DNA of 64,000 bases, from NCBI GenBank assembly GCA_001899315.1, contig MOYA01000004.1, positions 54,477 to 118,476 of the forward strand. The letters run 5' to 3'. A program made the translations under genes and the position numbers. The stretch comes from Candidatus Obscuribacter phosphatis. Lineage in GTDB: Bacteria; Cyanobacteriota; Vampirovibrionia; Obscuribacterales; Obscuribacteraceae. Positions within the stretch are counted from its first letter, which is position 1; each line of letters begins with the position of its first letter. Below, piece by piece: positions 1 through 64,000 of this stretch. A model generated the notes under the pieces. The model had not been told where the DNA came from. It was given only the letters and a program-made list of their open reading frames with translations, and ran no database searches.

Positions 1-309
1 ACTCGCAGCTATACCGAAAGCCAGCCCTGCCATCTCGGCGATGGCGCAACATATGGCCGGGCTGAGCTATTGACTAAATCTACTTAGAGCTTGTTAAGAA
101 GGATTGCAATAGCCGTCTACTCTAGGTAGGGTCACAAATCATCATCGCTATTCAAGCTCCTCTTACTGTTTTTCAGCCTAAGACCAAAAAGAAAAAAACA
201 CCGCGGCATTGCGCTTATTTGTAGGGTTTCTGTGACCTCTCGAATGCACATGGCCGTCTTGAATAGCCAAAGAAAAACTCGTCTGAAGAATAAACTTGAA
301 GGAAACGCC

Positions 310-822
310 ATGTTTGCATCTAAGTACCTAAGCAGACTTGCAAGCCTGCTCTATTTCAATTTCGGAAGCGCCCGGCGGCAGGAAACACAAGCCGAGCCCT
401 CAGATGTCGCGAACCGCTTTGCCTCTTTGACCGGCGGTGAGCAGACAATTGTGCGCGAATATTTTGCAGCCAGTGCAGAGTTGCTCAGTCTTCTGAACAG
501 CATCAGCAAACGTCGCCGCGCCGTCGACCCTCAGCAAGTGCTTTCTCGCTATGAGATTTGCGAAAAGGCTTATATCGCCGCCGGTTTTGTCCCTTTCATG
601 CCCGGCGCAATCAATGCCGTCGGTCTCTGCTCGATGGAAGCGGACATGCTGGACAAATCCAGATTGATCCAACGGCATCAAGGGCAGAACATCGCTATCA
701 GCCACCTGGCACCGGTGCTGAAGCGTCGCGTGCTCAGACAACTGGTGGAAGAGCAGGTGCATGTGCTCGACAGCTCGCAGGGCGACAGGTTCGGCAGCTT
801 CGACAGGTTCGGCAAATACTAA
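310..822 (+). CDS. hypothetical protein
   Basis: ORF 232..822 trimmed to ATG 310, which follows a GAAGGAAA SD-like sequence. A hairpin plus T-run terminator lies just downstream. No family motif recognised. Confidence 0.5.
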   Translation: MFASKYLSRLASLLYFNFGSARRQETQAEPSDVANRFASLTGGEQTIVREYFAASAELLSLLNSISKRRRAVDPQQVLSRYEICEKAYIAAGFVPFMPGAINAVGLCSMEADMLDKSRLIQRHQGQNIAISHLAPVLKRRVLRQLVEEQVHVLDSSQGDRFGSFDRFGKY

Positions 823-852
823 CGAACTCGGCTCAATTCGTCGTCAGAACCA

Positions 853-890
853 GAACCGGCATGGAAGAAATCTCCATGCCGGTTCTTTCT
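853..890 (+). terminator. rho-independent terminator
   Basis: 13-bp stem GAACCGGCATGGA / TCCATGCCGGTTC followed by TTTCT, about 30 nt after the stop at 822. Confidence 0.7.
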
Positions 891-1025
891 CTGCTGACTG
901 ACTCTTTTGCAGCCTCGTAGCGCAGAGAGCCTGCCGGACTGCTATCGACAAGCCTTAGCCTAAAGAAACACATATCAAGAATAAAAAAATTCGCCAGTTT
1001 TACTACTTTGTATAGTGTTGCCGGC

Positions 1026-1092
1026 AAAAAAAAACAACAAAAGTAAGTGGAGAAGGGGATTGTACGCCTTGCGGTCTATACAATCCCCTCTC
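1026..1092 (-). terminator. rho-independent terminator (minus strand)
   Basis: Read on the minus strand: stem GGAGAGGGGATTGTA / TACAATCCCCTTCTCC, then a T-rich run (A-run 1026-1034 on plus). It lies directly after the stop of the thioredoxin-like gene. Confidence 0.65.
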
Positions 1093-1137
1093 CGAACAGA
1101 GACCTGTTATCAAAAGATGCCGTAGATACCGGTCGGC

Positions 1138-1701
1138 TTAGCCGAGCAGATACGGATGAGCCGAATCGACAGCGGAAGCGCCCTTGGCACTTTCGGCCGC
1201 CAGTTCCTTGAGCATCTCGCCCACCTGGTCGGCGGTCATTGCACCGACATGAACCAGCTGGGTCCCGGTGACGGGATTGATGAAAAGGGTGGTCGGGATC
1301 TTGTCGATCTTCGCCTTGCGCGGCAGCTTTTCCGACAGGTCGCAATCGACCTGGTAGAAATCTACCTGAGCGCCGAACCTGGCAGCAGCCTGCTCCATGA
1401 GCGGACCCTGGGTTTTGCAACCCGGGCACCAGGTGGTGAAGAACTTGACCACGATGGGCTTCGTGCCCTGAGAAAGCTTCACGGGATCGAAGTTTTCGTC
1501 GTCCAGGTCGGTGAGAGCAACACGGCTGGCGGTCTGGTTGGGAAACTCTTCTCCGACGGTTTCGTCGAAGTCGTCGTTATCCACCCAGGCAGCCTTTGAA
1601 CTGTCGTTCTTAGCAGCCTGGCGTTCCTTGCGCCATCCGAAGTATGCAATCACAATACCGAGGACAATCGAAACCGCGATGAGAGTTTCGAATGTAGACA
1701 T
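1138..1701 (-). CDS. membrane-anchored thioredoxin-domain protein
   Basis: ORF 1138..1749 trimmed to ATG 1701 (AAGGAG upstream). N-terminal TM helix LIAVSIVLGIVIAYFGW, then a thioredoxin fold with VVKFFTTWCPGCK (CxxC active site). Confidence 0.85.
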   Translation of the reverse strand: MSTFETLIAVSIVLGIVIAYFGWRKERQAAKNDSSKAAWVDNDDFDETVGEEFPNQTASRVALTDLDDENFDPVKLSQGTKPIVVKFFTTWCPGCKTQGPLMEQAAARFGAQVDFYQVDCDLSEKLPRKAKIDKIPTTLFINPVTGTQLVHVGAMTADQVGEMLKELAAESAKGASAVDSAHPYLLG

Positions 1702-2157
1702 AGTGTCTCCTTCTTTCAGAGGAGTTGAGAGGTTTAGGAAGCCGTGCACTGAGCTCGACGCCGGATGGCAGAGCCGTCATGTCAAACCCTTCTCGCCCCA
1801 GACATAAACCCGTATTCATAACTGAAGCTTGGCGCAACAGAAAATGAGTACGTCTGGATGAACTGTCGAGAAATTAGAGGGTCTTTGGTGCTTCCATCAA
1901 AAGAAAAGGTTATTGGGTTTACGGGCGCAGCTTAGTTACAAAGAGGGTCATAGATCAAGGCTTAGGTCATGAGCTTTATATCTATTAAGTCAATAAAAGC
2001 CATAGGTTGGCACTAACAATCCGGCCAGCTAGCACACCCTGACAACCGAAGTGTGTTAAGCCTTCTCAACGAACCAGCGGCAACAACCTTTCCCTCTTTC
2101 TCGGCCGTGCTATACTTTCAAATCCTTAGTGGAAGAGCTGAACAGCTTTTCTGTTTT

Positions 2158-2234
2158 GGGATCGTAGCTCAGTTGGTTAGAGCGCCTGCCTGTCACGTAG
2201 GAGGTCGCGGGTTCGAGTCCCGTCGGTCCCGCCA
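2158..2234 (+). tRNA. tRNA-Asp (GTC)
   Basis: 77-nt cloverleaf folded by hand. Acceptor GGGATCG/CGGTCCC, D-arm GCTC..GAGC, anticodon stem CCTGC/GTAGG with loop CTGTCAC (anticodon GTC), T-arm GCGGG TTCGAGT CCCGT. CCA is encoded. Confidence 0.95.
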
Positions 2235-2303
2235 TTTATTTAGACGAAATGATATTTTTGAGTGTTTAGCTGTTTTTGAGTAACAATAGCTAATGTAACT
2301 CTA

Positions 2304-4022
2304 TTGGTATTTCGGTCTATCGGTAATTCGGTTTTGTCCAGTTTCAGCGAACTACTAAGCCCGGTTCATTCCCCCGAGAAAAAGAAGATTCTCGAGGCCA
2401 TTGCAAAGCGCGGTCCGCGCCTAGTGCCAATTGATGTGGCCGCCGAAACCGGCTTGGCATTGCCTTTAGTAATAAGCGAATTAAACAATATCGCCGCCGA
2501 AACCAGCGCCCATCTGGAAGTCACCGAATCGGGCAATATCTCTTACATTTTCCAGAACAATCTTGACCAGGCCTACCTGGCAAACGCATCCCGTCAGGTT
2601 TTTCTACAGGCCTGGCGAGTCTTTGCCAATGCTTCCATGATTGTGCTGCGCTTTCTTTGCGCCGCTCTATTCTTTCTTATCCGCATATCTTTCGGGATCA
2701 TGCTGATAGTAGCCGCAGTGGCGGTGGTCGTCCTGATTGTTGTCGCCATCATCGGTGGTCTAAAAGCCCTTTCAGGCAATCAAGACTCAGACGGTCCAGA
2801 CTTTGACTTTGATTTCGGCAACCTTTTCGACTTCGGCTGGCACGGCGGCTATTACCACCGCCCATTTTATCTTTACTGGTTATTTGATTGGCTCTGGGAC
2901 TGGTTCTTCTTCTGGCGTTATGTCATTCCCTCACCGGCTGGCAGTTACGGCAGAAACATTCCCAACGAAGAAGAACAAAAGAAAAAGGGAAATTTCCTCA
3001 ACAATGTCTTTTCCTACTTGTTTGGAGACGGCAATCCTAATACCAATTTCGAAGAAACCAAATGGCAGACTGTAGCCCGGATCATTGAGCTCAACCATGG
3101 AGTTGTTACTGCCGATCAGCTGGCACCCTATATCGGTGAAGACCCAAAGAATGAAGACTGGATGATCCCAATCTTGCAACGCTATAACGGCTCTCCTGAG
3201 GTATCAGAGAGCGGTCATATCATCTATGTATTCAGAGCTTTTCAAAATCAGTCAGGTGGACACAGCATTCCGATGGGATCGCTCGATGCTGCTCGAAGCC
3301 AAACCAGACCGATTGACGAACTAGCTGGACTTTACCAAAGCCACATCAAGAGACAGTCTGCCACCAAGAAAAGTGAGACTCAACTCAGATTTATTGACAA
3401 AACTCTACAAGAAGAGGAGTGGCAGTTTCTCACCATCGACGGTGGCGCCCTCACTTCAATAGTTCTCTTTGCTGCTTTTGTTTCGATTGGCAGCCTGGCG
3501 CTGTTGTTCAATGCAGCAGCCATTCCGATATTAGCGACCCTTAAGCCTTTGCTGTTTTTGCTTGCCGGCTATGGCGGCATGTTCTTTTTCATACCGGCGG
3601 TGCGCTACGCCATTTATAAAGGCATAAACGAAGGCATCGAAAAGAGAAACAGCGCCAAGCAGGCCTACGCCACCGCGCTCTCGAGACCGAGCGAAGATCT
3701 GGCCAAAAAGCTAGACGAAGCAGCTTCAATTAGAATCAGCGGCATTCCTCAAAAGCCCGACCGCACAGTCTACAGCACCGAACGCAATGCCCAAGAGCAA
3801 TACATCGAAGAACAGCTAGAGCTGGGACTAGCAAGCAAAAACCCTGAAAAATCTAGCATAGACGGAAAGCCTAATGCAGCTGATGCAGCTCATGCAGCCG
3901 ATGCAGCTAAAGACGATGGGCACGATAATGCTGATGCCCAAGAGAATGATAAAGACCCAGGACAAATACTAAAGTTCGAGCGCAAACTAAAAATCGAAGA
4001 GCCCGAAGACTTCTCACCATAG
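2304..4022 (+). CDS. multi-pass membrane protein, unknown function
   Basis: 572-aa ORF; TTG start is uncertain. Contains hydrophobic/aromatic TM blocks. Two soluble modules both end in EV(T/S)ESG(N/H)I(S/I)Y(I/V)F. C-terminus is Ala/Asp-rich. No family assigned. Confidence 0.6.
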   Translation: MVFRSIGNSVLSSFSELLSPVHSPEKKKILEAIAKRGPRLVPIDVAAETGLALPLVISELNNIAAETSAHLEVTESGNISYIFQNNLDQAYLANASRQVFLQAWRVFANASMIVLRFLCAALFFLIRISFGIMLIVAAVAVVVLIVVAIIGGLKALSGNQDSDGPDFDFDFGNLFDFGWHGGYYHRPFYLYWLFDWLWDWFFFWRYVIPSPAGSYGRNIPNEEEQKKKGNFLNNVFSYLFGDGNPNTNFEETKWQTVARIIELNHGVVTADQLAPYIGEDPKNEDWMIPILQRYNGSPEVSESGHIIYVFRAFQNQSGGHSIPMGSLDAARSQTRPIDELAGLYQSHIKRQSATKKSETQLRFIDKTLQEEEWQFLTIDGGALTSIVLFAAFVSIGSLALLFNAAAIPILATLKPLLFLLAGYGGMFFFIPAVRYAIYKGINEGIEKRNSAKQAYATALSRPSEDLAKKLDEAASIRISGIPQKPDRTVYSTERNAQEQYIEEQLELGLASKNPEKSSIDGKPNAADAAHAADAAKDDGHDNADAQENDKDPGQILKFERKLKIEEPEDFSP

Positions 4023-4477
4023 CCGCCCCAAGCCCAGAACCCCTGCCTTGAAGCTCGAAGTTAGAGCCTGGTTTTAGACTCTCGCGCTAGCCTGGCCAAG
4101 GCAACTGAACTATCAGTAGCTATTTTGAGACTTTCTCGACGCCTTTATGAGTGCGATTAAACGCTGACAGAGCTTCTATTACAGGCGTTTTATTGCTTGC
4201 TTGAGGCGATTTCTCTAGGGTGAAATCTAATACTCTAACTCCTCCAACACCAAGACCAGAAAAAAAGACTCTTCCCCAAGATCTACCGACAGCTTCAGAT
4301 ATAGTCGCGCTCTAGCTCGGCCTGCTTGTCGACACGCGCTTCTGTAGCCCTGTCTGTCGCTCGGACAGTTCTCAACCTGCAATGTGACCTGGTTTTCACG
4401 CTCATCATCATTTCTGCTTCGTCTTAGAAAAGCCGAAATGTGTTGCCTATTTCGAAACTTTCCATCTGGAGACAGAT

Positions 4478-5215
4478 ATGGCTGAACAAACGACTTCCCG
4501 TCGGCAACTGACCGGTACGCTCTTTCTCATCGGCGGAAGAGCCAACATGACGCTCAAGCGCTTTGTCGAATTAGCTGGAGGCAAAGCCGCTTCCATCGTC
4601 ATCATCCCGCATGCCAGCGGAGTTGCCGAAGAGACCTGCGCCGATCTGCACAAAGCTTTCGACGAGCTTGGAGCCGGTCTGGTTACAAGCATCATGCCGC
4701 CTGCCGAAGGCGACACAATCCCTCAACGGCTCCCAGCCGGCACCAATGCGGTCTACATCACCGGCGGCGATCAGAAGCGCCTGATCGAACTGGTGTCTCC
4801 CGAACTGCTGTCAGACATAATCGCCGTTCTGGACAATGGCGGTGTCGTGGCTGGTACCAGTGCCGGTACTGCGGCCGCAGCCGAAACCATGATCGCCAGA
4901 GGCATGGATAGCGGCATCATCGATGTGGAAGCGCTGGAGCTCTCCCCCGGCTTCTCCCTGGCTCCCGGCTTCGTCTTCGATACCCATGTCGGAGAACGAG
5001 ACAGGCAGAATCGCCTGACAGTAGCCATTCACAGGCTGCCCAGCTTCTTCGGCATCGGGCTCGACGAAGACACCGCAGTCGAGCTGACGGCTTCCGGTGC
5101 TGTGGTTTCCGGCAAAGGCTTGGCGCGGTTCTATCGACTCCCCAAAGGCTCGAAGAATCTGCTCGAGAATGTCCAACTGACGGAACTCGCAGACGGTCAA
5201 ACCTGGACCATCTAA
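4478..5215 (+). CDS. peptidase S51 family (cyanophycinase / peptidase E-like)
   Basis: GGAGA before the ATG. Motifs LFLIGGR, ITGGDQKRL, AGTSAGTAA (nucleophile Ser context) and FDTHVGERDRQNRL match the S51 cyanophycinase pattern. Confidence 0.75.
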   Translation: MAEQTTSRRQLTGTLFLIGGRANMTLKRFVELAGGKAASIVIIPHASGVAEETCADLHKAFDELGAGLVTSIMPPAEGDTIPQRLPAGTNAVYITGGDQKRLIELVSPELLSDIIAVLDNGGVVAGTSAGTAAAAETMIARGMDSGIIDVEALELSPGFSLAPGFVFDTHVGERDRQNRLTVAIHRLPSFFGIGLDEDTAVELTASGAVVSGKGLARFYRLPKGSKNLLENVQLTELADGQTWTI

Positions 5216-5253
5216 ACAAGCTGGTTCTCTATCCGTTGAGCCGACAGCCCGAA

Positions 5254-5294
5254 AACCTAGGAATTCCCGAAAGGGTTTCTCCTAGGTTTTTTTT
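5254..5294 (+). terminator. rho-independent terminator
   Basis: Stem AACCTAGGA / TCCTAGGTT with inner CCC-GAAA-GGG, followed by T8. Confidence 0.75.
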
Positions 5295-5305
5295 GGGTGA
5301 GTTTA

Positions 5306-5320
5306 TTATTGCCTATAGTA
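5306..5320 (+). promoter_or_regulatory. recurrent 15-mer TTATTGCCTATAGTA (possible -10-containing promoter element)
   Basis: 14/15 identical to 10122-10136 and similar to 12447-12461. Contains TATAGT. Followed by ATACGGGAACAAAAGGGG, which is also shared with the 10.1-kb copy. Confidence 0.3.
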
Positions 5321-5473
5321 TTGCGATACGGGAACAAAAGGGGCTTGAAAGATTGACGACTCTCGAAGAGTAAGATTTTCGCGGACAAATCTTACAAGGT
5401 CCACAAACCCAATCAGAACAAGAGAACAAGAAAAATTTCCAACTTGCCAAGAGGATAAATTTAATCCAGCCTT

Positions 5474-6373
5474 TTGAACTTTTTGGCTTCAAAACACGTC
5501 TTTAACTACAGCGCCAAAAGCTGCCCAAACGCCCTTGCTAAAGGTTCCAAAGTAGGGAGAAAACTTCTCGTGGAAAATGACAGTAACAATTTTTCTCTAG
5601 AGTCGACTGCAAAAGATAAAGAGAGATTCAAAAACTCCAAACGCAGAACTTACGGTTCTCTGGATTTCGTCAAGCGATTCATATCGAACCTGAGTATGGA
5701 AACGATGTTCACAACAAGAGAGCTGCTGCCTCTGGTTCAGTATCGAAGTGTTTTAGACACATTCTTGTCTCGTGCCGTTAAGTCTGGTTACCTGGAAAGA
5801 CTAGCTCGTGGAGTTTTCAGAGTCAGCACTCGCATTACTAGATTTGTTACCGACGAGGAGATAGTGGCAGTGAAGCGCAAGTCGTTTAACAATCTCGTTC
5901 TGACGACAGAGAAGTCGCGCACAGAGCTAAAGATAGTCACTACAAGGAAACCAAAACCTGATGTGCCTTGCGTAATGCGTCAACCTGAGTTCCAAACACT
6001 AGGCACACAAACCAGTTTGCAGACAAACTTGGTCAATTTACTTGATACCGTAAACGGAGCCAAATACGTCCAGTGCTCAAGCAAGATCTTATTGCGACCA
6101 ATCGGCAACAGGAAGGCCGCGCTTGGAGAAACCAGAGTAGGACGAATTCTTAGAGAAATTTGGGACAAAGGAAAGGGCAAAACCACTAAAGAGGAGATAC
6201 AAGAAATCTGCGGTCGCTTGAGGAGAGAAGAAAGAATCGAACTAGTAAAGCTGCGAAAATTCATACCGCAATGGCTGAGTGAAATGCTTCCAAAAGCACC
6301 AGCAGCAGCTCTGTATAGAATCCTCGAAGAGACTCATAAGAAAAAGAGCAGATCACGAAGATTCAGCCTATAG
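5474..6373 (+). CDS. basic hypothetical protein with AbiEi-like winged-helix segment
   Basis: 299-aa ORF; TTG start is uncertain. FTTRELLPLV..LDTFLSRAVKSGYLERLARGVFRV resembles the L-x-R-L-x-x-x-G-x-L-x-R-(L/V)-x-R-G-V-(Y/F) motif of AbiEi-type antitoxin N-termini. Lys/Arg-rich C-terminus. Confidence 0.5.
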   Translation: MNFLASKHVFNYSAKSCPNALAKGSKVGRKLLVENDSNNFSLESTAKDKERFKNSKRRTYGSLDFVKRFISNLSMETMFTTRELLPLVQYRSVLDTFLSRAVKSGYLERLARGVFRVSTRITRFVTDEEIVAVKRKSFNNLVLTTEKSRTELKIVTTRKPKPDVPCVMRQPEFQTLGTQTSLQTNLVNLLDTVNGAKYVQCSSKILLRPIGNRKAALGETRVGRILREIWDKGKGKTTKEEIQEICGRLRREERIELVKLRKFIPQWLSEMLPKAPAAALYRILEETHKKKSRSRRFSL

Positions 6374-6693
6374 TGCACTTCTAGATTAATCACAGAAGCA
6401 AGTCGTTGAAACCCGACAAGACATCTGACCGGACAAGCCTATGTCTATAGGTCATCTGCCTTATTTGGCAGAAATGCAGACCTTCACTAAGAAGGAAAAA
6501 ATCGGTAATTGATAGGATAGCTGAAGCGTCGCAACTGCTGCAGAATGAAGGTGTTGGCGTGGTTAGCCAGGGAGAACGATGCCACGACACGATGAAAGGA
6601 CAATCAGAGTAAATTCCAGGAGGGAAAAACCTTTTGCACAGAAGGATGACTCTCAGAAAGCACAATCCTTCTAGATTAGTCCCCGCGAACCAC

Positions 6694-6724
6694 AAAAAGA
6701 GGCTGCTTTCGCAGCCTCTTTTTG
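6694..6724. terminator. bidirectional hairpin terminator
   Basis: Perfect 10-bp stem AAGAGGCTGC / GCAGCCTCTT with loop TTTC, an A-run before and a T-run after. Confidence 0.7.
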
Positions 6725-6851
6725 TTATCTAGGCAAGTGCCCAAGCTCAGAGCCGCTTAATTTTATAGACCCGATTAACGATAAATACCTATCATTTACT
6801 CGCGAAGCTAGCGCAGGTTCAAAAATTCGATTCAAGCGCTGATTACAAAAT

Positions 6852-6870
6852 GAAAATCGTTATCATTCTG
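6852..6870. promoter_or_regulatory. Fur/Zur-box-like AT-rich site
   Basis: GAAAATCGTTATCATTCTG matches 13 of 19 positions of the classical Fur box GATAATGATAATCATTATC (aligned by eye). It lies about 270 nt upstream of the ZIP/COG0523 genes. Confidence 0.3.
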
Positions 6871-7142
6871 ATTATTTCAGAACTCCGAGCCAATTCAAAC
6901 CAGCCCAATATACACCCCGTTAATAAAAGACAAGCGTCAGCTGCTGCGAACTTTAAGTCCCTTCGAGAATTGATTTTCCAGAAGGCTCTCTTCTAAGGTC
7001 AGAAAGTAACTTTCTATCCACTTTCCAAAATCTGAGAAGCATCTAAGCACCACCTAGGCATCACCAATTGATACGTCGCTATGCCGACTAAGCCGCAAAA
7101 AATAGCTGCCAAATTTGCGCCTATCTTCCGCTTGCCAGATCG

Positions 7143-8069
7143 ATGGATTACCAAAAAACAAAGGAAGCTATGATGGAAAACCTCATCTACGCTCTTTCGG
7201 CCGCCCTCATCATAAGTACTGTCTCTTTTGTCGGCTTGAGTACTCTTGCTCTGAGCCAGAGTCGTCTGACAAAGTTGTTACCCTATCTCGTAGCATTGGC
7301 CGCCGGAGCAATGCTCGGAAACGCATTGCTACATATGGTCCCACACTCTCTCGAGCGAAGCTTGAATCACTCGGTACCATCTGTGATCAGCACCCCTCAC
7401 AAACACGAGCACGACCAAGCTAACAGACACGAGCACGACCAAGCTCACAAACACGAGCACGACCAAGCTCACGAACACGAGCACGACCAAGCTCACAAAC
7501 ACGAGCATAAGCATATTCACGGCCACGCCGGTCTCAATGTGATTCTGCTGCTGATTACCGGGTTCTTGTCAATCTTCGCGATTGACCTCGGTCTCATTTC
7601 CAACAGCCAAAAGAGCAACTCAAATCGCTCCTTGGGCTACTTGGTGCTAGTCTCAGACGGACTAGAAAACTTCATGGATGGTATCGTCATTGGCACCACT
7701 TTCATGATCGATCCGGCTCTGGGAGTCGCAACCTCTATCGCTATCTTCCTTCATGAAGTTCCGATGGAACTCGGTGACTTCGCAGTATTGACCAACTCCG
7801 GCTTCACCGCCCGCAAAGCCTTGCTTCTCAACTTCGGCTCGGCTCTGCTCAATGTAGGGGGTGTGCTGCTTGCTTTTGTTGCCGCAAGCTTCACAGATTC
7901 ATTCACGGCCCTCGCCACTCCTCTAGCCGCTGGTGCCTTTCTCTATCTCGCTTCCGCAGGGCTTATCGCCAAGCTGCGCAGCGATGAATTCCAGGCCAAC
8001 AAAGCTGGGCTCTTCGCCATGGTTTTGCTGGGTCTGTTCCTAATGTACCTAATCATGTTCCTCGAATAA
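7143..8069 (+). CDS. ZIP-family divalent metal (zinc) transporter with His-rich loop
   Basis: HEVPMELGDFAVL signature and multiple TM segments. His-rich loop (HEHDQAHK)n. The start could instead be ATG 7170. Confidence 0.85.
   Translation: MDYQKTKEAMMENLIYALSAALIISTVSFVGLSTLALSQSRLTKLLPYLVALAAGAMLGNALLHMVPHSLERSLNHSVPSVISTPHKHEHDQANRHEHDQAHKHEHDQAHEHEHDQAHKHEHKHIHGHAGLNVILLLITGFLSIFAIDLGLISNSQKSNSNRSLGYLVLVSDGLENFMDGIVIGTTFMIDPALGVATSIAIFLHEVPMELGDFAVLTNSGFTARKALLLNFGSALLNVGGVLLAFVAASFTDSFTALATPLAAGAFLYLASAGLIAKLRSDEFQANKAGLFAMVLLGLFLMYLIMFLE
7404..7514 (+). repeat. 24-bp in-frame tandem repeat, about 4.5 copies
   Basis: CACGAGCACGACCAAGCT(A/C)AC(A/G)(A/G)A repeated head to tail. Encodes HEHDQA(N/H)(R/K/E) inside the ZIP loop. 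Confidence 0.9.
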
Positions 8070-8078
8070 GGAGCTACT

Positions 8079-9257
8079 ATGACCTCTGAAAAAATCCCCG
8101 TCACGCTCGTGACAGGCTTTCTCGGTTCGGGCAAGACGACCCTGCTCAACCACCTTCTCAGTCAACAGCACGGAAAGCGTCTTGCCATCATCGAAAATGA
8201 ATTCGGTGAGATTGGTATCGACGATACACTACTGATCGATGCCAACGGTTCCAGCGGCATCTTCAAGATGAACAACGGCTGCCTTTGCTGCACGGTCAAG
8301 GATGATTTGGTTACCACCCTGACCACCCTGCATGAGCGTCGTGCCGAGTTCGACCAAGTGGTCATCGAAACCACCGGTGTTGCCAATCCGGTCGGCGTGC
8401 TCAAGACCTTCCTGCTCAACGAAGACCTGCAAGAGATGTTCTCGGTGGACGCAGTCGTGACACTGGTGGACGCAGCCCACATTCTCGATCATCTCGATCG
8501 AGAGGAATGCCGAGAGCAAATCGCCTGCGCAGACCTAGTCATCGTCAACAAGATCGACCTTGTTTCCGAAGGCAAAGTTCTCGAAGTCGAAGCCGCCATC
8601 AAGAGCATGAATCCTCTGGCAGCGCTTGTAAGGCAACAGCGCAGCGCCATGCCGAGCAACCAGATCTTCGGTCTGAATGCCTTCATGAGCGCTCCAAACC
8701 TTCTCGGTCAGAGCGCGACCGAAAGCGGCGAAGGCAGCAACTGCGCCCATGAGGGCGAACAGTGCGGACACAATCACGATCACGGTCACGATCATGACTG
8801 CGGACACGGGCACGACCACGGTCACATCAATGGCCATGTGCACGAGCACACGCATGAATGCGATGACAAGGAAGGCCATTGCAGCCACGACCACGGTCAT
8901 GCGCATGCGCACGAGCATTCACATCATCACGACATCGACCTGCAATCGGTGAGCCTCCAAGTCGAGCAGCCAATCGACAAGGTCAAGTTCAATACTTGGT
9001 TTGCCGCACTTCTCTTCAACCAGGGCGACCGGCTCTATCGCGTCAAGGGCATCCTGCACTTCCATGGCGAAGAGCCTCTGGTGGTGCAGGCAGTACACCG
9101 GGTGGTGGAGACCGCTGGCAGAACTGGCTCCAGCCAAGCGACGGCCGCAAACGAGCAGAAAAACAAGACCAGCAGTCGCATCGTCTTCATCGGCAAGATC
9201 GGACAAGCGGAGAAAGTCGAAATCGAAACCGGCTTCAAGGCTTGCCTTCAGGTCTAA
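8079..9257 (+). CDS. COG0523 (CobW/ZigA/YeiR-like) metallochaperone GTPase
   Basis: AAGGAG SD. P-loop GFLGSGKTT, metal-binding GCLCCTV, and a long His-rich insert (HNHDHGHDHDCGHGHDHGH...). Starts 9 nt after the ZIP stop. Confidence 0.9.
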   Translation: MTSEKIPVTLVTGFLGSGKTTLLNHLLSQQHGKRLAIIENEFGEIGIDDTLLIDANGSSGIFKMNNGCLCCTVKDDLVTTLTTLHERRAEFDQVVIETTGVANPVGVLKTFLLNEDLQEMFSVDAVVTLVDAAHILDHLDREECREQIACADLVIVNKIDLVSEGKVLEVEAAIKSMNPLAALVRQQRSAMPSNQIFGLNAFMSAPNLLGQSATESGEGSNCAHEGEQCGHNHDHGHDHDCGHGHDHGHINGHVHEHTHECDDKEGHCSHDHGHAHAHEHSHHHDIDLQSVSLQVEQPIDKVKFNTWFAALLFNQGDRLYRVKGILHFHGEEPLVVQAVHRVVETAGRTGSSQATAANEQKNKTSSRIVFIGKIGQAEKVEIETGFKACLQV

Positions 9258-9290
9258 AATTCTCAATCGGCTTAGAGGAGTATCAATTCT

Positions 9291-9917
9291 ATGGATAACT
9301 TCATCCCCAAAGCTTTCACGCAAGAAAAGGACGAGTGTCCGGTCTGCCTAGCCCGACTCGATCTAGAAGCAACCATGCCTCAAGTCGCCGCCAGCCTCGA
9401 TAAGTTGCTTGTCACGGCAATGCAAGACGGTGTGGGCAGCGCTGTTTGTCGCGCCCTTCTCGACCTGCACAGCAGTTTCGGCAAAAGCCACGCCGACTAT
9501 CGGGTCGCCTTCTCGCTCAATCTCTCCATCTGGTTCTCAGCTGAGCGGTTCGGAAGGGTAAAGAAGGTGCCCGATCTAATCCTCGCCTATGAAGAGTATC
9601 GCGGCGAAGCAAGCAAATCTCTCTCTGCTCTCAAGGCAGCGGTGCAAAATCTGCAGCAAGTTTGCCTGACAGACGCAGAAGGAGAGGTATCGAGCCATGA
9701 CAGCTCTAGCAAAGACGGCTCTAGCAAAGACAGCTCCAGCAAAGACAGTTCCGGCAACGGCGATCTATCCAACAAGGGCAAGAACAGCTCGCTTGTTATC
9801 GAGCTGTCCGAGTTTCTCACCGCCTTCAACGACTTCCAAACCAAGGCTGAACGCTTCTGGCTGGAAGTTGATAAGTGGACTGACAAGCGCCGAGAGGACG
9901 CCTTCAAGGTCGTCTAA
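9291..9917 (+). CDS. hypothetical protein (third gene of putative zinc cluster)
   Basis: GAGGAG SD, 33 nt after the COG0523 stop. Contains CPVC and an SSKD(G/S)SSKDSSSKDSS low-complexity tract. No family recognised. Confidence 0.6.
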   Translation: MDNFIPKAFTQEKDECPVCLARLDLEATMPQVAASLDKLLVTAMQDGVGSAVCRALLDLHSSFGKSHADYRVAFSLNLSIWFSAERFGRVKKVPDLILAYEEYRGEASKSLSALKAAVQNLQQVCLTDAEGEVSSHDSSSKDGSSKDSSSKDSSGNGDLSNKGKNSSLVIELSEFLTAFNDFQTKAERFWLEVDKWTDKRREDAFKVV

Positions 9918-9971
9918 TCAGGGCGCCTACACGTACCAGATCGGCGCTCGGTCAGCCTCAACAGCATAAGC

Positions 9972-10005
9972 AAGGAGAGCAGTGGACTTGTCCATTGCTC
10001 TCCTT
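9972..10005 (+). terminator. hairpin, possible terminator
   Basis: 10-bp stem AAGGAGAGCA / TGCTCTCCTT; no clear T-run. Confidence 0.35.
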
Positions 10006-10121
10006 CGCTTGCCCAAATCGCAAATGGTAGACATCTGCCTGACCTGCCATTCTATGTACCGCCCGCACCCCTTATTTGTTGCTTCATTTATTCTTTGCAC
10101 CTCTTGTTTTCACTTTTACTC

Positions 10122-10136
10122 TTATTGCTTATAGTA
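10122..10136 (+). promoter_or_regulatory. recurrent 15-mer TTATTGCTTATAGTA
   Basis: See 5306-5320. Followed by ATACCCGGACAAAGGGG. Lies about 150 nt upstream of the 10285 gene. Confidence 0.3.
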
Positions 10137-10284
10137 ATACCCGGACAAAGGGGAGCGAGGATAGAGCGATGGGAAGAGGCTCTCGCTCTACTCGATAGTT
10201 CAAAAATCAAATACAAAGCGCACCTCTGGAAACCATATCTCAAGAGCCGAACCCTTAAGTGATTGCTCTATAATTGACTGCCAT

Positions 10285-11079
10285 ATGCTCAATTACATGC
10301 AAATTCTCAAAGCCCTGTTTTGCTCCCTGGCAAGCATTCTTCTCTTGGCACCGTCGCCGGCCAAAGCACAAACAGAAACCCTCTTCCTTCGCCAGAAAGG
10401 CAACATAGTAGGCACTATTAATGTCTACATGAACAAAACCGCTCTGAGAGTAGAGTTCGGGAAGCCATCCTGTTATCTCATCGCCACTGCACCGAAATGG
10501 GATATCACACTCTACAATGAGCTCAACAAAAACGGCATGTGCATGTCTCTAGACGAATGGCTAAAGCACACACCTCACTGGCTCTTTAGCCTAGAAGACG
10601 AAGAATGGCTGCGAAAAATGCCGGTTCTGCCGAGCAAAACAGAACGGCTCTTGGGCGAAAACTGTCTGGTATACAGACTTGCGCACAAAGAAAAAGACGG
10701 CAAGATCAAAGCCAAGTTAGGCGGAATACATGGACGTATTTTTATGGCTGAAAACAACTTGGCGCCGGAAGAGGCGTGCAGCATTCTCAGGCGTATACAT
10801 TCAATACCTGAGGCAATTGGCAAGGGCATACCCTTGCAAATCTTGCACGAAGCGGAAAGTCAGCCCGACGGCAAAAAGCTGGAAGCAATGACCTTCAAAT
10901 ACCCAAGAACAGCCACCAGCCAAGCGCTTCTCACTGAAAAGCGCAGCTTACTGAAAGTAGCGCCGAATAAGTTGTTTCAGGTCCCCAGCCAATTTAACAA
11001 GGTAAAGCAGGAAGATCAGGTACTCAGAGACCAAACCCATCAAGACCGGTCGCAACTCTTGCTGGAGCTGATGAACTAA
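10285..11079 (+). CDS. secreted hypothetical protein
   Basis: Signal-peptide-like N-terminus LFCSLASILLLAPSPAKAQ. No family recognised. Confidence 0.6.
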   Translation: MLNYMQILKALFCSLASILLLAPSPAKAQTETLFLRQKGNIVGTINVYMNKTALRVEFGKPSCYLIATAPKWDITLYNELNKNGMCMSLDEWLKHTPHWLFSLEDEEWLRKMPVLPSKTERLLGENCLVYRLAHKEKDGKIKAKLGGIHGRIFMAENNLAPEEACSILRRIHSIPEAIGKGIPLQILHEAESQPDGKKLEAMTFKYPRTATSQALLTEKRSLLKVAPNKLFQVPSQFNKVKQEDQVLRDQTHQDRSQLLLELMN

Positions 11080-11153
11080 GGCAAAAGAATGCAGTAAGAA
11101 AAAACGAGTGAAATCTAGAGAAAGCGAGTGAGATCTAGAGCCAGCGTGAGAGC

Positions 11154-12335
11154 GTGAGACAAACTTTCGAAAATACAAAAGCACAAGAACAAAAAGGTCA
11201 AGCGCCAGTGAACACGCCAGAAGACATAATCAATTTGTTCGAACTAGAGCAAGCAGCTCGAACAAAAATGGGCAACCAGACAGCCTGGGACTATTATGCA
11301 AGCGGCGCCATGGACGAGATCACTTTGCGCGAAAACAGGCAGAGTTATGAGCGAATTTTCTTAAGGCCGCGCATGCTTGTCGATGTCAGCCAAAGAGACT
11401 TGAGCACAAAAGTCTTGGGGCAAAAAGTCGACATGCCCATACTCATTGCCCCCACAGCTTTTCAAAAACTAGCTCATGCAGATGGAGAACTAGGAACCAT
11501 CAAGGCAGCCAATCGCTGCGGCACGATCATGTGCTTGAGCACCTTAGCCACTAGCTCTATCGAAGAAGTCGGAGCCCAAGCCGACAACAATCTCTGGTTC
11601 CAGCTATATGTTTATAAAGACCGCGAAATTACCAAAGACCTGGTGGCACGGGCGAAAGCCGCCGGCGCCAAAGCGCTGGTTGTCACAGTCGATTCGCCTT
11701 TACTTGGAAGACGAGAACGCGATATTCGCAATCGCTTTACACTACCCAAAGGGCTGACTGTAGCCAATTTGAGCAAAGCCGGTCTGGAAAATTTGCCTGA
11801 CGACGGGTCTGGTAATATGCCAGGCAATACGAAAGAATCCGGACTGGCGGCTTACATAGCTTCGCTTTACGACGAATCTCTTACATGGAAAGATCTGAAT
11901 TGGATCGCCCAGTTGAGCGATTTACCCTTGCTTGTCAAAGGCATACTGCGCGCCGACGACGCCAAGCGTGCCATTAAATGCGGTGCAGAAGGCATTATTG
12001 TCTCAAATCACGGCGGTCGACAATTAGACACGGCAATACCAACAATAAGCGCTCTGGCAATGATAAAAGATGCCGTGCCGAAAGACTTTGAACTATTTGT
12101 AGACGGCGGCATCAGAAGGGGTAGCGATATCTTGAAGGCTCTAGCCTTGGGTGCCCGAGCCGTCTTGATCGGACGCCCGGTACTCTGGGGCTTAGCCGTA
12201 GCAGGAAGCGAAGGCGTTGATCTAGCTCTCAATCTATTGCGCAAAGAACTAGATCTAAGCATGGCTTTGAGTGGTGTCAGTTCGCTCAAGGAGATCAAGC
12301 GAGACCTGCTGGTTGATAGAAAAGACCTGATTTAG
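11154..12335 (+). CDS. FMN-dependent alpha-hydroxy-acid oxidase/dehydrogenase (L-lactate or glycolate oxidase-like)
   Basis: WDYYASGA, ILIAPTAFQKLAH, VVTVDSPLLGRRERD, IVSNHGGRQLD, VDGGIRRGSD. Start is uncertain (GTG 11154, or a later GTG). Confidence 0.85.
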   Translation: MRQTFENTKAQEQKGQAPVNTPEDIINLFELEQAARTKMGNQTAWDYYASGAMDEITLRENRQSYERIFLRPRMLVDVSQRDLSTKVLGQKVDMPILIAPTAFQKLAHADGELGTIKAANRCGTIMCLSTLATSSIEEVGAQADNNLWFQLYVYKDREITKDLVARAKAAGAKALVVTVDSPLLGRRERDIRNRFTLPKGLTVANLSKAGLENLPDDGSGNMPGNTKESGLAAYIASLYDESLTWKDLNWIAQLSDLPLLVKGILRADDAKRAIKCGAEGIIVSNHGGRQLDTAIPTISALAMIKDAVPKDFELFVDGGIRRGSDILKALALGARAVLIGRPVLWGLAVAGSEGVDLALNLLRKELDLSMALSGVSSLKEIKRDLLVDRKDLI

Positions 12336-12446
12336 AGCTGATTTAGAGCTGAAGAACCCTATCTCAATTGACCACAACACCTCAAGACAAGCAAAGATAA
12401 CACAAGCAAACTAGCGCCAAAATCGAGCCTCTTTCTTTGTATTCTC

Positions 12447-12461
12447 TTATTTCTTATAGTA
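12447..12461 (+). promoter_or_regulatory. recurrent 15-mer TTATTTCTTATAGTA
   Basis: 14/15 identical to the 10122 copy. Sits between convergent genes, immediately before the 12473-12509 hairpin. Confidence 0.25.
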
Positions 12462-12472
12462 AATAAATTCAA

Positions 12473-12509
12473 AGAATAAAGTCGACAGACTGGCTGTCGA
12501 CTTTATTCT
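12473..12509. terminator. bidirectional terminator
   Basis: Perfect 16-bp stem AGAATAAAGTCGACAG / CTGTCGACTTTATTCT with loop ACTGG, between convergent genes. Confidence 0.7.
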
Positions 12510-12619
12510 AGAAACAGCACTGTGCTATCGACGCGCCTCAAGCTCAAAGCAAGAAACGCGCCGATAAACACAGTTGCAGGTAAACAGTTAAGCTGGCGAT
12601 CAGGCAGTCAGGAAAAGAC

Positions 12620-13714
12620 TCAGATGGGCTGACCGGGATTGATTAGCTCGTTGAGCACTTGCCGTTCACAGTCGCTGAGAAAGACCAGCATGTTGAGCAA
12701 GACCGGAGCGGTCTTGGCGCACGTTATCCAACCCATGGACAGCTCGCGGCTGTTGCTGGCTGCAGCATCGACGTGAATGGCGATGGCGGCACCGACGAAG
12801 TCTCGACCCTTGACCGAAACGCCAAAGGGAGGATACTCACCGCCGGTGATACCAGAGAATGCTCGCAAAGTGACAGGCGGCACGCCGAGGCTTGCTGCCA
12901 GATCCTCTGACCTGGTCTCTCCAGTCACTGCAGTCACTGTGGTCACAGCCTCGACGGGTGCCACGAAAGCGCTGAGGCGACCATAGGCATTCAGCCAAAC
13001 CACCAAAACCGGGTCTCCAGTCTTGGGCGGCTCGCTCACTTTCGCCATAGCCAAAGCCGCTTTCATCGAAGCCTCAGGCTCGAAATAGGCTTTCAAACCC
13101 TCCTTGCCTGAACTCCTCTCTGCGCCTTGCCCATAACTACCAGTCTCATCCAAGGCAACATAAGCACTGCTGGTAAAGACCGGTGTGTTGAAGTCACCAG
13201 CCATCTGCACCTGTGGCTTGACCTTGGCTTCTTTGGATTCTTTTCGGTTGCGCCAGGCGTTCTTCCAGGCTTCACCGTGGATGAACTGTTTGTAGGCAAG
13301 AATCTTTCTGGACTTATTTGCCGCCCGAGCTTTGTCGAAAGCCCCGGCAAAGTAAATCCCCATGCCGATGCGCACCATCAGAGCCGCCAGGCTGACGAGC
13401 AAAAGCTCGACCAACCAATGCCCTGACAGTTCGGCAAACAAGGTGAAGGTCCAGATAAAGACACTCAAGCCGACAAAGACTGCCAAGCGAGAACCAGCTG
13501 CTTCACGCCGCATCCTCAGGACTGAGTCCTTCCGGAGAAATGCGACGAACTCGTCATGGTTGCCCAGGCGAGGCACAACTGACGACTGAAACGCCAGTTC
13601 TTTCTTGAAACAGTCGTACATCAGATAAACACTGACAAGAGCCATGAGCGTCGAAACGCCCATGGCTAAGTCGAAGGCGAATTCATACAAGACGTTCAGT
13701 AACACGTTCAGCAC
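12620..13714 (-). CDS. membrane protein with possible YbaK/aminoacyl-tRNA-editing-like C-terminal domain
   Basis: GTG start with GGAG upstream. About 4 N-terminal TM helices. The C-terminal DLAASLGVPPVTLRAFSGITGGEYPPFGV..AIHVD weakly resembles YbaK-type domains. Confidence 0.5.
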   Translation of the reverse strand: MLNVLLNVLYEFAFDLAMGVSTLMALVSVYLMYDCFKKELAFQSSVVPRLGNHDEFVAFLRKDSVLRMRREAAGSRLAVFVGLSVFIWTFTLFAELSGHWLVELLLVSLAALMVRIGMGIYFAGAFDKARAANKSRKILAYKQFIHGEAWKNAWRNRKESKEAKVKPQVQMAGDFNTPVFTSSAYVALDETGSYGQGAERSSGKEGLKAYFEPEASMKAALAMAKVSEPPKTGDPVLVVWLNAYGRLSAFVAPVEAVTTVTAVTGETRSEDLAASLGVPPVTLRAFSGITGGEYPPFGVSVKGRDFVGAAIAIHVDAAASNSRELSMGWITCAKTAPVLLNMLVFLSDCERQVLNELINPGQPI

Positions 13715-13829
13715 GTTCTATACTCCGCTGGTTTTCTTGGTTGGAATACTCGAATACTGGCATTCTGATTTAAGCAGCGACACCACCGTGGTGCCGCTGC
13801 TGGCTGTCATCGCTGTAGTAGCTGACTAG

Positions 13830-15914
13830 CTACTTAATCGCCTCGATCTTGATCAGCTTGGGACCGAAACGATCCGAACTTTCCGGGTCGTCCTGCGGCA
13901 CTTGGCCCAAGACCGGATTGCGCTTGCCGTTCGAACCATCCGGGTAGGGATGCAGTTCGTCCATGCGCTTCTCCACCATGGGTGCAGTTACCACCGAGAG
14001 ATGCGCCCGGGTCAGTTCCCAGGGAGTGCGCACACCGGCTGTCTTGAGGAACATGAGCAGGGACCGCTGCAGGACCATGTTGTAGTTGGCCACTTTCACA
14101 TACTTGTCCTGCGGATCAAGACCACGACGCAGACGGGGGTCTTGAGTCGTAATGCCGGTCGGGCACTGATTGGTGTGGCAGCGCAGAGCCATGATGCAGC
14201 CTTCGGCAATGAGGTTGCCACGGCCGATGTTGACCATGTCGGCGCCCATGGCGATAGCAATAGCCACATCATCGCCGCGAGCAATTTGACCAGAGGCGAT
14301 GAGCACGGTTTCGTCGCGCACACCATGCTTACGCAGGATGTTGTCGACGATGGGAATGGCATGCAAAATAGGCAGACCAGCGCGATCGGCTAGGTCGACC
14401 GGTGCTGCACCAGTGCCGCCCTCGCCACCATCGATGGTGATCCAGTCCGGAGCCTCGCCGCTCTCCTTCATGTAGCGGGCGATCTCTTCGATGGCTTCTT
14501 CTCGACCGACGACAATCTTGATGCCGACCGGCTTGCCGGTGGTTTCTTGCATCAGTTTGACGAAGCGGAAGAGCGAAGGCACATCGTTGAATTCGTCCCA
14601 GGCATTGGGAGAATAGCAGTCTTCGTTCTGGGGAATACCGCGCCAGAGAGCCAGCTCGGGAGTGATCTTTTCTTTCGGCAACTTACCGCCCTGACCGGGT
14701 TTTGCACCCTGAGCCAGTTTCAGCTCGAAGCCGACGATCTGATCGTTCTCCGCCACCTGCCGCACCTTTTCCAGGTCAAGCATGGTGAAGGGCTGTTCCA
14801 TTGCCTGTCCGGCAAAGCGATAGATGCCGCGCAGGGTCTGCTCGGCAATGGCACGGGTGACCGACTTGCGGAAGCCAAACTTGGCCGGGCCAAGCTGGAC
14901 GATGATGCGACCACCGCCCACCACTTCGCCGGTCGGTTCGGTCGGAACCGAAACCAGACCAAAGGTCAGCGACGAGAGCAGCTTACGCACTTGCCAGCGC
15001 GTTTTCTTGTCGGCCTCCACCCGTTTGACCACGCCATCCAGGTGATAGGGGGTGAGCCCGCCTTCACCGGTGAGCATGTGGATATTGGCCAGCTTGGCAC
15101 CACTCGACAGAGCCTGAACAGCTTCAGCCGAGAGAGCACCCCAGCTCATGCCCGAGATATTGATCGGCCACGGACAATGGTAAGGCTTGCGGCGCTTGGC
15201 ACCGATGACCAGGGGCGGCAGACGGTTGCCCATGCGCTCGGTATCAGGAATCGGGAAGAGCCCCGGCAAGATATGGATCTCGCCTTCCTGATTGTATTTG
15301 CGCTGGGTGCCGAAGCCCAAGTTGTTGTTGATGCCCTTGGCGGAGCGATAAATATAGCGCCGAGTCACCCGATTATAGGGCGCCTCCTCGGTATCGCTCA
15401 TAAACCAATACTGCCGCAATTCGTCGCCGATGAGCTCGAAGCCATAACGGCACCAGCCAATGAGCGGGAAGTTGCGACGGATGGTGTGCTTGCGCTGCAG
15501 AAAATAGTCGTGCACGGCCACCTGGGTGAGGAAGGTCATGAGGGCAAAGATGAGCCCCGCCATTTCACTGAGGAAATGCCAGCCCAGCCACCAGGCCAGG
15601 AAGGTAAGACCGAGCGAAACAGGCAAGGCCACACTTTGCCTTTGCACGAACTCGTTGATGGAAACCTGGATGGCCACGGCCAGAACGCCGAGCACCAAGC
15701 CGTATTCCAGACCGGCGAAGCGCCAGCCCAGGGTTGTGGCAATGATGGTGATGGCAACAATGGCGTGGTGATGACGCTTGAGGTCGCGCACGCTCAAGGC
15801 GAGAGCGCCGCCTACGATTGTGAATGCCAGAGCCGAGGCGCCACCGTCGCCGATTGTCCAACCGGCTAGACCGCCAAGTAGCGCCAATGCTGTTGCAAAG
15901 ATGATCCAGAACAT
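13830..15914 (-). CDS. FMN-binding glutamate synthase family protein (GltS FMN domain) with N-terminal TM region
   Basis: ORF 13830..16079 trimmed to ATG 15914 (MFWIIFATAL...). PWPINISGMSWGALS, LTGEGG, KLAQGAKPGQGG, TIDGGEGGTGAAP and CHTNQCPTGITTQ are typical of the family. Confidence 0.85.
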   Translation of the reverse strand: MFWIIFATALALLGGLAGWTIGDGGASALAFTIVGGALALSVRDLKRHHHAIVAITIIATTLGWRFAGLEYGLVLGVLAVAIQVSINEFVQRQSVALPVSLGLTFLAWWLGWHFLSEMAGLIFALMTFLTQVAVHDYFLQRKHTIRRNFPLIGWCRYGFELIGDELRQYWFMSDTEEAPYNRVTRRYIYRSAKGINNNLGFGTQRKYNQEGEIHILPGLFPIPDTERMGNRLPPLVIGAKRRKPYHCPWPINISGMSWGALSAEAVQALSSGAKLANIHMLTGEGGLTPYHLDGVVKRVEADKKTRWQVRKLLSSLTFGLVSVPTEPTGEVVGGGRIIVQLGPAKFGFRKSVTRAIAEQTLRGIYRFAGQAMEQPFTMLDLEKVRQVAENDQIVGFELKLAQGAKPGQGGKLPKEKITPELALWRGIPQNEDCYSPNAWDEFNDVPSLFRFVKLMQETTGKPVGIKIVVGREEAIEEIARYMKESGEAPDWITIDGGEGGTGAAPVDLADRAGLPILHAIPIVDNILRKHGVRDETVLIASGQIARGDDVAIAIAMGADMVNIGRGNLIAEGCIMALRCHTNQCPTGITTQDPRLRRGLDPQDKYVKVANYNMVLQRSLLMFLKTAGVRTPWELTRAHLSVVTAPMVEKRMDELHPYPDGSNGKRNPVLGQVPQDDPESSDRFGPKLIKIEAIK

Positions 15915-15963
15915 TGTTTTGTCCTCTCTAGAGAAAGTACCGGGTTGAAAACAGGGGCGAGGC

Positions 15964-15983
15964 AATAACCGATATCGGTTATT
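15964..15983. promoter_or_regulatory. perfect 20-bp palindrome AATAACCGATATCGGTTATT (copy 1)
   Basis: Self-complementary. Lies 50 nt upstream of the gltS-like start (15914) and downstream of the pepN-1 stop (16117). Identical core at 30583-30602. Confidence 0.7.
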
Positions 15984-16116
15984 CAAAAAACTGACTGAGC
16001 AGTTTTCTTTCGCCGATAGGTCATGCCGGCCCCTGTTTTCGGTTACGTCAATTGCTTGGCTTGAGCCGATAAGCTTCAACGCTTAGGCACTTCCTCTTGG
16101 AAAAACCTATTCGTCT

Positions 16117-19017
16117 TTAGCCCACCGGCTTTTCGCCGCCGTTAGAACTGGGGACGGTCACAGAAGTCTGGTCCGCTGCCGGACCCTTCTGAGCTTCCCC
16201 GGAATTGTTGTCGGTTTCAGACTGGCCATTTGCGGTCTGCCCTTCCACCGCAGTCTTGGAAAGAGCGCCGGAAGCACCCTCCTTCACTTCGGGAGGGATG
16301 CAACCGTGCGCATCGGCCGGAAGCAGGTAGTTGACCAACGCCTCTTTCTCAGCATCGACGGCCTGCCGCAGCAGAACATTGATGCGCAGCTGTTCCAGAC
16401 CCTGGGCCAGCTGCATGCGAGTGGTCTCCACCGGATGCGCTTCGAAGAAAGCCTTGATGTCGGCTTCCTGCTCGGCGGTATCGAGAGCGCTGAGGCTGCC
16501 GAAGAGGCGGCCGATCATGCTCTCGGGCCACATGCTCTTGAGCTTGGCCCAGTTCTCCTTGATCACCTCCCAGGTACGAGCGCTCGAGGCCTCGCGAGCC
16601 AAAAGCGACCGCAGGAAGAAAGCAGCGTCCTGGACGCGGATACCGCCACCGATGACCAGGTTGAGCGAACGCTCCACCAGAGCCTTGTCGCCGAAGCGAG
16701 TGAGCAAGAACATGAAGCGCTCCTGCTCCTGCGGAGAAGCAGCGGTCTGACGCAGCTGGTCGAACTCGTCGTAGAGAGCAGCATCGCCGTTGCGCGCCAG
16801 CACGCCGAGGAAGGCGTCGAACATGTCGCTATCCACCGAAGCCGGATCTTTCTTCCAGGCTTCGTAGGCTTCGCGAGCCTTGACCTTGATCGGCTCATAG
16901 TTGCCGACGATGCCGAGGGTGCGCACCACCTGCGTGCGCAGTTCCATGCGCTTGGTGTCGCCCTTGTCTGCCGCGGCGTCGAAGCCGAGCTTCTTGATGA
17001 GCGGCTTGAAGAGCGAGCGCACCTTGCCCGCCACCGCCTCACGCGCCGGACCGGTGAAGAGCCCGTGCAGGTGAGTGAGAGCATCGGCGATGCAAGCCCA
17101 GACATTGGGATCTTCGCTGCCGCCCATGTAGTCAACCAGCTTGAGGAACTCGCTCACCTTGACCTGGCCGGCGCGAGTGGCGCTCCAGGTGTCGTTGAGC
17201 AGGTTGAACTGTTCCACCGGACCCATGGCCTTCTTGAGCACGGGCAGCAGCTTGCCGAGCAGTTCGGACGAGTAGTTGACACGGAAGAAGCCATCGCCGA
17301 AAGCGTTGACCACGACCCATTCCATGTTCTCGCCCACATAGACGACTTCCTCCGCCTTGTTGAGGACGAAGGACTGTTCCACCAGCGCGCCTTTGCACAT
17401 GGCGCGGATCTTGACCGGGATGGGCCAGATGGGCGACTTGCCGTCCCGCGCCAGAACCTTGAATTCCTTCTGGCTCAGACGCACAAAGCCCGGCATCTCG
17501 GCAGCTTCCACCTTGAGGATGGGATGACCCGAGGTGAAGACCCACTTGTTCATGATCTCCATCACCGAGATATTGACGCCGACCTTGCGGCAGCCCTCGT
17601 CGAGAGCGCCCCAGAAGTCGTCGCCGACCGTGTTGCCGAGATGGTGACGCTTCAGATAGATGCGCACACCTTCGCGGAAGGCATCGGCACCGATGAACTG
17701 CTCGATCATGCGCAGAACGCTGCAACCCTTCTCGTAAGAGATCAAGTCGAAGATCTCGTCGATCTGGAAGGGGTTGTCCACCGCCACCTGGATGGGATGG
17801 GTGGAATGAAGCTGGTCGAGGTCGAAGGCGCTGGCCCGGGAGGCAGCGAAGGTCTCCCAGGTCTTCCACTCGGGGAACATGGCGTCGACACCCATGTTTT
17901 CGAGCAGGGTGGCGAAGCTCTCGTTCAGCCAGAGGTTGTCCCACCAGTCCATGGTGGCGTCGTCGCCGAAGCGCATGTGCACCAGTTCGTGCACGACCAC
18001 GTGGGCAACCCGCTCACGCTCCTGCTGGGTGGCAGTGGCCTCGTCCAGCAAAAGATCGGTCATGCGATAGATGATGCAGCCCAGGTTCTCCATGGCGCCG
18101 GCCGCGAAGTCGGGCACAGCGATGAAGTCGATCTTGTCGTCACCGATGTACTTGGTCTGGCAGTAGTCTTCCAGCCAGCCATAGGCGAAGGCACCGACCC
18201 GCTGAGCGAACTGCAGCTGATGCTCGCTGCCCGGGATGGTCCAGAAGCTCAGCTCCACGTCGCGCACCTTGACCGTGCCGCCCAGCGCCAACTCACCAGC
18301 CATGAAAGCCAGGTAGTAGGTGGACATCTTGGGCGTGGTGGCGAACTCGACCCGCTTGAGCAGGCGCGGCTCGGCGTGACCGTGGAAGTGACCGCGCTCG
18401 ACCAGCTCATGCGGCGTCTCCACCGACATGGTCGACTCGCTCACCGGCCGCATGCAGGACAGCGCCTGGTAGCCGTGGGGCACATTCAGGGTCACCTTGA
18501 AGGTGGCCTTCATGTTGGGCTCGTCGAAGCAGGGGAAGGCGCGGCGCGCATCGGTGGCTTCGAACTGGGTGGTGGCGATGACGTGCTCCTTGCCGCTCTC
18601 GTCCTTCCAGACGCTGCGGTAGAAGCCCTTGAGCTCGTCATTGAGCGTGCCGGCGAAGTTGAGCTTGAGGCGCCAGGCACCCTTGCCCACCCGTCCGTTG
18701 AACTTGAGGGTGGAACGCTGCAGAGCTTCGTCGGAAGTGACCTCGGCAGCGAACTCGGTGCCATCGGCGTTCTCCACCGTCACCTTGCCGAGCTTGAGGT
18801 CCTTGGTATTGATGAGAATTTCCGCGGTCGGCGAGAGCACATCGATGTCGATGGCCACCGAGCCGAAGAAGGTCAGGTGTTCAAAGTCGGGCGTGAGCTC
18901 AAGGTCGTAGTGACGAGGCAGAACGTGACGGGGCAGACGATACTTGTCCCCCGTAGCCACCGCCAATGCAAGACCATTGAAGCTACCCTTGTGTTTGCAG
19001 TTTCGCAACATGCACAT
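16117..19017 (-). CDS. pepN: M1 family aminopeptidase N (GC-rich copy)
   Basis: AAGGAG SD. GAMENLGCIIYR, HELVHMRFGD-x-WLNESFA (HExxH-x18-E), an ERAP1-like C-terminal region, and a low-complexity tail. Confidence 0.9.
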   Translation of the reverse strand: MCMLRNCKHKGSFNGLALAVATGDKYRLPRHVLPRHYDLELTPDFEHLTFFGSVAIDIDVLSPTAEILINTKDLKLGKVTVENADGTEFAAEVTSDEALQRSTLKFNGRVGKGAWRLKLNFAGTLNDELKGFYRSVWKDESGKEHVIATTQFEATDARRAFPCFDEPNMKATFKVTLNVPHGYQALSCMRPVSESTMSVETPHELVERGHFHGHAEPRLLKRVEFATTPKMSTYYLAFMAGELALGGTVKVRDVELSFWTIPGSEHQLQFAQRVGAFAYGWLEDYCQTKYIGDDKIDFIAVPDFAAGAMENLGCIIYRMTDLLLDEATATQQERERVAHVVVHELVHMRFGDDATMDWWDNLWLNESFATLLENMGVDAMFPEWKTWETFAASRASAFDLDQLHSTHPIQVAVDNPFQIDEIFDLISYEKGCSVLRMIEQFIGADAFREGVRIYLKRHHLGNTVGDDFWGALDEGCRKVGVNISVMEIMNKWVFTSGHPILKVEAAEMPGFVRLSQKEFKVLARDGKSPIWPIPVKIRAMCKGALVEQSFVLNKAEEVVYVGENMEWVVVNAFGDGFFRVNYSSELLGKLLPVLKKAMGPVEQFNLLNDTWSATRAGQVKVSEFLKLVDYMGGSEDPNVWACIADALTHLHGLFTGPAREAVAGKVRSLFKPLIKKLGFDAAADKGDTKRMELRTQVVRTLGIVGNYEPIKVKAREAYEAWKKDPASVDSDMFDAFLGVLARNGDAALYDEFDQLRQTAASPQEQERFMFLLTRFGDKALVERSLNLVIGGGIRVQDAAFFLRSLLAREASSARTWEVIKENWAKLKSMWPESMIGRLFGSLSALDTAEQEADIKAFFEAHPVETTRMQLAQGLEQLRINVLLRQAVDAEKEALVNYLLPADAHGCIPPEVKEGASGALSKTAVEGQTANGQSETDNNSGEAQKGPAADQTSVTVPSSNGGEKPVG

Positions 19018-19049
19018 AAGACTTCTCCTTAGAGTGATATTCGGTTGGT

Positions 19050-19086
19050 TGTTTCAAAACAGAAAGCCCGCTTGCGGCGGGCTTTC
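19050..19086 (-). terminator. rho-independent terminator (minus strand)
   Basis: Stem GAAAGCCCGC / GCGGGCTTTC followed on the minus strand by TGTTTTG. Lies between the two pepN copies. Confidence 0.7.
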
Positions 19087-19144
19087 AGGTGGACGGCGAT
19101 GTTGGCTTTAACTACTCTTGAAGAGAAGCTCCTAAGCTTTCAGC

Positions 19145-21841
19145 TTAGCTTCGCGCTCCGACCAATCCGGTCAGAACACTCTCACTGAGATTCTTCTCTT
19201 CACGCTCACGCAGTTTGACATTGATGTCGAGCTGCTCGAGCGCTTGAGCCACAGCCATTTCGCCTGATTTGACAGGGTGCGCGGCAAAGAAAGATCTGAC
19301 ATCTTTGGCTAGTTCCGGCTTGTCGAGTGACGACACAGCCGAAACCATTCTGACCACTCCGTTTTCGGGATAGCGGTCCACCATGGTCTGCCAATTTTCT
19401 TTCAAAAACCGCCAGGCGTCGCTGCCTGCCTCTTCGTTGCTCATGAGGGCAGCGAAGAGGTAGGGAGCGTCTTGGGTGCGCACATCGTCGCTCAAACAAG
19501 CATCGATGGTGCGCTTCAACAGGGCTTTGTCACGGAAGCGCGCCAAAGCGAACAAGAAGCGCTGCACTTCTTGCGGCGAAGTAGCAGCTTTTGAGAGGGC
19601 GAGGAAATTATCGTAAGCCTTGCCTTCACCATGATAGGCAGTGATGGAAACCACTGCCGGCACTAGGTCGGCATCTAACGTGGCTCTGTCTTTGCACCAG
19701 CTCTCGAATAGTTGCATACCTTTCTGGGACAGATCTTTGTCTTCGCCGATGGTGCCCAAGGTAGAGAGCAAGGTGCTTCTCAGCTGCTTGGTCTGCACAG
19801 TCTCAGCCGAGCCCTGGGCAGCATGCAGACCGAGCTTATCAAAAGCCGGTCTAGCTAGTTTTCTGATTAGCCTGGCCATACTAGCCCGCGCTTCAGAGCC
19901 CACCGCAGTGAGACTATTGAGGTGTCCCAGGGAAGCAAGAACGATAGCCCAGACGTTGGGGTCGTTTTCGCTTTCGAAGACCTGGATGAGATTGAGGTAG
20001 TCGGAGGCAGGCAATATACCGGCTCTTACACAAGCCCAGGCATCGTTGACCAGGTTGAATCTCTCAATGCTGGAGAGTTTATCGCCGGGTCCGCCGTTCT
20101 TTGTAAGCAGCGAGGTCAGCTGTCTGTCATAGGTGACCCGGTAAAATCCGGAGCCGCCTGCATTAAGCACTACCCAAACCGCTTCGCCGCCAAGTTCCAC
20201 ATCCTTTGATTTCTCTTCCATGAGAATGCGTTTCTCGATCAGCTTGCCGTCTTTGAGCAAAGCCCGCAGACTAAGCGGAATCGGCCAGGTTGTCTCTTCT
20301 TTATTTGCTGAACCAGCTTGAGCAGTCTGGCTTTGCTTAAGGAACTTGAAGGGCGACTGCTTGAGAGCGAGCTTGCTGACGGTCTCACCGGTGCCCGCGG
20401 CAGATGCTTCCACCACTGGATGTCCAGGAGTGAAGACCCATCTATCCATGATTAAGCGCACCGGTTCGGCTTCTTTCAGACCTTCATGGCGGGCTTTGTT
20501 CTGACAGGCTTCTTCGAGAGCATCCCACAAATCGTGGGTCTCGGTGTTGCCATAACTGTGTTTCTTCAGATAGGCAGCAATGCCCTTTCTGAAGGTTTCA
20601 GCACCGATGAACTCGTGAATCTGGTAGAGAACCGAGCAGCCCTTCTCATAAGAAATGACATCGAACATTTCAGCTGCTTCATCGGGATGATTGACCGGAC
20701 ATTCGATCGGGTGGGTGCTGTTGAGAGCATCCACTCTGGAGGCAGCGGCACGGGAGAGACCGAAATCATTCCAAATCTCCCACTCGGGCTTCCATTTTGA
20801 TAGACAGAGATTTTCCATAAAGGTGGCGAAACTCTCGTTCAACCAGAGTCCATTCCACCAACCCATGGTGACAAGGTCGCCGAACCACATGTGGGCCAGT
20901 TCGTGCATGACCACTTCAGCAACGCGCTTGCGTTCAGCGTGGGTAGCATGAGCTTCGTCCAATAGAAGCGCGGTTTCACGATAGGTGATTAGACCGAGGT
21001 TCTCCATTGCTCCCGAGGCGAAGTCGGGTATGGCGATATGGTCAATTTTCTTGCCGCCCGGATAGGGAATCTCGAAATATTTCTCGTAATAGTCGATGGC
21101 AAAAGCCGAGACATCGAGCGCAAAGGAAGTCAGCTTTTCTTTGCCGGGCACCGACCAGATGCGCACTTCGATGCCGTTTACATCGATGGGCTTGCTTGAG
21201 ACGAAGTTGCCGACGCAGAAGCACACCAAATAAGTGGACATCTTCATGGTGCGCTCATAGGTGATGGTCTTCTTGCCACCGGGCGCAGGCTCGGTCTTCA
21301 CGACGGCTCCGTTAGACAAAGCCGTCAACTTTTCATCGACCGTGAGGCGCACATCGAAAGTGGCTTTGAAAGCCGGTTCGTCAAAGCAAGGAAAGGCGCG
21401 CCTAGCATCGGTAGACTCAAACTGAGTAGTGGCGATTGGCTGCTTTTCGCCTTTCTCGTCAACCCAGAAGGAGCGGTAGAAGCCCTTGAGCTTGTCGTTG
21501 AGTGTGCCTTTGAAGCTGGACTTGAGGGTCCATTTACCGGCTGCCAGTGTTTCTGCAAACTGCAGGGTGGCTATCTCGGTTTCTTCGCAGACAGTGACTT
21601 TTGCTTTGTGCTCTTGGCCGCCTGCTTGAATGGCAACAAAACTTTCTATCTCAAGCTCTTTGGCGTTGATGGCGATGCGATTTGTGGCTTGTTCGAGTTC
21701 AATCTCGATTGCTACTTCGCCATCAAAAACAAACTTTGCCAAGTCGGGGGTCAAGTGAATGTCGTAGTGACTTGGTTTGACGAAACCATCCAGTCTGAAG
21801 CCGGTTTCTTTGCCGACTGAGCCGTTGCCTGTGTGCATCAT
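19145..21841 (-). CDS. pepN: M1 family aminopeptidase N (moderate-GC copy)
   Basis: GAGGTAA SD. GAMENLGLITYR, HELAHMWFGD-x-WLNESFA. Collinear with the neighbouring copy (KGFYRS.W.DE.G, IATTQFE.TDARRAFPCFDEP). Confidence 0.9.
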   Translation of the reverse strand: MMHTGNGSVGKETGFRLDGFVKPSHYDIHLTPDLAKFVFDGEVAIEIELEQATNRIAINAKELEIESFVAIQAGGQEHKAKVTVCEETEIATLQFAETLAAGKWTLKSSFKGTLNDKLKGFYRSFWVDEKGEKQPIATTQFESTDARRAFPCFDEPAFKATFDVRLTVDEKLTALSNGAVVKTEPAPGGKKTITYERTMKMSTYLVCFCVGNFVSSKPIDVNGIEVRIWSVPGKEKLTSFALDVSAFAIDYYEKYFEIPYPGGKKIDHIAIPDFASGAMENLGLITYRETALLLDEAHATHAERKRVAEVVMHELAHMWFGDLVTMGWWNGLWLNESFATFMENLCLSKWKPEWEIWNDFGLSRAAASRVDALNSTHPIECPVNHPDEAAEMFDVISYEKGCSVLYQIHEFIGAETFRKGIAAYLKKHSYGNTETHDLWDALEEACQNKARHEGLKEAEPVRLIMDRWVFTPGHPVVEASAAGTGETVSKLALKQSPFKFLKQSQTAQAGSANKEETTWPIPLSLRALLKDGKLIEKRILMEEKSKDVELGGEAVWVVLNAGGSGFYRVTYDRQLTSLLTKNGGPGDKLSSIERFNLVNDAWACVRAGILPASDYLNLIQVFESENDPNVWAIVLASLGHLNSLTAVGSEARASMARLIRKLARPAFDKLGLHAAQGSAETVQTKQLRSTLLSTLGTIGEDKDLSQKGMQLFESWCKDRATLDADLVPAVVSITAYHGEGKAYDNFLALSKAATSPQEVQRFLFALARFRDKALLKRTIDACLSDDVRTQDAPYLFAALMSNEEAGSDAWRFLKENWQTMVDRYPENGVVRMVSAVSSLDKPELAKDVRSFFAAHPVKSGEMAVAQALEQLDINVKLREREEKNLSESVLTGLVGARS

Positions 21842-22573
21842 CGCTTACCTCAATTTCTTCCGAAAGCCGAAAGAGATTTTGGCAGAAAATGAGCTTTGAA
21901 TAATGAGATGGTTTAGGATTCGACAACCTAATGTCACAACAATTTATAGCCAAGCGGCGCGCCTGTTTGTCTCTATCTAGATGAAGCGGCTTACCTATAG
22001 AGAATAAACGAAAATTCCGAAGATTTTTCGCGCAAAGAACATGAGTACCTGATCTCTAGCCCATTTCTTCTATTTGAGGCAAGAATGTCAAGATATGAAT
22101 ATACTCACAAAAGTGAGCTCTTATATTTTGAGACACTTTCATTCAGTTTTCGGCGACCTGATTTTTCAGCCGGCAAAGCAAACAGCGCAGGCAGGCCAAG
22201 TTGCGCTAACCACGTAATTTGTGCCTCTTGGCATCTAGATCTTGAATATATTTCAGTTATCTATCTGCATCTTGAATTCCTATCTGGTTATTTCTTAGTC
22301 TCACGGCGCGTTTAGTCTTCTTTTCTTCGGATACCAATACAAGCTTTTTCTCATAAGCTCTGTCACCACTTCGAACCATAGCCACCACCTGCAGTGCGGG
22401 TCGTGGTGAGCACCTGCTTGCCAGGGGTGTGTTCGCAGCGGACCGAAGACTGAACTGAACGTTTTTCTGCTTCATCAACCAACCGTCGAAAGACTGCCGC
22501 CGGTACCAAAGCAATTCCGCTTGGACTTGAGGCCGCAGTTAACTTCGCCGGAATAAACAAAAAGGAAAGTACC

Positions 22574-23593
22574 ATGACCAAGCGTACCCTGGACGGCTTC
22601 ATCCCGTCCGACCTGCTGCACGACATCGCGCGGCTCAACCCGAACGCCTCGCTGTCCTTCATCGCCACCATCCTCGAAACCCAGAAGATCGCTCAGGCTG
22701 CTGCCTCCGGCCGCATCCCCTACCGCTTCGCCGCCGGCAAGGCCGAGCGCCAGATCTACGACGCCAAGAACACGACGCGCCTGCCCGGCACCCGTGCTCG
22801 CTTCGAAGGCGACAAGGCCACCGGCGACAAGACCACCGACAATGCCTACGACTACCACGGCGGCATGCGCGACTTCCTCAAGCAGGAATTCGGCTGGAAC
22901 TCCATCGACGGCAACGGCATGAACCTGGTGGGCACCGTCCACTACGGTCGCAACTACAACAACGCCTTCTGGAACGGCTCCAGCATGACCTACGGCGACG
23001 GCGACGGTGTCATCTTCGTCACCTTCGTCACCGCCAACGTGGTCGGCCACGAGCTGGCGCACGGCGTCACCGAGCACACCTCGGGTCTGGACTACTACGG
23101 CGAGTCCGGCGCGCTGAACGAGAGCTTCTCCGACGTCATGGGCGCCTGCTACGAGCAGTGGCTCAACAAGGAGACGGTCGACAAGGCGCACTGGCTGATC
23201 GGCAAGGGCATCTTCGGCCCGACCATCAAGGGCGTCGCCCTGCGTTCGATGATCGCCCCGGGCACCGCCTACAACGATCCGAAGCTGGGCAAGGACCCGC
23301 AGCCCGACCACTACAGCAAGCTCTACCGCGGCTCGGGCGACAACGGCGGCGTGCACATCAACAGCGGCATCCCGAACAAGGCCTTCGCCCTGTTCGCCAA
23401 CGCCGTGGGTGGCCACTCCTGGAAGGAGCCGGCGCACATCTGGTGGGAGTCGAACTGCGGCACCAACCGCGTCACCGGCCGCGCCAGCATCGCCGACTTC
23501 GCCCGCAAGACGGTCGAGAACTGCAACACCATGGCGCCCGCTCTCGTGGCCAAGCTGAAGAAGGCCTGGGACGACGTGGGCATCAAGGTCTAA
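22574..23593 (+). CDS. M4 (thermolysin-family) metalloprotease, protealysin-like short form
   Basis: VVGHELAHGVTEHTSGL (HExxH) and GALNESFSDVMG (third zinc ligand). No signal peptide. Short N-terminal segment GFIPSDLLHDIARLN. Confidence 0.85.
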   Translation: MTKRTLDGFIPSDLLHDIARLNPNASLSFIATILETQKIAQAAASGRIPYRFAAGKAERQIYDAKNTTRLPGTRARFEGDKATGDKTTDNAYDYHGGMRDFLKQEFGWNSIDGNGMNLVGTVHYGRNYNNAFWNGSSMTYGDGDGVIFVTFVTANVVGHELAHGVTEHTSGLDYYGESGALNESFSDVMGACYEQWLNKETVDKAHWLIGKGIFGPTIKGVALRSMIAPGTAYNDPKLGKDPQPDHYSKLYRGSGDNGGVHINSGIPNKAFALFANAVGGHSWKEPAHIWWESNCGTNRVTGRASIADFARKTVENCNTMAPALVAKLKKAWDDVGIKV

Positions 23594-23848
23594 GCCGTCT
23601 CTTCGGACCGCAAGACCGGAAGTTCGGAGCCTAAAACCGCACTTCAAACAGCATCTCTTTAGATGCACTCGCTGGGCGGGACGGTCAGAACTAATGATGT
23701 GACAGCACATCGGTTCGGCCGCTTCCGCCCGGCGATTTTTGTATGGACCCGACAACCGCCGTGGCGCTGAATCTACCGCGGCGGTTGGCGGCCCCTCAAC
23801 TTATCGATCACCCATCGGTATCGGTATAACGAACCAAGGGAACAAACA

Positions 23849-26065
23849 ATGTCTCCATCCAAAATGGCCATGAAGCTGATGCGTTCATGGAAACTTCTAC
23901 CGGAGATCTCCGCCACCGAGCGCCAGGCGCTGGAGGCCGGTGATGTCTGGATCGACGGCGATATCTTCGCCGGTAAGCTGCGCTTCAAGCAGGTGCTCGC
24001 CAACCCCTATGGCGGGCTGACCAAGGAAGAGCAGGAATTCATCGATGGTCCCTGTCAGGAACTCTGTGCCATGGTCGACCCGTGGCAGGCCTACCTGACC
24101 CGTCGCATCCCCGACGACGCCATGGCCTACCTCAAGGCACAGGGCTTCATGGGTCTGATGATTCCCAAGGAGTGGGGCGGCAAGGGCTTCTCGCGCCTGG
24201 CCATCTCCACCATCATGGGCAAGCTCATGCCCCACTGCAGCCAGGTGGCCACCGTGGTCATCATCGCCAACAGCCTGAGCGCCGCCGAACTGCTCATCCA
24301 CTACGGCACCCCCGAGCAGAAGAAGCACTACCTGCCCCGTCTGGCCGACGGCACCTATGTGCCCTGCTTCGGTCTGACCGAGCTCACCGCCGGCAGCGAC
24401 GCCGAGAGCATCAAGGCCACCGCCCATGCCTTCCGCGACAGCGACGGCAGCATCAAGCTGCGCTGCAACTTCGAGAAGCGCTACATGACGCTCGGCTCGA
24501 TCGCCAACATCGCCACGGTGGCCTGCAAGGTGATCGACCCCGACAATCTGCTCGGCAAGGGCGAGAACGTCGGCATCACCACCATCCTGGTGCACAAGGG
24601 CACGCCGGGCTTCTACAACGGTGACCACCACATGCCCATCGGCGGCGGCTTCGAAAACGGCCCCCTGATCGGCAAAGACGTGGTCGTCGGTCTCGACAAC
24701 ATCATCGGCGGCGCCGAATGCGCTGGTCGCGGCTGGCGCATGCTCATGGAGCAGCTGGCAGGCGGCCGCGGCATCTCGCTGCCGGCTGGTGCCATCGGCG
24801 GCATGAAGATGGCCACCACGGCCACCGGTGCCTATTCCATGGTGCGCAGCCAGTTCGGCCTGGCCATCGGCAAGATGCAGGGCGTGGAAGAGCGTGTCGG
24901 TCGCATGGCGGCCCTCACCTATCTCTTCGAAGCCTCGCGCGTCTTCCTTTGCACCGCCATCGACAACAACATCAACCCGCCGGTGACGTCGGGCATGCTC
25001 AAGGCCTACAGCACCGACTGGTCGGCGCGCGTGGTCGGCGACGGCATGGATGTCTTCAGCGGCGCCGGCGTCATGCAGGGTCCGAACAACATCCTCGGCC
25101 TGCTCTACCAGTCCATCCCGGTGGGCATCACGGTGGAAGGCGCCAACATCATGACCCGCACCTTCCTGGTGAACGGTCAGGGTGCGGTGCGCTGCCACCC
25201 CTACTCCCAGCGCATGGTCGAAGCCGTCGAGAAGGACGACCCCCGTCTCTTCCGCAACACCCTCTTCGGCTGGGTCGGTCACGTGGTCCTGGGCGCGCTG
25301 CGCACTGGTGTGCACAGCGTCACCCGCGGCCATCTGATCAGCGTGCCCAAGGTGGCACCGCAGACCAAGACCTACTACCGCCGTCTGGGCTGGGCTGCCG
25401 CTCGTTTCGGTCTGCTCACCGACCTGGGGCTTCTGCTGGTCGGCGGCAACCTCAAGAAGGAAGGTCGCCTGAACGGTCGCTATGCCGACGCCTTCGCCTG
25501 GATCACTCTGGGCGTGGCTGCTCTGCGTCGCTTCGAAGCAGAAGGCCGGCGTCCCGAAGACCTGCCCTTGGTGCAGGCCAGCGTGGAATTCGCCCTGAAC
25601 GAGGTGCAGAAGGCCTTCGAAGGCATCTACGCCAATTCCCGCATGCCGGTGGTGGGCTTCTTCATGCGCACCCTCGGTCTCTTCGGCCTGCGCATCAACC
25701 CGCTTTCGCTGGGCACCAGCGACAAGCATTCGCACGGTGCGGCGCGTGCCATCCAGAACTTCGACGAGCAGTTCCTGCGTCTCAGCGAGGGTGTCTACAT
25801 CCCCGCCGAAGACAAGCCGGCGCTCGGTCGTCTGGTCAAGGCTTTCCGCCTCAAGAGCGAAGCCGCCAGCCTCTTCGACAAGATTTCCGCCGCCCAGAAG
25901 CGCAAGCAGCTGCCCCGCGGCGGCGCCGACTTCGCGCTGGTGAGCGAGGCCCAGGCAAGCGGTGTTCTCACCGCCGCCGAAGCCCAGCAGGTCAAGGAAG
26001 CGCTCGCCGCTTGCCTGACTGCCTGCGAAGTGGACGTCTTCAAGGACGAGCACTACTACCGCTGA
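23849..26065 (+). CDS. fadE: large acyl-CoA dehydrogenase, FadE type
   Basis: Collinear by eye with E. coli FadE after its TM region: EAGDVWIDGDIF, LTKEEQEFIDGP, IPKEWGGKGFS, HYGTPEQKKHYLPRLADG, CFGLTELTAGSDA. Confidence 0.85.
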   Translation: MSPSKMAMKLMRSWKLLPEISATERQALEAGDVWIDGDIFAGKLRFKQVLANPYGGLTKEEQEFIDGPCQELCAMVDPWQAYLTRRIPDDAMAYLKAQGFMGLMIPKEWGGKGFSRLAISTIMGKLMPHCSQVATVVIIANSLSAAELLIHYGTPEQKKHYLPRLADGTYVPCFGLTELTAGSDAESIKATAHAFRDSDGSIKLRCNFEKRYMTLGSIANIATVACKVIDPDNLLGKGENVGITTILVHKGTPGFYNGDHHMPIGGGFENGPLIGKDVVVGLDNIIGGAECAGRGWRMLMEQLAGGRGISLPAGAIGGMKMATTATGAYSMVRSQFGLAIGKMQGVEERVGRMAALTYLFEASRVFLCTAIDNNINPPVTSGMLKAYSTDWSARVVGDGMDVFSGAGVMQGPNNILGLLYQSIPVGITVEGANIMTRTFLVNGQGAVRCHPYSQRMVEAVEKDDPRLFRNTLFGWVGHVVLGALRTGVHSVTRGHLISVPKVAPQTKTYYRRLGWAAARFGLLTDLGLLLVGGNLKKEGRLNGRYADAFAWITLGVAALRRFEAEGRRPEDLPLVQASVEFALNEVQKAFEGIYANSRMPVVGFFMRTLGLFGLRINPLSLGTSDKHSHGAARAIQNFDEQFLRLSEGVYIPAEDKPALGRLVKAFRLKSEAASLFDKISAAQKRKQLPRGGADFALVSEAQASGVLTAAEAQQVKEALAACLTACEVDVFKDEHYYR

Positions 26066-26134
26066 CGCGGGTTTTGTGAACCTGAACAACCGCTGACGCG
26101 GGTTTCTGAACAACCGCTAGGCGGGTTTCTGAAA
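26058..26134 (+). repeat. three direct repeats of about 24 bp, ACCGCT(G/-)A(C/G)GCGGGTTT(C/T)TGAA
   Basis: Copy 1 overlaps the fadE stop codon. Copies at about 26058, 26088 and 26112. Confidence 0.7.
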
Positions 26135-26138
26135 GAGC

Positions 26139-26171
26139 GCGGCCGAGAGCAATCTCGGTCGCGTTTTCTTT
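26139..26171 (+). terminator. rho-independent terminator
   Basis: Stem GCGGCCGAGA / TCTCGGTCGC (one mismatch), loop GCAA, then GTTTTCTTT. Confidence 0.65.
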
Positions 26172-26210
26172 CGCCTCCATTGAGTCAAACAACTAGAAAA
26201 GGAGCCTTTT

Positions 26211-28445
26211 ATGGCAAAATCCAATGCCTCTACTCCTGTGATCGTTCTCAACCTCGGTGAAACCGGCGACAAGGGCGACGACCGTCGTCCCCATGGTCAC
26301 AAGGGCGGCTGCCGTCCCCATGTGGTCATCTGCCCCGGCTATGGCGCCGAGAATTTCCCCTTCCCCAACGAGGAGACCCTCGTGGTGCGTGCCTTGGCCC
26401 GCATCAAGAAGAAGCAGGCTGCGGCTCGCGCCGCTCGCGCTTCTCGCACGGAAGATGTCGGCACCGGTATCGACAACGGTATCGACAACGAGGACCTCAA
26501 CCACCCTTTCGGCGAAGGAGGTGACCACGGCAGCGACCATGATGACCACGGTTGCGCCACCTCCCCCCACTGCCAGGGCCGGCATCCCGAGATGGAGTTG
26601 ACCGACGACGAAGTCGGCGATTCCGGGCTGCTGCGCACCTATGTTCCGGGCAGCCCCACCCTGGGCCGCATCCCCGCCAAGCGCCCGGCCGGCATCATCC
26701 CGCAGCTCGAGAAGGCTCGTGAAGCCGCTGTCGACGCCACTCTTCTGGTGGCCGCCGGTGGTCTGCGCGAACTGCTCGAAGACGGCAAGTATGACGCCAT
26801 CGTGGCCGAGCGCTTCGATGAGCAGGCCGACAAGGTGAGCTGGGCCCGTGAGAACATGGACCCCAAGTACCTGCCGGCCATCGACAGCCTGGAAGGGCAG
26901 CTGAACAAGCTGCGCCGGGTCTATCTGGCTGCGCTGCCTCGCACCCTCGACGGTCTGCGCGCCCAGAACCCCGGCACGCCCGAGTACCGGCTGCTCGATG
27001 CCGCCATCGAAGTGCTGGACGAAGAGCTGACGCCTATCATCAACGTCCTGCGTATCTGGACGGACGCTTTCGGCCAGCAGCGCAGCGGCAAGTACAAGGA
27101 GCTGGACGCCGTCGTCTTCTCGGTCGAGCAGGCGCACCACCTCTTCGAAGGCAATGTGGACGCCAGCTCCATGAGCGCCGAGACCAAGAACCGCCTCAAG
27201 ACCCGCGTCTACGGCGTGGGCAATGTCTATGTGGCGCGTTTCTCGGGCGAAGGTCCGGCCACGCTGCCCGGCACTCGCGGTCCCATCGGTGCTCATGCCA
27301 TCGAAGTGCCGCACGACGAGCGCAACATCATCACGCTCATGCTCATCCTCTACATGCACGAGTTCCGTCACGACATCTTCCACGACGTGGAAGGTCTCGG
27401 CGACGAGCTCAGCGCCGTGGTGGCCAAGGCGGTGCTCGATGCCCACGAAAAGGGCGAGCTGAAGCTGAGCAAGAACGCAGTCAAGATCGGAAAGCAGCAG
27501 GTGCCTCTGGCCAACCTCCTGGTCAAGCTCTTCGTCGACACCATCGGCGAAGTGGACGCGGACATTTCGGGCGGCGTGCTGCTCGGCGGTCCGGCCTACC
27601 TGTACAACATGCTCTCCACGTTCTCGGCCTTCAACTCGAAGCGCAAGAACATCTTCAACACGCCCAAGCTGCTGCGCACCGAGTCGTTCTACGAACTGAG
27701 CCAGGTGGGCAACGGTCAGGTCTCCCTCACCTTCCTGCCGCATCCGCCGGACTACATCCGCGCCTACATCGTTGCCGCCGCTCTCGACGAGATCGGCTTC
27801 AGCAAGGAAGCGCGTCAGTGCCGTGCACTCGCCGATCAGGGCGTCGGTTTCGACAACATTCCGGAGTACATCTCCTGGAAGTCGACCGAAGGCAAGAAGG
27901 AGCACCCCGAGATTCAGATCCCGGTGGCCGACATCAAGGCAGTCGCACCCATCGTGGCGCGCGCCCTGATTCGCACGCCGCTCAAGAGCCTCGGTGGTGC
28001 CAGCACCATCGACATCATCAACTGGACTCCCGAGCGCGAAGCCAAGGCACAGCTCCTGGCTCAGATGCTCATGGAAGGCAAGTCGGAGCTGCCCACCGAC
28101 AAGGGTGACATGCACGTCACCTACGTCATCTCGGCAGCGACGCTGGCTTACTGGGGTCTCTGCAAGTCGGGCTATCAGCCTCGCAAGGCAGCCGCCATTG
28201 TCGAGGACAACGCCCTGAAGATGATCGACCAGGTGCGCGACCGCTTCGACAAGGAGATGGCGCGCCTCAAGGCGGAAGCGGCGGAGCAGGCCGAACTGGC
28301 TGCCGATGCCGCTGCCTCCGGCGAAGCCAATCCCAATGGCGAAGCCAATCCCGCCGAAGGTGCAGCCGCCTCGGTCGAGAGCGGTGAAACCGTCGACGAG
28401 GACGCTGGCCCTGAATCCGGGGGCGGTGAAGGCACCGGCAGCTGA
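26211..28445 (+). CDS. orphan 744-aa protein with HExxH zincin motif
   Basis: AAGGAG SD. LILYMHEFRHDIFHD (H383-E-x-x-H387) and GEVDADISGG with E447 60 residues later. His/Asp-rich N-terminal patch; Ala/Glu-rich C-terminus. No signal peptide. Confidence 0.7.
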   Translation: MAKSNASTPVIVLNLGETGDKGDDRRPHGHKGGCRPHVVICPGYGAENFPFPNEETLVVRALARIKKKQAAARAARASRTEDVGTGIDNGIDNEDLNHPFGEGGDHGSDHDDHGCATSPHCQGRHPEMELTDDEVGDSGLLRTYVPGSPTLGRIPAKRPAGIIPQLEKAREAAVDATLLVAAGGLRELLEDGKYDAIVAERFDEQADKVSWARENMDPKYLPAIDSLEGQLNKLRRVYLAALPRTLDGLRAQNPGTPEYRLLDAAIEVLDEELTPIINVLRIWTDAFGQQRSGKYKELDAVVFSVEQAHHLFEGNVDASSMSAETKNRLKTRVYGVGNVYVARFSGEGPATLPGTRGPIGAHAIEVPHDERNIITLMLILYMHEFRHDIFHDVEGLGDELSAVVAKAVLDAHEKGELKLSKNAVKIGKQQVPLANLLVKLFVDTIGEVDADISGGVLLGGPAYLYNMLSTFSAFNSKRKNIFNTPKLLRTESFYELSQVGNGQVSLTFLPHPPDYIRAYIVAAALDEIGFSKEARQCRALADQGVGFDNIPEYISWKSTEGKKEHPEIQIPVADIKAVAPIVARALIRTPLKSLGGASTIDIINWTPEREAKAQLLAQMLMEGKSELPTDKGDMHVTYVISAATLAYWGLCKSGYQPRKAAAIVEDNALKMIDQVRDRFDKEMARLKAEAAEQAELAADAAASGEANPNGEANPAEGAAASVESGETVDEDAGPESGGGEGTGS

Positions 28446-28570
28446 ATCGCCGACCTTAACCGAAGCCACCGGAAGAGCAGCTGCAGCTAAAGGTCGCAAC
28501 CTGAGACGCCCTGCTCACTGACAGACAAACACGCTGGGTGGAAGACTTCTTCCGCCCGGCAGTAGCCACC

Positions 28571-28608
28571 GCGAGTGGTGCAGCGAAATTAATTGCTGCA
28601 CCACTCGC
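28571..28608. repeat. perfect 14-bp inverted repeat
   Basis: GCGAGTGGTGCAGC - 10 nt - GCTGCACCACTCGC, located where GC content drops. Confidence 0.8.
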
Positions 28609-28634
28609 CATTTCCACATAAGGACAGGTGTTCC

Positions 28635-30032
28635 ATGAAAGAGAATAAGTGGAAGAACTTCAAACCCAGATACGTTTGGGGCGGATTGATCGTCCTTCTC
28701 GGTCTGGGCATACTTGTCTCGAACCTGCTCGGCTTCGTCGCCGGCGGCGGTTCCAGCAAGCTTCCCGACCAGACTTTTTCATCCAAACCAGGTACAACGG
28801 TATATCTGAAGGCACCGAAATCCGGCGAAACAGTGCGTATCGTGCGCACCGACTCATCGGGTTCGACGCGCACCTACATGCGCATCGAATACAAAGACGG
28901 TCGCTCCGCAGTGGTTTCCTTCTCGAACAACAAGGTCTCCACTTACCGAGAGTACTATGCTCCCACGAAGGAGGAGCTGCTCAAAATCCAAGAGCAAGCC
29001 AAGAATGCCACCCCCGGTGTCAACTCGGCAGCTCAGTCGAATCCCACAGCTGAAGCCACTGACGCCGATCTGCCCCTTCGCAGACTGGCTCGCATCGTCG
29101 AACTGGCCAAGGACGGCAAAACCGTCAACGCTGAATACACCTATTTCGCCAACGGACGACTGAAAGAAGTCACCGTTCTCTCCGCCCTGGGCGACCTGGT
29201 GAGCACTACCTATTTCGAAAACGGAACTGGTATCGAGCGCATCGGCGTCTATGCCAAGGACCAGAACGGCGCTCTCGTATCAGAACAGGTCTTTGCCATC
29301 GGAGGTCGTCTGGTCGAGAGAGTCAGTGTCTCTGGCTATAACGGACTTCAGCGCGATTTCTTCGACGCCAACGGCATTCGTTACCGTTCGATCACCTACG
29401 GCTCCTGGACGTCGGAAATCACCGACTACACAGCCGATGGCAAGTCGAAAAAGATGGTCACGGCCTACGGCTATTCCGACGTCTCGGTCACCACCTATGA
29501 CGAAAAAACCGGTAAAGCACTAATGGAGAAAAGCTATCCAAATCAGAGCGATGCCGTCATCGTCCGCTACTTCGACCAGAGCAACAGCCCGAACAACTAC
29601 GGCGCCAGAGCCTTGGTGCAGCAGCGTTGGGTCAAGCTCGACAAAGCGATTCCCCAAGACCAGGTTGGTGTTGTCTCCGACGGCTACGTGCTGGATTCCA
29701 TCACCGAGTTCTATGAAGGCACTTACAACACCAAGCGTGAGCTGACCTTCTACCCCGGCGGCAAAGTGGTCAAATCGGCCGAAATCCGCAAACCGGCTTC
29801 CAGCTGGGGCACCTTTACTCGGCGCTCCTATCGTCTAGACGGTACGCTGGAAAAGGTGGAGGAAGTCGAATATAACCGCGTCAAGAGCCAGCAGCTTGTA
29901 ACCGGCGACAAGACTACCAGCGAAAGTCTGGACGGCCTGATCAAAGCTGTTTCCATTCTGCCGATTCTGACCAAGAACGGACCCGATAGTCCGGTTCGAA
30001 GCTCTAAAGCCCTCGAACTGAAGTTGGACTAA
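28635..30032 (+). CDS. membrane-anchored repeat protein (MORN-variant/YwqK-like beta-hairpin repeats?)
   Basis: ORF 28593..30032 trimmed to ATG 28635. TM helix YVWGGLIVLLGLGILVSNLLGFV. Recurrent Y(F)xNG..-type repeats (YFANGRLKEVTV, YFENGTGIERIGVY, FFDANGIRYRSITY). Confidence 0.55.
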   Translation: MKENKWKNFKPRYVWGGLIVLLGLGILVSNLLGFVAGGGSSKLPDQTFSSKPGTTVYLKAPKSGETVRIVRTDSSGSTRTYMRIEYKDGRSAVVSFSNNKVSTYREYYAPTKEELLKIQEQAKNATPGVNSAAQSNPTAEATDADLPLRRLARIVELAKDGKTVNAEYTYFANGRLKEVTVLSALGDLVSTTYFENGTGIERIGVYAKDQNGALVSEQVFAIGGRLVERVSVSGYNGLQRDFFDANGIRYRSITYGSWTSEITDYTADGKSKKMVTAYGYSDVSVTTYDEKTGKALMEKSYPNQSDAVIVRYFDQSNSPNNYGARALVQQRWVKLDKAIPQDQVGVVSDGYVLDSITEFYEGTYNTKRELTFYPGGKVVKSAEIRKPASSWGTFTRRSYRLDGTLEKVEEVEYNRVKSQQLVTGDKTTSESLDGLIKAVSILPILTKNGPDSPVRSSKALELKLD

Positions 30033-30109
30033 GTTGAAATTCCCAGAGGGGATCATCTCAAGTTTAAAACTTGCAGGTGATCCCCTCTGCACAATAGCAA
30101 GAGGAATAC

Positions 30110-30469
30110 ATGACCAGCGATCAAGAACTGAAAAACCGCATCGCAAGTGCACTCTACAATGCCGACCCTGAAGGTCTGGCCGTAACTGCTGCACCCAGCG
30201 ACGAATACTCATCCGAAGCCGAAATCATCATGGATCGCCTTGCTGAGATCAACTCAGCCAGCGACATGGCGGTGCTGATTGCCAACGTCTTCCGTCGGCA
30301 ATTCGGATGGGGCACAGTAGCAAATGCTTCTCAGTCAGAGCCTTCAGATCACGAATGGGCGGAAGCTCAGCCGCTGTATTCCGAGGCCGAGCTAGACCAA
30401 ATCTACAATCCTGAATCAGAGGTATACAAAATCCTCGGTCAGGAAATATGGAACCTGGTCAACGATTGA
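30110..30469 (+). CDS. small acidic hypothetical protein
   Basis: AGAGGA SD, 119 aa, followed by a strong terminator. Confidence 0.6.
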   Translation: MTSDQELKNRIASALYNADPEGLAVTAAPSDEYSSEAEIIMDRLAEINSASDMAVLIANVFRRQFGWGTVANASQSEPSDHEWAEAQPLYSEAELDQIYNPESEVYKILGQEIWNLVND

Positions 30470-30540
30470 CTGAGCAGCTAAGCAACTAAGAGTAAGTTCA
30501 ACGGTAACTTGTCTGAAACATGGGTTTTAGGCAGAGACTG

Positions 30541-30581
30541 GCAGAGCCTGATAGCGCAATCAATCAGGCTCTGCTTTTTTT
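30541..30581 (+). terminator. rho-independent terminator
   Basis: 12-bp stem GCAGAGCCTGAT / ATCAGGCTCTGC followed by T7. Confidence 0.85.
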
Positions 30582-30603
30582 GAATAACCGATATCGGTTA
30601 TTC
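30582..30603. repeat. perfect 22-bp palindrome GAATAACCGATATCGGTTATTC (copy 2)
   Basis: Self-complementary over all 22 nt. Directly abuts the terminator T-run, in a convergent intergenic region. Confidence 0.85.
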
Positions 30604-30806
30604 AGTTACGAGCAAATACCGCAACCAAATAAAAGACTATTTTTTTTAGCCAATTCTGCTACTGCATTACGTAGTAACAAACGCTAGGAAGCCAGCTCAT
30701 GCTGTTTAGAAGCCAAAGCCATTTACCTACGAAAGGTCCTCCCGCATACGGGCCGTCTTACATTTGCTCAACATACATTTCACAAAAATAAATCAGTCAG
30801 TCATTC

Positions 30807-32132
30807 TCAGCGTTTCATGCATATAGAAAGCACTGTTCCCGTCCTCAGCTTACGCATTCTGTCAGAACCCACATAACCTCGAGCCAGACAACTCGCAAAA
30901 ACATAACCCCTAACCTCGGACCTCTCAGATGGACCTTGAAGTTTAGAAGAGAATTGCGGGCAAGAAGAGAAGAAATTGCTGCCAATAATCGGACGAGGCA
31001 AAACAAACTGCGTTGAATTAGCAATGATGTGCATCAAGCCGCTGTATACGTAGAGATACTTTCTACTAATACGTCGACAATAATCTACGAGCAGCTCCAT
31101 AAACTCAAAGCAAGCCTTCTCAAGATTCTCTCGACTTTCACTTTGTACTCTTCCTGAACAAAGAGAACTTTGACACTTTGGCTTGCCGATAGCTATAGAG
31201 CAATCTGCTAAGCCTGATGAGTCAGAATTTCCGCCGTCTGGCTCCGCAACCCTGATCTTGAGTTTGCATCCCGGAAGAGACTCTATCAATCCATAAATTT
31301 GAAGCATGGCTATAGTTGAGTTAACTTCTGCAGTTGAGACATCCAGTTTGGCGCAAATCGAATCAATTTCATCACATCCGTTAGCAATAACAGCTAGCAC
31401 TTTAGATTCGAGTTCCGAAAGGTTTTCGCCAGAAGATGACTGATGAGGTTCAATCTGACTTGGGTGTCCAGTAATATTGGAAACACTAACGGCCGAGCTA
31501 GAAGCAGGCGCCTCACTAAAGTCGTGAACTTCAAATTCAACATCGACAGACTCTTCTTGACTCTCACAATTGGAGCGCTGCTCGTATAAGCGTTCGGCAT
31601 TTTCTTCATAGCAAGGATGCAGCCACATTGGTGAAGCAAGGCTTCTTTTGGCAAAAACAAAACTGAAGTGCGATGAGCTAAACTCCTTACATTCGCTGCA
31701 CTTAGCTGCCGCAGCTGCGTCAAGAATTGAGCGAGTTAAATTCAGGGCGGAAGAGTACGCAAGGCCAGTCAAAGCGCACAAGAAACTAGAATTGACTATA
31801 ACTCCATGTTCGTACAACCAAATGGCTGAAAACCAGGCTCTTATATTCCTTACGCGCTCGAAAAATGTACCAGCAGTCAGGCTCATGCGTCTTTTACAAA
31901 TCAAGCATTTGAACTCTCTAGAACCTTCTTGAATCTCAATTTGGTCCGAAAGACAAAGACGACAATATAAAAAACCACCACTAGTCAAGCTATCAATCAA
32001 GTCTCTCCAGCAAGTCTCAGGGTCTGGATAGACTTCATAGAAGGAACGCCACACACTACCTACATATTCTATTTTGTCTCTAGAATCGCATCGTTTGGCT
32101 ATCTCAACTAAGCCTTCTTCTAGTGGTCTCAC
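30807..32132 (-). CDS. IS1595-transposase-derived protein lacking DDE core; Zn ribbon plus DprA-like winged helix (paralogue A)
   Basis: ORF 30807..32270 trimmed to GTG 32132 (AAGGAGG 7 nt upstream). CRLC...CLIC..SLTAGTFFERVRNIRAWFSAIW..LTGLAYSSALNLTRSIL; central acidic linker plus LSELESKVLAVIANGCDEIDSICAKLDVSTAEVNSTIAMLQIYGLIESLPG; C-terminal RRISRKYLYVYSG. Confidence 0.7.
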   Translation of the reverse strand: MRPLEEGLVEIAKRCDSRDKIEYVGSVWRSFYEVYPDPETCWRDLIDSLTSGGFLYCRLCLSDQIEIQEGSREFKCLICKRRMSLTAGTFFERVRNIRAWFSAIWLYEHGVIVNSSFLCALTGLAYSSALNLTRSILDAAAAAKCSECKEFSSSHFSFVFAKRSLASPMWLHPCYEENAERLYEQRSNCESQEESVDVEFEVHDFSEAPASSSAVSVSNITGHPSQIEPHQSSSGENLSELESKVLAVIANGCDEIDSICAKLDVSTAEVNSTIAMLQIYGLIESLPGCKLKIRVAEPDGGNSDSSGLADCSIAIGKPKCQSSLCSGRVQSESRENLEKACFEFMELLVDYCRRISRKYLYVYSGLMHIIANSTQFVLPRPIIGSNFFSSCPQFSSKLQGPSERSEVRGYVFASCLARGYVGSDRMRKLRTGTVLSICMKR

Positions 32133-32208
32133 TTGATCGTCCTCCTTACTCCTATAAGTAAGAACGTAATTTCGAGAGAAAAAGTTCAAAAGATTGAGAT
32201 AAATTCTG

Positions 32209-32228
32209 AAAAACCGATATCGGTTATT
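32209..32228. promoter_or_regulatory. 20-bp palindrome copy 3 (AAAAACCGATATCGGTTATT, one mismatch)
   Basis: 77 nt upstream of the paralogue A start. It lies inside the spurious N-terminal extension of the raw ORF. Confidence 0.7.
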
Positions 32229-32640
32229 CCGAAAATCAAGAAACCAAAAAACAAAATTCTTTTGGTCCAAGGCAAACCAGATTTCATTAAATCTGCTTGA
32301 CAGCGTGCCAGCTATTCAGTAGTCTTGCCTTGAGACATTTGTCTCGTTTTGCAGGAATCACTTACCAAACCTACCAATCCAATCATCTTCATGCTTAAGT
32401 GCTTGATGGTGTGTTCCCTCGGCTGATAATGATAAGGCTCCTAGCTTTTGCTGGATCTATCAAATAGGCAGGCAACACCCCTTTCAACTCATTCAGCATA
32501 GTACCCAGCCTCTCAAAAACTTGAGGCATTGACGATAGCACTTGCACAGTTGTCAATTGCTTCTACCGGAAAAATATTGGGTATGAACTGACTTAGTTGA
32601 AAACAGGCATCTTAAGGTGCAGAATTGCCAGGAGAATGTC

Positions 32641-33849
32641 ATGAACTTAGTCAAGAAACAGCGCGAGAACCGCTATCGACTGGGAGAGCTTTTTCTAGAA
32701 ACTGGTCTAGTGGACGGTTCAGCAATTTCTGAAGGACTTTCGATTTCTAAGAGAACATCCTTTCCCATAGGACGCGTTCTCGTAATGACAGGATGGCTGG
32801 ATGATCATGATGTGAATTGCGCCTTGGAACTGCAAAATCTTCTCAGAGAAGGCACCATAGACAATCGTCTCGCCGCTGACCTGCTCAGATTCTGCCACCT
32901 CAACAAAGTAGACATAAATGAATCCTTCAGACTTAACGGCATTACAAGCTCCGGAGAATCTCCTCAAAGTAGACTAGGCAGGCTTTTCTTTGCTGCCGGA
33001 ATCGTTGATGAGAACCAACTAGCACAAGCTGGTCGAGAAGCTCAGCGGCACGACATGACGCTAGGAAGCGCGCTTCTCATGCTCCGCTTCGTATCTCAAA
33101 AGACACTCGAAGGTGCACTCAATTTACAGGTGATGCTCAGAGATGGCAAAGTCACCTTCCCCGAAGCTCTTGCATTTTGCAAAGAAATGCACGAGCGTCA
33201 AGTTAGCCTCAGAGAGGTACTAGGTGATAACGGCAAACTCGTTCGTTCTAACAGTGCCGCTCCAAGAATCGGAGAGTTCCTAGTTGCTGCGCAGTTAGTT
33301 AAGAATACTGAAGTTCTTACTGCTTGCGAAATCGGCACAGAGGAAGATAACAACATTGGCAGAGTCCTACTAAGCAGAGGACAACTTTCAGAATTGGTTT
33401 TGGAAGCTGCTCTCAAGCTCCAGAATATGATGCAGTCGAGAGTCTTTACATACAGAAGGGCGGTTAAGCTTCTCAGACTCGTCTATAAGCTAGGTGCACC
33501 GCTAGAACAAATAATTGAAGAATCGCAAGCCCTTGATGATGTTTTCAAACTACTAAGAAGAGCCGCAATAGTCCCTGAGAAGATTGTGCGAGATGTTGCC
33601 TGCGAAATTGTTGACTTTGAAGACACCGTCGCCGAAGCCCTCCTCTCAAGGGGATATATCAATCCTATTCATGCTCGCATAGGTCTAGCCTGCTTAGAGC
33701 GCATCAGAAATGGAGAAATATGTGAAGACAAGGCAGCATTTCTCATCTACCACTGCTGCAACAAACCCGGACAAGAAATGGAAATGTTTAGCCGCATTAA
33801 TTGGTCAGAACTTCGCCGCCTGCAGCTCAGACAGGACTTACTAGTATAG
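32641..33849 (+). CDS. protein of three tandem T2SSE_N/MshEN-like modules
   Basis: ORF 32617..33849 trimmed to ATG 32641 (AGGAG SD). Three modules of about 90 aa, each built as 24-aa motif, 5-aa spacer, 24-aa motif (details in findings). Confidence 0.7.
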   Translation: MNLVKKQRENRYRLGELFLETGLVDGSAISEGLSISKRTSFPIGRVLVMTGWLDDHDVNCALELQNLLREGTIDNRLAADLLRFCHLNKVDINESFRLNGITSSGESPQSRLGRLFFAAGIVDENQLAQAGREAQRHDMTLGSALLMLRFVSQKTLEGALNLQVMLRDGKVTFPEALAFCKEMHERQVSLREVLGDNGKLVRSNSAAPRIGEFLVAAQLVKNTEVLTACEIGTEEDNNIGRVLLSRGQLSELVLEAALKLQNMMQSRVFTYRRAVKLLRLVYKLGAPLEQIIEESQALDDVFKLLRRAAIVPEKIVRDVACEIVDFEDTVAEALLSRGYINPIHARIGLACLERIRNGEICEDKAAFLIYHCCNKPGQEMEMFSRINWSELRRLQLRQDLLV

Positions 33850-33877
33850 CTCTCAAAGTTTAGCTCTTCAGTGTTAG

Positions 33878-33923
33878 AACTTATGAGGGGGTGCCACCTA
33901 AAAACGGCACCCCCTCATAAGTT
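33878..33923. terminator. bidirectional terminator
   Basis: Perfect 18-bp stem AACTTATGAGGGGGTGCC / GGCACCCCCTCATAAGTT between convergent genes. Confidence 0.8.
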
Positions 33924-33954
33924 AGAGATAGAAGCAGCTTGCGAAAAGACACAA

Positions 33955-35262
33955 CTATTGTGCAATCTTTTCCAAACCCAAATAGGGTTGCAACTTTGCT
34001 GGCACTCGTATAACGCCGTTTCTTTCTTGGTGGTTCTCCAGGAAAGCCACAAGTAGGCGAGGCGTAGCCACTGCTGTGTTATTCAAGGTAAAGACAAACT
34101 CTTTTTTTGCTTTGGCGCGCTCTTCGCCTCCTCCCTCGGCATCAAGCCGATAGCGAATATTCAGACGTCTGGCCTGAAAATCGCCCAATAGCGAGCACGA
34201 ATGAGTCTCGAAGTATCCACCCCTAACTGGCATATGGGTTTCGATATCATACTTGAGCATCTGCCCTTGACCAAGGTCTCCAGCACACACCGCGACCACT
34301 CTGTACGGCAACTCCAAAGCTTCCAAAATACGTGTGGCATTCTCAAGTAACTCTTTATGCATCGCCAAAGCTTTCTCCAGATCCGCTTCCACAATTGCAA
34401 CCTGCTCTACCTTCTGAAACTGGTGAACCCTGAACAAGCCTCGCGTATCACGACCAGCCGCGCCAGCTTCACGCCTAAAGCAAGTGGTCTTACCAACCAA
34501 TCGCAGAGGCAGCTCCGCTCTGGCGAATGTTCTATCAGCCTGAAGAGCCACCAGACCGACCTCAGCTGTGCCTGCAAGAAATAGCTCGTCCTTAGCTAAT
34601 TCATAGGCATTCTCAGCTCCATAAGGGAAATAGCCGGCTCCCTCCATCGCCTGCCTTCGCACCATAAGTGGTGGCGCTATTGGTTTATAGCCCTGTTTTA
34701 CAAGCATATCGAAAGCCAGACGATGGATAGCTTCTTCCAATAAGGCGCCATTGCCGGTGAGGGCATAGGCACGCGCACCGCCGACCTTGCGACCGCCTTC
34801 GAAATCAGCCAAGCCAAGTTTCTCTGCGAGGGTCAGATGATCTAATGCATCAAAATCAAATTGTTTTGGTTCACCCCATCGCCAGAGTTCAACATTGTCA
34901 TTGTCATCTAAGCCGTCAGGAACCGCCGGTAGCATCACATTGGGAAGGCGCAGCATCAAATTCAGAAAACGTAAGCGGGCATCACAGGCTTCTTTCTCCA
35001 TCTCTTGGAGGCGCCTTCCCAACTCCCGCCCGTAGTCCCTTAGTTTGTCATCCACTACCACGCCTTGGAAGGCCAATTCTTTCATAGCGATGTTGTGTCG
35101 ATTTCTCTCAATCTGCAGTGGTGCGATTAACTTATTTAGTTGCTCAAGACGGGCATGCTCTCTGAGAAGCTCGTCAAGATCAAAAAACTCTGCAAAACCC
35201 TTCTTCTCTATTGCAGCGCGAAATAGTTCAACATTCTCAAGTACAAATTTAATATCCAGCAT
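33955..35262 (-). CDS. serS: seryl-tRNA synthetase
   Basis: ORF trimmed to ATG 35262 (GGAGG SD; MLDIKFVLENVE...). Coiled-coil N-terminus. Class II motifs FRREAGAAGRDTRGLFRVHQF and TLNNTAVATPR. Confidence 0.9.
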   Translation of the reverse strand: MLDIKFVLENVELFRAAIEKKGFAEFFDLDELLREHARLEQLNKLIAPLQIERNRHNIAMKELAFQGVVVDDKLRDYGRELGRRLQEMEKEACDARLRFLNLMLRLPNVMLPAVPDGLDDNDNVELWRWGEPKQFDFDALDHLTLAEKLGLADFEGGRKVGGARAYALTGNGALLEEAIHRLAFDMLVKQGYKPIAPPLMVRRQAMEGAGYFPYGAENAYELAKDELFLAGTAEVGLVALQADRTFARAELPLRLVGKTTCFRREAGAAGRDTRGLFRVHQFQKVEQVAIVEADLEKALAMHKELLENATRILEALELPYRVVAVCAGDLGQGQMLKYDIETHMPVRGGYFETHSCSLLGDFQARRLNIRYRLDAEGGGEERAKAKKEFVFTLNNTAVATPRLLVAFLENHQERNGVIRVPAKLQPYLGLEKIAQ

Positions 35263-35322
35263 AAAGCCTCCAAGTTCAAACAAGAAGAGAAAAAAGAAAG
35301 AGAAAGCAAACGCAAAGCAAAA

Positions 35323-35424
35323 TTCAGCCAAGCAGCCAACTTTGAACTATGGCGCAGTCGAACAAATGCAAAGCCAAGTTCAGCCAAGCAGCCAACTTTG
35401 AACTATGACGCAGCCAAACAAATG
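35323..35424. repeat. 46-bp direct repeat, two copies (period 56)
   Basis: TTCAGCCAAGCAGCCAACTTTGAACTATG.CGCAG.C.AACAAATG at 35323-35368 and 35379-35424, with 3 mismatches. Upstream of serS. Confidence 0.8.
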
Positions 35425-35497
35425 TCCAAACTAATTGGCGCACACTAAGTAGCGTAAAGCGCAAAGCTCAAAGCTCAAAGCCAACCAATCAGTCAAG

Positions 35498-35557
35498 AAC
35501 CTGATTTCAAAATGCCTGATTTCCAAGTGCCTAATGTCCAAATGCCCTGTTTGAGCC
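35498..35557. repeat. degenerate 15-bp tandem repeat, about 4 copies
   Basis: AACCTGATTTCAAA / ATGCCTGATTTCCAA / GTGCCTAATGTCCAA / ATGCCCTGTTTGAGCC. Confidence 0.6.
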
Positions 35558-35916
35558 AAGCTATGGTCATCACTTAGACACAGCTGGCAATGGTTCTAGG
35601 CAGATCCATCTTGATTGATCGCGTCTGCAAACTAGTGAATAGATACTCGTGAAGAAGTCAGTCCGCCGCAACGTCTGCTGTTCGGCACAAGGCGCTGTGT
35701 GACCATGTTGCCGAAAAGCTGAGGCAAAGCCCCATCAGCCATTTGCCTCAGCAAGTGGGTGGTTTCGCCTAGATCAATTAGTTTGAGATTGTGCATAATC
35801 GGTTACTTCCTGTACAACCATAATGGTTGAGAAAGCCAACTTGGTCAAGTAAAAGTATGCAAAGTTTTCGAGATTGGTTGCGGTCCAATCTGCAGTTGCA
35901 TGTCTCGAACCAAAAT

Positions 35917-36900
35917 TTAAAGAGCCAAACTGGTGAGCCCGGCATAGCGTGCCAACATCGCTTGCACCGTTGCGTAATGAGCTTCCCAGACATCTGGACC
36001 ATAACCACCAGCAAAGACCAAAGAGACCGGCAAACTATGTCTAAAGAAAAGATCGCTCAAAAAACGACTGCGCTCCTGCATCACTGGCAGTGGCAACTTG
36101 ATAAATTTAGTACCGGGGAGAACATCTTTTTCATAAGCATCCGAACCATCGACAAGCAAAATACAATCAGGGGCAAAGTCGGAAATGGACTGAGGAAGAG
36201 TGGCAGCCAACATTTCTAGGTAATGTCCTTGCTCGGCTTCCTTTATCGCTACATCCAAGCTGCTATGCACCTTCTCATCCGGCCAACCTTCATGCGAATG
36301 TATAGAATAAGTGTAGACCCGACCGGCTTTCATCTCTTCCTGCAGGCAGAGCACGGTACCATCACCTTGATGAAAGTCAACGTCGACGATCATCAACTTT
36401 CTCACCTTGCACTTATCGTCACGCAAAAGAGAACGGGCAGCAAGAGCGACATCATTGATTGCACAAAAACCCTGCCCCCGGTCAGGCTTGGCATGATGAT
36501 AGCCAGCCCCCAAATTGGCGCAAAAGCCGCTTTCCAGGCAAGCAAACGCTGCTTCGACAGTGCCGCCTGCCTTCAGCAAAAAATCGCTGATTATGTGATG
36601 AAGTGGAAACCTAGCGCCTGGAAGATGGCCATTCTCATCGAGAGTTTCATCCAGTTCGAAAATCTCGGTCCAGGTGAGAGAAGAAGAGAGTGAGCGAATA
36701 TAAGCTTCGCTGTGCACCAGCTGCAAAGTTTGCCTATCGATTGGAACAGGCAGACGAAACTGCACAGGCTCGCCCAAATGCTCTTCCAGCCGCGCCAATA
36801 CCAACTTTCCACGGTCGAGGGCAAAAGGCCGATTCATGCCGTATCCGACCAAATCGGTCTGATAGGCTGGGTCAAAGATCAGAAAAGCACTAAGGTCCAT
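35917..36900 (-). CDS. histone deacetylase-family (arginase-fold) deacetylase
   Basis: GAGYHHAKPDRGQGFCAINDVALAA, IVDVDFHQGDGT, GSDAYEKD. Start is uncertain (ATG 36900 or TTG 36936). Confidence 0.85.
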   Translation of the reverse strand: MDLSAFLIFDPAYQTDLVGYGMNRPFALDRGKLVLARLEEHLGEPVQFRLPVPIDRQTLQLVHSEAYIRSLSSSLTWTEIFELDETLDENGHLPGARFPLHHIISDFLLKAGGTVEAAFACLESGFCANLGAGYHHAKPDRGQGFCAINDVALAARSLLRDDKCKVRKLMIVDVDFHQGDGTVLCLQEEMKAGRVYTYSIHSHEGWPDEKVHSSLDVAIKEAEQGHYLEMLAATLPQSISDFAPDCILLVDGSDAYEKDVLPGTKFIKLPLPVMQERSRFLSDLFFRHSLPVSLVFAGGYGPDVWEAHYATVQAMLARYAGLTSLAL

Positions 36901-37022
36901 TGCATCAAATGCACTCAATTCTAGACCATCAACCAAAGCACAAACAGGCTTGATGCTTAAGCTGTAAACAGAGATGAGAAACAGGCGGCGAGAGACAAAT
37001 AGCAGAATGCAAAGAAAATAAA

Positions 37023-37122
37023 GCCTGAGTGCGAAAACCTACAGCCTGAGTGCTAAGGCCTGAGACCTAAGATCTGAGCCCTGAGCCCCGAGACCTGAGA
37101 CTTAAGACTTAAGACTCAGGAC
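37023..37122. repeat. low-complexity 7-mer repeats (CTGAGMC / TTAAGAC)
   Basis: GCCTGAGTGC twice, then CTGAGAC, CTGAGCC, CTGAGCC, CCGAGAC, CTGAGAC, TTAAGAC, TTAAGAC, TCAGGAC. Confidence 0.7.
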
Positions 37123-37526
37123 GTAAACCTAAAGGACAATTCAAAGAGTCCTCAGACCACGGGGATGTCAAGTTAAACAAGCTAGCGCGAATCTTTACTT
37201 GCATAACCGCCTGGCTATCCGAGTGTGGCAGCTGTCTGGCGATGTTGGAAAACTAACAACCTGCTTCGCCCGCTAGTTCTTGAGAACATAAACTATATTT
37301 CTTGCTTATCTGTTGCTATGGGCAGCAGTTACTTACTAGGTTCGAGGCCTGATTTACTTATCTTTCAACTGGACCTTTGAGTTCTAAATAGTGCTGACAG
37401 CCCATTAACCGCTTCACCTGGCAAGCAATAACGCTTGTCCGTGGGAGGCTGTCTTTACTCAAGAGCGTCCAACACCACTTTCGACGGCATGGACTGCGGT
37501 AGTCCTATCCGTTCAGGAGCAAATGA

Positions 37527-39005
37527 ATGTCTACTGCCTCAACCTGGCTGTGGCTGGGTCTTCTCATGGTGTTTGTGCTCGTCAATGGTCTCTTCGTAGC
37601 GATTGAGTTTGCCCTCATTCGCCTGCGCAAGACTCGCATTGAGGAGATGGTCAAACAAGGGGTGCGCGGCGCCAAGACCGTGCAAAACCTTTCGGATAAA
37701 CTGGACGATTCGGTAGCCGGCGCACAGCTGGGCATCACGATCATGGGTCTTGCTTCCGGTGCCGTCGGCGTCGAGCCGATCAAGGCAGTTCTGGAAGCCG
37801 GCATCAACGCTGCCGCCCATGTTCTGCCCCAATTGAGCGCCTGGCAGGTGCCGAACTTCGTGGCTATGGCCCTTTCGTTTATCATTCTCACCTTCTTGCA
37901 CGTCATCATCGGCGAGCAGGTGCCCAAACTGGTAGGCTTGCGCAGTCCCGAAAAGATTGCTCTGGCGCTGTCGGTTCCCTTTGTTTTCTTCTGTCGTCTG
38001 ACCTCGCCCTTCCTCTGGCTCATCGCCAAGACCACGGCATTGTTCATGCGCCTGCCCGGCATGCCCCGCGGCAGCAAGACAGAAGAGGCTCCTCCCTCAG
38101 TGGAAGAGCTGATGATTCTGGTGCAGACTTCGACCCGGGCAGGCACTCTGGGCAAAGCTGAATCAAACCTGGTACAGCGCGCCCTGGAATACCGCGGTCT
38201 TACGGTGAAAGATGTGATGGTGCCAGCCAGCCACATGGACTGCCTGCCGGAAGATATGACTCTCATGGACGCCCTTGATGTGGCGGTCAAGACCAAACAT
38301 AGCCGCTTGCCGCTCTACCGGCAGGATAGGCGTGCCGTGGTGGGAGTGCTGCGCACCCGCGAACTCTTGGACGTCTTGCGTAAGAAGTTGCGCTCTGAAG
38401 CAAAGCCGCCACGTCTGCCGCTGCCTCCGCAGCTGGTGATCAGCGGCAATGAGCCCATCGGCAAGCTCACTTCCTACATCCGCAAGCCTTTCTTCGTCAA
38501 GGCGGATACACCGGCCAGCAGCCTTCTGGAAGAGCTGAAGACTCGCCACTTGCAGCTGGCTATCGTCGTAAACGATGTCGGTGAAGCTCTCGGTCTGGTC
38601 ACCCAGGAAGACCTGGTGGAACAGCTGGTGGGCGAAATCCACGACGAAGACGACGGTCCGGTGGAAGGTGTCTTCCAGCTCAATGAAAACCAGTACCGAG
38701 TGGAGGGCGCGCTCACCCTCTACGAATTCCGTCGCGTCTTCGATGCTCGACTGGTTTCGAGCGCCGCCACCACCATCGCCGAAGTCTTTCTCGAAAACTA
38801 TCGAGGAGAAGTGGTGGAAGGAGCACGACTTGAGTTGAACGGTTTCGCCCTCAAGGTGCTTGCTTGCAAGCATGCTTCGGCAGCAAGCCAGAAAGACTCA
38901 AGCAAAGAATCTGGAGATGTGCACATCGACTGGCTCGAAGTCACCATCCTACCGGAAGGTGAGAGCCGTGAAGCCGGTGCGGGAGAGAAGCTCAGCCTGC
39001 ACTGA
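37527..39005 (+). CDS. CNNM/HlyC/CorC-family transporter (DUF21 + CBS pair + CorC_HlyC)
   Basis: AGGAG SD. LFVAIEFALIRLRKTRIEEM (DUF21 TM region), a CBS-like region (VKDVMVP...), and the C-terminal CorC-type YRVEGALTLYEFRRVF. Confidence 0.85.
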   Translation: MSTASTWLWLGLLMVFVLVNGLFVAIEFALIRLRKTRIEEMVKQGVRGAKTVQNLSDKLDDSVAGAQLGITIMGLASGAVGVEPIKAVLEAGINAAAHVLPQLSAWQVPNFVAMALSFIILTFLHVIIGEQVPKLVGLRSPEKIALALSVPFVFFCRLTSPFLWLIAKTTALFMRLPGMPRGSKTEEAPPSVEELMILVQTSTRAGTLGKAESNLVQRALEYRGLTVKDVMVPASHMDCLPEDMTLMDALDVAVKTKHSRLPLYRQDRRAVVGVLRTRELLDVLRKKLRSEAKPPRLPLPPQLVISGNEPIGKLTSYIRKPFFVKADTPASSLLEELKTRHLQLAIVVNDVGEALGLVTQEDLVEQLVGEIHDEDDGPVEGVFQLNENQYRVEGALTLYEFRRVFDARLVSSAATTIAEVFLENYRGEVVEGARLELNGFALKVLACKHASAASQKDSSKESGDVHIDWLEVTILPEGESREAGAGEKLSLH

Positions 39006-39059
39006 CTTTCTTCGTGCACTGAATTTCTTCGACAAAAACAACAACAACCGGAGGCCACT

Positions 39060-40643
39060 ATGCCCTGGATAACACTAATTGTGATATGCCTGTTTCTCGT
39101 GCTTTGTCTGGGCTTGGTAGCCTTCCGATGGAGCAAAGCGACCGACCCTGAGCCGGTTTCGCACACCGTCAACTCAGGCAAGTACAACTGGGAATCTCCG
39201 ACCTTCGAAGCGTCGGGACCTTTCTTTATCAAACCCTGGCTGCAGCCGGGTGCGAGCGCCGATTACGACTCAGCCGGAGAAGCTCTGGAACTGGTCTTCC
39301 ACACCAGCCAGCGGCCAACCAGCTGTCGGGTCGAGCTCTACAAGTTGCAGGACCCTCTGACAGCAGTGGCCGTCCTCAGACCGGATGGTCAAGCTCTCAA
39401 TCTGCCCTCGGTCGCCAACCAGGTGCAGTTCAGAGTCAAGCTGAGCGGGCTCAACCCCGACACGGTCTATGCCTACCGCATCTTCTTTGGCGTGGACGAG
39501 GTCTTTGCCTCGACTTTCTCGACCAGGAAGGAAAAGGGCGCTCCCTTTCGTGCCATCGTATTCGGTGACATGGGTTCGGGCTCGCCCTGGCAGAAGCAAA
39601 TCGCTCAGCAAATGGCTGTGCCTGATCAGGCTGCAACCGGGCACATTAAGCCGCGTGGTGCCGATCTGATTGTCTCCACCGGAGACGTCGTTTATCACCA
39701 CGGCCGCTTCAACGAGTATCTCAGCCGTTTCTTCCCGGTCTACCAAGACCTGCTCTCACGCTCCATGCTGCTCACTTGCGTGGGCAACCACGATATGGCC
39801 AAATACGATCCAGAGACGCTGATGTCCTTCAGCGACTACCCAGATTTGATGGCTTATTTCGTCCTCTTCAGTCAGCCCCTGAACGGACCGCCGGCTGTTA
39901 CACACAACCTGGGAGAGAACGAGTTGAGCGCCGCCGGCGGTCAGCAAGTAGGGGCCAATCTGCCTCCTATGACCGGCGACATCGATGCACGCAAAGCCCT
40001 GGTGACAGCAGCCGGCGATCGCTACCCGCGCATGGCCAACTTCTCCTACGACTACGGCAGCGCCCACTTCCTCTTCCTCGACGCCAATACCTACATGGAC
40101 TGGAGCGAAGAGAAGTGGCGGGCTTATGTCAGAGAGGATCTGAGAAAGGTGCCGCAAGGTATCTGGAAGGTGGTGATTCTGCATCAGCCGCCTTTCACCT
40201 CAAACGTCAAGCACCAGCGCGAGCAAGGGATGCGATTCCTGGCCGACATCTTCGAAGAAGAAGGCGTCAATCTGGTCTTCTGCGGTCATGCTCACTGCTA
40301 TGAGCGCAGCCGCCCGATCAAGTTCAAGGTGCAAGGAGGAATCAATGCTCAGGCACGCCGTGTGGAAGGCTATGTGCCGGGCAGCGTCACTATGGACTAC
40401 GACTACGACGGCGTAACGGTGAAGAAGCCGAACGGCGTCATCTATATCGTCACCGGTGGTGGTGGCGCCAAGCTGGATAGCATCAACCTGCACAACCAGC
40501 CTGGACAGTGGCAACCATGGACGGCGAAACTGGTTGGAGACCGGCACAGCTTCAGCTTGGTCGACTTCGGTAAGGACGAGATAACAGTCCGTCAGATCGA
40601 CATCAATGGTCTGGAGGTTGATCGCTTCCAGATCTGCCGCTGA
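39060..40643 (+). CDS. calcineurin-like metallophosphoesterase (purple acid phosphatase-like)
   Basis: N-terminal TM/signal anchor. FGDMGSG, TGDVVYHHG, VGNHD, LHQPPF, CGHAHCYERS. Confidence 0.85.
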   Translation: MPWITLIVICLFLVLCLGLVAFRWSKATDPEPVSHTVNSGKYNWESPTFEASGPFFIKPWLQPGASADYDSAGEALELVFHTSQRPTSCRVELYKLQDPLTAVAVLRPDGQALNLPSVANQVQFRVKLSGLNPDTVYAYRIFFGVDEVFASTFSTRKEKGAPFRAIVFGDMGSGSPWQKQIAQQMAVPDQAATGHIKPRGADLIVSTGDVVYHHGRFNEYLSRFFPVYQDLLSRSMLLTCVGNHDMAKYDPETLMSFSDYPDLMAYFVLFSQPLNGPPAVTHNLGENELSAAGGQQVGANLPPMTGDIDARKALVTAAGDRYPRMANFSYDYGSAHFLFLDANTYMDWSEEKWRAYVREDLRKVPQGIWKVVILHQPPFTSNVKHQREQGMRFLADIFEEEGVNLVFCGHAHCYERSRPIKFKVQGGINAQARRVEGYVPGSVTMDYDYDGVTVKKPNGVIYIVTGGGGAKLDSINLHNQPGQWQPWTAKLVGDRHSFSLVDFGKDEITVRQIDINGLEVDRFQICR

Positions 40644-40707
40644 ATCTGTCCGACAAGACAAGATAAGTTAGCGGCTCTAAAGCTCCACAGCTCTACAGCT
40701 CAATAAA

Positions 40708-40775
40708 GACCGGCGGTCTGGTTCTGAATTTGCAGTTAAGCACTGCCAGTTCAGCCAGCCGCCGGTCCCTTTTTT
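40708..40775 (+). terminator. long-stem rho-independent terminator
   Basis: GACCGGCGGTCTGGTTCTGAA ... TTCAGCCAGCCGCCGGTC followed by CCTTTTTT. Confidence 0.65.
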
Positions 40776-40923
40776 GCTTTCAGCTAAATTTTTTGACCTT
40801 ATTTCTACTATAGAGCTTAACAGATAGAGATATCGGGTACTTATTCGTCAGGAGTCATATTTCTCTTCTAATAACTGGTTTAATATAAATAGAGAGATCA
40901 AAGGCTCTCTTTCAAAGGATAAA

Positions 40924-42927
40924 ATGCCCCTCCAAGACTCCTTTAGTAAAAAGTCTGATAAACCGGACCAGGCGCAAGTGAAATCGCCGCGCCCGGCTAA
41001 GTGGCCGCGCGTGCCCACACTTGAAGACTTGGAGTTCAGTTTTCAAAGAGCGAAAGACAGCCCTGGTATTCCGGCAGCCATGTCTTGGAAAAGGACAGAG
41101 TCTTCCAGTTTTGTCCTTTCGGTGACTTGGGAGACCGGAGGAAAAGGCGGCGAAGCTACCTGGCTTTTGACAGCGGAAGAAATGGGCGACAACGTGGTGC
41201 TGTGGAGCTTCCGCAGCCGCGATGCAGCGGTTATTCATAAGCTGATGGAAGAAGCCATTCAGGCTCTTGACCCTTCCAATCAGCCGGAAGAAGACGAGAA
41301 CCAGATGTACGGACAGGTTACCGTCAAGCCCGGCACCAAGATAGACCATTACGAGATCGTCGAAGAGATAGGTAGCGGCGGCATGGGGGTCGTTTATCGC
41401 GGCCGCGACGATATGTTCGACCGACCAGTAGCCATCAAAGTTCTGCATTCCAAGCTGCTCAGTGACCCACTCTCCAAGAAACGCTTTGAACAAGAGGGAA
41501 GAGCCACTATCGCCCTCGCTCATCCTAACCTAATTTCGGTCTATCACTATGGTTTCTCGTCGGGCGGCTTGCCCTTTATCGTCATGGAATATGTTGACGG
41601 CAAAGGTCTGGACAAAATGTTAGAGCAGGTAGGCCACTTGGAATTCGCCGAATTTGTCGAGATTTTCTTGCAAGCTTGCGACGCCCTCGGTCATGCGCAC
41701 GAAAGGGGCATCATTCACCGCGACCTCAAGCCCAGTAACCTGATGCTTGTCAATGTCGGCAAGAAAGAAAAACTGGTCAAAATCGTAGACTTCGGCATCT
41801 CAAAAATATTGCCCCATGGGCGCTTTCCTGGACAGGACCTGACCAATGCCGGGGATGTGGTGGGCAGCCCTCTCTACATGAGCCCAGAGCAGTGCAAAGG
41901 ACTTTCTTTAGATGGTCGGTCCGACATTTATTCTCTGGGTTGCCTGATGTACCAGGCTGCTACCGGCTCGCTGCCCTTTCTCGGCGAAAACGCACTACAG
42001 ACTTTGAGTAAGCATATTTGCGATCCGCCACCCAAATTCAAAGATATTGCCCCAGATCTCAAAATTCCGCCAGACCTTGAACGCATAATCTTCAAGACCA
42101 TGGAAAAAGAGCCGGAGAAGCGCTATGAAAGCGTAGCCGAGCTGCACGCCGATCTGGAAGCGATTTTGCCCAAGGGCAAGGGTCTCAGCCTGACCACCAC
42201 TACCCTCTCCAAGGTAGCTTCGACAGCCACAGCCGGTTCTGTGCATATTCTTGTTGAAACGGAAGAATTGCCCAGAGCCACTCTAGAGGCTGCTGTGCAA
42301 ATTCAAAAAATGCTCCGGGAAGGCACGATGACCCTGGCGGAAGCAGCCAGCGCCTTGAATCGCGCCCACGTCAACGGCGGACAAATCGACATCGATACAC
42401 TCGGCAAAACCAGAGAACATGCTTCATCCCTGGTGGTAGACACACCTCTTGAAGCGGTACTGGTAGAAGCAGGTCTAATTTCCAACGCCGTCTGGCGCAC
42501 CCTTTTGCAATTGCAGGCAGCCATGCGCAGCGGTGAGATGAGCAAAGAAGAAGCTGTACAGGAATTCAGAAAAAGACATGCCAAGGTACAGCCGAAAATA
42601 ACCAAACTTGCCGAAGCGGCTAAAGAGAAACCGCAGATGAGCATTCCCACAAGCCCGGTGGAAATGCTGAAACAAGCAGGCATGATTAGCGAAGAAGACC
42701 TGGAAAAAGCTAAAAAAGAGGCTGCCGATAAAGGCACCAAACTGGAGAAAGTATTGGTAGCCATGGGTAAAATCGACACCAAAACAGTGCTGGCCAGCTA
42801 TCAATGCATGACCCTGCTATCAAATAAAAAACTGAAATTAGAACAAGCGATAATAGCGCTCAACTACTGCGCCCGCATGCGTGTTGATTTTTCAGAAGCC
42901 GTACAAGAGTTAGGCTGGGATATTTAA
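40924..42927 (+). CDS. Ser/Thr protein kinase with C-terminal MshEN/T2SSE_N-like modules
   Basis: GSGGMGVVYRG, VAIKVL, HRDLKPSNLM, DFGISK, SPEQ. About 130-aa N-terminal extension; the C-terminal 230 aa are related to the 32641 protein. Confidence 0.9.
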   Translation: MPLQDSFSKKSDKPDQAQVKSPRPAKWPRVPTLEDLEFSFQRAKDSPGIPAAMSWKRTESSSFVLSVTWETGGKGGEATWLLTAEEMGDNVVLWSFRSRDAAVIHKLMEEAIQALDPSNQPEEDENQMYGQVTVKPGTKIDHYEIVEEIGSGGMGVVYRGRDDMFDRPVAIKVLHSKLLSDPLSKKRFEQEGRATIALAHPNLISVYHYGFSSGGLPFIVMEYVDGKGLDKMLEQVGHLEFAEFVEIFLQACDALGHAHERGIIHRDLKPSNLMLVNVGKKEKLVKIVDFGISKILPHGRFPGQDLTNAGDVVGSPLYMSPEQCKGLSLDGRSDIYSLGCLMYQAATGSLPFLGENALQTLSKHICDPPPKFKDIAPDLKIPPDLERIIFKTMEKEPEKRYESVAELHADLEAILPKGKGLSLTTTTLSKVASTATAGSVHILVETEELPRATLEAAVQIQKMLREGTMTLAEAASALNRAHVNGGQIDIDTLGKTREHASSLVVDTPLEAVLVEAGLISNAVWRTLLQLQAAMRSGEMSKEEAVQEFRKRHAKVQPKITKLAEAAKEKPQMSIPTSPVEMLKQAGMISEEDLEKAKKEAADKGTKLEKVLVAMGKIDTKTVLASYQCMTLLSNKKLKLEQAIIALNYCARMRVDFSEAVQELGWDI

Positions 42928-42930
42928 AGT

Positions 42931-44076
42931 TTGACCATTGAGAAGCCCGGGCTTGACACTATATGCGGTGCATTTTTCCACAAGCCCGACTTAAATCAAT
43001 TAGCAATCAAAACTGTCAAAGAAGGCGAACGCTATCTTGTCCAAGATTTAGCTGAAAACACGTTCTTTATGCTCGGTTGCGAAGAAACAAGCCGCAGTAA
43101 AACGGCTCTAGAACAAGAGCGGCAACTTTTGCTCATTATCAATAAAATAAGTTGTGAAAGACAAGAAGAACTAGCCTTGCCTCTTTTGCAGCTAAGCAAA
43201 GATCAAAAGCCCTGGTTTCAAGGCAAAGACAGACTATGGACTCTGCGCCGCTATGTTCCAGGAATTTCTTTTGATTGGCGCGGCCTATCTGCAAATCTGC
43301 CTGAAACAGAGTCTGAAGAAAAGCAAAATCGGCTCAGCTGTCTGCAATATCAGAGCTTCTGTCAAAGAGCCGGAGAAGAGCTGGCCCGGCTGCATAACCT
43401 CTCATTCATTGGTGAAAGCCAGGCTCTAGATCAAAGACTAGATCTCAGCCTAACGGTCGACTATCGCCAGGCTTGCCTGACTAGGCTAAGGGCGCAGGCA
43501 GAAAAGACTTCTATCAGCCTGGGAGAACTTGAGGCTATCCTTGAGCCTCTCATAGATGCAGCAGTGGCAAAGCAAGAGAGACTGAGTAGAGAAAAGAAAC
43601 TACCGGCGGTATTGATTCATGGAGATTTTCACCCGGGCAATTTCAGACTGACAGAACAAGGTGCCGCTGGAATCATCGATTGGGACTTTAGTCGCTTCGA
43701 TAGCCCGCTCTTTGATTTGCTCTATTCACTCTTTATGTTTGGCGGTTCTTTCCGTCAAGGAAAGACAACTGCTAGCTTGTTGGACCAAACCAAGAGTGAA
43801 GCTTTTCTCGCCGGCTATTTTGCAGCTATCAATGCCGACCTGAAGCAAACTTACCAGCAAAGCCAAATTGATGATGAAAGAGCCTTAGCAGTTTTAGCAC
43901 TGACATTGATTTTGATTTTTGAATTGGACTTTGAAAGCAAGTTCAATGGCAGCGCCAAAAAATCTCAGTTAGAGCAAGTTAAAAGCAATCAGGAAGGTCT
44001 AATAAAAAACTTGCAAATGCTGGCTCTAGAGCAGGAAGCAGGCAAGAGCCTTATCCACGTTTGCGGTTTTTCTTAG
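42931..44076 (+). CDS. APH/choline-kinase-family phosphotransferase
   Basis: VLIHGDFHPGNF and GIIDWDFSRFDSP (Brenner and DxD motifs). TTG start 3 nt after the kinase stop. Confidence 0.75.
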   Translation: MTIEKPGLDTICGAFFHKPDLNQLAIKTVKEGERYLVQDLAENTFFMLGCEETSRSKTALEQERQLLLIINKISCERQEELALPLLQLSKDQKPWFQGKDRLWTLRRYVPGISFDWRGLSANLPETESEEKQNRLSCLQYQSFCQRAGEELARLHNLSFIGESQALDQRLDLSLTVDYRQACLTRLRAQAEKTSISLGELEAILEPLIDAAVAKQERLSREKKLPAVLIHGDFHPGNFRLTEQGAAGIIDWDFSRFDSPLFDLLYSLFMFGGSFRQGKTTASLLDQTKSEAFLAGYFAAINADLKQTYQQSQIDDERALAVLALTLILIFELDFESKFNGSAKKSQLEQVKSNQEGLIKNLQMLALEQEAGKSLIHVCGFS

Positions 44077-44626
44077 AGCGACCGGATGCTTCCACCGGCA
44101 TAGACATTTTACGACTGGCAGGAAAGCCTTTTAGATCTACGAGCTGGGTATAGCCTTCTGCTTCAGGCGAGATACGACACGTCATGGTCATCGAGAACGG
44201 CTGGGTGCCGACCACTTTGCCTTGTTCTTTAATTACTTCTTTGCCGGTGACAAGCACCTGCACATCGTTCTTCTCGAGCGAGCCAAGCGGCTTTACTGAT
44301 GTCACTTCTACAACATTAACCTGTTTAGAAACTTCAGAGTCTGATATCAGCTTGAGCACATCGATAGCAGTATCAGGTATTACTTTCTGAGCTTGCAGTG
44401 AAATTCGAGCCTGTTCTGTGAGTTCACTATGAATCATTTCATTGACCGAAACTTTGATTGTGGAAGGGTCACGGTCAAGAATATGCTTACTCAATTGGGT
44501 GCAAAATTTGCGAAGCTGCTCTTCTTTCTTTGCCTTGATTTGCTCAGGACTTTGACTGCAAGCCAAAAGACTGAGGCTGGCAGCTGCTGCAACCAAAATT
44601 GAAAGTAGAGTTTTCGGTTTCGACAT
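44051..44626 (-). CDS. lipoprotein, unknown function
   Basis: Signal peptide with lipobox LSLLAC. Convergent 26-nt overlap with the preceding gene. Confidence 0.6.
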   Translation of the reverse strand: MSKPKTLLSILVAAAASLSLLACSQSPEQIKAKKEEQLRKFCTQLSKHILDRDPSTIKVSVNEMIHSELTEQARISLQAQKVIPDTAIDVLKLISDSEVSKQVNVVEVTSVKPLGSLEKNDVQVLVTGKEVIKEQGKVVGTQPFSMTMTCRISPEAEGYTQLVDLKGFPASRKMSMPVEASGRSKKNRKRG

Positions 44627-44809
44627 TTTTCAAGTTACCCAATAAACAAGTGCCGCCCGGAAAGAGACAGCCAAATAATGTTAACTCCTAATTCTTTCCT
44701 GAGACTGCAAATTAAACACTTTACTTCCCAAGTATTTACAAGAGAGATGCTCAAAACAGGCAAGGCACCATGACAAGCGGTTGTAGTTGACCGGTCTATT
44801 TTTCACCGG

Positions 44810-44853
44810 CAAAAAGAGAACGACCGGGAGAGTTTTACTTCCTCCGGTCGTTC
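44810..44853 (-). terminator. rho-independent terminator (minus strand)
   Basis: Stem GAACGACCGG / CCGGTCGTTC followed on the minus strand by TCTTTTT. Confidence 0.7.
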
Positions 44854-44867
44854 AAACTAGCTTGGTA

Positions 44868-45449
44868 CTAGCGCTTCAGTATGCCGAGACGAACACCGAG
44901 GGTGCGCGCCAAAAGCAGACAGAGCGGAACCAAGATAGAAATAGGCACCACTGCAATGAGCATGGTGGCCATCAGGGATATCGCCAGGTCGGGACTCTCA
45001 CCGGCGCCAAGAGAGAGAAAAGGCAGGCTGGCAGCCAACTTTTCACCCAGTGGAAAGAGAAACCAGTAGAGCGTGGCGGTGATAAGCATGGTCAGCGAAG
45101 TCACCACTGCCACGTACCAGTCGGCGGCGTTCATGCCTTGCACCACTTTGATGGAATGGGCAAGCCAGATTCTGGCTTCTTTCAAGCCATTCTTAGCCGA
45201 AGTCAGAACTCCCGACTCATAGAAGTCATAGAAGAGCCTGATGTAGAGGGCCAGGACCAAATAGAAGATGGCCGCCAAGACAAGCAGACAAAAGCCTACT
45301 GCCAAGCCGGCAAAAAAGTGAGGCAGCGTGTCGATGACGGCTGCTAAGGCAAGAAGTACCGCTCCCAGGCTGTACCACTTGGTGAAAGTGGGGCCCGGGA
45401 AGCGGAACTGCCTCTTCAAGACTGCAGAGAGTTTGGAGGCGAACTTCAT
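44868..45449 (-). CDS. membrane protein, unknown function
   Basis: ORF trimmed to ATG 45449, 13 nt after the MFS stop. About 4 predicted TM helices. Confidence 0.55.
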   Translation of the reverse strand: MKFASKLSAVLKRQFRFPGPTFTKWYSLGAVLLALAAVIDTLPHFFAGLAVGFCLLVLAAIFYLVLALYIRLFYDFYESGVLTSAKNGLKEARIWLAHSIKVVQGMNAADWYVAVVTSLTMLITATLYWFLFPLGEKLAASLPFLSLGAGESPDLAISLMATMLIAVVPISILVPLCLLLARTLGVRLGILKR

Positions 45450-45462
45450 TCTCTTAGAACCC

Positions 45463-46728
45463 TTAGTTTTCCGAATCTGGGCCTGACTTTCCTTCACCGT
45501 CGGCCTTCACCCCCCGCAGAAGCGGCATGAGCAAGAAGCAAGCCAAGGTGAAGAGCCCGCTCACGATGATGAGCGGCGACAGGCTGCGGTCGAACCAGTG
45601 CACGAACATCCAGCTGCCGACAATGGCAGAGAGCTGGGCAAAGCCGTTGTAGACCGACATCAAGGCGGCGAAGGTAAAGCCTTCTGCCTTGGGAGGACAA
45701 GCCTTACCGGCCAGGCTGAGCACTGTCAGAGTGGCAATGGCGCCGGCAGCACCGAAGACCAGGCTGAGCCCGATCATGATTGCCCCGACTGCTTCGGAAT
45801 AGTTCACCACCGAGAGGTAGGAGAAGGTACCGATGGCGCCGGCCAAGATGGCGAAGGTGAGCTGGAAGCGCAGAGACTTCTTGGTGAAGTACCAACCGTA
45901 GAGGAAAGTACCGATAACCGAACCAGCCGAGCCAATGGCGCCAAGTGTGCCGATGAACTCTTGCGAGAACTTGAGCTTGTCGACCATGTGGTAGTACATG
46001 GGCGTACCGAAGCTCGGCGAGAAGTTGTAGAAAGCCAGGAAGGCAATCACACCCCAGAGCGTGGGCGATTTGAAGGCATGACCGAGCGAAAACGCGGTCT
46101 TCTTCATTTCACCGACATTCATCTGGGCCTTCTCTTCACGCAAGGCGAACCAAGAAAGCAGTGCCACCGCTGCCGGTGCGCACATGGTGATCAGGGCAGC
46201 CATGTGCAAAGCACTGGTCGGGTCAGTCGAGCCGGCAATCCAGCCGCCAGCCACCGAAGTAGCAATCTGGGCCGTGTAGAACCAGAACCACTGCACGCTC
46301 TGGAACTTGCCCACCATGTTGTACTTCTGACCGTTCTCGACCATGACCGCATCGACGATTACGTCGGAAGCAGCGGTGCCCACGGCAGTGAGCAGCAATG
46401 CCGAGACGATGAGCGAAGCATCGCTCAAGCCGGAGAGCCAGAGAAAGGCGCCGGCCGACATGGTGTTCAAGGCCAGGAGCCAAGTCTTGCGACGATAGCC
46501 GAATAGGGGGATGAAGTCGCTCACCAATCCGTAAAGCGGCTTGATCAGCCAGGGAATGGTGAGAACAGCCAGGTAAGCCGTCGACTGCGCTTCATCGAAA
46601 TGCATCACCTCTTTGAGGTAGAAGCTGAGGGGTTGATTGATCAGGCCGCTAGCCTGTGCCAGACCTTGTGCAAAGTAGACAAAGCCGAACAGATAGATCA
46701 GCCTTTTGACGTATGAATCGTCGTTCAT
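45463..46728 (-). CDS. MFS transporter, folate-biopterin (BT1) family-like
   Basis: YLFGFVYFAQGL, LTIPWLIKPLYGLVSDFIPLFGYRRKTWL. 12-TM-like layout. Confidence 0.7.
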   Translation of the reverse strand: MNDDSYVKRLIYLFGFVYFAQGLAQASGLINQPLSFYLKEVMHFDEAQSTAYLAVLTIPWLIKPLYGLVSDFIPLFGYRRKTWLLALNTMSAGAFLWLSGLSDASLIVSALLLTAVGTAASDVIVDAVMVENGQKYNMVGKFQSVQWFWFYTAQIATSVAGGWIAGSTDPTSALHMAALITMCAPAAVALLSWFALREEKAQMNVGEMKKTAFSLGHAFKSPTLWGVIAFLAFYNFSPSFGTPMYYHMVDKLKFSQEFIGTLGAIGSAGSVIGTFLYGWYFTKKSLRFQLTFAILAGAIGTFSYLSVVNYSEAVGAIMIGLSLVFGAAGAIATLTVLSLAGKACPPKAEGFTFAALMSVYNGFAQLSAIVGSWMFVHWFDRSLSPLIIVSGLFTLACFLLMPLLRGVKADGEGKSGPDSEN

Positions 46729-46873
46729 ATGCGAACTTTCCGGTCGGTCCAGCCCGGGGGTACCGGGCTTTCCGACTCTCTTTCAATAGTTTCAGATAAG
46801 TGCTCCGAATGAAGGGTTAGGAACGTACGGCTCTTTAGCCGTATGGAAAGTGAGAATTAGCCCGAGCCAAAGC

Positions 46874-47290
46874 TCAGACTTTCACAGCCTTTTTGTTCAC
46901 CAGCTTCGGTCCCTCCACGAGCTTCAAAACCGGGCAGCGACCGGCGGTGCGCTCCATGGCGGTGAGGTCGGCGGCGCTGAGATTACCGCTGGCCTCGATG
47001 AGCTCTTCGATGAGAGGGATCTTCTTGGTGGCGTCATTGGGATCGGCCACCTCGCTGTAGGTGACCTTGACGCTCAGAGTCTGGATGTCCCAGTTACGGC
47101 TCTTTGCCACCATCATCAGTGTCTGCACGGTGCAGCTACCGATTGCGGCGAGCAAAAGCTCTTTGGGAGTCGGACCCAGGGATGTGCCGCCCACCGACTT
47201 ATCCTGGTCGGCAATGACAGTGAAGGCGCCGGCGCTGATGTCCACCTTGTAGGTGTGCCCGGCTGCCAGAGTGCATGTGGCTTGCGTCAT
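46874..47290 (-). CDS. OsmC/Ohr-family peroxiredoxin-like protein
   Basis: GGTSLGPTPKELLLAAIGSCT ... TAGRCPV (two conserved Cys contexts). The start abuts the PPK2 stop. Confidence 0.8.
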   Translation of the reverse strand: MTQATCTLAAGHTYKVDISAGAFTVIADQDKSVGGTSLGPTPKELLLAAIGSCTVQTLMMVAKSRNWDIQTLSVKVTYSEVADPNDATKKIPLIEELIEASGNLSAADLTAMERTAGRCPVLKLVEGPKLVNKKAVKV

Positions 47291-47291
47291 A

Positions 47292-48200
47292 TCAACCCTG
47301 CTCCTTCTTTTCCTTGTTTTTCTTTTCGTCCTTGCCCTTGTCGTCGGACTCAGGACCGAGAGCTTCTTCGAGCTGCTGATTGATGATGCGCAGCACGTTC
47401 ACCCGGCTGTAGCGCTTGTCTTCGCTGGAAACGATGAACCAAGGCGCATAGTCGGTGCCGGTGCGGAAGAACATCTCGTTGGCCGCCCGGGTGTACTTCT
47501 TCCACTTCTTACGCGCTTCGGCGTCGGAAGGAGAGAGCTTCCAGGGCTTGTCGCGAGCGCGGTCTTCGAAACGCTTCTTCTGCTCACCCTTGGTGATGTC
47601 GAGCCAGAGCTTGACCACGACGCCGCCCTGCTGCTCCAGGCTCCAGTCCATGGCGCGCAGACCGGCATAGGTGTGCTGCCACACCGCCGGCGGTTGCAGT
47701 TCATTGACCCGAACCACCAGCACTTCTTCGAACCAGGAGCGGTCGAAGACCCGCACCTGACCATAGGCCGGCATGCGGTCGTCCTTGAAGAAGCGCCAGA
47801 GAGGCGGATGGGCGCGCTCGTCTTCGGTGGGAGCACCGATGGGCACGCTGAGAAAGAGCTTGGCATCGAAGTCGAGGGCGCCGGCAACACGCTGCGTGGC
47901 ACCGCTCTTGCCGGCACCATCACGGCCCTGCAGCACAACCACGAGAAACTTGCGCTTGGCGGCCATACGACGCACGAGCTTGTTGAAACGCTCTTCTTCG
48001 GCGTTCATCTGGCGCTCGTAGTCTTTCTTCTTATCGATCTTGACGGTGTGATCCACCGCCGCCAGATAGTCGGGAATCTCACCCTTGCCCACTTGCTCGT
48101 AGGGAGCAAGTGGGTTTTCGAAAGTGCGGGCGATCTTGATCACCCCGTTCTCGAGCAGCCGGAAAGGCTTGCCGAGAGCTTTGCTGTCTTTGTCGGACAT
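47292..48200 (-). CDS. ppk2: polyphosphate kinase 2 (PPK2)
   Basis: GGGAGG SD. VVVLQGRDGAGKSG (Walker A), FDRSWFEEVLVVRV, KLWLDITKGEQKKRFEDR, PWKLSPSD, APWFIVSSEDKRYSR. Confidence 0.9.
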   Translation of the reverse strand: MSDKDSKALGKPFRLLENGVIKIARTFENPLAPYEQVGKGEIPDYLAAVDHTVKIDKKKDYERQMNAEEERFNKLVRRMAAKRKFLVVVLQGRDGAGKSGATQRVAGALDFDAKLFLSVPIGAPTEDERAHPPLWRFFKDDRMPAYGQVRVFDRSWFEEVLVVRVNELQPPAVWQHTYAGLRAMDWSLEQQGGVVVKLWLDITKGEQKKRFEDRARDKPWKLSPSDAEARKKWKKYTRAANEMFFRTGTDYAPWFIVSSEDKRYSRVNVLRIINQQLEEALGPESDDKGKDEKKNKEKKEQG

Positions 48201-48229
48201 AGGCTTGCCTCCCGGAGGAAGCTACCGCG

Positions 48230-50056
48230 TTAGCGGTAGCTCCGCCCCGTGTAGATGTTGTTGGAATCGAAACTGTCCACCTGGACACGACCGTCATCCA
48301 GGTACTTGAAGGTCTGCTGACCGCTGAAGGCCATATAGGTCCTGTAGTACTGACGCACCATCAGGCGACCTTCCTTGTCGCGCCCTTCCACCACCACGCC
48401 GTTGCAGTCGCGCAGCACGGTCCAGACGGAGACCGCCCAGCGCACTTCGTTGTGGATGTAGTTGAGAGCGAAAGCGGGCGGCTCGGCAATGCGATCGGCA
48501 GGACCACCACACTTGCTGGTCTCCACCGGCTGAGGAGCGACGATCACGGGCTCAGCCGGCTTCTCGACCGGCTTGACCGGCTTCACTGGAACTACCGCCA
48601 CAGGGGCCTTGACCACCGGGCTGGCGCAGCCGCGGCAGCCATCGATGAAGTTGACACCGACCTCGACTTGCGGGTTGACCGTGATGTTCGGCGCCTGCAC
48701 CGTCACCGCGGGCGGATTGACCGTGATATTCGGTGCCTGCACCGTCACCGCCGGCGGATTGACCGTGATGTTCGGCGCCTCGGGCTTGTCACGATTGACG
48801 AGGAAAGCCAGGAAGGCCAGGAAGGCGAGCAGGGCGAAGAAGCCCAGACCCAGTACCGCCATCAGGCCAGACCGATACCAGGGCTGGTGCCGACCGGCAC
48901 TGTTACCCGCCGAATTGCCAGACGAATTGCCGGACGAATTGCCCGGGGGATTGCTGGGAGGCGCCGGAGGAGCCGGGGGAGCCGACGGCGCTGGGGCCTG
49001 AGGCTCCACCTGACCGGGCTTGTTGCGCACCACCATACGGACGTCCACCCGAACTTCCCGCTCCTGTTCGGTGCCCTGAACGGTGGCATCATCGGCACCG
49101 AGACCACGCTGCTTCACCACCATGCTGACCGAGGAGGCGGCCTCCTTGCCGGCGGTGGTGGCAACACCGGTCATCTTCTCGAGGGCGTCTCCGGCGGCCA
49201 TCTGGCTGAAGTCGCGCAGCATGTCGCGATAGCGAGCTTCGGCACGGGCGACGGCCTCGGGGTCGAGGGCAGCGGGCGTCGCAGCCTGGCCCGAACCGGA
49301 CTGAGTGGTGGGCTGCGCATCGCCGGGCCCTGAGGCAGAAGCAGAGGCAGAAGCAGAGCCCCCACCGGAAGCATTGGCTGCGTTGGCAGCCTTGTCACCA
49401 CCTTCCTTGAGCCCAGCCTTGAAGGCAGCACGCTCCTTGGTGGAAGCGAGAGCCGTCTCGACCTGCTTGCGGGTCTCTTCCAGTTCGCCCGAATTGTCGA
49501 TGACGACAAGCGAAAGGGCCGCCTTCTTCTCTTGCGGGAACTGGGCACGGATACGCTTGAGCAGCTCTTCGTCGGAGCGCTTGTCGCGTTCACGCAGACG
49601 GGTCATCTGCACCGCTTCGTTGGCCACGACGGTCCAGACTTCGTCATACTGCGCCTGCGAATTGGTCTCGAAGAGAAGGGGCACGAGCACCGCCACTACG
49701 CCGCTGCCGGAAGCAGCCGCCAGGGAGATGCGCCGGCTCTTCAGTTCGGCAATGGCAGGGTGAAGAATGTCCTCCAGGTCTTTGCGAGCCTGAGGATCGT
49801 TGAATACAACTTGGCCGAGCTTTTCGCGGCTGACCTTGCCGTCGACGATGATGTCGGCGCCGAAGCGTTCGACGATCATGTCGCGCACAGGGCCTTCCCC
49901 GTCACGCAGCTCTGCAGCCAGATGGTCGGTATCGATGACGGCCACGCCCATCGACTCCAGAAGCTTGCCGACGGCAGACTTGCCGGTGCCGATACTGCCG
50001 GTCACACCGATTACATAGGCGGTCTTAGACTCGTTTTCAGTCATTTTGTCAGACAT
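48230..50056 (-). CDS. coaE: dephospho-CoA kinase (CoaE) fused to low-complexity linker, TM helix, repeats and C-terminal domain
   Basis: ORF trimmed to ATG 50056 (AGGAG SD). N-terminus YVIGVTGSIGTGKSAV...IDTD...PLLFE. Then Ala/Ser/Pro-rich tracts, TM helix LMAVLGLGFFALLAFLAFLAFLV, (NITVNPPAVTVQAP)x3, and a C-terminal domain of about 110 aa. Confidence 0.8.
   Translation of the reverse strand: MSDKMTENESKTAYVIGVTGSIGTGKSAVGKLLESMGVAVIDTDHLAAELRDGEGPVRDMIVERFGADIIVDGKVSREKLGQVVFNDPQARKDLEDILHPAIAELKSRRISLAAASGSGVVAVLVPLLFETNSQAQYDEVWTVVANEAVQMTRLRERDKRSDEELLKRIRAQFPQEKKAALSLVVIDNSGELEETRKQVETALASTKERAAFKAGLKEGGDKAANAANASGGGSASASASASGPGDAQPTTQSGSGQAATPAALDPEAVARAEARYRDMLRDFSQMAAGDALEKMTGVATTAGKEAASSVSMVVKQRGLGADDATVQGTEQEREVRVDVRMVVRNKPGQVEPQAPAPSAPPAPPAPPSNPPGNSSGNSSGNSAGNSAGRHQPWYRSGLMAVLGLGFFALLAFLAFLAFLVNRDKPEAPNITVNPPAVTVQAPNITVNPPAVTVQAPNITVNPQVEVGVNFIDGCRGCASPVVKAPVAVVPVKPVKPVEKPAEPVIVAPQPVETSKCGGPADRIAEPPAFALNYIHNEVRWAVSVWTVLRDCNGVVVEGRDKEGRLMVRQYYRTYMAFSGQQTFKYLDDGRVQVDSFDSNNIYTGRSYR
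48675..48779. repeat. 42-bp in-frame tandem repeat, 2.5 copies
   Basis: TTGACCGTGAT(G/A)TTCGG(C/T)GCCTGCACCGTCACCGC(G/C)GGCGGA. Encodes NITVNPPAVTVQAP on the minus strand. Confidence 0.9.
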
Positions 50057-50552
50057 GGTTACTCCTACTTGTTTGAGCATTGAGAGTTGAGAGACAGTTG
50101 ACCCAAGCACAGCCACCCTTCCGAGTTTCGGACAGTTAAGACCCACCTTGACGCTCAGACATGCCAAAGCCACCGACCCACAAGTGAGTCGGCGTCAGCG
50201 GCAGAAAGAGACGGTAGGTCTTAAGAGAAGGTGTGTGAGACTTGGATCACCAGGAAAATATGTAAGAAAGAACTTCTGGACACTACGTATTAAGCGCCCT
50301 TATATACAAGTCATGAGATCAGGTATTAGTAAGCGTTTAGATCTTGTCTGACCAAAAACTGGCAAAAGAAGACAGAAAGACTCATTAGAGCCAAGAAATG
50401 TTTATGACAGGGTGTTAGCGCGGCTGGGCCAGTCTAGCCAAGTACTGGCAAAAAACCGAGCGGACCTACCTCGGTATTGATGTCGATACAGCGACAAAGA
50501 AAAAAGATGGCCAGGACTAGAGCAAAGCAAATCCAGAACCACTGGGCGAAAG

Positions 50553-53228
50553 TTAGTTTCTCTGGGTCAAGCATTTCACGTCCGGATAGTAGTGCTTAAG
50601 TTGAGCTTGAATCACCTTGACATCTTCCAATTTACCACTCTGTCTGGCTCTTTCCAGCTTGGTCGATAGAGCCAGCCAGTTGGACGGATCGATCATGATG
50701 GCCTGGTCGACTATTTGGTCCACCAGCCAACGGCCTAGATCTTCAAGGTTTCTAATCACTGTTACTTTCTGACCTTTGTCGCCTGGCTGCTTACTGTCTT
50801 TGGCATGCTTGCTTTCTTTGGCATCTTTTGTCTGCACCTTCATGGGTTTGCGGCTGCTTTCCAGCCGGGCTAAAAAGTAGCCGGAATAAGCGAGAACTTC
50901 TGGGTCGGTAGGCGCCATTAAGACCGCCTTACTGATTTTTTGCTTGGCAGAATTGAGATAGTCTATGCTCGGATTCTGGCTGGCATACAAAAATCCCCAA
51001 ACGGCAAGCACTCTTGCTTGTATAGACTTGTCGCGTGAACTTTCAGCTAAGTTATAGGCTTTGAGAAGCTGCGCCTCAGCCTCTTCTAAAACCTTTTCAC
51101 GTTCACGCCCTTCGCCATGCCCATCCAGAGGTTTATCAACTAAGCCGATTTTTTCTTTCGCCTTGGGACTGCTTTTTAGATCGCCCTGCTCTGCATTACC
51201 GGCATGATCACCTGAAATATTACTCGCAGCGCCGCTGAGCAGTTGACTGGTGAGAGGTCTAAACAAAAACTCAGGACTAAAGTCACCACCAGCTTTCTGA
51301 CAAAGGGCTTGCGCCAACTCAATACGCACCAGAGCCTCTGCGCCGAAGAGTTCTTTGTGATGCGCAGTATCGGCTAGCTTCTCCAACTCTCTAATTGTAG
51401 GACCGAGATTGCGACTTTTGAGCAATTCCAAACGAAGCGGAGCGAGCTTGTGCTGGTACTCCCAAAACGATTTCTGTGACTTACTTTGGCTTAGAATAAG
51501 CCTTTGATTTCTATAGTCGAAAGTTACTTTGTATCGACTCAAAAGCGGATTGCCGATGATCGCTAAATCTGAAGAAGTAATAATGCCGGTCTGCTGGCTG
51601 CCTTCCTTACCAGGAGCAACACTAAACACCGGTCCATCGATACGCAGATTATCCAATTCCAGATAGTTGAACTTGACTGAACCAGTTTCAACCAACTTGC
51701 CGTCCAAGCCCTTCAGCTGTCCTGTGCGATAGAGCGGATTAGGAATAAGCGACTTGACTCGACTTTCAGAAACATTGTTAAAGGCAGCACCGGTATCAAG
51801 CAAGAAAGAAACCTTTTGCTTACCGTCAAAACTACCTTCCACAGCTAGTCCAGACATGCCCAGACTGGGTTTGGTATTAACTATGATGGCACCATCAGCC
51901 ACCTTGCTTTTGCGAGGATCATCAAAAGTAACCTTGCCGTTCTCATAATCAACTGTGACCAAGAAACGCTTCAAGACATTGGCGCCGATTAAACCAGCCG
52001 GTTTTTCTTTTTGTATTGTTTCAAACCCAGATAGGTCAGCCACAGCGCAAGTAACGTCTTTTAGTTCCATGTCACCCAGGGTGAATGTATTGAACTTGAC
52101 TCCGTCAGCCTTGATAGAACCGGCTCCGGTGGTCATGGCAATACTTTCTTCCGGCTTGGTTGCCGCTTGTGCCAGCCCGGAGAGTTCCTTCATAAAGCGC
52201 TTGTCTAAAATAGACTGGGTAGCACCGGTGTCGAGGATGAACTTAAGTTCGTTTGTGCCGTTAATTTTAGCCCTGACCAAGATTTCATTGCCGACATAAT
52301 CAAATGGAATGGTGACCGGTCCAGCTTGCAGGCGCAAGGGTAGCTTCTCTTCCGGCATGGCAAAATCGGCATCGGTGATTGTCTCGTCGATCTTTAAAGA
52401 GTCGATGCGGGTTTCAGATACCAACTCTTTGCCGCTGAACTCTTTGACGACGAAAGGCTGCATTGTCCCTTCTACTTCGCGATAATCTTCGTAATGGTAG
52501 AGCTTGTCTATCTTTATGCCGCGCTCTAGATCAACACCAGGATAACTGCTGGCTAAGACCAGATAATTCTCCTTGTCTATGTAAAAGCTGGTTGGCACGC
52601 CGTCATTGGCGTAAATCAACAAAGTTTCACAAGGGCGACCGGCGATGACCACCGGCTTACCAAGCTCTAGTGAAGCCTCAGGAATAGATTCGAGCAATAA
52701 GAGTCCATGGTTGATGTCTTCTTCGATGCGCTTGGCGGTGATCGCATCAGCAGGCATAACAGTATCGCCCTGCTTGGTCCAACAAATTTTGCCGTCATAG
52801 ACAGTTGTATGAGGCTGACCAAGCAAATTAATGGTGATCATCTCTTTCTCGCGCTTAACCAAAAGGTCGCAACCGAAAGAGTTAGTCGACTTGGACAAAG
52901 CCGAAGTCTGGACAATTTTGCCGCTGGCTCGACAGGGTTTATCGTTGAATTTCTTATATGCTTCAAAACCGCCCAATTTAGCCAAGACTTTCTCAGCCAG
53001 CTTGACCGCCTCGCTATCACGCCTGGCTTTCAGCTTGACAGCTTCATGCCCTTTGCTGCGACTCTCAGATAGAGCATAGGCAGAAGGCGTATTTGCTAGA
53101 GAAAGAAAGGCAGAAAGGCTAGATATTGGCAAAATCGGCAGAGACAGTGCCAGCGCTGCTAGCGGCGCAACTACCAGAGTTGCTCGTTGTTTACTGACAC
53201 GATGTCTCTTTTGAAAGAAGCTAGGCAC
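50553..53228 (-). CDS. secreted protein with two retropepsin-like aspartic protease domains
   Basis: GTG start with AGGAA upstream; signal peptide. Two D-T-G-A motifs (KFILDTGATQSILD and SFLLDTGAAFNNVS), each followed about 90 aa later by an (I/L)IG(A/N) flap/dimer-type motif. Helical C-terminus. Confidence 0.7.
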   Translation of the reverse strand: MPSFFQKRHRVSKQRATLVVAPLAALALSLPILPISSLSAFLSLANTPSAYALSESRSKGHEAVKLKARRDSEAVKLAEKVLAKLGGFEAYKKFNDKPCRASGKIVQTSALSKSTNSFGCDLLVKREKEMITINLLGQPHTTVYDGKICWTKQGDTVMPADAITAKRIEEDINHGLLLLESIPEASLELGKPVVIAGRPCETLLIYANDGVPTSFYIDKENYLVLASSYPGVDLERGIKIDKLYHYEDYREVEGTMQPFVVKEFSGKELVSETRIDSLKIDETITDADFAMPEEKLPLRLQAGPVTIPFDYVGNEILVRAKINGTNELKFILDTGATQSILDKRFMKELSGLAQAATKPEESIAMTTGAGSIKADGVKFNTFTLGDMELKDVTCAVADLSGFETIQKEKPAGLIGANVLKRFLVTVDYENGKVTFDDPRKSKVADGAIIVNTKPSLGMSGLAVEGSFDGKQKVSFLLDTGAAFNNVSESRVKSLIPNPLYRTGQLKGLDGKLVETGSVKFNYLELDNLRIDGPVFSVAPGKEGSQQTGIITSSDLAIIGNPLLSRYKVTFDYRNQRLILSQSKSQKSFWEYQHKLAPLRLELLKSRNLGPTIRELEKLADTAHHKELFGAEALVRIELAQALCQKAGGDFSPEFLFRPLTSQLLSGAASNISGDHAGNAEQGDLKSSPKAKEKIGLVDKPLDGHGEGREREKVLEEAEAQLLKAYNLAESSRDKSIQARVLAVWGFLYASQNPSIDYLNSAKQKISKAVLMAPTDPEVLAYSGYFLARLESSRKPMKVQTKDAKESKHAKDSKQPGDKGQKVTVIRNLEDLGRWLVDQIVDQAIMIDPSNWLALSTKLERARQSGKLEDVKVIQAQLKHYYPDVKCLTQRN

Positions 53229-53386
53229 GATAAATTCCTGATTAGATGAAAATAGTTATTATGACAAAAGCAGCCAAAAGCTGCATCAGACGCCTGTAAA
53301 ATAACTGCAGTCGTTTTCTCGCTTGACGACCGCCAATCTTGCTCTCACTATCTTGCCCTAATTTTGATCAGAAACAGGACTTGCAG

Positions 53387-54331
53387 ATGACTGAAACACC
53401 CGCCAATTACACAACTGCCGTTTCTATTGCCGAAAAGAAAGTTGTCGTTTTGAGAGACCTCGACAGTCTGTATAACTACAGACTCTCTCAGGCGGCGGCT
53501 TGGGCCCCCATCCAGAATCTGCGCCAAGACCAAATCAGGCTTGGTTTTGTGCCCACCATGGGCGCTCTGCACGAAGGCCATCTGGAACTTGTCAGAAGAG
53601 CCCGCGAAAAATGCCAAAAAGTTATCGTTTCTATTTTTGTCAATCCGTATCAGTTTGCTCCCCACGAAGACTTCAGCAAATATCCACGTACTTTTGAAAG
53701 AGACCTGGAATTACTGCAATCGGTGGGTGCCGACGCGGTTTTCTATCCAGACGAGAAGCTCATCTATCCAAACGGCAAAGAGAAAATCACGGCGGTTATT
53801 CCACCTTCACCTCTCAATGACACCCTGGAAGGAGAGTTTCGCCCGACCTTCTTTAGAGGTGTAGCCACAGTCGTCCTCAAACTTTTCAACCTGGTTCAAC
53901 CTCATATCGCTTTTTTTGGTCAGAAAGACTACCAGCAATGGAAAGTGATCGAAACCATGGTCAAAGATCTCAATTTGCCGGTCGATATAGTGGGAGTGCC
54001 CACCGTGAGAGAGAGCGACGGTCTGGCCATGAGTTCGAGAAATGCCTATCTAGACGAAAAAGCGCGAAAAGAAGCGACAAATCTCTATAAAGCTCTCTGT
54101 ACCACTAGAGAATTGATGGAAGGCGGTAAGAACCCGTCACAAGCAGCTGCGGAGGCAGCCAAACTGCTGCAAGAAAGCCAGGGCTGGCAATTGCAATATC
54201 TAAAGGTCTGCCGTTCAGAAAGCTTAGAAGCCATGCCGGATAAGTACAGCAAACCCTGCGTCATATTGGCTGCAGCAAAGCTGGGCGAAGTTAGGCTAAT
54301 CGATAACTTGCCGATTGCCGATTTTGATTAG
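53387..54331 (+). CDS. panC: pantoate--beta-alanine ligase
   Basis: ORF trimmed to ATG 53387. GFVPTMGALHEGHLELV, SIFVNPYQF, FFGQKDYQQ, MSSRN. Confidence 0.9.
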   Translation: MTETPANYTTAVSIAEKKVVVLRDLDSLYNYRLSQAAAWAPIQNLRQDQIRLGFVPTMGALHEGHLELVRRAREKCQKVIVSIFVNPYQFAPHEDFSKYPRTFERDLELLQSVGADAVFYPDEKLIYPNGKEKITAVIPPSPLNDTLEGEFRPTFFRGVATVVLKLFNLVQPHIAFFGQKDYQQWKVIETMVKDLNLPVDIVGVPTVRESDGLAMSSRNAYLDEKARKEATNLYKALCTTRELMEGGKNPSQAAAEAAKLLQESQGWQLQYLKVCRSESLEAMPDKYSKPCVILAAAKLGEVRLIDNLPIADFD

Positions 54332-54657
54332 TGAGTCCAATCACTCACTAGGCCCATCGAAATAGGCTTTTCCTGATTAGCGGCAACAAAGCTGGTCGGT
54401 CCGTTCTGGACCGGGGTTTTAGCCTGGCTATTGAGGTTGCGATTGCGATAGTTGAGGGCTAAAACTACGTTTGGCAACATAGAAGGAAAGCTTGATGTTT
54501 CGTCGGTACTGAGCGTCAGATCGACCAATATGGCACTGACCGAATCATTGCTGCGTCCAAGCTCTATGGTTTCCTGCCATTCGGCTTGCAAGGCGTTCTT
54601 GCGCTTCATAGAGGAATTCTTGAGCTGTTGTATGTCAAATGCTGCTTCGATACTCAT
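54328..54657 (-). CDS. small hypothetical protein
   Basis: 109-aa ORF with a 4-nt convergent overlap with the panC stop. GGAGGA lies about 15 nt upstream. No family recognised. Confidence 0.45.
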   Translation of the reverse strand: MSIEAAFDIQQLKNSSMKRKNALQAEWQETIELGRSNDSVSAILVDLTLSTDETSSFPSMLPNVVLALNYRNRNLNSQAKTPVQNGPTSFVAANQEKPISMGLVSDWTH

Positions 54658-54722
54658 AATCTTTGCTCATCCTCCTCTGTGAGGGTATCTACACTGATGG
54701 GCAAATTTCTGGACAAAATTAT

Positions 54723-54797
54723 TGAATCGAGAAGATGAATTCGAAAAATGACCTCGAGAGTATGACTTCGAAAAGATGATCTCGAAAAGATGACAAC
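54723..54797. repeat. 14-15-bp tandem repeat, about 5 copies (TGAnnTCGAAAAGA)
   Basis: TTGAATCGAGAAGA / TGAATTCGAAAAA / TGACCTCGAGAGTA / TGACTTCGAAAAGA / TGATCTCGAAAAGA / TGAC. Confidence 0.75.
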
Positions 54798-54855
54798 ATA
54801 TAGTAAAACAATCGACAGCGAAAAGAAGCGGGCTTCTTTTCGACTGTTCCCTTAC

Positions 54856-55629
54856 TTATTCAGGACAAGATGCAAGCAACTGCGGAATAATCGAAAGCTT
54901 TACCTCAAGAACATTCAACAGTGCCAGATAGAGATTCCAGCTGATTGCCTCCTTTCCCGACCAAAAGGCTTCGAGCTTTGTCTGCAAAGCAGTCAAGCTT
55001 TGCGAAGCCGATAGCTGTGCCGGATTTGCGTCATTCAAAAAACTTGCCGGATAAACCAAGTCATATTCAAATGAGGCGAACCGGCCTGAAGCACGAGCAA
55101 TCAGCCAAGCCAAAGAGCTAAACGCCGGACTTTCACCAAAATAATGAACAGCAATCTGGCGCAGAGCAGGCAGCATTTCGTCAGCCGAGACGACCAAACT
55201 GCGCTTATCATCTCCTCCTTCAAAACAGGGACCAGGCCGCGAAGCAACTAGGTGCAACTCAAAACCGCTTTCGCAGAACATACGAGCAAGTAAAAAGGGA
55301 CAAGGAAAAAGCACCTTCTCAACCAATAAATCAAATAGATGTCTATTCCTATCACTTCTTTCGCTGAGCCAAGCAGTAAGTGCTTCATTCTTTAAGCCTG
55401 TCTGAAATTGCAAACGCAACAAAAACAAATCGGCAAGCCTAAAAAGATCCGGTTCGAAATCATTCCAGAACTGAAACTTCGCTCGGTCAAATCCCATGCC
55501 AATAGGCAATTTTTGTGGAATATTTTGAGGATTTCTTTGAGGTAGTTTTTGAGAAATTTTTCGAGGAATGTCTTGAGGAATTTCTCGAGCCATACTCTGG
55601 TCAATTTTTTGGTCCATATTTTGGTTCAT
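54856..55629 (-). CDS. hypothetical protein with N-terminal Q/P/I repeat
   Basis: ORF trimmed to ATG 55629 (GGAGGG SD). N-terminus has (IPQD/IPRK/ISQK/LPQR/NPQN/IPQK) 4-aa periodicity. No family recognised. Confidence 0.55.
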   Translation of the reverse strand: MNQNMDQKIDQSMAREIPQDIPRKISQKLPQRNPQNIPQKLPIGMGFDRAKFQFWNDFEPDLFRLADLFLLRLQFQTGLKNEALTAWLSERSDRNRHLFDLLVEKVLFPCPFLLARMFCESGFELHLVASRPGPCFEGGDDKRSLVVSADEMLPALRQIAVHYFGESPAFSSLAWLIARASGRFASFEYDLVYPASFLNDANPAQLSASQSLTALQTKLEAFWSGKEAISWNLYLALLNVLEVKLSIIPQLLASCPE

Positions 55630-55688
55630 ACACCCTCCATTTTTACAAGAACAAAAGCTCGGCCCCACTCTTTCTGCCTGCGAGCCAG

Positions 55689-56492
55689 TCAGGGTCTCGA
55701 AAGGCGCAAACGCATAGTCAAACCGAAGGCTGCCAGTAACTTCTGGTAGGTGAGCAAACTGGCATTTTGTCCCCGCTTAATACGAGTTAGGCTCTGACAG
55801 GAGATTCCGCATGCGTCCCGCAAGAATGTCGGCGAATAGGCAGCAGTAAGCCTAGAAATTAATGCTGAGATGCAACGCACCACCTGGTTGGGGGCACAAA
55901 CCGTCTCGCCGCAGAAAGCAGCAGGTGACACGCTATCTCTAGAAATAGAGGCAAGACTGGTGCTTGACTCTAGACCCCTATCTTGTTCAAGCTTGTCGAC
56001 AGGTGACTGCCTGTAGTTTGGATTTAGTGCTTTCACCGGTTTGACCGATCTGGCAGAACCTAGAGGACTTAGAGGATTGAGAGGACTGACACAAACCACC
56101 AATTTCAAATTACTGGCTTCAGCGATGTCCACAAGCGTAGAGAGCCTAGGCACGCGCCAACCTTTCAGACAACGCCGCAAAGTTGCCTCTGAAACGCCGG
56201 TCCAATAGCTGACCAGCTTGCCCAACAAGTTGAGATCCTCGCATTGAAAATGAAGGCACAAATCGTAGACCAAAGGTCTGGTCATTAAGACTGTGTTTCT
56301 ATGCGCCAACTCGCAAAGCAAACCGAATTCAGAAATATTAGAGGCATAGCGCAGCTTCCTCTCTTGCATAACAGAATCAAAACTAGCCTCGTCTCTATTG
56401 CGTCTTTTGGCGACTTTTCGGCGAGCGAGTTTGCTTGTCCTAGCTGTTTTTGAAGAGTTAGACTGCTCTGAAGATTCTCTGTAGTTATTCAT
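55689..56492 (-). CDS. DNA-binding protein with two XRE-like HTH segments
   Basis: ORF trimmed to ATG 56492 (GAGGTG SD). Basic N-terminus (KLARRKVAKRRNR). GVSEATLRRCLKGWRVPRLSTLVDIA and GISCQSLTRIKRGQNASLLTYQKLLAAFG look like HTH_XRE cores. Confidence 0.55.
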   Translation of the reverse strand: MNNYRESSEQSNSSKTARTSKLARRKVAKRRNRDEASFDSVMQERKLRYASNISEFGLLCELAHRNTVLMTRPLVYDLCLHFQCEDLNLLGKLVSYWTGVSEATLRRCLKGWRVPRLSTLVDIAEASNLKLVVCVSPLNPLSPLGSARSVKPVKALNPNYRQSPVDKLEQDRGLESSTSLASISRDSVSPAAFCGETVCAPNQVVRCISALISRLTAAYSPTFLRDACGISCQSLTRIKRGQNASLLTYQKLLAAFGLTMRLRLSRP

Positions 56493-56527
56493 TAAAACGC
56501 ACCTCAATGTGTAAACTAGCTAATTTG

Positions 56528-56540
56528 GAAAACCGATATA
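56528..56540. promoter_or_regulatory. half-site GAAAACCGATAT of the palindrome family
   Basis: Identical to the left arm of the 32209 copy; the right arm is not conserved. 36 nt upstream of ATG 56492. Confidence 0.35.
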
Positions 56541-56933
56541 GACGCGAGGCAAGGCGCGATGAGGCTTTGCCACACCGAGAGAAAAGCTGTATCTATAGAC
56601 AAACTGGCTTGCACCAATCTAGGGCATCCTAAGGGTCTTGCTCGTCTTTAGTTAGGTTGATCAGAACCTAGACTTAGACAGAGCTTGATGCCGCTCGCAT
56701 CTCAAAACCACTAATATAGGAACGCTTGTGTCGGTGTTTCTCTTGTCTTGCCCGCGCAAAAAATCTGAATCGGTTCACCAGAATCTAGCCAAAGCCAATA
56801 AGGCGAGTAAACCGAAAAGACAAAGAAAAGCGCGTAATTCTCCCAGAATTCTGATTATGAGATGGTTTTGGCAACTAGATTAGCCATCTTAGGATCGTTG
56901 CTACAGAGAACCAATCGCGTTAATATAGGGGCG

Positions 56934-57494
56934 ATGAAGAAGAACAGAGTTATCTTTGACGGCGGCGATTTCTTGATTAGAGATTTCATTAGGGATGATG
57001 CCGAAAGCCTTGCCTTGAGCGGAAACGATCGCGAAGTTTGGCTATGCCTTAGAGATCGCTTTCCAAGCCCCTATACCAGAAGGGACGCTCTAGACTGGAT
57101 AGACTTAGTCAATAATTCCAACCCGAAAATCAACTTTGCCATTGATGTAGAAGGCAGAGTAGCAGGCGGAATCGGTCTGATGCTACAAACAGATGTCGCT
57201 CGTGTAAGTGCCGAAATCGGATATTGGCTCGGCAAAGAATACTGGGGCAAAGGCATCATGACCAAAGCCGTATCAGGCATGTCGGAATGGGCCTTCTGCA
57301 ATTTACCAATCACCAGATTGTACGCACTTGTTTTCGACTTCAACAAAAGTTCTGCTCGAGTTTTAGAAAAATGCGGCTATCAGCTGGAAGGACGTCTGCG
57401 CAAAGCTGCCATCAAAGATGGAAAAGTTGTAGACGAACTTCTATACGCAAAAATTAGAGATGAACTGAGCACTGAAGCAAAACTTCAAAGCTAG
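56934..57494 (+). CDS. GNAT N-acetyltransferase (RimJ/RimL-like)
   Basis: ORF trimmed to ATG 56934. IGYWLGKEYWGKGIMTKAV and NKSSARVLEKCGYQLEG are typical GNAT motif A/B contexts. Confidence 0.8.
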   Translation: MKKNRVIFDGGDFLIRDFIRDDAESLALSGNDREVWLCLRDRFPSPYTRRDALDWIDLVNNSNPKINFAIDVEGRVAGGIGLMLQTDVARVSAEIGYWLGKEYWGKGIMTKAVSGMSEWAFCNLPITRLYALVFDFNKSSARVLEKCGYQLEGRLRKAAIKDGKVVDELLYAKIRDELSTEAKLQS

Positions 57495-58936
57495 AAACTG
57501 AGAGAAATCTCGACTGTCATCGGTGTGGTAAAGGCCCTCAACTTCCTAGAACCAATATAACCAGTCCTAAGACAGTTATCCAGAAGCTGCAGTTTAAGCC
57601 GGTTTCTGGACTCATCTCTGAGAAAATGTAAGACCGCCTCAGAACCATCGCTCTCATCTAAAATACCTGGTATAAAGCGAAGTGCAGAACCATATATTTG
57701 CAAATACTTTCTTGATATTCCACCAAAAATAAAGTTTATGCCAGCTTTGAATGCTTCCAAAGATAGCCGCAGAGCCGCTTCCCCATCAAATCTCTGACAA
57801 AACAAACATCTATCTGCTAAGCATTTCCGAATTGCTCTCTTTGTTAAGGAAAGCTTGTCTCTGCGCTCATATCTAAGATCTGCAGAGCGCCAACTAGCAT
57901 GCACGTCGCCATTCTCCAATCCATCAAAATACACATGCCTTTCGTAATCAGGACCTTTGAACTCCTGGTCCTCTCCCTCCCAGAATGAACCTGTATCTTC
58001 AGATTCGGCACTATCATTATCAAATGAACTAGCATTCGAAACTCTGTTTTTCACAACTGAAAATTTCAAACCAGCTAGTTCCTCAATTAGACCTTCTATT
58101 TGAAGCTCGGTCATTACTGCTGAGATATCAGAAATGGAGCGACCCAACACCTCACAAAGATCATCAAAACCCAGTGGTCTATCGCCCAGTACTGCCAATA
58201 AAGAAAAGGCTAGTTCTCTCTGCTTATCATCTGAAAAACAACTTTCTACTATATCCGAAGGCTTTGAGCATTCCGGATCATCTGCTGAGTCATTATCAAA
58301 ATCACGCTCTTTGTAGTAGGCATTCTCACTACTTTTCTCTGCAGATTCACCATGATCATTAGATTGGGAGCTAATTCTAGAATGGAGACGGCCCTCGTAA
58401 ACTTCTTCTTCAAACGGCCTAAGCCATCTAGGAGTTGCTAGACTACGCCTAGAAAACAAATCTAAAAAGTGTACGCTACTAATACAAACTCTCTCTTCCT
58501 TGTCCTTTTCTGATAGATCTACCGCAGCAAGAAGACTCTTTAATATGTGCTGTGCCGAAGAAATGCGAAGCCCAGACAAATCTGCAAGCATCAGTGAATT
58601 AACAAGTGCACCTCGCTCAAGCAGCCACATAGCCCCAAGCCAAGCACGCAGTTTTCTGACACCGGCAAAAAATGTTCCAGCAGATAAGGAAGAAGTTGAG
58701 TGACATTTAGAGCATCTAAATTTTCGGTGCCCATCTTTGAACTTAAGAGACTTGCTGAAACATTTGTGACAGAACAAAGCATCCTTCTCTCTGAGCTTGC
58801 CGTTCAGCCAAGACCAACAAAAATCTTCAGTCGGATAGGCAAGCTCAAACTCATGCCAAATACTCTTTACGAACTGATCTCTTCTGTCGCGTATCGCTGG
58901 ATCTTCGTGGAAAGAACGAAAAAATGGCTGTGACAT
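57491..58936 (-). CDS. IS1595-transposase-derived protein lacking DDE core (paralogue B)
   Basis: ORF trimmed to ATG 58936. CHKC...CSKC..SLSAGTFFAGVRKLRAWLGAMW..LSGLRISSAQHILKSLL; acidic linker; LLAVLGDRPLGFDDLCEVLGRSISDISAVMTELQIEGLIEELAG; GGISRKYLQIYGS. Confidence 0.7.
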   Translation of the reverse strand: MSQPFFRSFHEDPAIRDRRDQFVKSIWHEFELAYPTEDFCWSWLNGKLREKDALFCHKCFSKSLKFKDGHRKFRCSKCHSTSSLSAGTFFAGVRKLRAWLGAMWLLERGALVNSLMLADLSGLRISSAQHILKSLLAAVDLSEKDKEERVCISSVHFLDLFSRRSLATPRWLRPFEEEVYEGRLHSRISSQSNDHGESAEKSSENAYYKERDFDNDSADDPECSKPSDIVESCFSDDKQRELAFSLLAVLGDRPLGFDDLCEVLGRSISDISAVMTELQIEGLIEELAGLKFSVVKNRVSNASSFDNDSAESEDTGSFWEGEDQEFKGPDYERHVYFDGLENGDVHASWRSADLRYERRDKLSLTKRAIRKCLADRCLFCQRFDGEAALRLSLEAFKAGINFIFGGISRKYLQIYGSALRFIPGILDESDGSEAVLHFLRDESRNRLKLQLLDNCLRTGYIGSRKLRAFTTPMTVEISLSF

Positions 58937-59019
58937 TTTCAACACCTTGAGAGGTCCTGTTACTAATAACGATGTCAATAGGAAAAAAGTTCAATTTTTC
59001 CTTCGATTTTTATCTTTGA

Positions 59020-59055
59020 ATTTGATCCGGAGCCGATACCGGTTCCGGATCAAAT
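59020..59055. promoter_or_regulatory. 36-bp near-palindrome with CCGATACCGG core
   Basis: ATTTGATCCGGA GCCGATACCGGT TCCGGATCAAAT: perfect 12-bp arms, 32/36 positions symmetric. Lies between divergent genes (58936 minus, 59207 plus). Confidence 0.7.
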
Positions 59056-59206
59056 CTAAACATCTCGATTGAATTTGAACCTCGTCTGACCTCTTGCACG
59101 CGCAGACTTCGAGGCTAATTAGAGGGCTAAGGTGATTTAGTTTCAAACGTCCCATTTAGGGGAATACAACAGATAACCTTTATTCGGAGACATATAGGAG
59201 CTCGTC

Positions 59207-59743
59207 ATGCTAGACAAAGGGAAGCACGATAATTTTGACGCACCGAACCAGCTGACACATGCGAAAGCTCCTGAAGATCAGGGAGCCCTGGCAAAAATGC
59301 AGCTTGCAGCAGGACCTGAGCTATCGAAAGGCGACAAACTGCAGGCACCCACAGGAAAGTGTCCAGAAGGATTCGTCTCTTTCAACGATCTCAAGGCTCA
59401 TTACAAGACTCCAGAAGGTTTTCTGAGAAAGTCACCAATCGAAATGAGAGCTAACTACGGGCTGGCAAGCGGAGCTACCTCTGACGAGCTATTTGCAGCC
59501 ATGGGTAAGGAAGCCGCCCAAGTCTTCAAGGACGGGAATGCAGAAGTCAAAGCGTTGATGAGAACTAACTACGGTCTTAAAGACAAAGAATTCACACCAA
59601 GCAAGGTAACTGAAACTATCATCGCAAATGAAAGAAAACGCCTTAACTTGCCAAACGCAACTTTATCACAGCTTGAAGACGCCATTACAAATGACTCTCT
59701 CAACAAGCTTTTGCAATGCAAAATGCCCATAGACACCAATTAA
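59207..59743 (+). CDS. hypothetical protein with internal duplication
   Basis: AGGAG SD. MRANYGL... and MRTNYGLKDKEF mark a duplicated segment. No family recognised. Confidence 0.55.
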   Translation: MLDKGKHDNFDAPNQLTHAKAPEDQGALAKMQLAAGPELSKGDKLQAPTGKCPEGFVSFNDLKAHYKTPEGFLRKSPIEMRANYGLASGATSDELFAAMGKEAAQVFKDGNAEVKALMRTNYGLKDKEFTPSKVTETIIANERKRLNLPNATLSQLEDAITNDSLNKLLQCKMPIDTN

Positions 59744-59770
59744 TAAGAGTCTTTGGATACAAACCGATCA

Positions 59771-61396
59771 ATGAATGAAGATAGAGGCGCCATTTTATTG
59801 GCGTCTTCATTTTTCATCGTGTCAGCAATTGTTCTTCTTCGAACGCCAAGTTCATGGGCTCAAAATTCGGATCCTTCGCAAGTGGTAATGCCACCCAAAG
59901 CGTCGAAAGCTGAGCAAGATCACTCAACCTTTTATTCTGGTTATGCCCTATACACAAGAGGCAAGCTAGACGAAGCAATCAAAACTTTTACCCGTGGACT
60001 TGAAACTAATCCAGAAAGTGCCGACTGTCACTATGGACTGGGATTCACATTACAGAAACAAAGAAAACTTGAGCAAGCGCTTCAACACTACAATCTTGCA
60101 ATTAAGTTCAATCCCAGACTTGCCGATGCCTATAATGACAGAGGCAATCTCTTTGTCTGCCTAGGCAGACTAGATGAAGCAATCAGGGACTATAGCGTGG
60201 CTATTCTAATTAGTCCTTGGAATGCAGCCAACTATGAAGATAGGGCGCAAGCATATCTTGAAAAAAAAGAATATTCAAAGGTAATCGCGGATGCTACCAA
60301 AGCCATAGAGTTAGATAAATCAATAGTTAGAGCCTACAAGCATAGGGCTGCAGCCTGGCAAGCGATAAATAAGCCTATTCAGGCTCTGCAAGATCTAAAT
60401 CAAGCCTGCAAAAATGACAAGGAGACCATTTACTCTCTTTACGAAAGAGCCCGTCTCAAGATAGTCTTAAGTGACTTTGCGGGCGCATTAAGTGACTATT
60501 CGCAGGCTTTAGAGAGAAAACCTAATGACCCCATAATTCTTAGAGAAAGAGCGAGCCTCTATGAGCAAATGGAAGATTTTGAGAAGGCCAAGCTCGATGT
60601 AAGTAAGTTGAAGGAATGCTATAAAAATTCAAAAGAACTACTCGCTCTTGCAGACGACTGGCTCAGAGTGCTCGATGACTATCAAGAAGACAGAACCATA
60701 TCAGATCTAAGCGATACCGAAAGATATCCGCTCCTTTTGACGCTACTTTATTGGCAGCAATACCGCATGGGTACACATTCTCTTTATGGTGGCGAAAATT
60801 GCCAAGCAAATCGAAACAAAGCCAGAAAAATACTTGATGATAGTTTCGGTGTGAAAAATCGAGAAGAGCTTATCGAGCGGCTTGAAGAACTTATGCTTAG
60901 CGGCGACAACAGAACCTGGCTGTGCATGGGTGAAGCTATAAACAGCGGAGCGTCACCAATGCAGATAGACTTTGCCGTGTTTTTGTGCGGCCGCAATAGT
61001 AATGATAAAGAGGCGCTCCTCGATCAACTTAGAAAGCAATTCGTCAACTCGAGAGAATCAGGGCTTCTCGGCTGGGATCTGGCGAGGTACATTGTCGCCA
61101 CACGAGAGGGCTTCATTGCCGGCTATCTCAGTCGAGCCGAAGCAAAGTCGCGCATGCTAGCTGCCTCACTTCTGCTCCAGACGCATTTCAAGTCTTACAC
61201 TGATTGCAACCAGAACATCCTAATTGGCAAAGCAGCCTTCCAGCCTGACACATATCGCCAAACTTCCGAGTCATTGCATTCCATTACCAATTGGATAAAA
61301 ACAAGCCGCCTGAGCCCCTGGAAGCAAATCCCTTTCAATATTTCTCTGATGCAAGCGAGCAGCACGGATGCAGAAAACAAGCACAGAAGCGATTAG
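59771..61396 (+). CDS. TPR-repeat protein with DUF1266-like C-terminal domain
   Basis: Start is uncertain (TTG 59753 or ATG 59771). Signal/anchor LLASSFFIVSAIVLL. Several 34-aa TPR units (A..Y..AL...P....A...RG). The C-terminal LLGWDLARYIVATREGFIAGYLSRAEA resembles DUF1266. Confidence 0.65.
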   Translation: MNEDRGAILLASSFFIVSAIVLLRTPSSWAQNSDPSQVVMPPKASKAEQDHSTFYSGYALYTRGKLDEAIKTFTRGLETNPESADCHYGLGFTLQKQRKLEQALQHYNLAIKFNPRLADAYNDRGNLFVCLGRLDEAIRDYSVAILISPWNAANYEDRAQAYLEKKEYSKVIADATKAIELDKSIVRAYKHRAAAWQAINKPIQALQDLNQACKNDKETIYSLYERARLKIVLSDFAGALSDYSQALERKPNDPIILRERASLYEQMEDFEKAKLDVSKLKECYKNSKELLALADDWLRVLDDYQEDRTISDLSDTERYPLLLTLLYWQQYRMGTHSLYGGENCQANRNKARKILDDSFGVKNREELIERLEELMLSGDNRTWLCMGEAINSGASPMQIDFAVFLCGRNSNDKEALLDQLRKQFVNSRESGLLGWDLARYIVATREGFIAGYLSRAEAKSRMLAASLLLQTHFKSYTDCNQNILIGKAAFQPDTYRQTSESLHSITNWIKTSRLSPWKQIPFNISLMQASSTDAENKHRSD

Positions 61397-61540
61397 CAAG
61401 CAATGAAAAAAGTAAACGAGCAAGTGATACAACAATAACTAACCCTGACAATATCTACAAGGACACTGTCTACCCTGACCAATAATTAGTAGCGCTGAGA
61501 AGTCATCCTAAACAGCATTCCAGTCGGCAACAATATATGC

Positions 61541-61921
61541 TCAATTTGGCTGATTAATCATAAAGGTGGCGAAATGCTCGAAGAAGGCGTCGAGTTCGGC
61601 TCTAAAGGGCTTAAACTCTTCGGTCTGGTCTAGAGCTGAATTCATTGCCAAAAGCCAGGCATCCCGCTCCTTCATTCCTATCTTAAAGGGCATATGTCGA
61701 GCGCGCATACGGGGATGTCCCCTCTCTTGAACATATGCTTGGCTGCCTCCCATGCGGTAAATCAAATACTTTGCCAGTTTTGATTTTGCTTCGCTCAAAT
61801 CTTTTGGATAAAGCGGTCTAAGTACGCTGGAAGCCTCGACCCCCTGATAGAAATGTTCTACCAGTCTATAAAATGGCTCTTCAGAGCCAACTTGTTCGTA
61901 AATTACAGACAATGCATCCAT
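61541..61921 (-). CDS. group II truncated haemoglobin (trHbO-like)
   Basis: FYRLVEHFY, LRPLYP, GGSQAY..RGHPRMRARHMPFKIG. Confidence 0.85.
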   Translation of the reverse strand: MDALSVIYEQVGSEEPFYRLVEHFYQGVEASSVLRPLYPKDLSEAKSKLAKYLIYRMGGSQAYVQERGHPRMRARHMPFKIGMKERDAWLLAMNSALDQTEEFKPFRAELDAFFEHFATFMINQPN

Positions 61922-62054
61922 GCAAAAATTCTACCTTGCAGAAAGATCCTGGGGAAAACTCTATAGCGCCCCACGGGACCGACAAATATACTGGTCACTA
62001 TACCAAAATACTTTATACAATCTTCTACTTCACATTACGGGGGTGTCCTGAGAC

Positions 62055-62933
62055 ATGTCCGAAACCAAGATTGCCTGGAAAATCTTAGCTTCGCCTGATT
62101 CAGACGAGAAAGAATGGTTGCAAGCCTGCCAGATCGTGGGAGACAAGCCCGCACCACCAGCGGTATTAGAAAGCAATTTTTTCATTGGTCCTGAGTACAA
62201 AGCGAAGAAATCGATAAAGACCTTTCTAGATGGAGCTTTTCTGGCAGCTAGAGGTGGTGCATTCTTTCTTGATGCCTTTATTCTAGCCTGTAGTTTTTTT
62301 CTGCTCGGCTGTTTGAGTAATTTCTATTTGGGCGCTCATTATTTTAATGGCGAGCTGTTTATGCAGGGCTTAATTGAGCAGTTTAGCCTGCTCTACACAC
62401 TGCAACCACTCTGGCTGCCTGGCGTCTATACAGGTCCTATGTATGCAGAACTACCAGTAAGTCTCTTAGAGTTGTTACGGTTGCCGCCGGCGCTCTCCGA
62501 ACTCGTCGGCTCTCTAATGCCCTTTACCAAGCAAATAGAGATCCCCTTTCAATATATCTACACCGATAGATATGATAGACACTTCGTCATCAATACTCCC
62601 GACTATATCTTTCTCTGCCTCTGGAGCTGGTTTTATCACGCCGTTTTTCAGTCTTCCGCCCTTATGGCCACACCCGGAGAATTTCTCATGGGACTAAAAA
62701 CCACGACCAAAGCCGGAGCAAGATTATCGCTTGAACGGGCTACTTATAGGCATTTTGCTCGTCTTATTTGCCCGTTGACTCTCTGGATAGCTTACGCTTT
62801 GCCGCTAGTAAATAGAAAGCAGGAATCTATCGAAGACATCATATGCAATACCAAGGTCAGCCTCAGACAAGAGCCCAATGCCGAAGAACTGCTGGAAGAA
62901 GCAATAAAGAAAAAAGCGCTGACAGACTGGTAA
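62055..62933 (+). CDS. membrane protein, possibly RDD family
   Basis: Several TM segments. GEFLMGLKTTTKAGARLSLERATYRHFARLI resembles the RDD-domain core. Weak call. Confidence 0.5.
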   Translation: MSETKIAWKILASPDSDEKEWLQACQIVGDKPAPPAVLESNFFIGPEYKAKKSIKTFLDGAFLAARGGAFFLDAFILACSFFLLGCLSNFYLGAHYFNGELFMQGLIEQFSLLYTLQPLWLPGVYTGPMYAELPVSLLELLRLPPALSELVGSLMPFTKQIEIPFQYIYTDRYDRHFVINTPDYIFLCLWSWFYHAVFQSSALMATPGEFLMGLKTTTKAGARLSLERATYRHFARLICPLTLWIAYALPLVNRKQESIEDIICNTKVSLRQEPNAEELLEEAIKKKALTDW

Positions 62934-62957
62934 AATTACTCTAGTGAACATATTGTC

Positions 62958-64000
62958 ATGAGAGTAAAGATGTCGGAAGAGCAAAAGCACGACCTACCAG
63001 AAAATAAAGAGAGCGATCAGGCGCCGTCTTCTGCCCAGGAAAGCAGCCCGGCTGGCAATGGCTCGTCACTGGTTCTGCACATACCGGAAGGTGTGCGCTA
63101 CAACTGTCAAGGTTGCGGTCGCTGTTGTTCGGGCTGGTCGGTGGGCATGTCCCAAGAAGACTATGACCGCATCAAGCATGTAGACTGGCAATCGCTACAT
63201 CCGGCGCTCCAGGGCAGAGAGCTTTTCATGCACCGAGAAGCTGAATACAAAGCCGGCCTAGCCGGGCATCCCCACTATACAAAGCCGCGCGAAGACGGCT
63301 CCTGCCCCTTTCTTATAGACAAACTCTGTTTCATCCACGGCTATCTTGGCGAAGATCAAAAGCCGGTCACTTGCAGGCTCTTTCCCTACTCCTTTGTAGA
63401 AACACCTTCCGGAGTCTACACCGGCGTTGTCTATAACAGCATGGCAGCGGCTAAGAACCAGGGCAACTTGTTGACAGATCAAGTGCAGGCCCTGGAAGAA
63501 GCTCTGGAACTGACCAAGAAGTATGCTCGCGCCCTCAATAAGACCGAAGCCGCCATGGAGGTCAAGGACGCCCCTAAAGAACTGGACGGTGCCAAAGTAG
63601 CCCAACAGGACCAAACTCCTTTCCAAACAGTCGACCTGACCTTGGGCTTGACCGTTCCATGGGCCGAATTTCTAGAAGTGGATAAGAAACTGATGGATCT
63701 TGTACTCAACCGCACCGACCTCAGTATCTTCCAGATCTTGCCGGCTGGCTCAGAGATTCTTCAGAAAGCAATCAAGCTCAAGAGAGCCGGACAGCCCTTA
63801 TCTGAATTGCAGAACTTCGACCCTATAGTGCCTCCAGATTCAGACATGACACCAGGCTCCACCGAAGAGATGACACTTCGGTCTATGTTCTATAGATTCT
63901 TCCTCTATCCCCTAATTAGGGTGGACGAGAAAGGTCTCTGGCAGATGCAAAGACGCAACATTCTCAATCCAGCCAATCTATTCACCGTTGTGCGTTCCTT
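62958..64000 (+). CDS. YkgJ-family Cys-cluster protein (CxxCxxCC), 3' end outside window
   Basis: Hand translation shows an open frame from ATG 62958 (or 62970) to the window edge; it is absent from the ORF track because no stop is reached. NCQGCGRCCSG, SCPFL..KLCFIH...KPVTCRLFP. Confidence 0.75.
   Translation, partial: MRVKMSEEQKHDLPENKESDQAPSSAQESSPAGNGSSLVLHIPEGVRYNCQGCGRCCSGWSVGMSQEDYDRIKHVDWQSLHPALQGRELFMHREAEYKAGLAGHPHYTKPREDGSCPFLIDKLCFIHGYLGEDQKPVTCRLFPYSFVETPSGVYTGVVYNSMAAAKNQGNLLTDQVQALEEALELTKKYARALNKTEAAMEVKDAPKELDGAKVAQQDQTPFQTVDLTLGLTVPWAEFLEVDKKLMDLVLNRTDLSIFQILPAGSEILQKAIKLKRAGQPLSELQNFDPIVPPDSDMTPGSTEEMTLRSMFYRFFLYPLIRVDEKGLWQMQRRNILNPANLFTVVRS

What the first reader, a model, noticed from the sequence alone, without database searches (positions are those of the whole stretch)
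26211..28445. Orphan 744-aa HExxH protein with neprilysin-like spacing to a GExxxD motif
The protein has a hydrophobic lead-in and a zincin motif: LILYMHEFRHDIFHD (H383, E384, H387). Exactly 60 residues after H387 comes GEVDADISGG (E447). In M13 peptidases the third zinc ligand lies in GENIADNGG, about 59 residues after HEITH, as I recall. Spacing and local sequence are therefore reminiscent of a gluzincin of the M13 type. Nothing else in the protein looks like M13. It has no signal peptide or TM anchor and no NAYY-type motif. The N-terminus carries a His/Asp/Cys-rich patch (HPFGEGGDHGSDHDDHGCATSPHCQGRH), and the C-terminus is an Ala/Glu-rich low-complexity tail. The gene sits in the GC-rich block together with an M4 protease.
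Basis: partly seen in the sequence, partly recalled or inferred. Interest (0 to 1): 0.7.

Follow-up and report, generated by a model that had tools for sequence, protein, structure and literature searches.

The report
Unannotated zinc-protease-like family in Obscuribacterales
This gene encodes a conserved but unnamed protein, found almost only in Obscuribacterales (non-photosynthetic relatives of cyanobacteria), that carries the full catalytic signature of a zinc protease on a predicted fold matching no solved structure, and it sits next to known protease genes.

Summary
A 744-aa ORF (26211-28445, +) has HEFRH at 383-387 and GEVDAD with E447 exactly 60 residues after H387, and no signal peptide or TM segment. 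"Orphan" is wrong. An exhaustive profile search found 196 relatives, nearly all from Obscuribacterales (Melainabacteria) MAGs, with 2-3 paralogues per genome and none annotated.

Down to about 18-25% identity only six residues are invariant: H383, E384, H387, E447, D451 and R517. H511 is nearly invariant. This is the gluzincin catalytic set. Its three-motif spacing (60/64/6) mirrors M13 neprilysin (59/65/6, checked on real M13 sequences).

It is not an M13 member. There is no Pfam, NCBIfam or PDB sequence hit, and no NAYY or CxxW motif. hhalign probabilities are below 10%, at motif level only. A confident AlphaFold domain model (pLDDT 89, pTM 0.87) has no Foldseek neighbour in the PDB or BFVD.

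In about 38 of 56 reference-genome loci the gene lies downstream of a protealysin-like M4 protease and M1 aminopeptidases. The M4 pairing persists in one relative at 22% identity.

Best reading: a new, lineage-restricted family of putative zinc metallopeptidases working with the neighbouring M4 and M1 enzymes. The zinc-site geometry could not be measured here.

The parts
26211..28445 (+). Target gene: 744-aa member of an unannotated, Obscuribacterales-restricted HExxH/ExxxD/HxPxxxR protein family
   Evidence: ORF and translation. Homologues. No Pfam, NCBIfam, PHROGs or PADLOC family.
26199..26204 (+). Shine-Dalgarno-like AAGGAG, 6 nt upstream of the ATG
   Evidence: Sequence read. The N-termini of homologues align from this Met.
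26292..26366 (+). Conserved N-terminal motif, residues 28-52 (HGHKGGCRPHVVICPGYGAENFPFP; family consensus CCRxHxVVxPGYGxxxFPFP). Possible small metal-binding or pro-segment element.
   Evidence: G43, G45 and P52 are invariant and V39 and P42 nearly invariant. His/Cys-rich stretches abut this motif in many homologues. Low pLDDT in the model. The function is inferred only.
26502..26585 (+). His/Asp/Cys-rich patch, residues 98-125, within a disordered linker (about residues 84-161)
   Evidence: Translation. pLDDT <50. Not positionally conserved, but His/Cys richness recurs compositionally in N-terminal regions.
26709..27146 (+). Middle all-helical domain, residues about 167-312, conserved in the ~700-aa core family
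   Evidence: DSSP helices 167-312 with pLDDT 61-86. Conserved columns such as F202, A212, Y238, P243.
27225..28325 (+). Putative catalytic domain, residues about 339-705. It is confidently modelled, mixed alpha/beta, and has no structural neighbour.
   Evidence: Domain model pLDDT 88.9, pTM 0.87. Foldseek against the PDB and BFVD gives best E >= 0.1 and TM <0.2. This is the part shared with the distant subfamilies.
27357..27371 (+). HEFRH (H383, E384, H387): proposed two zinc ligands and the general-base Glu
   Evidence: Invariant in 44 of 44 and 39 of 39 aligned sequences. Lies in helix 368-392. One ~500-aa subfamily has HExxxH.
27549..27563 (+). E447-V-D-A-D451 (ExxxD): proposed third zinc ligand, plus the Asp that orients the first His
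   Evidence: E447 and D451 are invariant across the superfamily. They lie at the start of helix 445-459. The H387-to-E447 spacing is 60 in 139 of 173 sequences.
27741..27761 (+). H511-P-P-D-Y-I-R517 (HxPxxxR): proposed transition-state-stabilising His and substrate-binding Arg
   Evidence: R517 invariant and H511 conserved in at least 90%. It is hhalign's best local match to the M13 motif H-S-P-G-N-F-R. Roles are inferred by analogy with neprilysin H711 and R717, cited from memory.
28278..28442 (+). Ala/Glu/Gly-rich, low-complexity, disordered C-terminal tail (residues about 690-744)
   Evidence: Translation. pLDDT <50 at 710-744. Not conserved in sequence or length.
22574..23593 (+). Neighbour: protealysin-like M4 metalloprotease, 339 aa, no signal peptide
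   Evidence: Pfam Peptidase_M4 and M4_C. Best PDB hit 2vqx_A, 341 aa, E 2.7e-89. Found upstream of family members in about 38 of 56 genome loci and next to the 22%-identical relative P0180.
23849..26065 (+). Neighbour: FadE-type acyl-CoA dehydrogenase-like gene between the M4 gene and the target
   Evidence: Pfam ACDH_C and Acyl-CoA_dh_N, M and 1. Present in most loci but only 23-26% identical in some clades, and absent in the most divergent clade.
19145..21841 (-). Neighbour: M1 aminopeptidase (898 aa), divergently transcribed from the M4 gene
   Evidence: Pfam Peptidase_M1_N, M1 and ERAP1_C. Conserved position.
16117..19017 (-). Neighbour: second M1 aminopeptidase (966 aa), in tandem with the first
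   Evidence: Pfam. Two M1 matches upstream in many loci.
28635..30032 (+). Neighbour: downstream membrane-anchored beta-rich repeat protein. The ORF opens at TTG 28593; the likely start is ATG 28635.
   Evidence: Translation. TM-like segment with KD 2.49. Homologues at 21-50% identity downstream of the target in about 17 loci. No confident family match.

Best explanation
The gene encodes a member of a previously unannotated protein family, restricted to Obscuribacterales, that most likely acts as a zinc metallopeptidase of the glutamate-zincin type.

Proposed mechanism (inferred):
- H383 and H387 on one helix, and E447 on a second helix, bind the zinc.
- E384 activates the water molecule.
- D451, one turn after E447, orients the first His.
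- H511 stabilises the tetrahedral intermediate.
- R517 binds the substrate backbone or carboxylate.

Architecture:
- No export signal.
- A disordered N-terminal region, often His/Cys-rich, that carries a conserved CCRxH...PGYG...FPFP element. This may be a regulatory or pro-segment.
- A helical middle domain that may restrict access to the active site.

Genetic link: the gene travels with a protealysin-like M4 endoprotease and one or two M1 aminopeptidases. The likely role is therefore one step in a non-exported protein/peptide degradation or processing module: endoprotease, then this enzyme, then aminopeptidases. Alternatively it is a partner of the M4 enzyme, for example in mutual activation.

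Shown here: motif invariance, helix placement, spacing, lineage restriction, gene linkage and absence of any family or fold match. Inferred: metal binding, catalysis, substrate class and the functional link to the M4 and M1 genes.
For: - The only invariant columns across 39 sequences down to 18% identity are H383, E384, H387, E447, D451 and R517. H511 and G460 are conserved in at least 90%. The same residues are invariant in 44 core members.
- 173 of 191 long family members carry all three motifs in order, with an H-to-E spacing of 60 in 139 of them.
- HExxH lies in helix 368-392, and ExxxD at the start of helix 445-459, so each i/i+4 pair shares a helix face.
- Real M13 sequences conserve the same three motifs with spacings 59/65/6, against 60/64/6 here.
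- hhalign's three best local alignments to the M13 profile are exactly these motifs, in one register (offsets 12, 13, 12). The M4 control aligns HExxH and ExxxD.
- Gene linkage: M1(-)/M4(+) lies upstream in about 38 of 56 genome loci, including members at 33-42% identity. A relative at 22% identity sits directly downstream of an M4 gene in an otherwise different context.
- The M4 neighbour is protealysin-like. PLPs are intracellular enzymes stored as inactive precursors (PMC6778150, PMC9505478).
- None of M1, M4, ACAD or the target has a signal peptide or TM segment.
Against: - There is no sequence-level match to any peptidase family in Pfam or NCBIfam, nor to any PDB chain with the family profile.
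- A confident domain model (pLDDT 88.9, pTM 0.87) has no Foldseek neighbour in the PDB or BFVD, and no zincin appears in the top 50 matches. A zincin fold is therefore not demonstrated.
- hhalign probabilities are low (9.7%, 2.0%, 0.3%) and limited to short motifs.
- Gene linkage within a single order could partly reflect inherited synteny. A second class of paralogues lacks the peptidase neighbours.
- There is no experimental evidence.
Confidence: 0.6

Rival explanations
1. It is a very divergent true member or offshoot of the M13 (neprilysin/PepO) lineage. It would have kept the three catalytic motifs and their spacing and lost everything else recognisable.
For: The three motifs have near-identical spacing (60/64/6 against 59/65/6) and local similarity: GEVDADISGG against GENIADNGG, and HPPDYIR against HSPGNFR. 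hhalign's alternative alignments hit exactly these motifs in one register. One family member gives a noise-level Pfam M13 hit, E 0.26.
Against: - No PF01431 or PF05649 hit in the target or in 10 distant relatives.
- The family profile finds none of the 14 or more M13 sequences in the PDB.
- Foldseek lists no M13 structure among its top 50 matches.
- There is no NAYY/NAFY strand motif, no C-terminal CxxW and no M13 N-terminal domain.
- hhalign probabilities are below 10%, and the M4 control scores as well on two of the motifs.
Confidence: 0.1
2. It is a metal-dependent enzyme that uses the HExxH site for chemistry other than peptide-bond hydrolysis, for example an amidase, an esterase or a peptide-modifying activity. 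It might act on an acyl or peptidyl metabolite together with the neighbouring acyl-CoA dehydrogenase-like enzyme.
For: There is no fold or family match to any peptidase. An ACAD-like gene is retained between the M4 gene and the target in most clades even where it is only 23-26% identical. From general knowledge, HExxH sites also occur in non-peptidase enzymes.
Against: The full set HExxH + ExxxD + distal His/Arg is the classical gluzincin peptidase constellation (established knowledge of thermolysin and neprilysin). The most persistent neighbour is a protease (M4), not the ACAD gene, which is absent in the most divergent clade and next to P0180. NCBIfam HExxH-type peptide-modifying models gave no hit.
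Confidence: 0.15
3. It is not primarily an enzyme. It would be a regulator, inhibitor/immunity protein, chaperone or substrate of the adjacent protealysin-like M4 protease, occupying the downstream position that emfourin holds in the Serratia protealysin operon.
For: The M4-to-family-member gene order persists down to 22% identity. In Serratia the gene downstream of protealysin encodes its inhibitor, and PLP activity is toxic without it (PMC9505478). The long disordered N-terminal linker could be a protease-sensitive segment.
Against: The only invariant residues are a textbook catalytic set that includes the general-base Glu. A pure binder has no reason to keep those residues. The size (about 700 aa) and architecture are unlike a small inhibitor. 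Paralogues exist without any M4 neighbour.
Confidence: 0.07
4. The HExxH/GExxxD coincidence is a chance motif match in a protein with an unrelated role.
For: By a rough estimate from amino-acid frequencies, HExxH alone is expected by chance in about 2% of proteins of this length. No family or fold evidence ties the protein to peptidases.
Against: The motif residues are the only columns that survive at 18-25% identity, and their spacing is fixed in most members. Chance motifs do not behave this way.
Confidence: 0.02

Closest known systems
Peptidase family M13 (neprilysin, ECE-1, PepO; Pfam PF01431), clan MA(E) gluzincins
   Same: Three catalytic motifs occur in the same order with nearly the same spacing: HExxH, then 59-60 residues to G-E-x-x-A-D-x-x-G, then 64-65 residues to H-x-P-x-x-x-R. 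Local sequence is similar around the Glu motif (GEVDADISGG against GENIADNGG).
   Different: - No significant sequence match by Pfam, PDB profile search or hhalign.
- No structural match (Foldseek).
- No NAYY/NAFY motif, no C-terminal CxxW or conserved cysteines, no M13 N-terminal domain.
- No membrane anchor.
- A different domain architecture: a disordered His/Cys-rich N-terminus followed by a helical domain.
- Restricted to one bacterial order.
Thermolysin family M4, including the protealysin-like subgroup encoded next door (window 22574-23593; PDB 2vqx)
   Same: HExxH plus an ExxxD Glu-helix motif (hhalign aligns both). Like PLPs, the target lacks a signal peptide (PMC6778150, PMC9505478).
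   Different: The HExxH-to-Glu spacing is about 20 residues in M4 and 60 here. There is no Pfam M4 hit and no fold match. In thermolysin, as recalled from memory, the Arg precedes the His, so the order of the distal residues differs.
Protealysin-emfourin operon of Serratia proteamaculans (PLP gene followed by a partner gene)
   Same: A protealysin-like M4 gene is followed on the same strand by a conserved partner gene, and both products lack export signals.
   Different: Emfourin is described as a protein inhibitor that binds the active-site region of protealysin (PMC9505478). The partner here is a ~700-aa protein with its own invariant catalytic-type motifs. An ACAD-like gene often intervenes, and M1 aminopeptidases are also linked. 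Homology to emfourin was not tested.

Membership tests
Peptidase M13 (neprilysin/PepO) | Significant match to the Pfam Peptidase_M13 (PF01431) catalytic-domain model | tested here: not met
   No hit at E <= 0.1 for the target. None at E <= 0.01 for 10 distant relatives. Among 39 diverse members there is only one noise-level hit, E 0.26.
Peptidase M13 (neprilysin/PepO) | M13 N-terminal domain (PF05649) | tested here: not met
   No hit. The region upstream of the catalytic motifs is a disordered linker plus a family-specific helical domain.
Peptidase M13 (neprilysin/PepO) | HExxH, then about 59 residues to ExxxD within G-E-N-x-A-D-x-G-G | tested here: met
   H387 to E447 is 60 residues, with GEVDADISGG. 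The M13 alignment A4 gives H46 to E105 = 59 residues, with GENIADNGG.
Peptidase M13 (neprilysin/PepO) | Distal H-x-P-x-x-x-R motif (neprilysin H711...R717), about 65 residues after the Glu ligand | tested here: met
   H511-P-P-D-Y-I-R517 lies 64 residues after E447. In A4, H170 and R176 are nearly invariant and lie 65 residues after E105. hhalign pairs the two motifs.
Peptidase M13 (neprilysin/PepO) | NAYY/NAFY substrate-binding strand motif upstream of HExxH, and the C-terminal CxxW with conserved cysteines | tested here: not met
   A4 has N1, A2, Y4 and C205...W208 conserved. The target has no such motifs. Its upstream conserved element is GPATLPG...AHAIEVP, and its C-terminus is a low-complexity tail.
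Peptidase M13 (neprilysin/PepO) | Sequence-profile or profile-profile homology to M13 proteins | tested here: not met
   The family profile against PDB sequences gives 0 hits at E <= 10, although at least 14 M13 sequences are present. hhalign against the M13 profile gives probabilities of 9.7%, 2.0% and 0.3% for short motif segments only.
Peptidase M13 (neprilysin/PepO) | Thermolysin-like catalytic fold superposable on M13 structures | tested here: not met
   Foldseek of the full-length and domain models against the PDB, which holds neprilysin, ECE-1, PepO and Zmp1, gives best E of 0.8 and 0.1 and no M13 in the top 50. Caveat: only Foldseek was available, and only the top 50 matches are visible.
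Glutamate zincins (clan MA(E)) in general | HExxH on an 'active-site helix' and a Glu third ligand on a downstream helix, both conserved | tested here: met
   The residues are invariant. HExxH lies in helix 368-392, and E447 and D451 at the start of helix 445-459.
Glutamate zincins (clan MA(E)) in general | The three ligands converge on one metal site, with a zincin core of a beta-sheet edge strand plus two helices | not testable with these tools
   Model coordinates are not exposed. Foldseek found no zincin neighbour, so the fold assignment remains open.
Glutamate zincins (clan MA(E)) in general | Zinc-dependent peptidase activity abolished by mutating the HExxH Glu | not testable with these tools
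   Requires experiment.
Peptidase M4 (thermolysin/protealysin) | Match to Pfam Peptidase_M4 and M4_C, with HExxH followed about 20 residues later by the Glu ligand | tested here: not met
   No Pfam hit. The spacing is 60, not about 20. hhalign against an M4 profile built from 35 sequences matches only the two short motifs, at probabilities 10.6% and 1.0%.
Emfourin (M4in)-type inhibitors of protealysin-like proteases | A protein inhibitor encoded downstream of the PLP gene that binds the PLP active-site region | not tested
   Only the positional analogy was seen. No emfourin sequence was compared. The target's size and invariant catalytic-type residues argue against equivalence.

The most novel reading that the evidence does not exclude
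The family represents an independent structural solution: a previously unseen fold that has converged on, or radically remodelled, the HExxH / ExxxD / H...R gluzincin catalytic constellation. On this reading it functions as the dedicated partner of intracellular protealysin-like M4 proteases in Obscuribacterales. For example, the two could form a mutually activating zymogen pair, or a non-classically delivered proteolytic effector module used in competition or predation. The His/Cys-rich CCRxH N-terminal segment would act as a cysteine-switch-like latency element.
Probability: 0.15. Interest if true: 0.75.

Novelty: new variant of a known kind. Interest (0 to 1): 0.5.

Why it matters
If this is an active enzyme, it would define a new metallopeptidase family, and possibly a new fold that carries the classic gluzincin catalytic residues. 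It comes from a poorly studied lineage, the non-photosynthetic Obscuribacterales, sister to the cyanobacteria.

Its tight genetic pairing with protealysin-like M4 proteases gives a concrete handle on what these widespread intracellular proteases do outside Serratia. Their biology and partners are still debated.

The family is absent from Pfam, NCBIfam and the PDB, so annotating it would name several hundred currently 'hypothetical' proteins. The claim can be tested directly with the wild type against an E384A mutant.

Tried and rejected
1. Sequence family assignment. Pfam, NCBIfam, PHROGs and PADLOC on the target gave nothing. So did Pfam on 10 distant relatives and on all 39 members of A3 at E <= 5.

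2. PDB by sequence. phmmer and the family profile found nothing relevant.

3. Fold assignment. The full-length model (pLDDT 72) and then a domain-only model (pLDDT 88.9) were searched with Foldseek against the PDB, and the domain model also against BFVD. No match reached E < 0.1, and no peptidase was in the top 50 apart from ZMPSTE24 at E about 5.5 for the full-length model.

4. Direct measurement of H383/H387/E447 distances. This was impossible because model coordinates are not in the sandbox.

5. hhalign against a single neprilysin or M4 sequence had too little power, at probabilities of 1-3%. Against a real M13 profile it gave motif-level hits only. M13 membership is rejected.

6. Context of the most distant subfamilies. 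Contigs for P0202 and P0241 were too short. P0215 and P0192 had no informative neighbours.

7. Recent horizontal transfer as the cause of the GC-rich block. This is rejected because the effect is in GC3 (0.81-0.95), orthologues in other genomes are also GC-richer than their loci, and the cluster is conserved across the order.

8. Literature. Searches for Obscuribacter or Melainabacteria together with peptidase terms returned nothing.

9. Coevolution and contact analysis was considered and not run. There are too few effective sequences, and the key residues are invariant.
Full report
**1. The observation**

Window 26211-28445 (+) is an uninterrupted ATG-to-stop ORF of 744 aa. An AAGGAG Shine-Dalgarno sequence lies 6 nt upstream of the start, and homologues align from the same Met. 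HEFRH occupies residues 383-387. GEVDADISGG places E447 exactly 60 residues after H387. The protein has no signal peptide or TM segment (maximum Kyte-Doolittle 19-residue mean 1.31). The His/Asp/Cys patch (residues 98-125) and the Ala/Glu-rich C-terminal tail are present, but they fall in segments predicted to be disordered and are not positionally conserved. The GC-rich setting next to an M4 protease gene is real.

**2. It is not an orphan**

A word-indexed search found at least 112 homologues at 38-97% identity. All are 'hypothetical', and the labelled ones come from Candidatus Obscuribacter, Obscuribacterales or Melainabacteria. An exhaustive HMM search of 1.84 billion representative proteins found only 196 relatives at E <= 1e-3. 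A scan of one genome per GTDB species found 56 loci. Essentially all are in Obscuribacterales MAGs, and some MAGs carry two or three of the loci.

The superfamily has several branches:
- the ~700-aa core family;
- a second set of ~600-700-aa paralogues;
- a ~500-550-aa subfamily with HEVGGH, that is HExxxH, also from Obscuribacterales;
- a few ~1000-aa proteins with HELGH or HEFGH and NENTAD.

None of these has a Pfam domain.

**3. Conservation**

In 44 core members, H383, E384, F385, R386, H387, E447, D449, A450, D451, H511, P513, D514 and R517 are invariant. In a 39-sequence alignment that spans the whole superfamily, with identity to the target down to 18%, exactly six columns remain invariant: H383, E384, H387, E447, D451 and R517. 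H511, G460 and L594 are conserved in at least 90%. Of 191 family sequences of at least 450 aa, 173 have the three motifs in order by a simple pattern, and the H-to-E spacing is 60 in 139 of them. The remaining 18 are almost all the HExxxH subfamily, which aligns at all three motifs. This pattern identifies the motifs as the functional core and rules out chance.

**4. Structure**

With the 44-sequence alignment, AlphaFold2 gives:
- a disordered N-terminus (residues 1-6, 18-46 and 84-161 below pLDDT 50);
- a medium-confidence helical domain (about 167-312);
- a high-confidence C-terminal domain.

Re-predicting residues 330-705 alone gives pLDDT 88.9 and pTM 0.87. In that model HExxH lies in a long helix (368-392) that follows a beta-strand (361-367). 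E447 and D451 open another helix (445-459). H511 sits between a strand and the helix that carries R517. These placements fit a gluzincin, where each i/i+4 pair shares a helix face.

Foldseek, however, finds no neighbour. The best E is 0.8 for the full-length model and 0.1 for the domain against the PDB, and 0.2 against BFVD. TM-scores stay below 0.2, and no M13, M4 or other zincin appears in the top 50, apart from ZMPSTE24 at E about 5.5 for the full-length model. The decisive geometric check, whether H383, H387 and E447 converge on one site, could therefore not be made.

**5. The M13 question**

I confirmed my recalled neprilysin C-terminal sequence against PDB 1dmt. I used it only as bait to collect real PF01431 proteins and aligned 35 of them. 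That alignment conserves H42/E43/H46, E105/D109 and H170/R176, giving spacings of 59, 65 and 6. The target family has 60, 64 and 6. The local sequences also resemble each other: GEVDADISGG against GENIADNGG, and HPPDYIR against HSPGNFR.

hhalign between the family and the M13 profile returns exactly these three motifs as its three best non-overlapping local alignments, in one register (offsets 12, 13, 12). Their probabilities are only 9.7%, 2.0% and 0.3%. An M4 profile built from 35 sequences in the fetched loci aligns HExxH and ExxxD about as well (10.6% and 1.0%). An M1 profile aligns only HExxH.

Taking this with the lack of Pfam, PDB-sequence and Foldseek hits, and the absence of NAYY, CxxW and the M13 N-terminal domain, the protein is not a member of M13. 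It shares the gluzincin catalytic constellation with M13-like spacing. That could reflect very deep common ancestry or a shared structural constraint, and the data here cannot tell which.

**6. Genomic context**

The window carries, in order:
- a GltS-like gene, 13830-16079 (-);
- two M1 aminopeptidases, 16117-19017 and 19145-21841 (-);
- a 339-aa M4 protease, 22574-23593 (+);
- a FadE-type acyl-CoA dehydrogenase-like gene, 23849-26065 (+);
- the target (+);
- a membrane-anchored beta-repeat protein, likely start 28635 (+).

The M4 protein's best PDB match is 2vqx_A, a 341-aa chain, at E 2.7e-89. From memory this is the protealysin precursor. [quoted passage not shown] In Serratia they are encoded in an operon with the inhibitor emfourin (PMC6778150, PMC9505478).

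tblastn of the window's neighbours against all fetched loci shows M1(-) and M4(+) upstream of the family member in about 38 of 56 genome loci, including members at 33-42% identity. The ACAD-like gene intervenes in most clades. It is only 23-26% identical in some and absent in the most divergent clade. One relative at about 22% identity (P0180) lies directly downstream of an M4 gene in an otherwise unrelated neighbourhood next to RHS/YD-repeat genes. A second class of paralogues has no peptidase neighbours. The M4-to-family-member pair is therefore the most persistent association. That suggests a functional link, although inherited synteny within one order cannot be fully excluded.

**7. The GC-rich block**

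The block reflects third-codon-position bias. GC3 is 0.95 for M4, 0.86 for ACAD and 0.81 for the target, against 0.39-0.67 for adjacent genes. Orthologues in nine other genomes are likewise GC-richer than their loci. Together with order-wide conservation of the cluster, this argues for codon bias, possibly linked to expression level, and against recent horizontal transfer.

**8. Mechanism proposed**

I propose a zinc-dependent glutamate-zincin peptidase. H383, H387 and E447 would be the metal ligands and E384 the general base. D451 would orient H383. H511 would stabilise the transition state and R517 would bind the substrate. The roles of H511 and R517 follow the established roles of neprilysin H711 and R717, which I cite from memory.

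The enzyme lacks an export signal, like its M4 and M1 neighbours. The helical middle domain may gate access to the active site. The disordered N-terminus, which is often His/Cys-rich and carries the conserved CCRxH...PGYG...FPFP element, may be a latency or regulatory segment.

The likely biological role is a step in a non-exported proteolytic module together with the protealysin-like endoprotease and the M1 aminopeptidases. All catalytic and functional statements are inferences. Confidence is about 0.6 for 'zinc metallopeptidase' and lower for the specific pathway role.

**9. Novelty and verdict**

The feature is real, conserved and unannotated. It is best described as a new family, a new variant of the known zincin kind, with an unrecognised predicted fold and a distinctive linkage to protealysin-like proteases. 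It is not a new catalytic principle, and nothing here is experimentally shown, so interest is moderate (0.5).

Noticed in passing
window 22574-28445 (also 14000-19000 and 47000-50000): Strong mosaic in third-codon-position GC. GC3 is 0.95 (M4), 0.86 (ACAD) and 0.81 (target), against 0.39-0.67 in adjacent genes. Window GC swings between 0.42 and 0.66 in kilobase-scale blocks. Orthologues of the target in other Obscuribacterales genomes are also GC-richer than their loci, so this looks like gene-specific codon bias and not transfer. The other GC-rich blocks encode GltS-like/M1 and PPK2/CoaE-like proteins.
   Followed up: partly
window 13830-21841 (-): Two tandem M1 aminopeptidase genes (966 and 898 aa) follow a GltS-like (Glu_synthase domain) gene. 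The same Glu_synthase-M1-M1-M4-target layout is seen in locus L005. Including the target, four zinc-peptidase-like genes are clustered here.
   Followed up: partly
window 28593-30032 (+): The downstream ORF most likely starts at ATG 28635 (MKENKW...). It encodes a short basic tail, one strongly hydrophobic TM helix (LIVLLGLGILVSNLLGFVA) and a beta-rich, Tyr/Gly/Asp repeat ectodomain with no confident family match. Weakly similar genes (21-50% identity) follow the target in about 17 other loci.
   Followed up: partly
window 22574-23593 (+), N-terminal ~60 residues: The protealysin-like M4 protein has no exact 'PP[LIVF]' match to the PPL motif reported for PLP propeptides. GFIPSDLL at residues 8-15 may be the degenerate counterpart. 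This was not verified against a PLP alignment.
   Followed up: no
P0237, P0241, P0248, P0251, P0257 (distant ~1000-aa relatives; L007): These proteins attach the HExGH/NENTAD catalytic-type domain to a long N-terminal region with Gly/Ala-rich hydrophobic helices and low-complexity linkers. Three members give weak Rho_N-like hits. Their contigs are short, and their organism and context are unknown.
   Followed up: partly
L065 1-8995: The M4 + family-member pair of the distant relative P0180 lies next to RHS/YD-repeat (TEN_YD-shell, DUF6531) genes and a HicB-like antitoxin. That setting is reminiscent of toxin and competition loci.
   Followed up: no
L019, L061, L031, L059 (record titles): Some MAG records carrying this family are titled 'Flavobacterium psychrophilum', 'Planktothrix sp.' or 'Proteobacteria bacterium'. 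Given 34-60% identity to the Obscuribacterales proteins, and shared neighbours in L031 and L059, these look like mis-binned or mislabelled contigs.
   Followed up: no
window 30807-32270 (-) and 32617-33849 (+): A 487-aa protein has a DprA-type winged helix and a weak Csa3-like HTH match. A 410-aa protein has three MshE-type c-di-GMP-binding motifs. The latter is conserved downstream of the cluster in several close relatives (L008, L009, L021, L032).
   Followed up: no
window 47292-50173 (-): A PPK2 polyphosphate kinase gene is followed by a 647-aa protein whose N-terminal part is a dephospho-CoA kinase (CoaE) domain. The remaining ~400 residues are unassigned.
   Followed up: no

Follow-up and report, generated by a model that had tools for sequence, protein, structure and literature searches.

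The recruitment of transposase DNA-binding domains is a route well known in eukaryotes. Available accounts of eukaryotic transposase-derived transcription factors (e.g., ZBED6, FHY3/FAR1, and those of the THAP/CENP-B type) describe proteins that kept the DNA-binding domain, lost the catalytic core, and act at specific genomic sites. For prokaryotes, a search of the literature returned no description of such recruitment, nor of the domestication of an IS1595 transposase. A second group of described systems that bears on the present locus is that of promoters dependent on ECF sigma factors (e.g., EcfG and SigE), which are of the GGAAC-N16-17-CGTT type. To our knowledge, known ECF promoters do not feature an upstream palindrome.

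Here, we consider a palindrome from the chromosome of Candidatus Obscuribacter phosphatis, which belongs to a phylum of nonphotosynthetic relatives of cyanobacteria with few cultured members. The window, which is the whole stretch of 64,000 nucleotides that was analyzed, is ordinary chromosome with genes for seryl-tRNA synthetase, M1 peptidases, pantoate ligase, acyl-CoA dehydrogenase, and similar proteins. It is also a place where a prokaryotic transposase DNA-binding domain appears to have been recruited as a site-specific chromosomal DNA-binding protein, p441. We propose that the palindrome is most likely a docking site for p441, ahead of its reading as a mobile repeat or a terminator. The features on which this proposal draws are collected in Table 1.

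Table 1. Palindrome copies, putative promoter motifs, and associated genes in the window
Feature	Position	Strand	Description
Copy 1	15964..15983		Exact 20-mer; centre ~60 bp 5' of the start of a Glu_synthase-like membrane gene, 13830-15914(-)
Intrinsic terminator of the 119-aa gene 30110-30469(+)	30541..30581	+	12-bp GC-rich stem, loop, T7; immediately 5' of copy 2 and separate from the palindrome
Copy 2 (flagged palindrome)	30581..30604		Perfect 24-bp palindrome with halves TGAATAACCGAT and ATCGGTTATTCA; 204 bp 3' of the p441 stop; convergent genes either side
p441	30807..32132	-	441 aa; IS1595-type N-terminal Zn-ribbon/HTH, central DprA_WH-like winged helix, C-terminal helical region with SRKYLQxY
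Putative ECF-type promoter motif of p441	32163..32189	-	TTGAAC-N17-CGTT; CGTT ends 30 nt before the GTG start
Copy 3	32208..32229		GAAAAACCGATATCGGTTATTC, 22 bp, one T.T/A.A mismatch pair; lies where p441(-) and the MshEN-domain gene(+) diverge
MshEN gene	32617..33849	+	410 aa; comprises three MshEN-like c-di-GMP-binding domains; diverges from p441
Lone half-site	56527..56541		GGAAAACCGATATAG; 36 bp 5' of the double-HTH gene, 55689-56492(-); doubtful significance
p495/p481, paralog of p441	57491..58936	-	BLASTP 28% identity, E 1e-45; start from the L156 gene call
Putative ECF-type promoter motif of p495	58968..58994	-	TTGAAC-N17-CGTT
Diverged family palindrome	59021..59054		TTTGATCCGGAGCCGATACCGGTTCCGGATCAAA, 34 bp, upstream of p495; one copy in the window

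An initial annotation, made from the sequence of the window, had described GAATAACCGATATCGGTTATTC at 30582-30603 as a perfect palindrome. It is present as claimed, with its extent slightly understated: the true perfect dyad, copy 2, spans 24 bp (30581-30604) around the core CGATATCG. The recurrence of the 20-mer AATAACCGATATCGGTTATT was borne out as well, with exact matches at 15964-15983 (copy 1) and 30583-30602 and a match with one mismatch at 32209-32228 (copy 3). The 14-bp core AACCGATATCGGTT is the same in all three, and each has the T-rich flank on one side that had been noted. Such recurrence is negligible by chance, as evidenced by dinucleotide-preserving shuffles, of which 0 of 100 contained any 20-mer match at ≤3 mismatches. 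The T.T pair of copy 3 falls at position 8 from the centre, and this asymmetric variant is kept in the orthologous loci L145 and L020 (protein identity, 72 to 75%). Rfam had no match at the palindrome sites, and a literature search with the core sequence returned nothing relevant. A 15-bp stretch upstream of copy 1, CGCCGATAGGTCATG at 16019-16033, has a partial likeness to the core (CCGATAGG); it pairs with one palindrome arm in an RNA fold, which is probably incidental.

Copy 2 lies between the convergent genes 30110-30469(+) and 30807-32132(-), upstream of no gene, and 1 nt after the T-run of the plus-strand gene's terminator, as first described. The stem of that terminator (30541-30574, followed by the T-run at 30575-30581) is conserved in the related locus L020, where its loop has changed. 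Copy 1 also directly follows a weak hairpin and T6, downstream of an M1 peptidase gene, 16117-19017(-), a context that had escaped the initial annotation. Together with the L148 palindrome, which is followed by TTTTT, and with a bidirectional terminator at locus L109 that has the same core, these placements would be expected if the palindrome were itself part of an intrinsic or bidirectional terminator. We consider this very improbable. The palindrome stem is AT-rich and weak, the terminator scan did not call it, and a separate canonical terminator precedes the palindrome both at copy 2 and in L150. In the window, an A-run or mixed sequence follows the hairpin on both strands, so that the suggestion that the element adjoining the terminator is part of one is unsupported for want of a U-tract on either strand. 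Moreover, because the upstream neighbour is divergent at 5 of 11 family loci, there is nothing to terminate at those five. The same findings speak against the palindrome as an insulator. The L109 sequence (4549-4585, in a Melainabacteria MAG of 34% GC) is a 36-bp perfect palindrome, AAAAAAGGGAAAACCGATATCGGTTTTCCCTTTTTT, between convergent genes; it was rejected as a family site, being an ordinary, textbook bidirectional terminator that has the core in common by chance.

Comparison with relatives shows that the copies have stayed in place. The window is 83 to 91% identical at the DNA level to contig JAIETF010000053.1 of a Candidatus Obscuribacterales MAG (loci L020 and L060), and copies 1, 2, and 3 all occupy orthologous positions there. 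The footprint is clearest at copy 2, where GAATAACCGATATCGGTTATTCAGT is unchanged in L020, leaving the palindrome 100% conserved within convergent intergenic DNA that has diverged heavily. Copy 2 is also kept in L145, L118, and L121 and copy 1 in L060 and L129, while the orthologous locus L145, whose protein is 75% identical, retains both copies 2 and 3. These two copies bracket p441 and lie 1,626 bp apart in the window and in L145 and 1,614 bp apart in L020. The surrounding gene order is also stable among relatives.

Copy number appears to be low. One metagenome contains a 98.5%-identical strain. In it, the exact 20-mer was located on three stretches of contig, namely, those of copy 1, copy 2, and L138, and the L138 contig, at 230 kb, has a single exact copy. 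A degenerate 18-mer pattern was scanned against a genome collection; among the matches listed, most were chance matches in unrelated taxa, and those on the relative's 149-kb contig fell at three orthologous places. These counts tentatively point to a low-copy element clustered around p441 rather than to a REP-like family.

The same comparisons bear on the idea that the palindrome is a REP/MITE-like hairpin, mobile now or formerly, that spread to intergenic sites with p441 as a RAYT-like mobilizer. Two copies identical over 20 bp and a third with one mismatch would be expected of such an element, as would the transposase ancestry of p441, its position between two copies (RAYT genes lie between REPs in this manner), and the adjacency of copies to terminator T-runs or stop codons. 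However, all three positions are conserved at 83 to 91% DNA identity, and two of them are conserved in L145. No target-site duplication or flanking direct repeat was seen at copies 1, 2, or 3, no HUH/Y1 or DDE domain was found in p441, and, in the five distant homologs for which the flank downstream was inspected, the upstream copy stands alone. The REP/MITE reading put forward in the initial annotation is thus disfavored by low apparent copy number, conserved positions, missing target-site duplications, and an undetected catalytic domain, and we regard it as quite unlikely. An origin from abutted IS ends, as in a circle junction, is also unsupported: the inverted repeats of ISApl4 and ISCsp2 have no similarity to the palindrome. 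Similarly rejected was the idea that copies 1 and 2 mark the boundary of an island around a high-GC block, since GC content is a mosaic, gene by gene, across the window (0.41 to 0.66 in 600-bp windows, with about 0.6 to 0.66 at 22.4-28.4 kb and 46-50 kb versus about 0.44 at 30-34 kb). The related MAG has the same mosaic, which therefore is not a recent island. Elsewhere in the window, 50553-53228(-) encodes a protein of 891 aa in which aspartyl protease domains of the retroviral type (Asp_protease_2 and gag-asp_proteas) are found.

The protein p441 is, by its sequence, a transposase-derived protein with two predicted DNA-binding modules and without a recognizable catalytic domain, a description that follows from N-terminal IS1595 homology and the failure to find a DDE core. 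That neighbouring proteins derive from IS1595 had been proposed earlier and was corroborated by hhalign against an annotated IS1595-family transposase (98.2% probability, E 5e-14, over the N-terminal 150 residues), in which family residues 23-172 align to residues 14-167 of the ISCsp2 transposase from plasmid pCNB. Likewise, tblastn with the N-terminus of a family member matched annotated IS1595 transposases with E values down to 5e-6, and PF12760 gave weak matches in 7 of 15 members. The hhalign alignment stops before the DDE part, and PF12762 had no match at E ≤5 in p441 or p495 and was not among the leading families at E ≤1 across the 15 members. Pfam, NCBIfam, and Foldseek detected only the Zn ribbon and winged helix and no catalytic domain. 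The sole Pfam match of p441 itself is the DprA-type winged helix (E 6.5e-7), which is matched by 15 of 15 family members. The N-terminal domain and the winged helix are confident in the AF2 model of p441, for which Foldseek returned generic winged helices alone (MarR, DtxR, and LexA types) at weak scores (E ~0.1).

Homologs of p441 form a sizeable family, with 647 clusters at 50% identity in a profile search at E ≤1e-30. The members are 350 to 480 aa long, and those that could be named come from Obscuribacterales and Melainabacteria MAGs and from one MAG labelled Chroococcales; all are annotated as hypothetical proteins. In the family alignment, a CxxC...CxxC ribbon is followed by TAGTFF..R..W..AIWL and an AYSSAL helix; the N-terminal HTH is the best conserved segment of the protein, and the SRKY..Y residues are conserved across the family. 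A search of viral contigs for further family loci gave one match, to the N-terminal part only. Just downstream of one family gene (P0015 in L151), a unit of about 20 bp, attcagtcatcgtcacgcgt, is repeated in tandem at least five times at positions 3930-4030.

The association between palindrome and gene was assessed at nine fetched homolog loci (pairwise identity, 21 to 49%) and at the in-window paralog p495. A palindrome centred on CGAT/ATCG lies upstream of the family gene at 9 of 9 fetched loci and upstream of p495; at the nine loci, the core is ACCGATATCGGT (ACCGAT/ATCGGT) or a one-base variant of it. By chance, an 8-mer core would be expected in 300 bp at about 0.005 per locus. The palindrome at 59020-59055 had been proposed to be kin to the main one, and this was upheld: a version of the core with two mismatches, AGCCGATACCGGTT, lies at 59031-59044, and the two palindromes are taken as related because each precedes a paralog of the same family. 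Since the neighbouring genes are different at every family locus, what stays constant beside the palindrome is the family gene. A second copy downstream was not found at the five distant homolog loci with an inspected downstream flank, and copy 2 is therefore best seen as a lineage-specific addition that would later have been kept under constraint. Overall, the presence of the core upstream in 10 of 10 independent homolog lineages favors the operator-type role that had been suggested for the IS1595-derived proteins.

A second constant feature of these loci is a putative promoter. All family loci carry TTGAAC-N16-17-CGT(T), whose end lies 26 to 37 nt ahead of the start codon or, in L155, 60 nt ahead of it. 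From motif evidence alone, it fits the ECF-sigma pattern of a -35 (G/T)GAAC, a spacer of 16 to 17 nt, and a -10 CGT(T/C); a sigma-54 reading was rejected after GG-N10-GC was not found by eye. In the 64-kb window, TGAAC-N17-CGTT occurs twice, each time upstream of a paralog (p441 and p495). Across 186.5 kb of family loci, TTGAAC-N17-CGT was observed 14 times versus 1.4 expected, and 11 of the 14 stand directly upstream of family genes. The palindrome lies 44 to 88 bp upstream of the motif at the nine homolog loci, and its centre lies 30 to 88 bp upstream of the putative -35 across loci, without helical phasing; for copy 3 this distance is 30 bp. A third TTGAAC-N17-CGT is found in the window at 5474-5499(+), with the form TTGAACTTTTTGGC...CGT as in L148 and L153. 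The gene that it precedes (about 5570-6373) encodes an AbiEi_4-like winged helix, is not homologous to p441, and lacks a CCGATATCGG palindrome. The ECF-type motif is, therefore, not exclusive to the p441 family.

Two further genes have the 20-mer upstream. Next to copy 1, no promoter was found, and a sigma-70 promoter starting from TTGAAT in the palindrome flank was rejected, with no -10 at the correct spacing. On L138, a paralog of the MshEN gene (2890-4128, minus strand) has the exact 20-mer 183 bp ahead of its start. The upstream positions of copy 1 and the L138 copy hint at a small regulon. The L138 20-mer also has bases in common with the stop codon of a GT2 glycosyltransferase gene. In the window itself, a block at 32297-32355(+), about 260 bp before the MshEN-domain gene, is fully conserved relative to L020 and holds a sigma-70-like TTGACA-17-TAGTCT, followed by a hairpin, GAGACAtttGTCTC, and TTTT; this block may act as a leader or attenuator or represent a small RNA.

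Could the palindrome instead be an operator that belongs to some other regulator, for example, the double-HTH protein (55689-56492) or another factor, with the p441-family genes as members of its regulon? The 12-nt arm reported at 56528-56539 does exist, within GGAAAACCGATAT at 56527-56539, 36 bp upstream of the double-HTH gene, but this half-site stands alone and its significance is weak. The proposed link to the double-HTH protein comes down to this one half-site, for which the sole comparison genome, at 97 to 98% identity, is uninformative. The geometry of palindrome and promoter, which is atypical for autoregulation, would also suit another regulator. So would the unrelated small HTH/RHH genes that stand beside the same 20-mer in other taxa. 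Nevertheless, in 10 of 10 lineages it is the family gene that accompanies the palindrome while the neighbours differ at every locus, no common second regulator appears in those neighbourhoods, and the p495 site has diverged in step with p495. We give this explanation little credence.

The sequence is not exclusive to p441, given its occurrence in elements without a family gene. Beyond the orthologs and L138, the exact 20-mer was found in metagenomes in two unrelated groups, and neither encodes a p441-family homolog. First, in a high-GC mobile-element (IME) group (loci L119, L120, L122-L124, L126, L128, L130-L132, L135, L136, L141, L143, and L144), the 20-mer and a second degenerate copy, in tandem and 42 bp apart, lie about 45 bp upstream of an ORF that begins MGRPPLGVKSTVVRL and looks RHH-like. 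In L122, the site is flanked by an integrase, an AlpA-like gene, and a relaxase. These sites appear to belong to an unrelated operator system. Second, in a gut Firmicutes group (L125, L127, L133, L137, L140, and L142), the 20-mer, which in L127, for instance, occupies 2055-2074, comes directly after a TTGAAT-17-TATTAT promoter. It is flanked there by a divergent gene for a 75-aa HTH protein of the Xre type and by a lipoprotein gene, with an IS3-like transposase nearby. Because perfect 20-bp palindromes number 4^10, or about a million, we read the two groups as convergent operators rather than as a sign of a common factor.

The arms of the palindrome raise a question of mechanism, namely, whether long, perfect, lineage-specific arms around a constant core reflect dimer recognition, a cruciform, or repair-driven symmetrization. 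At the nine loci, the arms measure 6, 9, 13, 13, 15 to 17, 17, 24, 26, and 30 bp. Symmetry is perfect over as many as 60 bp in L152, 52 bp in L150, and 48 bp in L146, with arm sequences that are lineage specific. In L146, L148, and L152, the first 12 arm nucleotides are common, and the outer arms are wholly different yet symmetric. Outer arms that diverge and stay symmetric require either selection for pairing, as a cruciform or hairpin, or a mutational process that symmetrizes them. Mismatches in imperfect arms are T.T, C.C, and A.C, with G.T only occasionally, and so lack an RNA-type wobble bias. Given this lack of G.U bias and the retention of the asymmetric variant in copy 3, selection appears to act on sequence rather than on pairing.

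The symmetric arms are also the ground for a reading in which the palindrome is a structural DNA site, where a transposase-derived protein carries out a transaction other than transcription. Under that explanation, the site would be extruded as a hairpin or cruciform or be nicked or cut at its centre, and arm symmetry would be a by-product of hairpin-templated repair or fold-back synthesis. Proximity to the promoter would merely reflect linkage of protein and site, as for transposases and their inverted repeats or telomere resolvases and their palindromes. The perfect arms of L146, L150, and L152, and the shared inner and divergent outer arms of L146, L148, and L152, are in its favor. It also gains from the very stable hairpins predicted for single-stranded DNA (-29.5 kcal/mol and a z of -11 in L150), the transposase descent of p441, the variable promoter distance, and the conserved SRKY..Y residues. 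On the other hand, Pfam, NCBIfam, and Foldseek detected no catalytic domain, the genes around the sites keep their order from one relative to the next, and the conserved asymmetry of copy 3 argues against obligatory symmetrization. In the lineage of the window, moreover, the arms are 10 to 12 bp long, and the predicted DNA hairpin is weak (-5.7 to -8.8 kcal/mol). We think such a structural site unlikely. The constancy of the core over deep divergence and the conservation of the N-terminal HTH rather favor sequence-specific recognition of the duplex.

On balance, we consider it probable that the palindrome is the cognate site of p441, that p441 regulates its own gene through the copy at 32209-32228, and that copy 2 is a lineage-specific auxiliary site. 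A p441 dimer would read the core via the conserved HTH, and copy 3 would provide feedback on the p441 promoter and perhaps also act on the divergent MshEN gene. Copy 2, being perfect, may be a second, stronger, high-affinity site at the 3' end of p441 that was gained and retained only in this lineage. There, it could support looping with copy 3 across 1.6 kb or let bound protein stand as a roadblock in the path of convergent read-through. Two further genes would come under p441 by way of copy 1 and the L138 copy. The lineage-specific but symmetric outer arms (perfect up to 60 bp) suggest that the sites are probably also prone to, or used for, extrusion as a hairpin or cruciform or have been symmetrized by templated repair.

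Several findings count against reading the palindrome as a p441 operator. The unphased spacing of 30 to 88 bp fits neither a classic overlapping repressor site nor the fixed-geometry site of an activator. Arms that are perfectly symmetric, lineage specific, and as long as 30 bp go beyond the usual needs of a dimeric regulator. No promoter was found at copy 1, copy 2 is upstream of no gene, and the same 20-mer occurs in unrelated elements that lack a family gene.

The locus offers a concrete candidate cis-trans pair for a sizeable family of hypothetical proteins, and the conserved putative ECF-type promoter would place the family in an envelope- or stress-type sigma regulon. More tentatively, we raise the possibility that an IS1595 transposase has been domesticated as a regulator that kept its Zn-ribbon/HTH, lost the DDE domain, and carries a winged helix. 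The result would be a Melainabacteria family of about 650 clusters with its own symmetric palindromes around a ACCGATATCGGT core and with sites dispersing to other genes in the present lineage. If this is true, a small regulon is taking shape through copies of a binding site of the transposase type, and the symmetric lineage-specific arms would imply that an extruded hairpin or cruciform is recognized or maintained, which would be unusual for a bacterial regulator.

How, then, does the pair of palindrome and p441 compare with described systems? The family motif TTGAAC-N16-17-CGT(T) resembles ECF promoters. REP elements and their RAYT genes are similar in combining a short intergenic palindrome with a transposase-related gene between two copies. 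They differ in that the present element has an apparently low copy number and positions conserved between species, its palindrome has no GTAG-type 5' signature, and p441 is unrelated to HUH/Y1 transposases. The two-copy bracketing is, in addition, confined to this lineage and absent from the five inspected distant loci. IS1595 transposases such as ISCsp2 and ISApl4 have a homologous N-terminus of about 150 residues that comprises the Zn ribbon and HTH. In contrast to them, the p441 family showed no DDE domain in alignments or searches, its gene is syntenic between species, and the p441 gene has neither IS-type terminal inverted repeats nor an 8-bp target duplication; the inverted repeats of two IS1595 members (TCTATTTAGCTCCAG and GGGGCTGTACTAGA) are unlike ATCGGTT. 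Eukaryotic transposase-derived transcription factors, as far as available accounts describe them, are alike in having kept a DNA-binding domain, lost a catalytic core, and acquired specific sites, which for p441 are predicted. Unlike them, p441 is bacterial and fused to a winged helix, and descent of its site from transposon ends is unsupported.

In kind, the palindrome and p441 are best described as closest to an autoregulated transcription factor and its operator, for example, of the MarR or ArsR type. Differences from such pairs are that the site does not overlap the promoter but lies 30 to 88 bp upstream of the -35, that its arms in some lineages reach 30 bp with perfect symmetry, that it is partnered by a putative ECF-type promoter, and that one copy lies downstream of p441. 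The p441 family, at 350 to 480 aa, also adds a transposase-type Zn-ribbon/HTH to the winged helix. What the candidate pair has in common with these regulators is a dyad site beside the gene for a winged-helix protein that is conserved across homologs, with a few extra copies in front of other genes.

Follow-up and report, generated by a model that had tools for sequence, protein, structure and literature searches.

An apparently exapted IS1595-type transposase family of Obscuribacterales with a DprA-type winged helix in place of the DDE core

Gene A and the layout of its protein

The window analysed here is a stretch of 64,000 nucleotides from contig MOYA01000004.1 of Candidatus Obscuribacter phosphatis. 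Gene A, located on the minus strand (30807–32132, including the stop codon), encodes a 441-aa protein resembling an exapted IS1595-type transposase. The reading frame extends from a GTG at 32132 to the stop codon at 30807–30809, with a Shine-Dalgarno sequence (AAGGAGG) 7 nt 5' of the GTG. In the orthologues L012 and L015, an ATG is found at the same codon. The motifs and coordinates quoted for this gene in the initial annotation, which had been made from the sequence alone, are all present, and SLTAGTFF, RAWFSAIW, LTGLAYSSALNLTRSIL, RRISRKYLYVYSG and CRLC...CLIC, the latter comprising the zinc-ribbon cysteines C57/C60/C76/C79, correspond to conserved columns in a 135-sequence alignment of the family.

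The N-terminal part of protein A (residues ~26–145; 31698–32057, minus strand as all following segments) contains a Cys4 zinc ribbon, the TAGTFF/RAWFSAIW motifs and an HTH, and has a pLDDT of >90 in the structure model. It is followed by a family-specific junction (residues ~146–180; 31593–31697) with the motif S..F...F.RRS..TP...HP..E, in which R163 and S164 are invariant and S153, F156, T167, P173, and E176 are kept in at least 94% of the members. Residues ~181–232 (31437–31592) comprise a helix and an acidic, Ser-rich linker which is predicted to be disordered (pLDDT <50 for residues 194–229); this is the fastest evolving segment (pN ~0.3). The DprA-type winged helix, which is matched by PF17782, is formed by residues 233–295 (31248–31436). 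A second linker (residues 296–329; 31146–31247), also predicted to be mostly disordered (pLDDT <50 for 301–318), leads to the C-terminal helices (residues 330–441; 30810–31145), which carry the motif (G/R)ISRKYL..Y and are homologous to the last helix and the tail of IS1595 transposases. A disordered insert within this part (residues 381–397) is specific to one clade.

Relationship to IS1595 transposases

In Pfam and NCBIfam scans of protein A alone, DprA_WH is the sole model above its cut-off. The models Zn_ribbon_IS1595 (PF12760) and DDE_Tnp_IS1595 (PF12762) remain below threshold; of the 38 members, the former matches 16 (best E-value 1.4e-4) and the latter 4. Of the profile searches suggested in the initial annotation, the one for the winged helix was thus positive and the two for IS1595 domains were not, so that profile-profile comparison was needed. 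By this method, the family aligns with nine IS1595 transposases colinearly from end to end (hhalign probability 99.8%, E 5e-29). The N part of protein A alone aligns to positions 13–129 of the profile built from these nine transposases (E 6.4e-26) and the C part alone to positions 246–308 of 313 (probability 97%, E 9.1e-11). These independent and colinear alignments, with E-values of about 6e-26 and 9e-11, confirm the earlier assignment of a zinc ribbon/HTH N-terminus and a C-terminal tail of the IS1595 type. Junction, linker and winged helix, tested separately with hhalign, have no similarity to IS1595 transposases. Genuine IS1595 transposases match gene A solely in its N-terminal region in tblastn and hmmsearch, and a tblastn search of plasmids with the N-terminus of one family member mostly retrieves genes annotated as IS1595 transposases, together with some unannotated stretches (E down to 3e-8). 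Shared with the IS1595 (ISXO2-like) transposases are the Cys4 zinc ribbon, the T-A-G-T-x-F ... W-x-x-A-I motif and the HTH at the N-terminus as well as the G-x-x-H-G-V-S-x-K-H-L-x-x-Y-L helix and tail at the C-terminus. In contrast, the DDE core of these transposases is replaced in the family by DprA_WH and linkers.

For about 115 positions of the IS1595 profile, including those of both invariant Asp residues, nothing equivalent is found in any of the six frames of gene A. The matches to DDE_Tnp_IS1595 span only positions 111/113–146 of the 153 profile positions in the two members that were checked residue by residue. The column aligned to the invariant Glu of the transposases contains Glu in only 6 of 135 members; most have A, L, I, or W instead. 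Judged from its sequences, the family consists of the ends of an IS1595-type transposase without the RNase-H-like DDE catalytic core, and the loss of the core claimed in the initial annotation holds. The position of the core is taken by a loop with the RRS..TP..HP.AE motif, acidic disordered linkers and the DprA-type winged helix.

The sub-threshold Pfam models on protein A might suggest a decaying IS1595 pseudogene or a chance or low-complexity match. This reading has a negligible probability and is already refuted by profile-profile E-values of 1e-26 and 1e-10, by the existence of 685 full-length relatives, by a dN/dS of 0.2, by invariant family-specific residues, and by confident structure models.

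The winged helix and predicted structures

DprA_WH (PF17782) scores 29.7 bits (cut-off 22.9; E 6.5e-7) over residues 233–288 of protein A and is detected in 36 of 38 family members (best E 7.6e-16), which agrees with the earlier proposal of a DprA-like winged helix in place of the core. The Rossmann-like DNA-binding domain of DprA (PF02481) has no match in Pfam scans of the 38 members at E ≤10. While the winged helix is common to the family and DprA (Smf), the absence of the Rossmann-like domain means that the family protein is not a DprA.

The model of protein A has an overall pLDDT of 78, with disordered linkers flanking the winged helix. Residues 233–295 themselves reach a pLDDT of ~95, and their predicted structure has the wHTH fold of winged-helix transcription regulators. 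A Foldseek search of the PDB with this model yields only generic wHTH matches, among them DtxR, OhrR, LexA, and Z-alpha, which align over ~60 residues with an rmsd of 1.4–3 Å and E-values of at least 0.09. Assignment to a known defence protein was rejected, as PADLOC also gave only generic wHTH matches. For P0012, a natural member without a winged helix, the model has a pLDDT of 94.2 and a pTM of 0.90; in this high-confidence prediction, the N and C parts are packed against each other as a single compact domain. The best Foldseek match of this model in the PDB has an E-value of 1.5, and a sequence search of the PDB gave only zinc-ribbon noise, with TnsD at E 0.64. A solved structure of such a module was not found, which adds to the value of a pLDDT 94 model of the IS1595 N- and C-terminal parts. 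In BFVD, Foldseek found two viral proteins with E-values of 1e-4 and 7e-3.

Paralogue B and the wider family

Gene B (57491–58936, minus strand) encodes a 481-aa paralogue with the same layout as gene A (tblastn E 2e-44). Its protein is 28.5% identical to protein A over residues 16–439, i.e. over the full length. The initial annotation had recognised this second gene of the same architecture, which lies at a distance of 26.8 kb. In a full-alignment search at E ≤1e-30, the family comprises ~685 clusters at 50% identity. GTDB representatives contain 133 family loci. A single genome can have as many as 7 divergent paralogues, and the paralogues are 20–31% identical to A. Every family source bearing a name is a metagenome-assembled genome (MAG) of the Obscuribacterales/Melainabacteria. 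No partner gene is conserved near the family members, whose neighbourhoods consist of unrelated housekeeping genes. The architecture had not been recognised as described before, and no published description of such a family was found in the literature searched; on this basis it is a large, previously undescribed family found so far only in Obscuribacterales/Melainabacteria.

Domesticated transposases that serve as DNA-binding factors comprise the eukaryotic CENP-B/pogo, FHY3/FAR1 (Mutator), and DAYSLEEPER (hAT), and a bacterial example of domestication is TldR, which is derived from TnpB. The family has in common with them that an end-binding domain is kept and catalysis is lost (here by sequence), that inheritance is vertical and under purifying selection, and that the proposed role is binding of specific host DNA sites. 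It differs from these cases in being bacterial and of IS1595 DDE origin, in the exchange of the core for a winged helix of other origin, and in its expansion to several paralogues per genome, all of which have a covarying palindrome of their own. To our knowledge, most well-documented cases in which a DDE transposase has become a host protein are eukaryotic, and clear bacterial cases are few. This gives weight to a family of ~685 clusters, seen so far in one bacterial order, whose catalytic core is cleanly replaced by a winged helix.

Inheritance of genes A and B

Orthologues of gene A with 92, 75, and 74% identity are found in the same gene order at three other loci, and gene order is also kept around the orthologues of gene B (98 and 77% identity). 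The dN/dS is ~0.2 for gene A, with the N-terminal domain as the most constrained part, and ~0.18 for gene B. Both genes occupy the same chromosomal slots where the orthologues are only 75–77% identical and dS is ~0.7–0.8. Near-identical copies of family genes are absent despite hundreds of full-length relatives. A and B are single-gene units that are inherited vertically and evolve under purifying selection. The term ‘domesticated’ used in the initial annotation is borne out by the conserved gene order at three loci, the dN/dS of ~0.2, the lack of near-identical copies, and the unrelated housekeeping neighbourhoods; that gene A is a host gene and not an insertion sequence is supported. An intact DDE triad, TIRs combined with a target-site duplication, or a lack of profile matches to IS1595 termini, any of which the annotation had named as speaking against its interpretation, were looked for and not found. 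IS1595 elements are mobile with TIRs and target-site duplications, in contrast to the family, which is fixed in the chromosome with paralogues of ~25–30% identity.

Gene A is bracketed by a pair of inverted repeats (30576–30605 and 32206–32235; 30 nt, 90% complementary) located ~200 nt downstream and ~80 nt upstream of the ORF. Each arm is itself one of the palindromes which the initial annotation had listed at 30582 and 32209, and orthologous loci show the same fixed arrangement. Because of these flanking palindrome copies, the initial statement that terminal inverted repeats are missing is literally wrong for A. The second half of that statement stands, since no target-site duplication is present at the outer edges of the palindromes (GGCTCTGC vs TCAAGAAA). 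From their sequence context, the palindrome copies flanking gene A do not behave as ends of a mobile element.

It could still be argued that the unit has remained mobile as a non-autonomous IS1595 derivative, with the palindromes as its ends and an intact transposase acting in trans, in a loose parallel to REP elements and RAYT transposases. Such mobility would fit with two palindrome copies 1.6 kb apart around gene A, with the occurrence of the palindrome elsewhere in these genomes, and with one genome that harbours six dispersed paralogues of 68–88% DNA identity. In the older members of these six, the common block begins a few nt before the palindrome. However, the youngest duplicate pairs have 50–260 nt in common beyond the palindrome, which is therefore not the duplication boundary. 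An element bounded by the palindromes is ruled out by this likeness past the palindrome and by the fixed gene position. The conserved slots of A and B, the lack of a target duplication, and the absence of near-identical copies also speak against mobility, as does the fact that gene B and most other relatives have only the upstream copy. Furthermore, control IS1595 elements are ~1 kb long and have non-palindromic TIRs of 25–36 bp, which abut or overlap the ends of the ORF in most of them. A still mobile unit is thus very unlikely. A derivation of the palindrome from former IS1595 TIRs was also rejected, because the control TIRs show no convincing likeness and a single TATCCGGTTA is probably due to chance.

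The family shares with REP/RAYT systems the combination of a transposase-derived host gene with a short palindromic repeat that is found flanking the gene (in A only) and elsewhere in the genome. RAYTs, which belong to the HUH/Y1 enzymes (IS200/IS605 type), have kept their catalytic residues. The homology of the family is instead to the DDE-type IS1595 transposases and not to HUH/Y1 enzymes; the catalytic core is missing, and most members have a single upstream palindrome linked to a promoter.

Palindromes at the family genes

The palindrome upstream of gene A (32206–32235) contains the core AACCGATATCGGTT at 32212–32225. It ends 22 nt before a -35-like box and starts ~80 nt before the start codon, and it is identical in the orthologous loci and recurs throughout the family. 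The second A-type palindrome (30576–30605), located ~200 nt downstream of gene A, includes the perfect 24-mer TGAATAACCGATATCGGTTATTCA (30581–30604). It adjoins a terminator-like hairpin (30541–30574) and is kept in L011 and L012 though the surrounding spacer has diverged. A third site is the exact A-type 20-mer AATAACCGATATCGGTTATT at 15964–15983, for which 0 copies are expected by chance. It lies ~50 nt upstream of a gene with a Glu_synthase domain (13830–15914, minus strand) and is a candidate for an additional target site of protein A. The three A-type sites in the window have identical arms. Upstream of gene B, a near-palindrome of 38 bp, GATTTGATCCGG-AGCCGATACCGGTT-CCGGATCAAATC (59019–59056), forms a conserved block in an otherwise diverged spacer.

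Across the family, the palindrome extends to up to 24 bp and consists of a near-invariant CGATATCG centre and covarying arms. At ≤2 mismatches, 53 of 76 family genes have it in their upstream region (29-fold enriched), and with a looser model it is found for nearly all. In the arms, 90.9% of the positions are complementary, and 118 double-sided changes are found compared to 33 ± 5 in shuffled controls, none of 500 shuffles being as high. The arm variants differ among the paralogues of one genome and are common to orthologues across genomes.

These properties could mean that the architecture is exapted as described above while the palindrome acts mainly through nucleic-acid structure, either as a cruciform or hairpin or as a structural insulator before the promoter. 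In this case, the family protein would read the shape of the palindrome, or the palindrome would act without a protein. This is suggested by the 22 of 52 distinct sites that are perfect 24-bp palindromes, by compensatory changes at 10 of the 12 pair positions, and by the 38-bp version at gene B. In one clade, orthologues with 81–92% identity differ by 1–3 fully compensatory arm changes, although the recognition segments of their HTH and winged helix are nearly identical; for the positions concerned, a base-pairing constraint therefore fits better than base-specific readout. On the other hand, the CGATATCG centre is near-invariant even though the paralogues are only ~25% identical as proteins, and this constancy requires recognition of the sequence itself. 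G:T and A:C mismatches (17 vs 24) show no strand bias, so that a hairpin in one RNA strand is disfavoured and was rejected. In addition, the palindrome precedes the promoter and is therefore not part of the predicted mRNA, and it is not followed by a T-run as in a terminator. A mainly structural role is therefore considered unlikely. A bolder version, which is improbable as well, holds that an expanded set of paralogues, each with its own covarying palindrome, recognises the latter as an extruded hairpin or cruciform. If this were true, the combination of an IS1595 end-binding domain with a DprA winged helix would represent a novel regulatory or DNA-organising system, its set of members would be co-induced by an ECF sigma factor, and a partner enzyme might enable site-specific DNA transactions at the palindromes.

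The promoter motif

Between palindrome and start codon, genes A and B have the motif TTGAAC-N17-CGT (32164–32189 and 58969–58994, respectively, both on the minus strand). It is present in 72 of 76 family loci (~300-fold enriched) with a spacer of always 17 nt, and there are only three copies within the window. The promoter of the SigW regulon of B. subtilis has the sequence TGAAAC-N16-CGTA. By its resemblance to published ECF promoter consensus sequences, the family promoter is regarded as ECF-sigma-like; an ‘AAC’ -35 element, a ‘CGT’ -10 element, and a rigid spacer are in common, here at the level of the sequence motif. Neither a sigma-factor domain nor an ECF sigma gene was found among the scanned ORFs of the window. 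Each diverged paralogue has thus kept a recognisable cis module consisting of a covarying palindrome and a promoter with fixed spacer.

The 250 nt upstream of gene A are ultra-conserved. A small ORF in this region was rejected, as its stop and codons are not conserved, and so was a structured RNA, as the folding z-scores are -0.6 and -1.3. A search of Rfam with the region upstream of A gave no match.

Possible function of the family proteins

From these sequence features we infer that the family proteins may be DNA-binding factors, as proposed in the initial annotation. The preferred reading, to which a probability of about one half is assigned, is that of an exapted IS1595 family which is encoded behind a palindrome and an ECF-type promoter and acts as a DNA-binding regulator. 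Its most likely function would be that of a stress-induced DNA-binding regulator which binds the palindrome of its own gene and a small number of further sites. The ability to cut and join DNA would have been lost, and the protein would have become a sequence-specific or structure-specific DNA-binding regulator. It would bind the palindrome probably as a dimer, via the domain that formerly recognised the ends of the transposon, and the winged helix would make a second contact to DNA or to a partner. Each protein would control its own promoter and a few palindrome-bearing sites, which for A may be 30583 and 15964, and the whole set of paralogues could be switched on jointly by one alternative (ECF-type) sigma factor. 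For the uncultured Melainabacteria, the family offers a protein together with candidates for its DNA target and for its induction signal, all of which can be directly tested in vitro.

Alternatively, palindrome and promoter could be bound by other regulators while the family proteins have another role on DNA, such as handling of incoming or damaged DNA by means of the DprA-type winged helix, or serve as adaptors in an ECF-sigma stress response. One palindrome consensus is common to most paralogues, with exactly AACCGATATCGGTT in 18 of 52 distinct sites, as expected from one shared trans factor. The similarity of the winged helix, which is closest to that of DprA, also points in this direction, as do the invariant RRS..TP..HP.AE motif and locus L061, where the gene directly upstream of the family gene is ComF-like and has a promoter of this type as well. 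However, the transposase-derived DNA-binding domain is the most conserved and constrained part of the protein, the arm variants are lineage-specific among the paralogues of a single genome, the Rossmann-like domain of DprA is absent, and no conserved partner gene is found nearby. This alternative is therefore regarded as doubtful.

For the preferred reading of a DNA-binding regulator, the base-pairing-like compensatory changes in the arms of one clade are counted as an argument against it. The same applies to the distance between palindrome and -35 box, which varies from 19 to 123 nt, so that there is no overlap with the promoter as in a simple repressor site. A lack of a functional theme among the other genes adjacent to palindromes is likewise counted against this reading. 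Copies of the palindrome at other genomic sites, some of them within coding sequences, lie next to genes for an HtrA-like protease, an FMN oxidoreductase, a Ser/Thr kinase, and TPR, NAGPA, and START proteins, and one copy is located within FTHFS.

Architecture and origin of protein A

Gene A (window 30807-32132, minus strand) encodes a protein of 441 aa. Its open reading frame could begin at TTG 32270, but the evidence is consistent with translation from GTG 32132: an AAGGAGG sequence is located 7 nt upstream of this codon, and in other assemblies the orthologues, likewise of 441 aa, carry ATG in its place. The features that the initial annotation had read from the sequence are all present in the protein, namely CRLC...CLIC (C57, C60, C76, C79), SLTAGTFF, RAWFSAIW, the HTH-like LTGLAYSSALNLTRSIL, a Ser/Glu-rich stretch, a winged-helix-like segment and the C-terminal RRISRKYLYVYSG. 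The second gene of the same architecture was found as well, 26.8 kb from gene A (gene B, 57491-58936, minus strand); it is the only paralogue detected in the window by tblastn and shares 28.5% identity with residues 16-439 of protein A (E 2e-44).

The sole above-threshold Pfam match of protein A is DprA_WH (PF17782; residues 233-288, 29.7 bits at a cut-off of 22.9), which is also found in 36 of 38 relatives with a best E value of 7.6e-16. Zn_ribbon_IS1595 is detected in 16 of the 38, in each case below threshold (best E 1.4e-4), and DDE_Tnp_IS1595 in four; in two relatives examined in detail, the latter match covers only the end of the profile (positions 111/113-146 of 153). When the N-terminal 153 residues of one relative were compared with 72,556 plasmids by tblastn, the annotated matches were mostly 'IS1595 family transposase', with E values down to 3e-8 and alignments spanning the zinc ribbon and HTH. 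Nine aligned transposases from these matches served as a comparison profile, to which the family aligns colinearly over transposase positions 12 to 308 of 313 (profile-profile comparison, 99.8% probability, E 5e-29), and with E 5e-30 after removal of the winged helix. Taken separately, the N part matches positions 13-129 (E 6.4e-26) and the C part positions 246-308 (E 9.1e-11, 97% probability); the linkers, the winged helix and the junction motif, a family-specific RRS..TP..HP.AE stretch between N part and linker, each reach a probability of 0.1%. In the reverse search, the N-termini of A and B were the sole regions of the window matched by the nine transposases, with E values as low as 5e-10.

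As judged from these alignments, the family lacks the DDE triad, since the invariant D137 and D204 of IS1595 transposases fall within a stretch that is missing, the column opposite the invariant E264 is rarely Glu (6 of 135 sequences, with A, L, I, W, S or V in the others), and an HMM built from the nine transposases detected nothing of the catalytic core in the six frames around A or B. Among acidic columns of the family, E176 alone is conserved at 90% or more. The separate N and C matches, the PF17782 match and the missing core bear out the earlier proposal of an IS1595 shell without a DDE core, and show that the family derives from an IS1595 transposase that has lost its catalytic core and received a DprA-type winged helix.

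An AlphaFold2 model of protein A from a 135-sequence alignment (pLDDT 78, pTM 0.67) comprises folded parts at residues ~20-190, 240-295 (the winged helix), 330-375 and 410-438, with disorder predicted for 194-229, 301-318 and 381-397. Foldseek matches in the PDB were confined to wHTH domains, aligned over about 60 residues, including DtxR, OhrR, LexA, Z-alpha and FtsK-gamma. Three natural family members of ~271 aa (P0012, P0050 and P0101) are devoid of linker and winged helix. In the model of P0012 (pLDDT 94.2, pTM 0.90) the N and C parts form one compact domain, which shows the winged helix to be inserted within a loop of the transposase-derived module. A Foldseek search with this compact module found no significant PDB neighbour (best E 1.5); in BFVD, it has weak matches to two unnamed viral proteins.

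Distribution of the family

A word-indexed profile search identified at least 195 clusters at 90% identity, with the same architecture in every match listed. HMMER, run exhaustively on 1.84 billion representatives, returned 685 proteins at E<=1e-30, and among the 150 matches listed essentially all were full-length. The family was confirmed at 133 loci of GTDB species representatives. Informative source names all refer to Candidatus Obscuribacterales or Melainabacteria. Several family-bearing MAGs are labelled Proteobacteria, Flavobacterium psychrophilum, Oculatellaceae or Drouetiella and are probably mislabelled or contaminated bins.

Single genomes contain four to seven divergent paralogues. 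Their neighbourhoods consist of housekeeping genes and differ completely from one paralogue to the next, so that no conserved partner gene was found beside them. In assembly JAJPGY01 ('Proteobacteria bacterium'), six dispersed paralogues share 68-88% DNA identity (L020, L030, L031, L034, L038 and L049), indicating a recent lineage-specific expansion. The proteins are annotated as 'hypothetical' in their sources, and no published description of them was found; within the literature searched, the family appears to be an undescribed exapted transposase.

Gene A as a host gene

Orthologues of gene A with 92%, 75% and 74% identity keep the gene order, which comprises a CNNM transporter, a deacetylase, serS, a 402-aa gene, A, a 119-aa gene and a 465-aa gene. 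Orthologues of gene B with 98% and 77% identity are also syntenic. By the Nei-Gojobori method, dN/dS is ~0.20 for gene A (at dS ~0.8) and ~0.18 for gene B, with the strongest constraint on the N-terminal domain (pN ~0.08 versus pS ~0.46) and the weakest on the linkers. No near-identical copies of family genes were found. Conserved gene order, dN/dS values of ~0.2 and this lack of near-identical copies support the initial reading as a domesticated transposase: the family is vertically inherited, under purifying selection and expanded into paralogues, and gene A is a host gene and not an insertion sequence.

The initial annotation had also reported neither inverted repeats nor target duplications. 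Indeed no target duplication was found at the flanks of gene A, but the absence of inverted repeats did not hold, as two copies of a palindrome flank the gene. These copies could be taken as the ends of a mobile unit, as could the block shared by the six paralogues of one genome, which begins near the palindrome. This explanation was rejected because the chromosomal positions are conserved, most members carry only one palindrome copy, and in the youngest duplicates the shared sequence runs on for 50-260 nt past the palindrome. Control IS1595 elements are about 1 kb long, and most have non-palindromic TIRs of 25-36 bp that overlap the ORF ends.

The region between the upstream palindrome of A and the divergent gene at 32617 (~32236-32420) is non-coding. 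About 200-250 nt of it are almost identical in the window and in loci L011 and L012 from other genomes, even though gene A has diverged from L012 at synonymous sites (pS ~0.49). A 26-codon ORF in this region is not conserved between the window and the orthologous loci, where its stop is lost and changes are non-synonymous. The conserved stretch has no Rfam match and RNA folding z-scores of only -0.6 and -1.3; the sole Rfam match in the window is a tRNA gene at 2158-2231 (plus strand).

The palindrome and promoter module

The palindrome AACCGATATCGGTT occurs exactly at 15967, 30586 and 32212 and with two mismatches at 59031 upstream of gene B, where about 0.03 matches are expected by chance in the window. 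Orthologous loci retain both copies flanking A, including in places where the spacer around them has diverged, and the palindrome of B likewise forms a conserved block within diverged spacer. In other genomes, the 450 nt preceding the gene contain it with at most two mismatches in 53 of 76 loci, mostly 45-190 nt upstream, a 29-fold excess over the rest of the loci. When variants are allowed, almost all loci contain a CGATATCG-centred palindrome 19-123 nt upstream of a second motif, TTGAAC-N17-CGT. The latter is present in 72 of 76 loci, an enrichment of about 300-fold, and its spacer invariably measures 17 nt. Each paralogue is associated with both a conserved palindrome and a promoter of fixed spacer length. 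ECF sigma promoters are characterized by 'AAC' at -35, 'CGT' at -10 and a rigid spacer, and TTGAAC-N17-CGT is a putative promoter of this type.

The palindrome is up to 24 bp long and perfect in 22 of 52 distinct sites. Across 12 arm pairs of these sites, complementarity is 90.9% of positions (71.6% shuffled, 18-45% slid), and double-sided changes number 118 versus 33 +/- 5 in shuffled arms, a value reached in 0 of 500 shuffles; 10 of the 12 pairs show compensatory change, with the usual reservation that the sequences are related. The mismatches lack strand bias (G:T 17, A:C 24), which argues for a constraint on DNA rather than RNA. Paralogues in one genome carry differing symmetric variants, such as TACCGATATCGGTA, GTTCGATATCGAAC, CATCGATATCGATG and GACCGATATCGGCC, which are common to their orthologues in other genomes, and the three A-type sites in the window have the extended arms AATAACCGATATCGGTTATT in common.

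The family protein would bind the palindrome via the domain that formerly bound transposon ends. Many transposases repress their own promoter from the left end; the family protein may regulate its own gene and a few other sites, and an ECF-type sigma factor could induce the whole paralogue set. The main uncertainties are that the palindrome may be read as a hairpin or cruciform rather than as duplex, and by a factor other than the family protein. In one clade, orthologues that are 81-92% identical and have nearly identical HTH and winged-helix segments differ by one to three arm changes, all of them fully compensatory and none one-sided, so that base pairing or arm-to-arm conversion would explain the changes more easily than base-specific readout by a protein. 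With the conserved cis module, the function of the family protein becomes directly testable.

The window contains exactly three copies of TTGAAC-N17-CGT, located upstream of A (32189), upstream of B (58994) and at 5474-5499 (plus strand). The third precedes a gene at 5570-6373 (plus strand) and follows a 'ATTTAATC' box as in several family promoters. The 267-aa product matches AbiEi-type wHTH regulators at its N-terminus (Pfam AbiEi_4, 26.7 bits; PADLOC AbiEi, E 1.8e-14), and the gene may belong to the sigma regulon of the family genes. The only other clear non-family examples of this promoter (TTGAACTTTTT-N12-CGT) in ~0.65 Mb of fetched loci (~1.3 Mb on both strands) belong to a ComF-like phosphoribosyltransferase gene directly upstream of a family gene (L061, 3116-3849) and to an OsmC-like gene (L020, minus strand, ~6300).

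Further observations concern individual palindromes. In the 38-bp palindrome of B (59019-59056), the asymmetric centre appears flipped between orthologues (AACCGGTATCGGCT in the window, AACCGATACCGGTT in L013, ~4880-4920, and L017), and the outer arms remain palindromic. The exact 20-bp A-type copy at 15964-15983 is located downstream of an M1 aminopeptidase gene and ~50 nt upstream of a Glu_synthase-domain (FMN) gene (13830-15914, minus strand); in another genome (L073), a palindrome also precedes an IMPDH/FMN-type oxidoreductase gene. Three genomes share a copy, AACCGATATCGGAT, that falls within the formate-tetrahydrofolate ligase coding region (L053 6015, L054 6119, L080 6017). The downstream palindrome of A directly abuts a putative terminator of the 119-aa gene (30110-30469), made up of a GC-rich hairpin, GCAGAGCCTGAT ... 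ATCAGGCTCTGC, and a T-run behind it (30541-30580); hairpin and palindrome are kept as one block in orthologous loci.
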